From assembly GCA_021432655.1 (NCBI GenBank), contig MU271644.1, forward strand, positions 1 through 35,968: a stretch of 35,968 bases of DNA, in the 5' to 3' direction. The notes beneath the pieces are model-generated. The model had not been told where the DNA came from, did not search any database, and worked only from the letters and a program-made list of their open reading frames with translations. Origin of the DNA: Atractiella rhizophila. Its lineage: Eukaryota. The translations under genes and the position numbers were made by a program. Positions 1-35,968 of this stretch are shown piece by piece (within the stretch, counting starts at the first letter, position 1; every line of letters starts with the position of its first letter).

Positions 1-514
1 TCTTTGCGGTAATGTAAGGGTTTGGAGTTCCGTATCCGCTTTGATCAGGAGAATCGTTTTCGGTAGCTGTACCAGTGAGACCTTTTGAGGTGGGATTAGA
101 TCTCAATGGTGTTGACACGCCGGATACCGCTGGCGTGTCCTCCTTCGATATTGCATGTCGCCCGCTCGGCGTCATCCCATCCTCCACAGCTGGCGTTCCT
201 CCATCATCTTCATGACGTGGCGTCTCTGAGCCAGGTTGTGGAGGTATTGCGGCCTCAACAGCCTTCTTCAGCTCCTCCTCGGCTGCTTCTTCCAGTGCCA
301 TGTCTTCCTCTTCCTCTTCGTCAGCAGAGACCTTGACCCATTTCATAACTTTGACAGACGAGTTTGGGTAGACTGAATGGGCGACTCGCATGCGTTTGTA
401 TCGTTGGACTGGGGCTAGGAGAACAGCTCTTCGTGATTGAACGGCCGAGGATGAGAGGCCCGTATTCCCCTTTGTTCGCCAACCGGAAGCTTTGACCTGA
501 GGTGTAGCAGACAC
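1..514 (-). CDS. Hypothetical protein, 3' end outside the window; short basic motif (APVQRYKRMRVAHSVYPNSSVKVMKWVKV) followed by acidic and low-complexity sequence
   Basis: Minus-strand frame is open from a 3' splice site (ctgat...ttccag|, 515-520) to the window edge: SATPQVKASGWRTKG...VMKWVKVSADEEEEEDMALEEAAEEELKK...GYGTPNPYITAK. It is absent from the ORF track because there is no stop in the window. The upstream exon was not located. Confidence 0.65.
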   Translation of the reverse strand, partial: MSATPQVKASGWRTKGNTGLSSSAVQSRRAVLLAPVQRYKRMRVAHSVYPNSSVKVMKWVKVSADEEEEEDMALEEAAEEELKKAVEAAIPPQPGSETPRHEDDGGTPAVEDGMTPSGRHAISKEDTPAVSGVSTPLRSNPTSKGLTGTATENDSPDQSGYGTPNPYITAK

Positions 515-1479
515 TGGAAGGTCATATCAGAAAACTACAGAAAACGGAACAAAATGTTGGAATATAGAGCCTTGCAACATTTATGGAGCCGCCGCTAACA
601 TGTTCATCCGACCCTCGACCACCAATCACTCAGAAGAAGGTAAGCAAAGATAAAACGAACGAGGTAGGAAGAGCAATAGCGTTGTGTACACGACTTCAGG
701 GCGGAAATATTCAAGCGAATGGCTCATGCATTGAACTCCTGTGACTTTCTCACTACGCCACTCCTTTTGAGGTATCTTGCACCATTAAGACTCATTCGGC
801 TAACCGTTTGGGATAGAAGGTGCTAACAAGTGAACTTTCGCAGAATGTTTCGTTATGGCTTTGATAAATGAAGCTCTATACACATCTCAATGTTCTTAAG
901 TTGTTTGTGCTCAAGGGGACAGTATCGAGTGAATGAACACCTGAAGTCCAGTAACACTCAAACCGCAACTGAATAAGCTCATTTACATTCCTGGAAAACT
1001 CAGAAGCATAATAACGTTTGTGATTCGCAGAATTCTTCCCTGCATAATGTACCTTTTCACATGGAATTCCATTCCAGCTTTGTTCACAAGAAGGTAACAT
1101 GAGAGGGACGAAAAGAACACCGTTTGTCCTCGCCTATAAGAGCTTTCTTTTTTCCTATAGCAAAGAAACTGCTCTAGAGAGTTTGTGACTGACAGAGGAA
1201 GATAATCCCAACCGACGGGGCAGTCCATATTGTAAGGTGAGAGAAGCACGTACTTTGTGCTGCAAATGCGGTTTTACGATAAATCCAATGCTCTCCTCCT
1301 GTGTCTCTCCTATTCCGTTCGAATGCCTATTCCTTACTCTATTCTGCCTGCCCTTCTGCAACTCTACTTGTGGATGGTTGGTGGATTAGTAGTTGATCGA
1401 GTTTCTACCCTCATCAACGCATCCAACGCGTCATCAACGAACGACCACCCGCCTTTGCAGCATATTTCACAAAGCAAAT

Positions 1480-2217
1480 ATGGCGAGTTTCCCTTGGAAA
1501 TGTGGGATTTTGCTGACTAGGTCTTCTGGAATGGTAGCTGGTAAGAATTAGAGCGAGAGATGGGAATTTCAGGTACGATGTCAAGGAGACAGATGATATC
1601 CAGGTACTTGTACAAAAGGTGCGCGTTCTTCCTTTCTCTGCTTTCGAATTGGAGTTCGTGAGGCTGTTCTGTACAGTTCCATCGTAAAAGATGTCTGTGA
1701 AGTGGGAAGATGATGGCCATATCTGATGAATGCTTGCTCTTCCTGAGTGTCCCTTCGTACGCTTACGCGTTATTGTGAGACGCTTGAAGATCTCTGCGAA
1801 GAACAGGGAACCGCAATGCCTTACCAATATGTGCTCTGTAGCTTCGATCATGCGGACAGTAGTTCTAATGTGTACCCAAGTCGGCTGTTGAATAGTTGCT
1901 TCCCTGCCTTACGCCACCTGGCAGCCCTATGGATATGTCTCCTTTCACTGCAGAGATCTCCTTTGTTTATATATCGACAGACGGTGTGACCCATATACAT
2001 TGCACGTCCTGTAGCTTTGCGCAGGATATAGTATTCTAGGAGGACATGTGCTAACTAATACTGCAACACAGTTACTGGCAGACATCAAGACTTCAGATCC
2101 CAGCGCTCTTGCCTTCTCTAATCAACCAAGGGGAGGAGAAAATAAAGTAGCCGGACTTCGAGGCTCCCTGAAGAGCTTGGGTATAAAGTAATTTCTCTCT
2201 GCTGTGCATGATTTCTT
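1480..2217 (+). CDS. NPL4: Nuclear protein localization protein 4 (Cdc48/p97 cofactor), 5' exons in normal orientation
   Basis: ATG 1480-1482; GC-AG intron 1483-1537; exon 1538-1618 LVRIRARDGNFRYDVKETDDIQVLVQK; intron 1619-2071; exon 2072-2187 LLADIKTSDPSALAFSNQPRGGENKVAGLRGSLKSLGI; intron from 2188. Resembles the Npl4 N-terminal ubiquitin-like domain and joins in phase to NHGDLLFASY in the mirrored block. Confidence 0.88.
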
Positions 2218-2242
2218 NNNNNNNNNNNNNNNNNNNNNNNNN
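2218..2242. other. Assembly gap (25 N)
   Basis: Run of 25 N directly before the mirrored block. Confidence 0.99.
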
Positions 2243-3028
2243 CATTCCGCTGCTGCCATTGTCGCGTTCGTAGGTGGAGTAGGAGGAATGGTTTTGGTTA
2301 TTGGTGACTGGGTGAGTAACCAGACAAAGCTGAAGTAGGAAAACTTTAGGTAAAGGAAATGGAATGAGTATAACAGAACAAACCACCCGTCCTATGTTCC
2401 TATGTTCGTTCTTCTTCGCATTTGCCCTTCCCCTCGGTAGCTTCTTACGTGAGTTCTTCCGCTTCTCCTCCTACCTTCGGGTAGAGAGGAGGAGACGGCT
2501 ATTGAGTGTTGTCTGTAGGCTCGACCTTTATCTCCAACTCCGAGGAGGTCTACAAGTTCCCCTACTTGCCTGTCTACCTCTACATGTCTACCTCGTCAAC
2601 GGGTATCGCTCGCTGCCGCTCCTTCCCACCACCTACAAGGACTACGTTTCTATCCCCACCTTCTTCTATACCTCGCTCTCCTTCCTGTCGGTTTCTTCTT
2701 TTTCTCTTCCTTCTTGTTCCGAGCACGAAGGCAGGTTAAGATGGGGAGTTAGGCGGTTGTAGAGTGTTGGTGTTAGCGTTAGTGTTAGAGTCAGCCTTTT
2801 ACAGCTCCCCTTCCTCCTCTGGTGCTTCTACAGCTTCGCCCTTGCCTTCTTCAACTCCTTCCGTGTTGTTCGCGACGAAGCGCTTCCCCGTCTCCCCGTC
2901 CTCACCGAAGACGGAGCGGCTAGCTAGTCAGCTTACCACGCCGTTGCCCCAGTCCGCTCTTACCCTTCTTCTTTTTCCCACGCTTCAGTCACCGTCCCTG
3001 CTTCCTTCTTGGTGAGGAGTAACTGACT
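2243..3028. CDS. 3' part of the C1D/Rrp47-family gene (Lys/Glu-rich tail), readable only as the unreversed complement of the + strand
   Basis: Complement reading continues TG|SKATTVTAQASTSSSLPKPITTDPLIG, then an intron, then YKDTSKKKRKREGEPSKNALKKAKRRMEAH...KKKKGAKSVAGTKEEPLLID with stop at 3026-3028. Contains indels. Confidence 0.85.
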
Positions 3029-3150
3029 ACACGTGGAAGCGAAGGTCGTTCGTTCGTCTTGACGAAACCAGAAACGTTCCTGTCAACAATGTTGTAAAAG
3101 AAAATAAAATAACATAGAAATCACTTGTTTCGTTACGGTTTTCCACCGAA

Positions 3151-5234
3151 AATGACGGGTTCGTTGTTTAACTGACGGTTAAGGTGTAAGGGTGGGCGGC
3201 GGAGGTTGTAGGGGAGACGGAGGAGACGGCTTGTGGGTCGGTCTGGGTACTCGTAGACCTGTAGAAGCCTGGAGCGAGGGGCAGGAGGGGGGCGGGGTCG
3301 TGAAGGCGACCAAGGACAAGGACGAGGAGAGCCCCCAACGCTAACTCTACCTCGACTCAGGTAGAGCTACAGGAGAAGTCGGCCCTTCAGTAGCTTCATT
3401 AGCCGACCCTATAGTAGACAAACTCCACGACCGACGCGACGACGTCCACATCCAACCTTCGCCCCACGAAATGTAGGTTCCTTAGTTGGCACTCTCCAAG
3501 TGTTCTCCTCCCCTTCTTTCCGCATGGCCACCGAAGTACTCGTTACCATTGGTCGCAGACGGTTGGCCGGTTGGGTGGGTTAAATAAGTGGGAGAGAAAC
3601 GCGAGAAATAGTGAGAAGCGGCAGCGGTGCGACGGTTCCTGAGAGTACAGGAGGAAGGGTTTGTACGGTGATCATAGGTTCTTTCGCTCCTCCACTTTCA
3701 GCGAGTTGGTAAATCGCTACCGTTCGAGTAGGGGAACGAAGTCGTTGCCACGTTCGAAGGCAAGGTGGTTTAACCAATTTAGAACTAGAACTTTGGGACC
3801 AGCCAAAAGCTAAAGCTTGCCTCAACCTCTCTCCTTAACTCCTAACCCATTCCGACCGTGAGGCACACTCTGCCAGTGCTCGTCCATAAGCTGTCCCTTC
3901 GTTCCAAATCGCCTAAGGAAGTGGAGCTACAACATAAGCAAGAACATCGCCATCTTCTGTAGCCCGTGCATAGAAAGGTTCATCGCCATAGTGACTCTAC
4001 AAAGACTTATCTTCCTTATCTTGAATGTGTAGCAGCGAACCAAGTTGTTAGAACTCAACAGGTCCTAGTAAGCATCGGGATTGTTACAAGCGGAGGCGGT
4101 TAGGGTAGCGGACTAGCGACTGAACTATCCGACATTGGAGGCATAGAGGTAGAAATAAGGGTGAGTCTGTGTTCAGTGCTTTGCTGACCTTTTAAAACGG
4201 TCACATTCTTATGAACCTTCCTCAAACTATTAACTCAACGGCTGCTCGTCGCTTCTATTAAAGCTCTGTCCTCTCCATCATGCTCAGACGTACAGCGAAT
4301 ATACACTTAAAGACCGAGAAGCGGAGAACACAAAAGAGGAGTAGATCAAGCTCTAGCCACATATACGTGGGCTGCTAAAACTCAGGAGGTGTATCCAATC
4401 GTTCCAGGGGTTAGGCTGGAAGGAGGAGGGTTCCGTAGGGTTAGAACTAAGGTAGGCCTGACGGGAGAACTCCTCCGAGCATCTAGCGGAGATGGTGGCG
4501 GAACTGCGGGTAGCCGTGCTCAAGCATGCCAAGCATAGCTGGATAGTCCTTGGGTTTCGCAACGTTGGCGCAGACGACGGTCTTCAACTTCTTTAGGGCG
4601 TGCCAGACTCCTAGCCTCTTAAGCTGCACCAGGTGGTAGGCCTTGAAAACGTCACGGTTACAATATCGCCTACCAACTGTAAAACACGTATAAGGCCGCC
4701 CCATTCCTCGCACCCTAAGCCAACCTGTTCCACTGACCTGAAATATCTTACCGCCACACTCTCTCCCCCCTATATCCAACGCCTAAACCCTAGCCTGCTA
4801 CATCTACTCCTTCCGCCCTCCTATCTGAAGTCTATTCGCATCACCCTCTCCATGAACTATAACACAAGGAAGACTATCAAGCGCAGCATGCCGATGGGAT
4901 CTCCGCACTTGGGGGAAGGGTTACAACTACACTTCGTTAATCTGCTTGGAGTTCTCCGTACGGTTATTAGTGTGTACGAGAAGCGGGGTACGGACGTGTA
5001 GGCGCATAGGGAACCTGCTCCCTAGAAGGGTAGGAGAAAAAGGGTTATAAACAGATGGAGTAGGAGGAGGTGTACGACGGTACCGAAGCGACGACGACTA
5101 CTTGGACGGAAGCTCCTAGGTCGAAGTTGACTCCAACTACAACTTCGCCGTGGTAACCGGTGCTCGCCGCCTCCCCCCAGACTTCTACGTAGTAGAACCC
5201 CTCCCCCATTCTTCGTTTTTCCTCCAGAGGTACC
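3151..5234. CDS. NPL4: NPL4 main body (zf-NPL4, NPL4/MPN-like domain, C-terminal UBA-like domain), readable only right-to-left on the + strand without complementing
   Basis: Backward translation gives [29 protein letters not shown](C)MPLE, [113 protein letters not shown] and LSDFHLLAFL. Stop TAA at 3153-3151. Several 1-nt indels, e.g. near 4962. Confidence 0.95.
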
Positions 5235-5303
5235 GACGTCCTTGTCAGTCATTGATTCTTTAGTACGTGTCGTCTCTCTTTAATGAAATATGGGTTCGAG
5301 AAG

Positions 5304-5965
5304 TTCCTGTGGATGCTGGAGGAAGAGAGGAAATGCCCGATTCTTGTCCGGTTATAGTTGGTGAGGATGTAGGTGCCGACGCTTGGGAGATAGCATGTCT
5401 GATGAACCTGTCGGCGGCTTCCTTGTCCACTCTTGTCGTCCCTATCCATCAAAAAAGGACGACCCTTCAACACCGTCTCTCTCAGGTCAAATGGGATGAA
5501 GAGCGTACGTTTCTCTTCTTTTTCACCCGCTTTCTGTACCTTTGTGAAATACGCCTTCACAGTCCCCTTCAATCATCGAAGCTTACTTTTAGGTATTTGC
5601 AGTCTTGTTTAGAAGGGAGACGCACGAGTTCATTTTGCACTGGATGGGTTGAAGGATCTATTCCTTTCAATTTCAGGTAGACTATCCCGAGCCATGCAAA
5701 TCAATATTCCATCCATCCATCCGTCCCGCCATCTTGTCCCATAACCATAACGAAAGGGAACATGTATGAAAAGCGCACCAAAGACCAAATCATAGACGGT
5801 ATAAGCCATAGTCACGCTCTGCTTCGCCTGCACGAGCAACGGGCTCTTCTCAAGCTCTTCGATCGAAGCGGGCGACAATACGTCGTCCAATGCACTCTCC
5901 AAGGCGGATAGCGAGTCGGACATGGCGTCAAGGGTATCATGCAGGGAGGAAGTCGTGTCATCCAT
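5304..5965 (-). CDS. C1D / Rrp47 (Lrp1)-like nuclear exosome cofactor (Sas10/Utp3/C1D family), 5' exons
   Basis: MDDTTSSLHDTLDAMSDSLSALESALDDVL...PLLVQAKQSVTMAYTVYDLVF|VYLKLKGIDPSTHPVQNEL|GTVKAYFTKVQKA...|RVDKEAADRFIRHAI across GT-AG introns. The YLKxxGxDPxxHPVxxEL and DKxAAxRFI motifs are typical of C1D/Rrp47. Confidence 0.88.
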
Positions 5966-6225
5966 TCTGGCGTCTCAACTTCTGTCTGCTATGTTATGTA
6001 GCTCGTTACGCGGCGATGACAGACGAGCTGAAGCTTCTAGAGAGGAGATTATTGGTTGACGGAGTCTAGAAAATTTGCGCCGCATTCCCTTGGGCAGCAA
6101 TTCCAGTGTTATGGATACACTAGAATCACATCACTGAAAACAGCGTAGAAGAGGATAATATTATCAAGTCCATCAAGATGTAGAGTGTTCACAGAGTCCG
6201 TGATGTCCATCAACGAATGAAATGC

Positions 6226-7829
6226 TTAAAAGAGAGCAGGCAAGCCCAACAGGACCACTGCAGCTATACAGCCACTGATCCAACCCGTTGCTCTCCCTCC
6301 AGCACCAGACCCGTTTCCTCCTCCTCCTCCCGTGCTACTACCTCCAGGAGCTGTAGCGGTGCCGGTCGCGGTGACGGAGGTTGGTGCGCCTGTGAAGGTC
6401 TTGATGTATGCAACCTCGAAGTAAGCGTTGCTGTTCACCCATATCATCCGTCAACTTTGCCTCCTTCGGTACATGTAGAGGAGAGAGTGGGGATGGGAGG
6501 GGACAGACTTGTAGTTGGTCGGATCGCCCACTAGGTCGGTACATGTTCCAGTGCATGTTTGGGAGTAGATGGCCGCATTGCCAGCGAATGCACCTACGAT
6601 CCAAACCTGAGTAAGCTCCAATCGGCCATGCTAAGATGGGAGAGAAACAAACCGCAGATATTGGTGCCCAACACCAAGCTCTGAGCCTCAAAGAACGTCT
6701 GCGGATTGCAAGTGGCGGCTGGCCACGAAGCCTGTGGCTCTCCCCATCCTTCAGGGTTGGGCGATTGAGAGGCCGACTGGATGTCTGACGGGAGGGAAGA
6801 GCGGGGGAAGAACCAGGTGCGGATTCCGTCTGCGTCCCAGAGCATCGCGTATACCTTCCCTCACAACCACCACCGACGGATGATTAGCCATTGATCGTAT
6901 ATGGCGCAAACGGAATTTGTAGGGTACTGGAACAAGCGTACCCCTCCACCAGAAGATGCGAATCCTGCGCCTGCGCTACCGTCGCGAGAATCGGAAAACG
7001 CACACCCAAGGTTATCGTTCACTGTGTGGTCGCAATTGGTGGAGAGGACTGTAGCATCAGTGTATGCGAAAGCGGAGGAAGAGGAGACGTTGGATTGAGT
7101 GCATCCGGTGCCTGTATGGAGGGTCATCTGGTTGTGCGTTCTTTGGTTCACGCCTGTGGGAGAGGTGGGCATAAATGTATAGGATTGAGAGGAAGAGAAT
7201 AGCTGACTCTCGAAAATGTCGATCTCTCCCTGTGCCGATTTCTGGGTAGAGCTTGCGATGGTCCAGAACGAAGGCCAGGTGGAACATCCATACGGTACAT
7301 GTAGGAAGTCCGCGAGGACGAGCGTTCCTATCGATATCGGGTCTTTCGAGATCAGCCTCTATTCCAGCGTCAGTAATCCTTCGCTTTGGCAGAAGGAGGG
7401 GAAGGAAGACGGACGACTACGTTGCGACCGAACGTCGAGTCCCCAACGCCACTCGTCGTGTTGTCAACTGCCACAATCGCATTCCCGGCAGAGTTGAGGT
7501 AGGTGAGATTGAGAGCGAGGGCGTCAGTTTGTCCAACGAAATGAACGTTTCCCTGTCAGTTCACTCAGTGGGCGATTCTTTCCGACTTCGAATGGTCTTG
7601 AAAGGAAGGGGACTGACAAAGTTGTCTGCTCACCGAAAGCACGTTAGTAAGGAAGCAGGACTGCATAGAGGAGAGACGGACCAGCGTCGATGGCGCTCTG
7701 GTTGTAAGTCCAGCCATCAAAGAAGGTGGTCCCGGAATAGGTCTTTGAGAGGGAGAGGGTGTATGCGTTCGCCAATCCCAATCCGAAGCTGGCGAGAAGA
7801 ATGAGCATCATCACACCTCGACCAATCAT
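6226..7829 (-). CDS. Glycoside hydrolase family 16 (fungal Lam16A-like beta-glucanase), secreted, probably GPI-anchored, multi-exon
   Basis: Signal peptide MMLILLASFGLGLANA; YSGTTFFDGW; HVPYGCSTWPSFWT; catalytic GEIDIFE (ExDxxE) near 7209-7230; NQMTLHTGTGC; GIRTWFFPRSSLPSDI; AYFEVAYIKTF; Thr/Gly/Ser-rich linker and hydrophobic C-terminus IAAVVLLGLPALF*. Confidence 0.92.
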
Positions 7830-9301
7830 CAGCGGATTTCTGCTAGACTAGTAAACAAACCTACCAAGGCTGGACTTGGAGCTTAAATTTGATGCGGACT
7901 GAAGGGATACAGGGATACGTTTGAGGATACAGTATTATTGAAAGGTGATATTTCTAGACTCTGAATGGAAGTTCTCAAAAGAACCGGGAAGAACAACTTG
8001 GGCATTGTCCTTCCACGTGATTTACAGCCTTTCCTTTGTCGCTATGGTCTGCTGCGATTATCTTTTGCATTTATGGAGATCCACATCCACCAATTCGCCA
8101 TAATTTTCGATCAATCAATAGGTCTGGGAGAGTGGGAGGTGCCAGGTGAACTACGCCCTGACTGAATGATGTGTGGAACGAGTTAAGTGGTGTCGACGGA
8201 GGGGGAAGGCATCTCATTAGCTAAGGTATCATCATCTCATCCTTTGATTTTGCTCAGCGATCGGCTTTCTTGAGTTTCTCATTCGAGTTTCCTATTGGCA
8301 GTCTGCCCGCCCACCCTGTGAGCTTCAAGGCCAAGGTGTTTCAGCGTGGTTTGTCAGAGGAGCGTGTTGTGATGGGATCTTGTCGCCAGGAGTGTGAGAA
8401 GCAGTGTGAGAAGAAGTCGCCGTATGCGCGCTCATGGTGGCGATTGTTGCGCACAGCTCAAGAAGACGAGACGTGTCCATCTCCTTGAGCTATGGATGCC
8501 TTTGCTCTGGTGAGTGGATCCAGAGCCTTTGATCCTGTGGCCGTCAATTGTCCACTTCAAGTTGGCTTGACGAAGGTTCTACCCTGGCACTGGATGCATG
8601 TTTGTTCTCCTTTGCGTCAATGCGATGATGCAAATTCAAGCAATATTCATCTAAGCGTCCGCGTTTCATCTCATCTTCACACGTGTCTAACTTGTTTGGT
8701 GAAGTTGGACCCATTCCCTTCCCATGCAAGAGTCAGCTTCAAAAGTCTTCTTCGTTGGACTTGACTGCATGAGCCACTGTGCTTCCCTTGTAGGAGGACA
8801 GCCATCACCGGGTTTGAGTGGGGTCGCAAATACCTCCGTCCTCCTTCCCATTCTTCCGGGCAATCCACGGACGATGGATTGTCAACTGCAAAATGCATCT
8901 CTATGACGCCCAATTATCATGATCGAGGAGCTTGACTTGGAATTTCCGGTCCTTCTTCTCCGCGCCTTCAAGATCTCCTTGAAATCTCTTGCATATCTCC
9001 ATCAAGACAAATTCCCTCAAAACAAAAGGAAGATTTCCTTCCTGTTCATTCCATACATCAAATTTTGATTCCATTCTTGTTTCGGCTGGGGACCTGGAGC
9101 TCGCCCGGAATACTTGGTCGCTTGGGGACAGACGTACAAATAGATCTCTTGTTCACTTCCCTTCCCCTTTTGAAGCTTCGCCTTCTTCTCCCGCCCTGCC
9201 TCAAAGGACGATCCTTCCTCACTTCCTTTATCATCGCTCCCTTTCCCTCGAATTGCAACACTTCAAGACTTTAAGACTCTGGTCTGTTCGATTTGCATAA
9301 G

Positions 9302-9724
9302 ATGCGTTACAGGCGCCTGTTGAGAAAGGCGTCTCCCGTTAGAGCTTTCAAGCGAATGGTAAGTCGCTCCTTCATAATCACCACACGAAGCGAAAACTGA
9401 GCATTCATTAAACTGGAAACAGAATCGCTCCAACCCTAGCCGCAAACACCGTGACGGCAACCACCTTCGCCAAGCGAGCGTAGACGTGAAGAAGGTGATG
9501 GAGACAAACGGACAGTTCAGAGTCGACTATCCCCTCCCGCCTTCTTTCCTCCCTCTCTTCCTCATCCTCGCTTTCGTCACCCCAACTAGGTACGTCTACT
9601 CCCGTCAATCACAGTGAGAATTAGTTTTTGATTGTCCATCGATGCGATTAGTGCTCCTCGAGACAAGAAGAAGGATGACGAGTTTTTGGATGAATGCGAG
9701 CTTGACCCGTTGCTCGCTCGTTGA
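9302..9724 (+). CDS. Candidate small 3-exon hypothetical protein (80 aa from ATG 9356, 98 aa from ATG 9302)
   Basis: Introns 9359-9422 (gtaagt...aaacag) and 9590-9651 (gtacgt...attag) join in phase to give ...MNRSNPSRKHRD...FRVDYPLPPSFLPLFLILAFVTPTSAPRDKKKDDEFLDECELDPLLAR*. No homology recognised. Confidence 0.3.
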
Positions 9725-10985
9725 GTAGAGAGGATGGAAAGAGATTGGTAAGTTCCACCCTCGTCCTTAAGAGCGATCGAGAGGCTGAGCACACATCTTG
9801 GATAGCATTCCGTCTTGTGATAATGCGTAATATACCCACACTCTTTCGGTTTTCAATTCGATCACTGCACTTGTACCTTTACAGCAATACCCAGCAGAAG
9901 AATTATCAACGGTTAAAATTTGCACACACTCGATCATCCAAACTGTTCCCAGTTTATCAATTGCCGAGAGGTGTTTGCGGTCTCGTTCGTTCTTGAGAGC
10001 TGTTAACCTTGCTCGGTCATGTTCAATGAGCACAAAGCTGACGAGGAACCAAGACTCATGATCTTTCCGTGATGTTTTATCTGTGCAGTTGACTATTTCA
10101 AGAACATGGACTGCTCCATCTCGCCACGGGCTTACAAGATGAGAGAGAACGCCAAAGACTCCAATCTGATCGATGGTGTACCCTGACTGATCTGAAGCGC
10201 CCTGACTGTAATGTGTACTGCTGCATCAGGACAGCTCTCACGCGAGGCACGATGGAACCGGATCCCAATCAATATTCAGTACCCTTCCAGAGTCTGACCG
10301 TTCGGATATTCGAATTATTTTCTCACCTAAGATCGTGGAATACGTGAAACCCAACGCGTGCCTGCCGAATTCGCAAGAGCACGAGTTTGGTCTACACACG
10401 TCACTCATGTTTTCTTGTGAGATTGTGCGACGGGTGCTTGTGGGGATGAATGTGGGCAAATGTTTCCCGAAACATTTTTGATTATTGAATTGCAGGTTCA
10501 CTTCAGATTTGTTTGGAATGGGTCAGGCACAGTTGGCACGAGAAGCACGACGAGGACGAAGCTCAGACGAATGCGAACTAATGATCTCCTTCTGCTTACA
10601 TATAAATAGTCGGAATCTTCTATCCTTGCTCACATCGCCCTGGCATCTTCTCGTCGACCAGCGTCGACTACTCTTCCTCATTTGCACCACCACGATACTC
10701 ATTTGCACCACACAATACTCACAGACCTCCATCCCAAATCAATCTACCTTGCCTGGAGGATCCTCCCCTGGAGGGTCCTTCCAAACTGCCACGCCATCAC
10801 CATCCGGACCCTTTGGGCTACAGAGACGGTCGCCTTCGCCAAACTTGGGTATCTTAGACTGCCCAACACTTCTTCTCGACCTGCTGCCCTTCTTACCGTG
10901 AAGTAGGGCGACAGCAGGCGATCAAACCCAAAACATACAAAACTCTCTACTTAGTGGGTTTGAACCATTCCTCCCTTCTTTTTGT

Positions 10986-13900
10986 TTGTCAGTCGCAACA
11001 CAATCAGGAGAAAAAAAATTCAGTAACTATGATGACTCCACAGTAGGACTCTCTCAGTCTCAGTCAATCAACGACCCAACTTTACCACTTTCTCCAACTG
11101 AATCAGTCAACAATAATGTGACTTTACGACTTCCTGTTCCTGGAAGCCCATGGCGGCCCAACACCTTGAACCCCGCCTCACGCCTACGGACCAGAACGAA
11201 TGCATCATCCTCCTGCCGACCCACCTCCCATAACAAGCCCAGCCCCCGTGCCATTCCCTGGACTGGCGGTTCCAGACCACGCCGTTTGTCCCTTTGTATC
11301 CCTCTCTCAACACAGGAACGTACCATCGAGCATCTAAATTCGGCGTCAGCATCATCTCCTTTTTCACCGAGCTCAGATGATACAGAGCTTGAAGGCACAG
11401 GTCGCTGGATCAAGCCGGCAGATCGAAGGACGACGCGCGACGTTTCGTGGTATCCCGCATCCACTTACCAGTGTTCATCACCTCCGGCAGCAGTTAACCC
11501 CATCGATCCCTCTCCCTTGTGGTCTTGGAAGGAAAGGAACATTCCAGCAGACCAATGGGAGGAGTACCTTCTTCCGGGCATCAAGTTTTCGGTGTGCCCT
11601 AGCCTCAGCAACACGACTGTTTCCCCTGGAGATTTGATACACTGCCATATTCACCTGTCACCCCAACACGACGTCAGCGAGAATGAAAAGGTGGATATCA
11701 TTTTTTCTGGCATTAGCACCGTGGATGCAGAGTCGTGTGTCCGTCTCTTGCTTTTAACGATGAATGACTGATCGCTTTATGGGAAGCAGGCCAGAATACT
11801 ATACCTTTCTTCAGCTTACGAAATCAGTCATTCTGAAAGAACTCAAGCCGTTGCGCGAGTGGAGGTTTGAGTTCAAGGTCCCTCTTTATACGAACTGCGC
11901 TTGCCCTAGATCCAAAGTCCCCGTTCCAACGACATATCGAGACACAAAATTCAGCATCAATTATTCGATCCAGCTAAGGAGGAACAGATTCTTAGATGAG
12001 ATTTCGATACCTGTTATAGTACAACGAGGGGATCACGTCTTCGCGACGGCAACTGGATTGGTAGCGAATGGTGGAACAGATAGTCTCTGGAAGTGTGTAT
12101 GGGCCAGTGATCCGCGCCTCTTGACCTTCGCCAACCAAAGCCCGCCTGTTCCATTTGCTGAGGTAGGTTTTGTCTCCACTGATGGCTGTATGCCTATCCA
12201 TGCACTTACTGATACTCAATACCTAGCTCAGCTATCACATCTTTAGGCCCACCGGCAAAGCTTCGTCCACTACCATCTTCCTGAACTACTGTTTCTTGAT
12301 ACAACGTGACGATCCCGCTTACTCCCCAAACGAGGCGCTCAGCTCGCTCATGGAGAAACTTCAGATTTCATTGTCACGGCGGATACTAGGGAGAGGGGGG
12401 CAGGAGAGTAGAACAGTTTTACCAATTGAACAGCTATCATCGAAGGGAAGGAAAGTTGGCGTGGGAATTTCTGGCACCGACCAAGGCTCAGTCTGGACGA
12501 TTGAAGGGTGGATCGAGATCACGAAAGACGATCTTTTGATCTGGGATAGCTGCAATGCTGAAATGCAGGTACGCTACTCCAGTTAATCTTGCTGCATATG
12601 ATTGACTGTATCTTTATTAGGTGCTTCTATCCGCCCATTTATCTCATCCTGCCCTCTCTTATGGTATCACCATTGAGACCCCTATCGACGACTTCAGAGC
12701 GATCGAGGTCGATATACACCATGGCGTGTTCACTGAATTACCTTGCGATCGATCCTTTTACGTCCCCCTCAGCACATCAGAAATGAAGGCTCCCTCTCTA
12801 CCTCATATCCCTCAATCCCAACTCGCTCCACTTCCCAATACGGCATCTGTCTTTGATCGCAACACAGCGATACAGGCTTCAGCGAGTGTCCCCATTGGCA
12901 ATGCGCGGATTGGATCGAACGAGGATACTTATTCTCTTCATATCCGACACATCAAATCCTTTGAGTCATACAAATATGAAGACCTCAGTTCAGGTACATG
13001 TTTTGAATTCAGCCGTGACCTGTTCGTTCGTATGAGTCGCGAGCTACACACTCCAGTATCACCCATTTCAGTATCACCCACCCCAAGCTTTGATTCTTTC
13101 GAGGCGACTCCCAGCAATTCTGGTGCTGAATCTCGCCACGATCTCATAGAAATCTCTGATGATTCTACTCCCCACCGCAGGGATGTAGCTGGAGCTTTCA
13201 CTCCTGAATTCCGTTCGAGTGAATTTGCACAACTACATCATGAAAATCAGTCTGAGACTTCGGGGTCAACTTGGGATTCTCCGATTAGCGAGCATCAATC
13301 TTCACAACGATATCGTTTTGATTCTACAGAAGACCGCGCCGATACTCTTCCGGAAGAAAGCTGGCGTAAAGAGCAACGCATTAACCAAAGAGCGGAACCA
13401 GGGCCGTCTCGTTTGCCTCTCGATCTGGCTAAGAAACGGTCCCCAACGGCCCACTTTGCACCCATAACGTCAAGAATGTCAGCTTCGAGCCACGGCGCGC
13501 CGATCGATTCGTATACCATTCGACCGACAACACGAGACCCAATCGTAACCGCATCTGCGTTGCACTCTTCTGGCAACCTGCGTCCTACGGAAACGACGAC
13601 CCAACCCTTGAGATCGATCAGAGCCTCACCCCGTGGCGGAATGCTCTGCATCTACCCCATGCAGAAGGACCTGATCGGCTATTGGGATCACCAGAATCTG
13701 CGAATTGAGGGCAGGGCACCATCTTCGCCTTCAAAAGAATTCCATGACCCGAAAACGAGCAAAAAGCTAAATAAATGGACTGAACTCAGGTTTGATAAGG
13801 ATACATATGTGGAAGTTCGGTTGGATAACGTTACCGTTACTCCGTGGAGTAGGAATGGCCTTGGTGAGCCTTATTTTTTGAATGAAAACCAAATATCTGA

Positions 13901-14141
13901 TGAACTGTACAGAGTGGTTCAAAGGACAACTCTTGCACCTAGGTATGCCTTTCTTATTCCAGATTTTCACAGGAAATTGATGGTCCATTCAAAGGAAACT
14001 GTCAAAATCCGTCTTTCCGATTTTTTCTGGAACAGTTCGCAACGGACGATCCCAAAACCGAGCCTATTCTTGACGCGGATCCTTTCGTGCGTCCCATTAG
14101 AGCAAAGCAAGCTTTCTTCCTTTCCCTGTCCTTTAGCTTGA
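10986..14141 (+). CDS. Large multi-exon hypothetical protein (~1000 aa) with a possible arrestin-like beta-sandwich followed by Ser/Pro-rich disordered sequence; start not located
   Basis: ORFs 10986, 11764, 12296 and 12621 join in phase through short GT-AG introns (about 11735-11789, 12163-12226, 12568-12620). VSPGDLIHCHIHL..VDIIFSGIS..WRFEFKVP..VPTTY..FSINYSIQL resembles an arrestin N-domain (weak, by eye). Confidence 0.7.
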
Positions 14142-15266
14142 ACCTGATCATTGAGAAAAGGCAACATCTTGTTTCTGGAAAGTGCCACTGTCACGCTGGA
14201 CAGGAAAGCCTCATCAATTTATGTCGCTTCCAACTCGAAGCTAACAATGCAAAGGGCAAGGTAAAGCGAGAGGTTCGTGTTTCAACCTCGCCGTAAATAA
14301 GGCTACGCCTGAGTTGTCGACAGCGACGACCAACAAGGCAAGAAGAGGGGGAACGATCGAACTATGTGGAACCTCTTGCGTGTTCTTCGTAACCCAGGAA
14401 AGGTTATCCCGCAGGATCTGGCGAAACGACGGAAGAGCGAAAGAGGTCAACGGGAATGAAGGAGGAGAATGCAGAGGAATGGCGGGAGCAAGGAAGGAGA
14501 TTGTGAGAGGAAGTATCTGGACCATTTTCTAACTTGTGATCCTCAATATGCCAATGCAGTTTTTTTTTGTCTCCGGAGTCATTGTGCCCTACTGAGGATG
14601 TTCCGTCAGCGTAGACGCAAGCCACTTTGATCACCTTTCGCTCATGCGAATCCAACTGCGTAGTTTTGCTCACCCTTTCGTCCTTGTGGCCAACCTTTCA
14701 CAACAGTCAGAGAACAATAGGATTTAAGCGTTCGGTCGGTTTATGTATCCAAGAGGAGTAAGAGCATTTTTGTTCACTCCCTTCATTTGTGAGGGATCTG
14801 ATAAGTGCTCCCTGTCATATGTTTATTGGCTGGTACAACAGTGCACCACAGATCTACATGTAGATAAACAAACATGATTATTTCCTTGAGCTTCGACCCG
14901 TCGAGTAAGCGAACCTTTCGAACTGCTATGTCCAGAGACCCTGCTTTCTTCATATTGTTAAGTCGTTAATGTCAAGACAACCGTCGATACAGGGTATCAG
15001 GCTAAATAAGCTGCCTTTTACAAGTGGCGTAGAACATCTGATGAAGCTTGTCGGAGACCGGATTTGGCAACCCTGTGCGAGGATCGAGGATGGTGCAGAA
15101 ATATGTCAAGCATCTACATTACATTATGACATGCAGTTTTGTAGTAACGCGGGTTTATGTCAACACAAAGCACAGTCGCTCGTTTCATAGCGCGCAAAGC
15201 GTTCGTGGGGACTGCATAACCTTCACTTACCAGTTAGCAACCACTGGCCAAAGTCGCTTGCTCTGT

Positions 15267-15313
15267 GCAACCGTCATCATGAAAAGCTTAAATGACTGTG
15301 ATCAGCATCTGAT
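15267..15313 (+). repeat. Left terminal inverted repeat of the Plavaka element
   Basis: GCAACCGTCATCATGAAAAGCTTAAATGACTGTGATCAGCATCTGAT aligns with the reverse complement of the right end, GTAACCACCATCATGAAAAGCTTAACTAAC--TGATCAACAT-TGAT. Confidence 0.85.
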
Positions 15314-15590
15314 GGCTCCTGGCGCCTGACGACAACTGAGCCAGCGCTGACCAGGGCCTAGCGAGTTCTTCTCACTGACTGATAACCGTGATCAATCTGG
15401 TGAATCCTGACAAGGTACTGATCAGGAATTGGTCTGCACTGAACGTGTACTGATCACGAACTGGTCTGACGTGAACGTATTTGCAAGATAAATGTAATTA
15501 CAGTATATAGAATGCATTGAAAAACAGCAAAATGAAAGCTATCCATGTTCAAAAGCTAGATATTATGAAAGAGAGAGAAGTCAAGACAGC

Positions 15591-18500
15591 TCAGGAGAGA
15601 TTTTGAAACCGTAGGAATAGATCAGCCTCCGCAAGGTCATTAACATGATAAAGCCCATCGTCGACCGGATCTGGTTGAATATAACAGCTTCGAGCAATGT
15701 TTTCCGTCAGAATAAAGCTGAGTTGCTCTTGTCCTTGGAGAAGAGGCATGCCAGACAAGTAATGCCTTCCGACCCATTTATACTCACAAACTAATGCCAA
15801 CTGGAACTCCTTATCTTGTATTCGACAAGAAAGTAGACGGATGACGCGTCCAAAAGAGACCGTGTTGTCGTGGTCGCACAGAATGACGTCGTCGTAACGT
15901 GGTTTGCCGCTGGTCTGCCAGTTCGGATGAGAGCGAATGAGGTCTTCGTACTCTCTTTCGTCAACCCACGAATTAAATGAGCAGCGAAAGAGTGTATAAT
16001 CCGTAATCTGAGAGCTATGAGTAAGCGATGCTAGTGCGTAATCAATTGCAAGAATGGGAACGTACCGTGGACTCGTCAATCTGAGGTAGGTGCTCCTGGC
16101 GGACACGTATGGGGGTTGAAGGATTGATGTTTCGAAGGAGGAAGAGCCGGAGGTCATTAACCAAGTCTTGTCGAGTGTTGAATTCAACAGCAAGCTCGCG
16201 GAAGTAGGTTTGAATGTGAAAGCGTTTCGACGAGCCACAGAGACGGAGGTTGGGAGTATCACCATGAGTCCAAATCTGGCAACGATCCTCTTCACCACAA
16301 TCGAGCCGCAACGCATTGGCTGCATTGACGCGCCATTCGATCGCTCGAAGTTGCATCATCTCGAACGCACGCTGTGCCATCTGCGTTCAACTAAGACGAG
16401 CTTGAAGCTTGCACGGCACACACAACTCACCGATTCTTCAGTTTCGCCATCAACTGTACTGCAAATGGCCCGAGCAATTACGTGCTCTTTGAGAGGACGA
16501 TGAGCCCGCTCACCGTGTGCTGTGGTTTGATGGTCCAGCGTGCCGCCTTCACAGATCATGTCGACAAAATGCTGTGGTAGATGGCCTTTTGGAAACTTGG
16601 CTGACATACCAAAATGCTTGTGGAGTGTCTTCACCGCAGCATTGAGAAAAGATGCAATTAAAAAACTGAGGCGTACCTTGAGAGCAGCTTCAAACCACCG
16701 CAATTGGTGATTTCGAAGTGCTGAAATTCGATCGTCATCTTGAACGTGCATTTTCACAAGTACTTCGAAGGCAACCAATGCCCGCAATGCTGGAATGACC
16801 TCCTGCTCAATCTCTGCACGAAGGATGCTAATCATCCCAACAATTAAGAAACTGTACCCCAATAGTCAGTTTGGTGATGAGTAGAGAGAACAAAGAGATG
16901 ATTCACCTTCATTGCGTCTTGAATTTCCATGCAAGTAAAACTCTCGAGGTTAGTCAACCCACGTTTCGGAACATGACGCAAAGATCCATATGGTGGCAAG
17001 GAAATGAGGCTGGAATATGCAAGGACATGTCATAATTTGAGCTATAGAAAATGACAGAAACTCACTATGAATCAACCTGTTCCTTCTTTGCTGTTGAGAG
17101 GTTTTCGAAAAGCTTTTGCATGACATGGTCTTTATACAGTCCACCAAAGATGTGAGATACAATGGTCAATCCGCTCACATGCGGCAATACCTTCCTATTC
17201 TGGAAGCGGCTCCCGCCTAACTTGGAAGTGACATTGACCACTGTATACCTCACAACTCCCCCGTCTCTCTACACCTCTCCTGTCGGCTCCAAGCGCGTAC
17301 AATCGATCGGGAGAAGAAGGGAAGATAACCGCATGGTATCTTAGCCTTATCCAGAAGCTGGAAGGCAAGATCCGTCGATTCCCTGGTGAGCCTCGTTTGA
17401 TTCCCTTCAGCTTCCTCTTCGTTCCATGCTTTCAGATTATTCTATATTTCTATCTACTTATGTATTACGGGTTTTCCCACGATGTTGTTTGATCTTTTAT
17501 CCGATTCATTGGCCTATAAAAGAGGCCTCACTTGTTAATGTAAATTCATCTTATTCCTCATCATCTTACTTCGCACTCATAGCAGAAAGCGCGGTAAGAA
17601 TCGAGGTAAGTTCCCCGGGCCGTAGAAGCGCCCCTGTAAGATCCACTGTCTTATTTCTGAGACCAAATAGCTTGATAAGCGGCCCTGCACTTCAGTGTGG
17701 CTAGCATAAGCTGGTTCCTGTCTTTCCTTTTCGTTTAAGCTCTCATTCATTGATTGAGCATCCTAGTTTCTCGCTCTAATCGAGCTAAAGGAACTCGCTT
17801 TTGCAGTAGAGTCTCACAAAAGACATGCAAAGAGTCCGCTGCAATAGCCTGGTAGACATCGCTGCATTTTAAGCGACAGAAGGCAGACTGCTCAGATATG
17901 AGCATGAGCAATTAGATAGGGTTGCGACGTGCCTTTTCAGGGCGCAAAGATGATGTGCTTGTCAATTCCTTGACAGCTATGTTCATGCCTTCGGCATCTT
18001 TGGTGCGCTGGTATTGCTTAAGCTGACGTTGCGCTTGTTGCAAGCTTCTCTTTGGAAATTGTTTCGTGAGGTGGTGAAGGTGTGCCTTTGGAGCAAGGCA
18101 AATTGGACATTTGAACTCAGAATTGACGCCAAAGAGGAGGAGGAGGATATAGCTGGTGAATGATATTAGTACGAACACAGCAACTGTTGAAACGACCAAC
18201 AGTTCTGCTAAGTCAGCCTGCAGAAGGAATAGACGGGGGAAAATGAGCTTATCGAACTCATTTCCTACTCGAACCCTGAATCCAACTTGCTCATATTGTC
18301 TGATTTGCTTCAAAACGATTCCTATGACCTTGTGATAAACAGAGCGTCTGTACAGGCGAAAATTTTTGCTTTTCTTCTGCTGATCTGTAGCAGGAATCTG
18401 ATCTCTCATGAATCACTTTGACGAAGTAGTGTAAAATCAATTTACTTACTTCAGGCTGAAATCCAATTAGCTGGCACCCTCCTTTCCCATTTCCACTCCT

Positions 18501-19852
18501 TTCTCGCAAAGGGACATTCCCGAGCCACATATAGATCGGATGAACTGTTTTTTGTCCAAATTTCACCGCACTTGTCCCATCTGAGTACAAGATGATGGCG
18601 CCAACACAACCATCATGGTTAGGCAATGAATCCTGAGTATTTTCTACTTCAGTGCCTTCAATAATGAAGCATCTGGCAAGAATATTCACCTGAAACTTCC
18701 ACCAGCGTTTGGTTGTCCACAGTTCGTCGTAAACCCTCACTTTGTGGAAAGGTTGCTTGTCAGTCCCTTTGAACTTCTTGACAGGGTAGAATTGCATGTG
18801 CTGGCGAGTAGCATCGTCTCGGATCACTTCCTTCATGATATCGATTGGATCTCGAATGTAGACACGGTGTTGTATCGTTTGTCCCTCAAACTCGGCAGAA
18901 ATAATGTGTGATTGAAACTGTATGAGAATCAGTACTATCAGTATTGATATTTCAAGTTTGATGGAATCTACAAACTGCAGCTGTTACACTCATTTGATCC
19001 TTCTTGAGAGTTTGTCGAAGCTCCTTGAAGGAATTGAGTGTGAAGTTTGGAAGGCCGCGTTTCTTGAGGTTACGGAAGTGAGCAGTGATATCCCGCTGTG
19101 TCATTCCTTGGAAAAAGACGTGGGAAGCCATTTCGTAATCCACTTCACTCTTGAAAGGATGGAATGCTGGAATGCTGCCATTAATGTTGCTGCCCGCCCC
19201 TGGAGACTTCGATAGAATGTGAGGACGTGAGCAACTTGAAGAAAGGTATGAAGTGGAATCGGGATGCAAAACTTGGAAATAGTGGCCGCCTAGACCTTGA
19301 CGCAACTCTCTATCTAGCTCCTCCTCATCAGCTGAAGAAATATTAGGAGACTGTGGGGGATTAAGTAGAGGATCGCATGGCGTGAATTCCACGGCTGGTA
19401 GTAGAGAGTTCGAAAATTGATAATGTGGTGGCTGATTCAGAGGATCTCCTGACTCTGACTCCCAGTCATTTGGCTTTGTGCGAAGGGAATACACAGATTG
19501 ACCTACCTCCAAATTGTTCAATATCAGAATGGACATTCTCATTCACTTCTTCACCATGACTATCATTTGATTCGGACGTGTCGGACTCTCGGATATCCTT
19601 TGCTTCATCATTAAGCAATGTAGCTTTAGGCTGGATGAGTGAACTCACATCCTCAGAGCATCTTTCGACCACGCCTCCATCCACTCTTATGGATTTCCAG
19701 CCAGTTGAGCGTACAGTAGCTTGATGCTTGAGAGCTCGATGTTTTCTAATACCACCTCTTGCAAATGAATAAACATTGTGACAATCTGGACACTCCACTT
19801 TGCCAGCAGGCAGATTTTTGACCGCATTGGCTCTGGTATTCTGAGGTGCCAT
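15591..19852 (-). pseudogene. Plavaka transposase (N-terminal C2H2-like Zn finger), multi-exon, interrupted by a solo LTR
   Basis: CPDCHNVYSFARGGIRKHRALKH; RVYDELWTTKRWWKFQ; GAIILYSDGTSAVKFGQKTVHPIYMWLGNVP; CPICLAP; AIAADSLHVF|GGLYKDH; FPKGHLPQHFVDMICEGGTLDHQTTAHGERAH; HPNW...PRYDDV. These motifs are typical of Plavaka/CACTA-like transposases of basidiomycetes. Confidence 0.9.
17151..17818. mobile_element. Solo LTR (668 bp) inserted in the transposase coding sequence
   Basis: TGTGAGA...TCTCACA ends (TG..CA); 5 bp TSD AAAGA at 17146-17150 and 17819-17823; TATA-like TATAAAAG near 17515. Removing it plus one TSD copy restores in-frame LHVFGGLYKDHV. Confidence 0.92.
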
Positions 19853-20027
19853 GATAATTGGAGGCAGAGGGAAGGAAAAGAAGAGCTTGTTTATTATGAC
19901 GAGAAGGGAGACGCGTGGGCTGACGTCATGACGTCATTCTTGTTTACCCTCCCCATCATTTCCCGGGCCATAAAAACCCTGCTCGTACGAAAGACAGTCT
20001 CTCTCTCCATCTAAGCATTCAATCCAA
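19853..20027. promoter_or_regulatory. Putative bidirectional promoter with tandem CRE (TGACGTCA x2, 19921-19936) and MCB-like ACGCGT (19911-19916)
   Basis: 175 bp between the divergent ATGs at 19852 and 20028. Motifs were read directly from the sequence; their function is inferred. Confidence 0.55.
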
Positions 20028-22381
20028 ATGTCAGATCAAGAAAACATCACCAGCGGAAAGAATTACAAGGAGCTGTACAAAGCCTCGAAGCGACAGGTAC
20101 GTCATTTCTTCCTTCAACAAAGCAGGGAATAGACGATGTGTTCAGCGCAATGATGCACGTCAGGAGTTGTCATTGTTGCAAGAAACTGTAGCAAGAGCTG
20201 AGGACGATCAGCGAGCTTGGGAAGAAGAGCGTGCCCAGCTACGAGAAGAGCTCGAAGCCATGAAAGAACAGCTTCATGCAGATGAACCCCCTTCCAAGAG
20301 GCGCCGCTCGACGCGTGTGGTTCCTGCAGCACCTTCGAAACTTGCCAGACTCCAAGCCTATCGCGCTGGAAAGGCAGCTGTGCTGCTGTATCAACCATGG
20401 CCAATGATATTCGACAGTGTCTTTGCAAAGAGGTTAGAAGCTCCTGAATATCCTGAGGATGAGGAGTGTGAAATAGTATCTGACGATGAAGAGGTGGAGG
20501 AAGAAGAAGAAGAGCACGGTCAAAAGGAGAAACAGCAGAGGAATCATGAACGTGAAGTCCGGCGTATTTATCGGAGGTCAAATTTCTTCAAGTTCATTTT
20601 TGGGCGTCTACCGCCAGAGGCCGTCGAATGGCACAGTAGTGCGTGGTTTCAACGCGAGGTATTGTCCTTTGCGCAAATCTCATATTGCATACTAAAGGAT
20701 ACCAGGTGCTACGAGGTCTTGCTGAACAGAAGAGCGACAATGCCCATCGAATGCGCAATCACCTTGCCGACATCTTTGACATCAAGTCATCATCCTCAGC
20801 TGAGCTCAAGTCTCCAAAAACGAGGCAGAGAGACGAAGAGATTCAACAGCATATCGAGGATGAAAGTTATATATATGCCCCTCATGATATCCCTATGCAA
20901 TGCCGCGATTCAACCCGAAAAGCCATTAAAGCAGCTGCCTATCTTCGCTCCCACGCTCTTTTCAAGGTGAGTTTTTGTTTTGTCACCTAAATATTGATTG
21001 AGGGAAGACACAGATTGCCCGTATCATTATTCATGGCCCAGCCGCATTAAATAGTGCGAACAACCGTGCACGAGGTGCGACGATCAGCAGCCAGCTGTCA
21101 ATCCGTCAAATAACCATCCCCTTAATCGCTTATTCATCTACGCTGGTCCGTACTGTTGTTTTATACACTCAACAAGACAAGATGCTAACTCTCCTGGAAG
21201 GCTCGATACACCCTAAGCAGCGATATAGCATTTTCTGCCGAGGGGACAGCACCAATCAAACCAGGTACAGAAGAGACTAATAATTATCGTGACCACTACC
21301 ATAGAACGGTCACCCTGCTGTCGACTCTCGAGGAGCAACACAAAGATAAGTACAAGGATCTGCTTTCTCTGTGGAATAGAGAAGTTTTCCCTCGGGACGA
21401 CGATGAAGCTGATAGCTCTTGGGCTTCATCCCATGGCCATGGTACCAATGATGCAGACATTTTGGAAGGTTTTGATATCACCTTTGATATCGAATGGCAC
21501 AGTAGTGCGTGGTTTCAACGCGAGGTATTGTCCTTTGCGCAAATCTCATATTGCATACTAAAGGATACCAGGTGCTACGAGGTCTTGCTGAACAGAAGAG
21601 CGACAATGCCCATCGAATGCGCAATCACCTTGCCGACATCTTTGACATCAAGTCATCATCCTCAGCTGAGCTCAAGTCTCCAAAAACGAGGCAGAGAGAC
21701 GAAGAGATTCAACAGCATATCGAGGATGAAAGTTATATATATGCCCCTCATGATATCCCTATGCAATGCCGCGATTCAACCCGAAAAGCCATTAAAGCAG
21801 CTGCCTATCTTCGCTCCCACGCTCTTTTCAAGGTGAGTTTTTGTTTTGTCACCTAAATATTGATTGAGGGAAGACACAGATTGCCCGTATCATTATTCAT
21901 GGCCCAGCCGCATTAAATAGTGCGAACAACCGTGCACGAGGTGCGACGATCAGCAGCCAGCTGTCAATCCGTCAAATAACCATCCCCTTAATCGCTTATT
22001 CATCTACGCTGGTCCGTACTGTTGTTTTATACACTCAACAAGACAAGATGCTAACTCTCCTGGAAGGCTCGATACACCCTAAGCAGCGATATAGCATTTT
22101 CTGCCGAGGGGACAGCACCAATCAAACCAGGTACAGAAGAGACTAATAATTATCGTGACCACTACCATAGAACGGTCACCCTGCTGTCGACTCTCGAGGA
22201 GCAACACAAAGATAAGTACAAGGATCTGCTTTCTCTGTGGAATAGAGAAGTTTTCCCTCGGGACGACGATGAAGCTGATAGCTCTTGGGCTTCATCCCAT
22301 GGCCATGGTACCAATGATGCAGACATTTTGGAAGGTTTTGATATCACCTTTGATAATGACGAGGCGGGCATTGAAGAGTAG
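20028..22381 (+). CDS. Transposon-borne hypothetical protein: coiled-coil N-terminus plus a DUF6698-like C-terminal domain, duplicated in frame
   Basis: Exons from ATG 20028 (introns 20097-20163, 20659-20705 and others) give ...YLRSHALFK|IARIIIHGPAAL...ITIPLIAYSSTL|ARYTLSSDIAF...YRDHYHRTVTLL...KDLLSLWNREVFP. This resembles the xTPxxIAYxxxxxRFALSS...LLxWWNxxVF pattern of DUF6698-like fungal proteins. Stop TAG 22379-22381. Confidence 0.75.
20624..22355 (+). repeat. Tandem duplication, 2 x 866 bp (20624-21489 and 21490-22355)
   Basis: Copies look identical by eye, including introns; ORF-track entries repeat with an offset of 866 (20643 vs 21509, 21289 vs 22155). Confidence 0.97.
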
Positions 22382-24642
22382 AAATTGATCTCTTGAAAAT
22401 AAGATGTGTCCAAGTCAATGTAAATAGACTATTCTTATCCATACTCTTATTGCATGTACAGATTATTATTCCTTCCCACCAAATAAAAACTGAGAGAGAA
22501 GTTTGCAGCAGAACAAAGAAAAGATTCTGGACCCATCTTACCCACCTCTCCAGCGATGGAATGAAAGAACGTACAAGTTTGCTTGCATAGGCCCTGCGGC
22601 CACACCACCTCATTCCACACTGTTTACTCGAAGGACATTTTAAGGCATGGGCGGATCGGGACAGCCTCTTGGCAGAGGACTGAAAGCGCGGGAAAGGGGA
22701 TGGAATTGCAGTAAGAGAGAGCAGTACATCATATGTTCTGTTCCAAAGCAAAAGGAGTCGGTTATAAAAGTGCCAACTTGAAAAGAAGTGAAAATGTCAA
22801 GTTAGTCTAGAGGCGAGCGGCTGCTTTCAGCATAGTGCTTGAGTTCAATCCAGAGGAATTAGCAGGTACAATGCGAACTGTTGAGTATCGGACTGCCTCA
22901 CAAGACGGTACACAGATAACAACATATTTACGCCTTCGCTATCGCATTCAACCATTTAGAATAAGTGCAATAAGAGAGCGTACCGCTTTGAATATTACTT
23001 GCCCTCATTCCTGCATGTTGCTTCCACACACACTCTGATACTCCTGCTTCAAGCTCAACCTGTTTGTGACATGGTCGCCATCGAGTCTGGCAGCAACAGT
23101 GGGAGACCTAGTCTACATGTCCGTAACAGAGAAATGTATAACTCCGCTCCGCTTTCCACGTTGACCCTGGCATGCGAAGAAAACAGCAGACTTTGGTGGA
23201 TGTTCTTCAATCCACTGATAAAACGACTGATTTGAAAGACCGAAGTCGGATATGGGGTACCTACCCTCGGGCAGTTGGAGGTCACCTGATTGAGCAGGGT
23301 CCCCTACTACTTGAGCCACGTGATCCTCTCGAAAATCATGATGTAAGAATTCCGGCCGCTGGTGGCAAATCAAGAACCTGTCACCTTTTGCGAAGTGCAG
23401 AAGAACCAAGAACCTCCTCGAACTTCAACACATACATTCAACGACCGGTGGCCCTCCTTCTCCATGCTTCCAACTCTCCACACTCCAGATCGCGCACTGT
23501 GTGTTCTGTAAGAATCAAACCTGGTTCCCACAGTTAGTAAATAAGTGCTGGACGCCTGGGCACTAGTGATTTGGGCCAACAAAGAAAAATGAAGGTAAGC
23601 AGTAATGCTCAGGTTGAAGAGAGAAGGGGTCGTGACAGAAGTGCATGAAAGCTCACTTTTGAAAGAGTGATATTGCCACAGGAAGTTCATCATGCTCATA
23701 AAACTTTCAAGTTTCCTGGTTGTCTGCGCTGCAGTTCATCAAGGGATGCGGGACGGAAGGAGGGGCAAGGGAATGTGAGAAGGGGAGGAGAGTGGGATAT
23801 TCCTGCATTGGTTTTACAGACATAAGTGGAGGGCTCCCAATTCATAGAGCTTTTGTACGCTCTTCCTTCTACTTTCCACTTTGCAATCCTTTCCACGGTG
23901 ATGACTCCAATCTGATATGATGACATGGGTGGTAGAGCAGGCCCTCAACTTCCTCTTACATGCCGCAGTATCACGGTCTCAATACAATTCGCCAACCTCC
24001 CTTCCCACCTGTGACCATAAACGAGCGTACGTTCGAACAGGAAGGACTCTTTCCGGCCTCAGCAACTCATCTCCCCTTCCATCCCTCACTCTGGAACAAC
24101 CCAGCTTCCAAGCACATGTCCCGCAGTCTACAACATCGAACAGATGTGTAGACGACTTCCAGCTGCCCTTTCGTTGAGCTTACACTTATACCGCTCCGCT
24201 TCCATCATTCGGTCGAACGTCCCCTTTGCCTCCTATTTTCATTTCTCTCGCACGATATGTCCAAGGTGGGGTTTGTGAGTCTGTTCCTGTCTCTTCATAG
24301 CCTATCGCATTATGTGCAATGGATACTCTGTTGTATTCTAAGTGCGACCGAACCAAAATGAAGCGCCTGATTATGAAATATTCTCCACCTGAGACCTAGC
24401 TGATACCTTCATATCAGACTTTGATCCGCCTCTGCTCACAACGCTCTATGCAGTGATCACCAACTGATACCACGAAATATATTTCATGATATACGTCTGT
24501 TCACAATGCTTTGTTACATGTTCACTGCCTGAAATGATTCCCTAAGTCGTCTGATGACCTTCTGATGACATGTTTTCAGACTATCGTATTGCCTGACTAC
24601 GTGGTGATCAGCTATGCAAACCCTGACAAACCTGATGGACTG

Positions 24643-24686
24643 ATCAATGTTGATCAGTTAGTTAAGCTTTTCATGATGGTGGTTAC
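24643..24686 (-). repeat. Right terminal inverted repeat of the Plavaka element
   Basis: Reverse-complement match to 15267-15313; the core positions are symmetric (15275 pairs with 24678). Confidence 0.85.
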
Positions 24687-25406
24687 TGTGCAGCGCATAA
24701 TGATGTCTATGCATGATCTTCCCCTGCTTTCAGCATTGTAAGCGTTCTGCAAAGTGGCCAGTACGATGGTGCAGATCCTTTGCAGGTGCAACATTTGCGG
24801 ACTGCTGCTCGACAGTATCAGCAGTATTGCTTGATGTTGACACTTCTCTCATTGCTCTTCCCGTCTAACGCTGCAAAGGCCATATCGCTTTGTCATTTAC
24901 CGAATGCTCCCTCCCGTCGAGCTGCACTTGGTGAATGTAACGCAGTTGGTCCCTACCCCCATATTCTTTGCAAATGTCCTGCAACGTTCAACCCCCATCG
25001 ATGATCTGCTTGAGAAAGCCTATTGAAACAAATCCCTGCAGACACGGTGTCGTGAAGCAAGCTTACCAGTAACGTGATCAAAGATTCCGCCAAGCGAAGC
25101 GAGCACGACCTACTGTCTAGCGCCACGGTTGGACCATACCTAAGATACTCGAGATCCAAAATTGCAGCGAATGTCCAGATGCAGACACAGACCGCCACCA
25201 GGGTCATTCGCCAGAGCCAATTGCAGATGGCAAATTGGCCCTGCTGCTTTGCGAACTTCTTTTAGGATGCCCATTTATATTTCTGCACATGATGGAGAAG
25301 TAACGAGGATTTCATTACTCATGAACACTAGTCCAACGCTCGAGGCCGCACAATGGGTTGTGAAGCTGGTGAAGGCTGATCACACTAAGTATCTATGGGA
25401 CAGCAG

Positions 25407-26912
25407 TAGGGATGGCTATCGTACCGTATCGTCGTCTCAGCACCACTTCCGGACGGTACGTGTCCTGTCTCGGCTCGTATCGTACCGTAACAAATTTCCA
25501 TTGTCAGATACGTACGAGTACGGCGGAAAACGGGAGAATACGACGGATTACGGGTTATATGGCATATAGCAATTTCATCACGTCTTAAGTGTCACGTGTC
25601 ACACTTTCGTCGCTTCTGACCAGCTCTGCAACGTCATCCTCCAATGTCATCAGCTCTATTTGCAAACTCTGTAAGCTGAGATTTCCAAAGGAAGCGCGCA
25701 ATGTGATCCTGAGCATGATAAGGTCGTGTATCTCAGTATCTGGACAATGACAACAAATACCTATGGTATCTGTTAGGGCTGACACTATCTGCGGTCGCCG
25801 ACAGGCGATGCGTCTGTAGTGGAGGTAAACCTAAGTGAATAGTATGGCATGAGGAGACTAACCTGTAGTGGAGGTAAACCTAAGAGAATACTCTGAGGTC
25901 ACCACCACTACATCTCGATGTATATATACATATGTAAAAGCACTGCCATAAACTGTATCATAAGTTTCTTGAAACATGTAAGATAGCTAGATCAGGAAAG
26001 CAATAAAAGGAAAACTCGGAAATAAGACATACTAAGCAGTACAAGTGAGAAAGGACAATAAAGCAATAATTGAGACGGTGCAGACCGGCGAAATGTTTAA
26101 GGTTTGCTGAGCGGCGATTCGTGTGAGACAGGGGAAGGCGGCGATCAGCGAGAACGTGAGCAAAGCGGCGATGGGCAGGCGCGTGGTCCTATGGCATGGT
26201 AAAGTAGGTCACGTGACTTCAGATGGTGCATTTCGGTAATGCGTAGGGGCAAGCCTGACAGTATCACGAGCACCAGAGAAGATGTGCTTGACTCCCACAG
26301 CACAACATATAGCACTGAAAAACCTGAAAACAAGTGAGAACACTTTGGGGAGACACGTTCTGAAATAGTCAGAATATCTCGAGCCAGAAAAGACAAGTTG
26401 TGCAAGTTGTGCTTTGACTCTTACTTCAAAAGGAAAGTGGATCAGCTCCCATGCCAGGGTTACATGCTTGAAGAGATGGTTAATTTCCTTCATTACTCTA
26501 TTTTCATCCGCTCCCGCCTTTGGACCATGACCGATAGAAGCGAGATAATCAAGAATGGAGAGAGTCGAAGACATTTATATGCTTGAGGAGAGGAAGGATG
26601 TGTTATCGGTGCTCGTCTTGTTTCATAAGCTGCAACCTCAATGTGTCAGTTTTGTTGAAGAATCTAAGAACGCTGAAAAGGAAGCACGGACCATCGCCTC
26701 CACTGTCCTCCTTTGTAACCCATTGCTCCAGCTGCAAATTGCCTTCCGCCACCGTAACCTGTAATATGACGGATTTTCTGGATGAAAACGGACGGGACGT
26801 GGAGGATGGCGTATCGTATCGTATTGTCCCGAAGAACAGTCAAGCAGGACGGACGGTTACGGTACACGTATCGGACACGTACGTCTGGGACTGTGCGATC
26901 CGATTGCCACTA
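25407..26912 (-). mobile_element. Non-autonomous hAT-family element (1506 bp deletion derivative)
   Basis: 8 bp TSD GACAGCAG (25399-25406, 26913-26920); TIRs TAGGGATGGCTATCG vs TAG---TGGCAATCG; subterminal CGTAC/CGTAT/GGACGG repeats at both ends; internal transposase remnant. Confidence 0.88.
26209..26500 (-). pseudogene. Degenerate hAT C-terminal dimerisation-domain fragment
   Basis: NLSFLARDILTI ... AVGVKHIFSGARDTV in different frames, matching the hAT dimerisation consensus LxxLARDILxIPxSxVxVERxFSxxRD. Confidence 0.75.
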
Positions 26913-27934
26913 GACAGCAGCAAGTCTGAGAAGTGCTAGTAGGGTTAGGGATGTGGCGGTTTATTTATCTCCAGCATTGATCTGCCTGAGAGACGCAAAC
27001 GACAACCAACGACAGCTCTCTATAACACCTTAACTGGTTAACATGAGAGCGAAATGGGTGAGTGTTTACATGTGTTCTATGTGGCCTGGAACTGATCACG
27101 CTCTGAATGTAGAGAAAGAAAAGGGTGAGGCGCCTGAAGCGCAAGCGACGAAAGATGAGGGCCAGATCCAGTATGCCTATTCCATTTTACGATCGATTGC
27201 GACAGCGCAGTTTACTGATTGATGGTTTGTTTCGTAGAGTAAACGTCTTCCTCGAACGGTAGCTCTTTGAACCGTTCTCTATACGTCTTCCCTCCCACGC
27301 TCACGACAAAACCGACCTCATCAATCGTCTCACATCTCATGTCTCGTCACATCTACAGTGTTATGGATCTCATGGATGCTTGGATTTAATCAAACTCAAC
27401 ATGATATATGCTCCGGATGGTGAGGTCAAGGTGGGTAGTTTGGGGGAGAAGTGGGATGGATTTGGGACGTTACTTCTCTAGCAACAAACAAAATTTATCC
27501 ATGCAATTCCTTTGTACCGAATTTCTGCTCCCCACGCCGCTTTACCCAACGCAGGATGTTGGTTTTCCAGTTGGGACCGATTCAATTCGGTTGATTTCTG
27601 GAGTCTTTCTTTTTCTCCTATCTTCTTCTCCTATCAGCTCATCAACTCAGTTTTTCGAGGCCCGCTCAACCTGACTGCTTGACATCTCTCCGCCTCTGCT
27701 CGTTTGTTTGCCTGCCAGGACCTTTTGAGTGAATCCTTGCCTCCTTTCAGCAGATCGATGATGAATGTGGATATGCGTCGGGCTAAAGGTTGAAAACGGA
27801 TCTGACATCACTGGCAGCGTGCCCAACCGAGTCCGATTCTGGGGTGTGGCGTATATCGGGGACTGGATAAAAGCATTGCTTCCCAAGGTTCCACTCAAAT
27901 CGCGTTGCATTTTAGAGCACAGAACAAACTCGCC

Positions 27935-29458
27935 ATGAAGTTTGAGAACTTGAATGCGAAGAAGCGTTGGAGGCAAGACGTGGAAGACGAGCATGAGTCA
28001 GAAAATCTGTCAGAACAAAGAGGTGACTCGCCCGCAGACTTGAAAGGAAGTTTGCAAGACGACCACTTTGCTTTTGGCCTGAAAAGCGTCGGTGCAGGTA
28101 AGTGCGTTTCTCTGACTTAACATGGCGCTGAACCGATTTTACTTTGTGGAGGGCTGGACAGGGATCCCACACCTCGACCATTTCGGAGTTCAAAACAAAG
28201 GGTCCTTAATGACCTTGTACCCAATCCCAACCCGAATCTAGGAACAAAAATGAACGGTTCGATGTATCGTGCAAGACGCTCCCTTCCTATCTATCAGCAC
28301 GAGGAGGAGGAGGTGATACCATTTCCGACTGCGCCGCCTTTGCCCAGGACTGCTTCGCTCGGACGGTCTGGGCTTGGGGAACGTACGACAAGAAGTGGGC
28401 TGTGGGATCGAGATGACTTGGGCACAATGGGGATGGAGACGGATTCACTTGGAGGAAGTCTGGCTGGCGCAAGCTACTCCGATCCTTTCGACAATTTTGT
28501 GAACACTGCGTCAGAAAAGAGGAAGTTTGGAAACTCGATTCGCATTCCTCCTAATGGCATACCGAGGTCTTCAAGCGCTACAATTCGACAGCCATCGCAA
28601 TACATGGCCCAATCATCCACTCTTGATGGTCTTTATCCCAATCACGGCAACAGCTATGACAGTCTCCCTCGACCGAGGAGCGCTTATGCCTCCCGCCAGG
28701 TTCCTACCGCCACCTCAACCTATGGATTCACCTCTAATACATACACTTCACCATCGTCCTCCCTCGACGACGAATCACCTACTAGACAGTCGCACTTCCC
28801 TACGTATTCATCTTTCCAGAAGAGGCATCTCCCTCTCGACATCCCTTCCGCACCGTCCATTGCAATCCACGAGCCAACGCCACTGACCAGCAACCCAACA
28901 ACGTCACTTCCCCTCCCACGAGCAAGGAGGCGATCTATGCCCAATGGACCGGCCGGAAATACTTTCCTCCATCCCTCTCCCCCGACGACTCGTCAACCAC
29001 CTTCTCCGACCGATACCCTCCATCCCCACTCCCATCACTACTCTCGCTCTCGTACCCGCTCGCATTCCATACCCGATCCTCCAGTCAATAACGAGCTGTC
29101 TGAATTCACTATTTCTCACGGTTCCTCGGTAGAGGGGAGCAGAATCTCAAAAGTGGTCGGGACGATCACTATGCATGGATCTCGACTTGGATTGGGGAGA
29201 CCGAGGAATAAGGAGGAGATGTTTGAACAGAGGAGGGTGCTCCTCAATTCGGTGGTTAGGAAAGCGAGGAAGGAAGGAGCTTCCGCTCTGGTCAAGACTA
29301 ATTTCGTGAACGGACCTGACGGGAGCACCGTCGAAGCTGTGGCTGTCGTACTCGTTCCCGATGTAGACATCGACGTCCCACAGATGGAAGATGCGGAGAG
29401 TTTTGACGGGACGGCTCCTACTGGAGGATATTATGGATATGGAAGAGGATTAGCTTAA
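27935..29458 (+). CDS. Hypothetical protein: long Ser/Pro-rich disordered region with a C-terminal YbjQ/UPF0145-like domain
   Basis: 402 aa ORF at 28250-29458, probably extended by an exon at 27935-28097 (donor GTAAGT). The C-terminus FTISHGSSVEGSRISKVVGTI...EQRRVLLNSVVRKARKEGASALV...VEAVAVVL follows the YbjQ pattern. Confidence 0.7.
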
Positions 29459-29945
29459 GCGTTCGGCGCTCTCATAAAATTCGTTAATACCTAATGCTTT
29501 CAATCGATCGGTGGATACCCTTGCCTTGTGTCTTTTCGGTACTCTACAATCTTCACAACTCTTCGCCTTGCTAGAAGTGAACACCTTCCGTTTCGCATCA
29601 GTGCAATCAATGATCAATCGCAGCAGGCCTTTCCTTCTTCGTCTTCAATTCAGTCCCACCTCAATCTGCTTTGTTCGCTCAATTATCTCCACTTCTCAGT
29701 CTCAGCTTTTACGATGTTCAACCATCATCTGTACTTTTCTCTTCATTTCTCTTCTTTCGGCAAATCCATCGAATAGTCACTACTTAATTCTTACGTTCAA
29801 AGGTATCTTGTCGTTGTAACATCATGTCAAAGTTAGGATCAAAGATCTCAAATGCAAATTCACTCTGCTTGCTTCTGAGGTGGTGATCCAGATATCCAGA
29901 CGCAAAGCAATCGACAACAGTCTTACAAATGACGCTTCTCTTGAT

Positions 29946-31929
29946 TTAAGCATCCTCCGTCCAATCCTTCCACAATCTAGCCACCTTTTCCTCAGCCCAC
30001 TTCCGCTCCCCCTTCTCTCCCACCTCATTTCTCCTCTCCCACACCTTCAGCACCACCGGATGATAAGCGCACAGTCCCAGCTCCCCTACGATCCAAAACG
30101 CAAGACGCCAAGGAAAGATATCGACCGTGAGGTACAACGCGACGGTTACAATGAACACAAGGGCGATGATGGGCTCCGGAGGACGAGAGGCGAGGTTGGG
30201 GACGATGAGGTCGAACGCGGCGCAGTAGAGGCCGAGGAGGTTTTGGATGTTCTGGAGGTTGGCGAGGTAGTCGATGGAACCTTCAGTGGGAGGTGCTAGT
30301 GGGTGAGGGGTCGGTGTGGTTGGAGAGATCGGGTTCAGGGCTGGTGCAGCCGGCATGGGAGAGGAGGGTGGAGTGCTGTTTTGGCTGGAGGCCGAACTGG
30401 AAGGCTCTTGCGTCGTTGGTGGTGGTGCAAGAGTGGACGACGAAGTTGTTGTCGTCGGCGCCGACGCCGGTTTGGACGCAGAGGAGACTTGAGATGTTTT
30501 AGACGGAAGGGATAGGAAGAGAGCTAGGAGCAGGGTCGTCGGAAGAGCAAATAAAAGCTTAGGCTTGTAACCTTCAGTAATTTCTTAGGTTGATGAACTA
30601 CAGCAGCAATGAAATGACGCACAAATTAAGCTCCATAGAACAGAAACGAAGATTGCTCGTGATGGTTGCTCCCATGTTAAGATTTGAAGAATGGTATCCT
30701 GTAGTGCGAAGAGAGGGCCAGATCGCTGAATGAACCTATTCGTACGCGGAAGAGGAAGAATGTCAGTACTGAAAAATGCAAAACAAAGCGCTTCAGGAGG
30801 CTTGCGAATGGTCCCACGAGATCCAGTCCTAGAAACTCTACGAAATCACCAACAAGTCTTCACGATAATGGCTCTGGGAAGAGAAAGGTACAACGTCCAA
30901 GATATGGAACACTCTCACCAATCAGAGATAGAAGGACCTCCAGGAACAGGTAACAATGAACCCACAGATGAAACAAACTGCATGATAACGCAGACCACAA
31001 GGATCAACTGCCAACTTGGATACTGCGCACTTCGCAATCTCATCCAGTGAAGCAGGAAGAACGAGTCGAATCAGGATGACCATCTGTACATTCGAGAGCA
31101 AGTACCGAGACCCAAACTTATCAAGTAGAGATGACTTGAACAAGATGGCATCCCATAAAGATTACAAATGAAGGAATACGCTTTCGATACGGAAAGGATG
31201 AAACTGCGCCGTATTAATGAGCAGCCATCTGATTGTGCTGTCCGATATTTTCGTAAACTAGTAGAAATTATCGGAGAAATACCTCCAGGTAAGTGGGGTC
31301 TGTAGGCACTATCAGATTTTCTGTTCAACTGACTACACGCTCTCTGCCCAACTCATGAGTATGAGCTGTATTCTGGAAGGACAATGTTAGACTCTCAATG
31401 CTACGCCGTATGTCCTGATTGGGAGCATCTGCAACTGCCCTCTTGGATATTTCGTGTAACGAGCGAATCAGAGCTGTTGATCTGCACAATCGAGAGCACT
31501 TGATGGCCCTCTGCTTTCAAGAAGAGATGAGCTGAACGAAACCTGCTCTTTCAAGTTTACAAACGACAATGAATATCAATAAATCGTCTCAGTCGAACCT
31601 CAGCATTTCACCCACGTTATGGCCACAACAACAATATGTTGTGTCCCTCCCAAACCCAAAGGTCCAAACCAAAGCCGCCAGACCAGAACCCAAACACTCA
31701 CCTCGTAAAATTAGCGCTAGTAGTCTGCAAACTAAGTGCCTCCTTTCCCTTCACCACGCTCCCCGCCGGCGGAAACTCAAAGTCGTCCTCCACGCTCTCC
31801 TGCACGATCCTCACAAAGTCAGAGACGAGCTTCGCGCGTATGTCTCCCTCTTCGCGGCGTATGGCGGAGTGCGTGGAAGGTGCGGGTCGCGAGGAGCGTG
31901 CCGGAGGGTGGGAGGAGGTCGGAGGCCAT
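29946..31929 (-). CDS. Pex24p-domain integral membrane peroxin (Pex23/28-32-like); start uncertain
   Basis: KEALSLQTTSANFTR|FIQRSGPLFALQDTILQILTWEQPSRAIFVSVLWSLIC|YKPKLLFALP...EGSIDYLANLQNIQNLLG...IFPWRLAFWIVG..AYHP. Introns at 30736-31701 and about 30572-30622. Using ATG 31929 needs one frameshift. Confidence 0.82.
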
Positions 31930-32116
31930 ATCTGCCTTGGATTATTGGTGGGATATCACTCCCTCCTCTAGGAAATGGTTAGGTGGTGACGTTTTCAGGT
32001 GGAGATAACGCCGACAGGTACCGCGTCATACCCGCTCCGTTCCAAAAAATTTCTGAACTCTGCGATCGAATCTCCATCTACTCTCCCGAGAGAGCCATTG
32101 ACATCCATTTCTGATT

Positions 32117-33701
32117 ATGTCAAAAACAAACACCCTAAAGCGGGCTCCTTCCTCGGTATCCTCCGGGGGAGCTCAAAAACCGCCGTAGCACCATCGACGA
32201 ATCGGCGCGCTGAAGAGGGGGAGGACGAGATGGGCGAGTTTGAGGATGAGTGGGAGGACGAGTTCGAGGAGGAGGACATCATCAGTAACCCCGGACAGCG
32301 ATGCGGAGCGGGAAGCAGAGGAAGATGAGCGGATGGAGAACTGTGGCTGAGGAAGCTGAGAAGATGAAGATCGACGGTGCGTCTTCTGAAGAAGAAGAAG
32401 AAGAGGAGGAGGAGGAGGAAGAGGTCGTGGCGCACTTGCCGGGTCAGAAATTGGAGGAGGGCCATGAACTTAAGCCGGATATGGCTGTCTATCCGCTTTT
32501 GCACTCTATGTCTCTCAAATGGCCTTCACTTTCGTTCGATGTCCTTGCAGACGGCCGGGGAGACGAGAGACGCAAGTTTCCTATGGACGTCACTGTCGTA
32601 GCCGGACACAGGCAGGCGTGAGAGGAGAGGATGAAGTGGTTGTCATGCGATGGGAAGGTCTGAGTCGAACAGACAAAGGTTCGTCATGTTCCCTCACAGC
32701 CCACGCTCCTTTCTTTGGCAAAATTGACATTGATGGGGAGTATTGCAGATCNNNNNNNNNNNNNNNNNNNNNNNNNNNNNNNNNNNNNNNNNNNNNNNNN
32801 NNNNNNNNNNNNNNNNNNNNNNNNNNNNNNNNNNNNNNNNNNNNNNNNNNNNNNNNNNNNNNNNNNNNNNNNNNNNNNNNNNNNNNNNNNNNNNNNNNNN
32901 NNNNNNNNNNNNNNNNNNNNNNNNNNNNNNNNNNNNNNNNNNNNNNNNNNNNNNNNNNNNNNNNNNNNNNNNNNNNNNNNNNNNNNNNNNNNNNNNNNNN
33001 NNNNNNNNNNNNNNNNNNNNNNNNNNNNNNNNNNNNNNNNNNNNNNNNNNNNNNNNNNNNNNNNNNNNNNNNNNNNNNNNNNNNNNNNNNNNNNNNNNNN
33101 NNNNNNNNNNNNNNNNNNNNNNNNNNNNNNNNNNNNNNNNNNNNNNNNNNNNNNNNNNNNNNNNNNNNNNNNNNNNNNNNNNNNNNNNNNGCACATGAGA
33201 GCGATGTGAATGTTATGAGTTGGAACAAACATTCGACTTATTTGCTCCTCACCGGTGGAGACGAGGGAGGAATCAAGGTGTGGGACTTTAGGAACTTTCA
33301 ATCGTTCGTCCTCCTCCCTCCTCTCCCTCACCCCTATCACCACAAATACGATTCTAATTAACGATGTGCATAGAAAAACGAACACCCCGACCCCCGTCGC
33401 CTCGTTCTCATGGCACACAGCTCCCATAACGTCGATCGAATGGCACCCGTCCGAAGATTCCTGTTTCGCCGCCTCAGGAGCCGACGACCAAGTGACGCTG
33501 TGGGACCTTTCAGTGGAAATCGACGAGGAAGAATCGACCGCAAAAGGCCAGAAAGGGTTGGAGAAGGTCCCGCCGCAATTGTTGTTCATACATCAGGGAC
33601 AGAAGGAGGTCAAGGAGATACATTGGCACCCTCAGATTCCGGGAGTTGTGGTATCGACTGCGGTGGAGGGTTTTAATGTTTGGAAGAGCATTAGTATCTA
33701 G
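32117..33701 (+). CDS. RRB1: Ribosome assembly protein Rrb1 / GRWD1 (glutamate-rich WD40 protein), spans the N gap, apparent frameshifts in the 5' part
   Basis: [46 protein letters not shown](TQA); [89 protein letters not shown]. Confidence 0.93.
32752..33190. other. Assembly gap (439 N)
   Basis: Run of N inside RRB1. Confidence 0.99.
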
Positions 33702-34766
33702 ATTAGATTGTATGTGCAGGAGATTGTTGTATGTGCTTTGCCGTTCTTCTCCATTACCTCCTCCCATTCAAGGTCCTCGTTGGATCCTCTGCTCCTGCGC
33801 CTTTGCAGCCAACCAAACTGCCATTGCTGATACTCACCGTGCTGCTTTGTGGTGCCTTTTCGTTAAGGATGACCATAAAATTGCACATTGTATCCTTTCC
33901 TACTCCTACAGCATCACTTGACAGACACCCTTAACAACCTTTAGTGCAAGACTGCTCCGAATGTTACAATGATGATCCCGCAGATCCCACATTCCCACCC
34001 AATCCGTTGGAAGTGTAAGTGTAACGAACGAGGCAGCAGTGGCATTCCGTGCCATGGAACTTGGGGATTGGCAATCTCTTTGAAACGCAAAAGGTTGAGC
34101 TTGAGCTTGCTAAAACGCTAGCAAGATCGACATCAAAGCCCTGCCCTGAGTGCTGGTTAGATGTTGAAATCCACGCAATAATCCCACTGAGAACGTTATT
34201 AACTCGTTACTAGCCCAAAGGTGAGCGTTAATGAACCGACGAATCTCCTCCTCCCGACATGATTAACGGCAGCAACAACGTCGACGGGATCTGAGGTACT
34301 CTATATTGGACCTTAAAGTTGAATATTCCACCTAAAGAAAAGAGAAAAGGGATGACGAAAATGAAAATTGAAACGCAAACCCAAAGGAAGAGAGCGGATA
34401 GAAGTGCACCACTCACGCCACTTGGTGGAGGTCATTCGGTCCCTCTTGAGCGACGCTTATGCTAATATAAGTCCAAAAACAAGACTTCCATTCCCCACTC
34501 CAGACCACATCCCGCACTCCGTTCCACTCACCGATCGGCTCAAATAGGGTCCTATTGCTCCCTTTAACCTCGACACCTCTGCCCAGTCATTGAGCACTAT
34601 TTCGCATACTTGCCTATCACTGATACTGATAGCTACCCTCGGTACACTTCATCATCTTGCCCTTCTCGAATCGAACTGGAGAGAAGCATCGGTGATACCG
34701 GTGTTAAACTTCTTCCGACCCGGGCACGAAACACGCAAAAACAAAAGCAAAAGGACAGATCAGGCG

Positions 34767-35968
34767 ATGGTCTTTCTCTCTCCCATGCTCAACAGCATCT
34801 CCATCCCCCATCCCCACCCGCCACACTCCCACTCGCTCCCTCCCCCAACCTCCCTCTCGCCCCCTAGGCAATACTACGTCCTGCCCCCCAACGCCCACTC
34901 CTCCATCCCCCACCCTCACTCTCTGACTCAAGGAGGCACCGTCCCACCTCCGTACATGAAGAAGGACAACCTCCATCACCTCGTCGACTCGTTAGGCGAC
35001 GGGCCCGTCTTCCTGAATACGTCGCAGCAGCAGTATTCGTCGCCTGGTGGTCAGCAGGAACCGCCAATGTATTTCGCGACGCAGAATGCGCTGGGCATCA
35101 AGGGTATAGGGACGGACGTTGGGGAGATGTCGCTTGGAGAGGTGGGTGGAGGTGGGACGAAGAGGAAGTTTCAAGTTGAAGGAGAACAGGACGGAGGTGA
35201 GGAGGAGATGAGCGGGATGGGGAGGAGGAAGCGCGGAAAGTCCATTGGTCAGCAAAACATCAATTCTGAGGTTCGTTTTTGTTGATTGCTCGCTGATCAT
35301 TTGCTGATGTGTATGATGCTGTGATGATCGGAACAGAAAAGGAAGGAACAGAACCGTGCGGCGCAGAGAGCGTTCAGGGAGAGGAAGGAGAAATACGTGA
35401 GGGAGTTAGAGGACAAACTTGGATTTGCGAATTCGGAGAATAGGGAGATGAAAGAGTACATCAACGAGTTCGTCCTCATCCCTCCTCCTCTTTTCCTTAG
35501 TGTTCTGATGCTGATGTCGATGTCGATGTGGCAGTCTGGAGAACGAGGTGGCGGCGCTAAGGAACAAAATGACGCTGTTGCAGCAGCAACTTCCTTCCTT
35601 CCAAGGCACCAATCAGCAAAGACAATCCCCTCCTTTCCATCCTCCATCTCAACCAACAACTCAATCCCAACTCCAACCTCAACCGCAACCTACATCCCAA
35701 TCCCCACCTCAACCTCAGCAACACATCCCAGCGGCAACACAACAACATCCTGACCTCAATTCGTCTACCAACTTAGACACCTCCGTCCCCATGACAGCGA
35801 CGACGGATGAACTCTCAGGATCAGGCTCAGGTTCCGAAGGGATGGAAGGAATGGAAGCCATGGAGGGGATGGATGGGATGGATCTGAGTCTACCCTCCAT
35901 CCCACTCGACTTCGACCTCGACACCATCTCTCCCTCCTTCCTCTCCCTCCCCCTCCCTCCCCTCTTCT
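34767..35968 (+). CDS. YAP/AP-1-like bZIP transcription factor, 3' end outside the window
   Basis: After intron 35271-35336: KRKEQNRAAQRAFRERKEKYVRELEDKLGFANSENREMKEYIND|LENEVAALRNKM. NxxAQxxFR is the YAP-subfamily basic-region signature. Gln/Pro-rich tail is open to the window end. Confidence 0.9.

Follow-up and report, generated by a model that had tools for sequence, protein, structure and literature searches.

A 3,062-nt block of an Atractiella rhizophila scaffold is written reversed but not complemented and contains parts of two genes

When the 35,968-nt scaffold MU271644.1 of the Atractiella rhizophila assembly GCA_021432655.1 (the whole stretch of DNA that was analysed, called the window below) was compared with independent contigs and with protein models, positions 2243-5304 were found to be real DNA written 3' to 5'. 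As written, the block is not a genomic feature. Its true + strand, read 5' to 3', begins at 5304 and finishes at 2243. We are close to certain that the block is a software artefact and that the true sequence is its reversal. The original prediction had claimed such a reversed but uncomplemented block; contigs at both borders and the alignments of proteins P0001 and P0003 agree with it, and the right limit, given there as 5303, had to be moved to 5304. Reversal without complementation inverts the polarity of the backbone, and we know of no replication, repair or recombination reaction, polymerase or recombinase that does so. Because of this inverted polarity, there is no DNA molecule with the block as written. 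The features of the locus are as follows.

1480-2187, + strand: 5' part of NPL4, correctly written, with exons ending at 1616 and 2187; translation MLVRIRARDGNFRY...
2169-2217, + strand: correctly written end of the left contig, 49 nt (contigs of runs X1, X2, X6 and X3 match as written); an NPL4 exon closes here at 2187, and the 30 nt after it begin the following intron
2218-2242, no strand: 25-N spacer (N count; contigs of X1 and X2 cross 2217 unbroken)
2243-5304, no strand: block of 3,062 nt, reversed and not complemented, coding only if reversed and continued as its reversal by independent contigs at both ends
2243-3028, no strand: 3' part of a Sas10/Utp3/C1D-family gene, residues 147-384 and a TGA stop at 3026-3028 (P0003 aligned over 1-384), readable only if the written letters are complemented and followed rightwards from 2243; three frameshifting indels (near 2627, 2731 and 2897) and a single intron at 2321-2391
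3151-5234, no strand: NPL4 from residue 58 to the stop, readable only reversed, from 5234 down to 3151; GT..AG introns at 4948-4893, 4027-3973 and 3526-3468, and five frameshifting indels (near 5209, 4961, 4763, 4197 and 4169)
2188 to 5235: NPL4 intron that enters the reversed block, 51 nt, GT..AG, phase 2
5256-5304, no strand: mirror copy of 2169-2217 (mirror identity and seed scan), probably the portion of a fill that overlaps the left contig
5305-5965, - strand: 5' part of the Sas10/Utp3/C1D-family gene, residues 1-146, correctly written (alignments of P0003 and P0002); introns at 5778-5682, 5625-5567 and 5508-5442, with which the X6 joints coincide (CT..AC)

Mirror overlap, open frames and border contigs

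Positions 2169-2217 are the exact reverse, not the complement, of 5256-5304, and the identity ends at 2168/5305. The match consists of mixed sequence and its two copies lie 3 kb apart. A mirror of 48 bp (5256-5303) had been predicted here; its exactness held, while its length proved to be 49 nt. When every 16-mer mirror seed was collected across the 35,968 nt of the window, this 49-mer was the sole match that did not overlap itself. In 20 mononucleotide shuffles the longest non-overlapping mirror match measured 13-16 nt, versus the 49 nt observed. The three other seeds (17101, 35667 and 35943) are short, self-overlapping, low-complexity mirror palindromes.

The N run at 2218-2242 counts exactly 25 N, as had been stated for the spacer beside the overlap. 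There is no true gap at this position, where the block overlaps the left contig. The block abuts the right contig without any N, so that N is present on its left side only. The 49-nt overlap is free of errors, though the block has errors elsewhere, which is compatible with a low error rate.

The longest open frame in the block is at most 142 aa as written, versus 304 and 293 aa after reversal. The two genes, with 122 nt between one stop codon and the other, take up the whole block. Both hidden genes are colinear after reversal, whereas neither strand encodes them as written.

A sliding open-frame scan that compared the window as written with its reversal flagged only the block and positions 1-1500. 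The latter was rejected as a second mirrored stretch, as its 245-aa "reversed" frame is of low complexity (Leu and Arg runs) and in X6 an RNA-like contig connects 1254 with sequence matching 484-509 as written. Around the 439-N gap at 32752-33190, the seed and open-frame scans of the flanks gave no mirror seed and no preference for reversal.

Contigs of public runs were used as independent sequence across the borders. X1 and X2 come from one sample of study P1, X3 is from study P2, and no study is named for X6. X1 and X2 may derive from the source sample of the assembly itself, which makes their independence doubtful; they were counted as one source, giving three sources for the left junction and two for the right. 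The comparison covers 30 letters per loose end, and the interior of the block rests on protein homology. Contigs of X1 and X2 run more than 255 letters past 2217, and the first 30 of these are the reverse of 5226-5255 (30/30). At the other border, contigs of X1, X2 and X6 reach 5306 with 30 letters that equal the reverse of 2244-2273 (30/30). Spliced, RNA-like contigs of X6 and X3 jump from 2184/2187 to letters that equal the reversed sequence from 5234 down, where the first exon after the predicted NPL4 intron lies; in the X3 contig, 27/27 letters after the splice equal the reversed block. Every contig that reaches either border continues as reversed sequence.

The join of 2217 to reversed 5255 was thus found as predicted. 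For the second predicted join, of reversed 2243 to 5304, the continuation was recovered at 5306, but the exact join is 3 nt too long: relative to the independent contigs and to P0003, three surplus nucleotides stand at 5304/5305 (a "codon_ins" at 5304), with the frame kept. Depth is 0 in all four runs for the bins from 2289 to 5232 as written; this absence of cover was not counted as evidence. Over the 1,195 nt from 5306 to 6500, 21 letters and 5 gaps separate X1/X2 from the window, a difference of about 2 % that looks like a second haplotype.

Two hidden genes and a chimeric protein record

Npl4 is a cofactor of Cdc48/p97 together with Ufd1. P0001 is a full-length Npl4 protein from a different scaffold of the same named species, with PF05021 and PF05020 (zf-NPL4) above the gathering score (348 and 200 bits) and matches to chains of solved Npl4 structures (E 6e-129). 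In tblastn, P0001 gave 0 matches on either strand of the block as written; once the block was reversed, matches covered residues 63-674 with E = 0, in line with the expectation that the reversal would hit Npl4. In a spliced, frameshift-aware alignment to the reversed locus, 662/672 positions were identical over residues 1-674 (98.5 % protein identity). Residues 58-674 come from the reversed block, and the frame extends 30 codons beyond the end of P0001 before a stop is reached. Four GT..AG introns of 51-59 nt lie inside or enter the block. Among them is the intron whose completion by reversal had been foreseen, running from 2188 to window position 5235. On the correctly written side, exon 2 shows 95 % identity to P0001 (40-aa query), and RNA-like contigs join 1481 to 1537 and 1616 to 2070 (X6 and X3 joints, GT..AG).

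The second gene was followed with P0003, a protein of the Sas10/Utp3/C1D family, in which 367/381 positions were identical over residues 1-384 when the locus was read with the block reversed. In Pfam, P0003 belongs to family PF04000 only (45-46 bits, residues 12-90), and no solved structure matched it at E ≤ 0.01. The name "C1D" given earlier therefore stands at the level of the PF04000 family, and does not extend to C1D/Rrp47 orthology as against Sas10/Utp3 or Lcp5/neuroguidin. The frame proposed to run across the right border is continuous, but the join as proposed is not exact, as its 3-nt surplus amounts to one extra codon.

A public gene model on a contig of 35,968 nt (the window's own length), P0002, is identical to P0003 in residues 1-146 and unrelated beyond. 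Its alignment to the window as written is 339/344 identical, and residues 147-344 (198/344) map to the block as written across a 1,712-nt "intron". Judged from these alignments, P0002 is a chimera, with residues 147-344 translated from mirrored DNA. The gene had been said to look truncated, and the P0002 model, threaded through mirrored DNA, bears this out. Both genes are still present in the assembly, since a contig of 227,530 nt under the same species name carries intact models of NPL4 and of the Sas10/Utp3/C1D-family gene.

The predicted scatter of small indels was also seen. Eight frameshifting indels, 5 of them in NPL4 and 3 in the C1D-family gene, fall in about 2.6 kb of coding sequence of the block, versus none in the 57 + 146 = 203 flanking codons compared. 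This excess fits an unpolished long-read fill.

Origin of the block

We propose that some 3.06 kb of sequence, in all likelihood derived from long reads, extended the right-hand contig leftwards over a gap and entered the scaffold with its letter order reversed and uncomplemented. The sequence does span the entire gap, its far end overlapping the left contig by 49 nt. The overlap would have gone unrecognised, so that a minimal spacer of 25 N stayed in place on the left of the block. The block would then belong to an extension of the right-hand contig, and the tool may have been a PBJelly-like program for filling gaps with long reads, in which a routine reverses the letters, the correct treatment for quality values, but leaves them uncomplemented. 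This narrower attribution to a PBJelly-type leftward extension is one we favour with limited confidence. PBJelly counts runs of at least 25 N as gaps (PMC3504050; PMC6240028), and the residual spacer of 25 N equals this minimum gap size. The same program has been used to patch AllPathsLG assemblies of another fungus (PMC12923307). Searches by species name, and by genus with PBJelly, returned in the portions of text covered no assembly method for this genome and no use of PBJelly. With the phrases tried, and as judged by titles and abstract openings of the papers listed, no report of a reversed but uncomplemented assembly artefact or of such a PBJelly bug was found.

Another software step could have acted in place of a long-read gap filler, for example if a minus-oriented contig or component had been string-reversed during scaffolding, AGP building or submission processing. 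The end product, reversed and uncomplemented letters, would look identical, but we consider this origin unlikely, for three observations speak against it: the block has N on one side only and directly abuts the right flank, it has a 49-nt overlap with the left contig, and it carries 8 frameshifting indels versus none in the flanks. Because of the one-sided N, the overlap and the indels, the block is better described as a separately derived piece of lower quality on the right contig than as an ordinary contig between gaps.

A real 3-kb mirror-image rearrangement, by which NPL4 and its neighbour were destroyed on this haplotype, has nothing positive in its favour, as the written sequence is known from the assembly record alone, and we give it practically no weight. 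It is established that no polymerase or recombinase makes the 3' to 5' polarity that it needs. All contigs that reach a border continue as the reversed sequence, and the reversed block, unlike random "mirror" DNA, has open frames, GT..AG introns and 98.5 % identity to Npl4. Even more remote is the reading that the block is ordinary non-coding DNA with a mirror repeat that arose by chance or from low complexity, of the H-DNA-forming kind. In its favour, short mirror palindromes do exist in the window (the three self-overlapping 16-mers), but 49 nt of mixed sequence in copies 3 kb apart far exceeds the at most 16 nt of the shuffles, and the intervening 3 kb gives two colinear genes when reversed.

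Returning to the reversed fill, it is conceivable that the error was systematic, with one code path of a gap filler or extension tool writing leftward extensions reversed and uncomplemented, although we lean against this wider reading. If it were true, many mirror blocks would be expected beside 25-N gaps in this and in other similarly patched public assemblies, and each would keep real genes out of reach of any homology search and would add chimeric "hypothetical proteins" of the P0002 type to public protein databases.

Consequences and comparison with known systems

The biological interest of the block is low, since both genes are ordinary and have intact models elsewhere; its value is for curation. 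Mirrored DNA is missed by strand-aware tools (six-frame translation, two-strand BLAST and read-orientation checks) and passes as orphan sequence. In this case most of NPL4 is hidden, and a false tail is already present in the public record P0002, in which 198/344 residues come from letters that are in no molecule. More cases could be sought by a simple screen, in which reversed, uncomplemented sequence beside each 25-N gap is searched for in the flank across the gap or elsewhere in the assembly.

The block resembles the "reduced" and "overfilled" gaps of PBJelly (English et al. 2012, PMC3504050) in its minimum spacer of 25 N. With PBJelly-type errors it also shares an indel-rich fill and new sequence that is attached to one flank while its overlap with the opposite flank goes undetected. 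There, overfilled gaps are extensions without identifiable overlap, and uncomplemented reversed fills are absent from the description in the part consulted (PMC3504050).

As to the encoded proteins, P0001 is a plain member of the Npl4 family and P0003, with PF04000, is an ordinary member of the Sas10/Utp3/C1D family; in both cases the difference lies only in the broken representation on this scaffold.

A misassembly inversion, in which the sequence is reverse-complemented, is likewise a local orientation error by a scaffold gap and likewise breaks gene models. However, an inversion of that sort could exist as DNA, and six-frame search still finds its genes, in contrast to the present block, for which tblastn found none on either strand as written. 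Natural mirror repeats (H-DNA or triplex-forming tracts) have in common with the block a reverse, non-complement symmetry on one strand. They are generally short, adjacent, homopurine-homopyrimidine tracts. Here, by contrast, 49 nt of mixed sequence are found in copies 3 kb apart, and the whole interval between them is reversed coding DNA.

Mirror overlap beside the 25-N gap

When the whole window was searched for mirror matches using 16-mer seeds, a single match that did not overlap itself was found: 2169-2217 is the exact reverse (not the reverse complement) of 5304-5256, with a mismatch at 2168/5305. The original prediction had reported this mirror at 48 nt (2170-2217 against 5256-5303); the exact identity was confirmed, and letter comparison gives a true extent of 49 nt. 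The other seeds belonged to three short, self-overlapping, low-complexity mirror palindromes. In 20 shuffles the longest non-overlapping mirror match was 13-16 nt versus the 49 nt observed, and the overlap is genuine, far beyond chance. The window contains two runs of N, at 2218-2242 (25 N) and 32752-33190 (439 N).

Two convergent genes in the reversed block

The longest open frame in the block as written (2243-5303) is at most 142 aa. When 2243-5303 was reversed, open frames of 304 and 293 aa were observed on one strand, and the opposite strand gave 155 and 153 aa. Relatives were retrieved with unaltered exons of the window as queries and then compared with the reversed block by script. The NPL4 exon 2072-2185 (sent as 2066-2185 to give a 40-aa query) returned one protein, P0001 (674 aa, on a 227,530-nt contig), named at its source as a 'partial' Npl4 component of Atractiella rhizophila. 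It contains PF05020 and PF05021 and matched solved Npl4 chains (E 6e-129). Exon 1 of the neighbouring minus-strand gene (5780-5965) returned two Atractiella rhizophila proteins, P0002 (344 aa, on a contig of 35,968 nt, exactly as long as the window) and P0003 (384 aa; its contig, like that of P0001, measures 227,530 nt), both with PF04000 (Sas10/Utp3/C1D) at residues 12-90. The solved-structure search for this gene gave no match; thus, a name finer than "C1D family" is unsupported.

Npl4 homology had been predicted for the reversed block. When P0001 was compared by tblastn, no match was found on the block as written, while residues 63-674 were covered on the reversed block (equivalently, its complement read the other way) with an E-value of 0. 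A custom alignment routine permitting GT..AG introns and frameshifts was then applied to the window with the block reversed. All 674 residues of P0001 were placed (662 of 672 aligned codons identical), and the predicted border intron was recovered, running from 2188 to window position 5235 (51 nt, phase 2). Three more NPL4 introns of 55-59 nt lie inside the block, and the frame stays open for 30 codons beyond the end of P0001. P0003 was aligned over residues 1-384 (367/381 identical), with one surplus codon at 5304. The two genes are convergent, and together with the 122 nt that separate their stop codons they take up the whole block.

Features of the two genes with the block reversed (window coordinates; P0001 and P0003 alignments)
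1480-2187, plus strand: 5' part of NPL4, correctly written flank
Near 5209, 4961, 4763, 4197 and 4169: five frameshifting indels of NPL4 in the block (P0001)
3153-3151: stop codon of NPL4
5305-5965, minus strand: 5' part of the C1D-family gene, correctly written flank, with three introns (P0003)
2321-2391: the one C1D-family intron in the block (P0003)
2627, 2731 and 2897: three frameshifting indels of the C1D-family gene in the block (P0003)
3026-3028: TGA stop of the C1D-family gene

In the NPL4 5' part, RNA-like contigs join 1481 to 1537 (run X6) and 1616 to 2070 (X6 and X3, GT..AG), giving MLVRIRARDGNFRYDVKETDDIQVLVQK as the N-terminus of Npl4. If the cut is shifted by one, the small intron at 1481-1537 would begin with GC instead of GT. 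P0001 starts with 18 residues from 1816-1869, within the second intron, and ends short of the stop codon; it looks mis-called at both ends.

Sequencing runs across the block borders

A search with the right flank (5304-12000) returned six runs, four of which were placed on 1001-6500, all as contigs. X1 and X2 derive from one sample (study P1; 0.77-0.78 of words present) and may be the assembly's own source, hence not independent. X6, for which no study is named, and X3 (study P2) yielded spliced, RNA-like contigs. Depth over the written block was zero in all four runs, which was not counted as evidence.

The contigs of X1 and X2 continue more than 255 letters past 2217, and the 30 letters displayed are the reverse of 5226-5255, in agreement with the anticipated left join of 2217 to reversed 5255. 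X6 and X3 skip from 2184/2187 to the letters that, with the block reversed, come next after the predicted acceptor (27/27 for X3), so the border-straddling intron is spliced in real transcripts. On the right, contigs of X1, X2 and X6 enter 5306 with 30 displayed letters that are the reverse of 2244-2273, and the X6 joints 5440>5508, 5565>5625 and 5681>5779 fall at the three introns that the P0003 alignment places in the flank. In the contigs, '...CCTTA' runs directly into 5306, so the C1D join originally proposed keeps the frame and is 3 nt too long, as the surplus codon relative to P0003 also indicates. These 3 nt (5304-5306) may belong either to the terminal bases of the fill or to the start of the right contig.

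X1 and X2 also show alternative letters at half depth across 1076-1250 and differ by about 2% over 5306-6500, which fits a heterozygous or dikaryotic source. The same two genes are also found on the 227,530-nt contig with protein-identical flank exons, and the window probably represents a redundant scaffold or one from a second haplotype. Upstream, a 175-aa open frame (2-526, minus strand) extends beyond the window start. In an X6 contig, position 1254 is connected to the letters of 484-509; this suggests that a minus-strand gene, interrupted by an intron of some 740 nt, lies directly upstream of NPL4.

Consequences and origin of the block

On the scaffold as written, NPL4 is broken off after residue 57. 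The C1D-family gene looks truncated, as had been foreseen: P0002 is identical to P0003 at residues 1-146 and unrelated thereafter. The final 198 residues of P0002 fall on the mirrored letters as they stand, in an alignment with 339/344 identical that needs four 'introns', one of which measures 1,712 nt; on sequence comparison, P0002 is a chimera. As intact models of both genes are present on the 227,530-nt contig, they are hidden on this scaffold, not lost to the assembly. The biological interest is low, and the case serves as a curation flag and a recipe for spotting other instances.

When open frames were scanned along the window as written and reversed, only the block and 1-1500 were flagged. 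The latter was rejected as a low-complexity accident, with the X6 contig confirming 484-509 as written. Beside the 439-N gap (32752-33190), no mirror seed was found and the scan gave no preference for reversal on either side.

A real mirror rearrangement is excluded by the contigs of X1, X2, X3 and X6 at the borders and by chemistry, since to our knowledge the polarity of DNA cannot be inverted without complementing. The block is a mis-written assembly stretch, not a genomic feature; the original reading, a gap-extension sequence written reversed and uncomplemented, is supported by the P0001 and P0003 homology and the border contigs. No N stands between the block and the right contig, and 25 N divide it from the left one. 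The block's far end (its beginning in true orientation) duplicates the final 49 nt of the left contig. In the simplest account, sequence extending the right contig leftwards would have crossed the entire gap and been output as a reversed string without complementing; the minimal spacer would have been left because its overlap with the left contig went unrecognised.

In the literature searched, we found neither assembly-method text for the Atractiella rhizophila genome nor a paper on a reversed-but-uncomplemented bug. The block carries eight frameshifting indels versus none in the flank exons, which are identical to P0003 (146/146 residues) or P0001 (38/38 exon residues); this favours an unpolished long-read piece of separate origin. 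The same is favoured by the behaviour of PBJelly, which takes 25 or more N as a gap and extends the flanks with reads (PMC3504050; PMC6240028); in another fungus, AllPathsLG assemblies were patched with PBJelly (PMC12923307). A PBJelly-type treatment of the Atractiella rhizophila assembly, with an error in one code path, is our inference.

Follow-up and report, generated by a model that had tools for sequence, protein, structure and literature searches.

A probable PlavakaB-type transposon copy with a DUF6698 companion gene in the root fungus Atractiella rhizophila

Plavaka transposons account for an appreciable part of mushroom genomes and, in one red alga, for about a third of the genome (bioRxiv 10.1101/2025.02.11.637652). 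PlavakaB belongs to the CMCT clade, which is related to EnSpm/CACTA (Kojima 2025, PMC12730594). The locus described here, from the root fungus Atractiella rhizophila, raises the question of where such an element begins and ends, whether it is still intact, and what the second gene that it carries beside the transposase gene may contribute. The window, i.e., the whole stretch of DNA that was analyzed, comprises positions 1–35,968 of contig MU271644.1 (assembly GCA_021432655.1; 35,968 nt) and was compared with read-derived contigs from four runs (X1, X3, X4, and X6), X4 being represented by three records only.

The feature is probably one copy of a PlavakaB-type DNA transposon, most likely delimited by positions 15275 and 24678 and flanked by a 2-bp target duplication, GT (Table 1). 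This cut-and-paste element probably belongs to an already described fungal type, PlavakaB, and the A. rhizophila copy has been disabled by later mutations and is now non-autonomous. The original prediction was of a fully bounded Plavaka element. Bounded by terminal inverted repeats (TIRs) it is, and the divergent pair of transposase and DUF6698 genes within them is borne out by the sequence and by Pfam matches, but it is not intact: a solo LTR is nested in it, a 1-nt frameshift breaks the transposase, and 866 bp of the second gene are duplicated in tandem. Without this duplication and the 673-bp insert of the LTR plus its target site duplication (TSD), the transposon would measure 7865 bp.

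Table 1. Coordinates of the transposon copy, its parts, and its flanks (positions in the window)
Feature	Position	Strand	Basis or remark
CTGTGCA direct repeat, left copy (rival boundary)	15263..15269		contains TGT and CTGTG
Proposed 2-bp target duplication GT, left	15273..15274		flush with CATCA end
PlavakaB-type transposon copy (probable)	15275..24678		9404 bp, CATCA..TGATG ends
Left terminal inverted repeat	15275..15315	+	17 nt perfect, then imperfect with 2-nt indel
Left subterminal repeats	15299..15478		4 TGATCA sites, including 32-bp tandem repeat 15415-15478
Plavaka transposase gene, broken, about 10 introns	15591..19852	-	Pfam PF18759, paralog mapping, spliced contigs
Extra base in T run just after intron acceptor	16849..16851	-	shifts transposase frame
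LTR 5-bp TSD AAAGA	17146-17150 and 17819-17823		sequence
Nested solo LTR, 668 bp (TGTGAGA...TCTCACA)	17151..17818		inside transposase exon
Divergent intergenic region, 175 bp	19853..20027		spacer separating the start codons; putative bidirectional promoter
Second gene, DUF6698 member	20028..22381	+	Pfam PF20414, exon model, tblastn mapping
866-bp tandem duplication, first unit	20624..21489	+	units 100% identical
866-bp tandem duplication, second unit	21490..22355	+	units 100% identical
Region without recognizable coding capacity, about 2.1 kb	22382..24453		ORF list
Right subterminal repeats	24454..24656		4 TGATCA sites
Right terminal inverted repeat	24638..24678	-	pairs with left TIR
Proposed 2-bp target duplication GT, right	24679..24680		flush with TGATG end
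CTGTGCA direct repeat, right copy (rival boundary)	24686..24692		sequence

Terminal inverted repeats and target site duplication

The longest inverted-repeat pair between positions 14500 and 25500 is formed by 15269–15298 and 24655–24684 (30 nt, 87%), and with gaps the similarity extends over about 40 nt, so that the imperfect inverted repeats predicted at both ends are present. This pair contains a perfect 17-nt core, CATCATGAAAAGCTTAA, which occurs exactly twice in the window, at 15275–15291 on the plus strand and at 24662–24678 on the minus strand; with up to three mismatches allowed, 0.17 chance matches are expected in the window, and one of 100 shuffles reached two. The perfect core starts exactly at CATCA, at 15275 (CATCATG..) and, on the other strand, at 24678 (..CATGATG). 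Delimited in this way, the element has the ends 5'-CATCATGAAAAGCTTAA..TTAAGCTTTTCATGATG-3'.

Termini of this kind are known from other fungi. In Marasmius, 23 Plavaka families have been listed, 20 of which begin with CATCA and 19 of which have a 2-bp TSD (Hiltunen 2021, PMC8290104, Suppl. Table S3). PlavakaB is characterized by CATCA..TGATG termini and a TSD of 2–3 bp, and CA..TG ends are a rule of the clade (Kojima 2025, PMC12730594); in the available portion of Fig. S2 of that work, all 11 PlavakaB insertions show CATCA..TGATG, e.g., CATCACGAAAAC..GTTTTCGTGATG, mostly with 2-bp duplications. The window copy carries the same CATCA..TGATG termini. It had been proposed that this copy defines the ends and TSD of Plavaka, but these had already been published (Hiltunen 2021; Kojima 2025), and the copy therefore adds only a host outside Agaricomycotina.

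The dinucleotide GT flanks both CATCA..TGATG ends; a flush 2-nt repeat is expected by chance in 6.3% of cases, so that in the one copy read it weighs little by itself. On the right flank, an X1 contig of single-copy depth, with no differences from the window, begins at 24649, 30 nt ahead of 24679. As 24649 is the start of the first 31-mer containing 24679, another copy would be common with this one up to 24678 and diverge from there on; this reading presupposes that the run contigs were assembled from 31-mers, which we take to be the case, and that 24679 carries no private variant. On the left, the contig end (15328) is uninformative on the boundary. We place the ends at 15275 and 24678, with GT as the probable TSD, in view of the signature in print, the rule of CA..TG ends, and the position (24649) at which the contig breaks off. 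The ends originally given, GCAACC/GTAACC with a TSD of TGT or CTGTG, are probably wrong, and the perfect part of the TIRs begins 7–8 nt inside them.

The TGT/CTGTG direct repeat itself does exist, within the two CTGTGCA copies at 15263–15269 and 24686–24692. An element running from 15267/15268 to 24685/24686, with ends GCAACC.. or CAACC.. and a 3-bp (TGT) or 5-bp (CTGTG) duplication, was accordingly weighed and is considered unlikely. It would mean an Atractiella Plavaka lineage with 7–8 extra terminal bases and a TSD longer than that of published PlavakaB. A 7-mer common to the 14-nt flanks is found for 0.45% of random window position pairs, a 5-mer direct repeat at an equal offset of 0–9 for 1.1% of them, and outside CATCA five of eight positions are inverted matches (2.8% by chance); each of these observations would be an unlikely coincidence were the outer bases simply target DNA, and TSDs in the CMCT clade range from 2 to 5 bp (Kojima 2025, PMC12730594). 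However, the outermost 7 nt would then contain three mismatches, one of them between C and T at the terminal base, beside a perfect 17-mer, and the usual conservation gradient would be reversed. Moreover, CA..TG would be present at one end only, the X1 flank contig would be expected to start at 24656–24657 and not at 24649, and the published Plavaka ends examined, in the accessible parts of their sources, carry CATCA or CACCA at the very tip.

No joint spanning the whole element, as expected of an empty site, was present among the 15 of 25 read-contig joints listed, and no loose ends at the element tips were present among the 20 of 105 listed. When metagenomes were scanned for the 17-nt core, at least 118 loci were returned; these were chance matches, and in none of the 118 did the match to the window exceed 26 nt. 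Empty sites were also reconstructed for duplications of 2 bp (..GCAACCGTGGTTAC..), 3 bp, 5 bp (..GCTCTGTGCAGCG..), and 7 bp, and none of them contained a junction-spanning ORF of more than 96 codons, which is uninformative on the TSD.

The CAC..GTG termini and 3-bp TSD of EnSpm/CACTA sensu stricto were not found, the ends being CATCA; the rival ends, CAACC or GCAACC, are likewise not CACTA, and a 3-bp TGT repeat exists only at the outer boundary. A PlavakaA reading (TGT..ACA ends) was ruled out, as no ACA stands in register at the right end.

The two divergent genes and their lesions

The head-to-head layout that had been predicted was recovered, with the PF18759 transposase on the minus strand and the PF20414 (DUF6698) gene on the plus strand, their start codons lying at 19852 and 20028. 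Read across the LTR and without one extra base, the transposase comprises 1032 aa and has a CxxC..HxxxxH finger at its N-terminus; GenBank annotates it only as a 532-aa N-terminal model (KAH8916512.1). The annotated model P0009 matches PF18759 with 76.6 bits against a gathering cut-off of 26.3, which places it in Plavaka, and ORFs of the window match the family with E values of 6.7e-19 and 3.8e-09. Spliced contigs of runs X3 and X6 contain six transposase joints of the form CT..AC or CT..GC. The CxxC at residues 523–526 of the transposase model is invariant in all six aligned sequences, among invariant D/E columns, and no conserved H(3-4)H was located in this six-sequence alignment.

The insertion in the transposase exon has the properties of a solo LTR, namely TG..CA ends, a short inverted repeat, and a TSD in the 4–6-bp range, and other copies lack it. 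The alignments of four paralog proteins (P0010, P0011, P0013, and P0014) continue without a break across its site, and an LTR-less joint (17145->17819) occurs in X1 and X3 contigs, where the summed contig depth is very high. With the extra base, the transposase frame meets a stop at residue 672, and without it the frame is open to the full length. X1 contigs lacking one base at 16850 hold 825 of the 1228 units of depth; those that agree with the window hold roughly one third.

DUF6698 (PF20414) is a Pfam family of Basidiomycota, and the atlas neighbors of the window protein are DUF6698 clusters of Basidiomycota. P0003 (124 bits, in two stretches), P0004 (51.2), and P0007 (36.8) belong to the family at a cut-off of 23.7, single window exons reaching only 15.9–24 bits. 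In its single-unit form, found in one X1 contig (joint 20623->21490), the gene encodes 429–431 aa, and the annotated length of 660 aa (KAH8916513.1) is due to the internal duplication. The three introns of each unit sum to 149 nt, so that 717 nt, or 239 codons, were duplicated in frame; in contrast to other Pfam DUF6698 members, the A. rhizophila copy has the domain twice, via recent duplication. That errors of assembly or sequencing produced the duplication, and possibly also the 1-nt frameshift, is improbable: the two units are indeed identical throughout, the single-unit form is found in the only long X1 contig listed for the duplicated part, and the frameshift sits in a homopolymer run, but in X1 the duplicated part is covered about 2.7 times as deeply as the flanks, which lets the single-unit contig derive from other copies, a de Bruijn assembler would collapse perfect tandem repeats regardless, the bin containing the unit junction has a depth of 11.3, and the window's extra base is supported by about a third of the contig depth at 16850. 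The copy illustrates element decay through a frameshift, through duplication of an internal part in frame, and through an LTR insertion that was followed by LTR–LTR recombination.

The DUF6698 protein has a long helix at its N-terminus and an all-helical domain at its C-terminus, together with a basic stretch (PPSKRRRS) and an acidic run; a search for a DNA-binding motif in it found none. For the intact paralog P0004, an AF2 model built from a 13-sequence alignment has a mean pLDDT of 58.5 and a pTM of 0.42, and a Foldseek search of this model against the PDB gave no match at E<=0.001 (best E 1.2). The term DUF6698 is absent from 8.4 million full texts. Farther along the element, seven scanned ORFs of 22344–24278 gave no Pfam match at E<=0.01, and X6 contigs near-identical to the window cover 23035–23216, 23403–23591, and 24015–24289.

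Linkage of DUF6698 to Plavaka

The predicted association of the two genes extends beyond the window, as four of the six A. rhizophila Plavaka gene models adjoin a DUF6698-like gene. Within each pair (P0009/P0003, P0012/P0004, P0011/P0005, and P0013/P0015), the GenBank accessions are consecutive and the members lie on contigs of equal length (35968, 193560, 77535, and 33630). The pairs on the last three of these contigs carry the accessions KAH8929750/51, KAH8921524/25, and KAH8916241/42. For the three pairs beyond the window, identity to the window copy is 74, 66, and 48% for the transposase and 83, 62, and 54% for DUF6698, in the same rank order. In the set examined, 7 of 11 DUF6698-like models are without a known Plavaka neighbor, and two of six Plavaka models are without a DUF6698 neighbor; pair orientation and position within TIRs were read for the window copy only. 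Full-length open DUF6698 paralogs comprise 403–420 aa and show 27–54% identity, and an intact paralog of 413 aa is KAH8929750.1. The Atractiella clade, with 22–35% identity to those members from Agaricomycetes that were found, stands well apart from them. Judged from gene order and sequence comparison, the DUF6698 protein appears to be a conserved element-borne partner, its gene adjoining that of the transposase in four divergent A. rhizophila lineages, and the linkage makes it reasonable to regard it, as was originally suggested, as a putative dedicated accessory factor.

Known systems and the possible role of the second gene

Like PlavakaB (Kojima 2025) and MarorPlavaka of Marasmius oreades (Hiltunen 2021), the element combines a PF18759 transposase with what is probably a 2-bp flanking duplication. 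Also common to them are CATCA..TGATG ends followed by a G/A-rich run (CATCATGAAAAG in A. rhizophila; CATCACGAAAAC, CATCAGGAAA, and CATCAGCAAAA in published PlavakaB/MarorPlavaka), TIRs of tens of bp, and the size class of autonomous elements, several to 13 kb; several of the published consensus starts also contain TGATC-type motifs close to the ends. The Plavaka families of Kojima 2025 (PMC12730594) were reconstructed from Agaricomycotina, and Atractiella does not occur in its supplement. In contrast to PlavakaB of Agaricomycotina, the A. rhizophila element comes from Pucciniomycotina (Atractiellomycetes), has T as its sixth base, and is without a TET/JBP gene. The searched passages on PlavakaB and MarorPlavaka do not mention a DUF6698 second gene. 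The PlavakaB-type assignment in A. rhizophila is based on the element ends only.

In plant En/Spm (CACTA), the TnpD transposase and TnpA are both produced from one alternatively spliced transcript. The A. rhizophila element is similar to En/Spm in its related transposase clade, its two element-borne proteins, the clustered short subterminal repeats at both ends, and the short TSD, but its ends are not CACTA, its TSD is probably 2 bp instead of 3, and its two genes are divergent. Between DUF6698 and TnpA no similarity was detected (no Pfam family above threshold except PF20414, and no fold match). Another example is the red-algal giant Plavaka, which, in the portion of the preprint available (bioRxiv 10.1101/2025.02.11.637652), likewise carries conserved accessory genes inside the element together with a Plavaka transposase. 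Those elements measure 17–19 kb and have three accessory genes of partly characterized function, PAG1-3 (methylase/SET, ParB-like/2OG oxygenase), whereas the A. rhizophila element has one gene of a basidiomycete-restricted family.

For this copy to move, a family transposase supplied in trans would bind the TIRs and the subterminal repeats, then excise the element and join it into a 2-bp staggered cut. Of the 17 TGATCA sites in the window, eight fall within 350 nt of one or the other element end and none in the 8.7-kb interior, and the presence of such subterminal repeats implies some repeat-binding protein. It is possible, and we propose it tentatively, that DUF6698 is a TnpA-like accessory factor which recognizes these repeats or aids the pairing of the ends. 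A somewhat doubtful alternative is that it represents selfish cargo or a host-interaction factor (anti-silencing, chromatin) and not an end-binding partner of the transposase, comparable with the supposed action of TET/JBP or VANC-type proteins. Cargo without a direct cutting role is known from fungal Plavaka, in the form of TET/JBP (Kojima 2025, PMC12730594), and, in the available part of the source, from red-algal Plavaka, in the form of PAG1-3 (bioRxiv 10.1101/2025.02.11.637652); the long acidic run of the DUF6698 protein, its lack of a recognizable DNA-binding fold, and the two of six Plavaka models that lack this neighbor point the same way. On the other hand, tight divergent pairing from a common 175-bp spacer and matching divergence ranks over 48–83% identity fit a core component, as does the need for a repeat-binding protein. 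Pairing, divergence ranks, and subterminal repeats do not split decisively between cargo and end-binding roles. A broader version of the TnpA-like proposal, in which DUF6698 would be an ancestral, dedicated second component of Plavaka in both basidiomycete subphyla, binding TGATCA-type repeats and pairing the ends, is unlikely.

What is worth carrying forward from this locus is an under-described companion gene, adjacent to the transposase gene in four divergent lineages present in one genome, with both genes of three of those pairs ranking alike by divergence from the window copy. If DUF6698 is an end-binding or regulatory partner, this would explain the subterminal repeats, give a name to a DUF family, and offer a handle for reconstituting Plavaka transposition. 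If the ancestral TnpA-like role were true, it would supply the missing mechanism for a whole DUF family and for a large class of fungal transposons.

Inverted repeats and the divergent gene pair

The host, Atractiella rhizophila, belongs to the Pucciniomycotina (Atractiellomycetes). The longest inverted repeat within 14500-25500 pairs 15269-15298 with 24655-24684 (30 nt, 87%), and gapped similarity of the two arms extends over about 40 nt. The window holds exactly two copies of its perfect core, CATCATGAAAAGCTTAA, one at 15275-15291 (+) and one at 24662-24678 (-); chance alone would give 0.17 matches if as many as three mismatches are tolerated. The start codons of the transposase gene (19852) and the DUF6698 gene (20028) are separated by 175 bp. 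As the inverted repeat is present and both genes lie between its arms, the basic observation of the original prediction, a Plavaka element that has terminal inverted repeats (TIRs) plus a divergent partner gene, is real. That partner had been called 'DUF6698-like' because its single exons score just 16-24 bits against PF20414; the annotated protein (KAH8916513.1) reaches 124 bits against a cut-off of 23.7 and is a full family member.

Of the window's 17 copies of the palindromic hexamer TGATCA, the outermost 350 nt at either end of the element contain four each, its 8.7-kb interior contains none and nine lie outside; two of the left sites fall within a 32-bp tandem repeat (15415-15478). In CACTA elements, subterminal arrays of this kind serve as protein-binding sites. 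TGATC-type motifs also recur in the consensus starts found in the accessible part of a published Plavaka study (PMC12730594). One contig of sequencing run X3 omits 65 nt (15361-15425) beside the tandem repeat (region 15360-15426 / 15415-15478), and by this contig the number of subterminal repeat units differs among copies.

Features of the window and Plavaka/DUF6698 gene pairs of A. rhizophila
Feature	Location	Strand	Evidence or remark
Plavaka transposase gene	between TIR arms	minus	PF18759
DUF6698 gene	between TIR arms	plus	PF20414
1-nt frameshift, extra base in T run	16849-16851	minus-strand gene	X1 contigs and reading frame
Solo LTR, 668-bp insert	17151-17818	.	TGTGAGA..TCTCACA ends, AAAGA on both sides
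866-bp tandem duplication, 100% identical	20624-21489 and 21490-22355	+	in frame, within the DUF6698 gene
Pex24p-like peroxin fragment	29949-30584	minus	ordinary host gene
WD40 repeats	32474-33698	plus	ordinary host gene
bZIP domain	35328-35750	plus	ordinary host gene
N runs (assembly gaps)	2218-2242, 32752-33190		second within the WD40-repeat gene region
Plavaka/DUF6698 pair	KAH8916512/13, this window		adjacency confirmed by mapping
Plavaka/DUF6698 pair	KAH8929751/50		consecutive accessions
Plavaka/DUF6698 pair	KAH8921525/24		consecutive accessions
Plavaka/DUF6698 pair	KAH8916241/42		consecutive accessions

Element ends and target-site duplication

The TIR core opens with the published PlavakaB signature CATCA and is bordered by GT on both sides (15273-15274, 24679-24680). 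The available portion of Hiltunen et al. 2021 (PMC8290104, Suppl. Table S3) describes 23 Plavaka families in Marasmius oreades, which start with CATCA (20/23) or CACCA (3/23) and have a target-site duplication (TSD) of 2 bp in 19 cases, the entry being blank in four. In the accessible part of Kojima 2025 (PMC12730594), CA..TG termini predominate in the clade; PlavakaA is characterized by TGT..ACA and a 2-bp TSD, and PlavakaB by CATCA..TGATG and a TSD of 2 or 3 bp. All 11 PlavakaB insertions in the available part of its Fig. S2 combine a CATCA start with a TGATG end, e.g. CATCACGAAAAC...GTTTTCGTGATG. The termini and TSD of Plavaka elements, like their division into A and B, have already been published, and the earlier suggestion that this copy would define the ends and TSD of a Plavaka family is not supported.

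Run X1, which is DNA-like and holds 90% of the query words, provides a right-flank contig that starts at 24649 with flank-level depth (124) and 0 differences. The assembly word length of X1 contigs is presumably 31, which fits the 31-letter words of the contig mapping, and 24649 is the first 31-mer containing base 24679; given such an assembly, at least one other copy matches through 24678 and diverges from 24679. The X1 left contig, which stops at 15328, indicates just a private difference near 15298, where the TIR arms differ by a 2-nt indel. Probably, then, the element measures 9404 bp, with the inner CATCA..TGATG boundary (15275/24678) and GT as its TSD.

The outer ends proposed originally, GCAACC/GTAACC with a TSD of TGT or CTGTG, are improbable, although the underlying direct repeat is present and even extends to 7 nt (CTGTGCA, 15263-15269 and 24686-24692). 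Three chance figures speak against the inner boundary: a 7-mer common to the two 14-nt flanks is expected for 0.45% of position pairs drawn at random, an equal-offset 5-mer match for 1.1%, and inverted matches at five of the eight positions beyond CATCA in 2.8% of cases. The flush 2-nt repeat of the inner boundary is weak, being a 6.3% chance event. However, the published ends, in the parts of both sources available, put CATCA (or CACCA) first (PMC8290104, PMC12730594), and the X1 contig break fits an end at 24678, whereas with an end at 24685/24686 the contig should start at 24656/24657. With the inner boundary, the inferred target GCAACC-GT-GGTTAC (15261-15274, 24679-24692) is a near-palindrome, symmetric about GT at five of six positions. 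Since the PlavakaB-1_SCH target (GACATC-AA-GATGGC, Fig. S2, PMC12730594) has the same symmetry, seen by eye in this one of six published PlavakaB insertions inspected and in none of the other five, target symmetry may account for some of the outer-repeat coincidence.

Lesions of the copy and its surroundings

The transposon copy is broken by a solo LTR, a frameshift and the 866-bp duplication; without these lesions it would measure 7865 bp. The 668-bp insert is identified as a solo LTR by its ends and the flanking AAAGA. Contigs of X1 and X3 carry the LTR-free joint 17145 -> 17819, and four paralogous transposases (P0010, P0011, P0013, P0014) align uninterrupted across the site, ahead of which the annotated model (KAH8916512.1, 532 aa) ends. 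Over the insert, summed contig depth, which is not copy number, is about 100x that of the flanks (~13,000 vs ~130 in X1), and the LTR looks like a derivative of a very abundant retrotransposon family. Many loose ends lie at 17385, 17625, 17768 and 17818.

Our transposase model bridges the LTR and contains ten introns: spliced X3 and X6 contigs show six of them as CT..AC or CT..GC joints, and the others are derived from GT-AG sites and paralog alignment. Its frame closes at residue 672 owing to a single surplus base within the T run; a base is missing at 16850 in X1 contigs totalling 825/1228 depth units. Read through, the protein has 1032 aa and its end coincides with that of the paralog P0011. 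A CxxC motif (residues 523-526) is invariant in 6/6 sequences, amid invariant acidic columns.

In the DUF6698 gene, the duplicated unit contains three introns totalling 149 nt, which leaves 717 nt of coding sequence and makes this an in-frame duplication of 239 codons. It accounts for the annotated length of 660 aa and for the two DUF6698 stretches of that protein. The single-unit form is present in an X1 contig, and its gene model comprises five exons encoding 429-431 aa. Either the duplication arose very recently or it is an artefact of assembly.

Near-identical contigs of X6, an RNA-like run given that its other contigs are spliced, cover 23035-23216, 23403-23591 and 24015-24289. Within 23035-24289, no ORF longer than 131 codons and no Pfam match was found; the region could give rise to a transcript that is untranslated or antisense, or could hold a gene of small exons that escaped detection. 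Directly left of the element lies a 506-codon open frame (12621-14138, +) without a Pfam match, and X3 contigs cover 14318-14576 with one difference, which means that the left flank has transcripts or, at the minimum, occurs in organism B. On the right, a further repeat begins at about 25405 (25405-25692), where an X1 depth of 124 gives way to one of 1914 and loose ends of X3 contigs lie at 25407. The joint 17822 -> 25405 of one X1 contig rests on a 22-nt side and is probably a short chance match.

Linkage and putative role of the DUF6698 gene

Co-occurrence was checked within A. rhizophila, with pairs recognized by equal-size contigs and consecutive GenBank protein accessions. Among proteins of at least 404 aa, to which the Plavaka search was limited, four of six Plavaka models have a DUF6698 neighbour, which bears out the predicted association; conversely, 4/11 DUF6698-like models (P0003-P0008, P0015-P0019) adjoin such a Plavaka model. 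The three other pairs share 74, 66 and 48% identity with the window copy in the transposase and 83, 62 and 54% in the DUF6698 protein, in the same rank order, and open full-length DUF6698 paralogs (403-420 aa) are kept at 27-54% identity. The four pairs, the like divergence ranks of the three beyond the window and the open paralogs thus make the DUF6698 gene a conserved component that is inherited with these elements, rather than a neighbour by accident. Distant relatives (22-35% identity) occur in Schizophyllum, Clathrus, Ceratobasidium and Rhizoctonia.

In the alignment and the AF2 model, residues 3-68 of the DUF6698 protein form a long helix at the N-terminus; the protein also has a short basic segment (PPSKRRRS), a run of acidic residues and a C-terminal domain composed entirely of helices. 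The model is of low confidence (pLDDT 58.5), and a Foldseek search with it against PDB gave no match (best E 1.2); Atlas neighbours are DUF6698 clusters only, plus DUF6532 weakly. CACTA elements with two proteins offer an analogy, and the present copy has subterminal repeats; on these grounds we tentatively favour a putative TnpA-like factor that might bind or pair the element ends. An anti-silencing or chromatin role ranks second and would be only slightly less probable.

The name 'DUF6698' was absent from all 8.4 million full texts covered by the literature search, and no mention of accessory or second proteins was found in the accessible part of Kojima 2025 (PMC12730594). What is new here is the host subphylum, Pucciniomycotina, the PlavakaB-type ends adjoining a DUF6698 gene, and the linkage of four such pairs in one genome.
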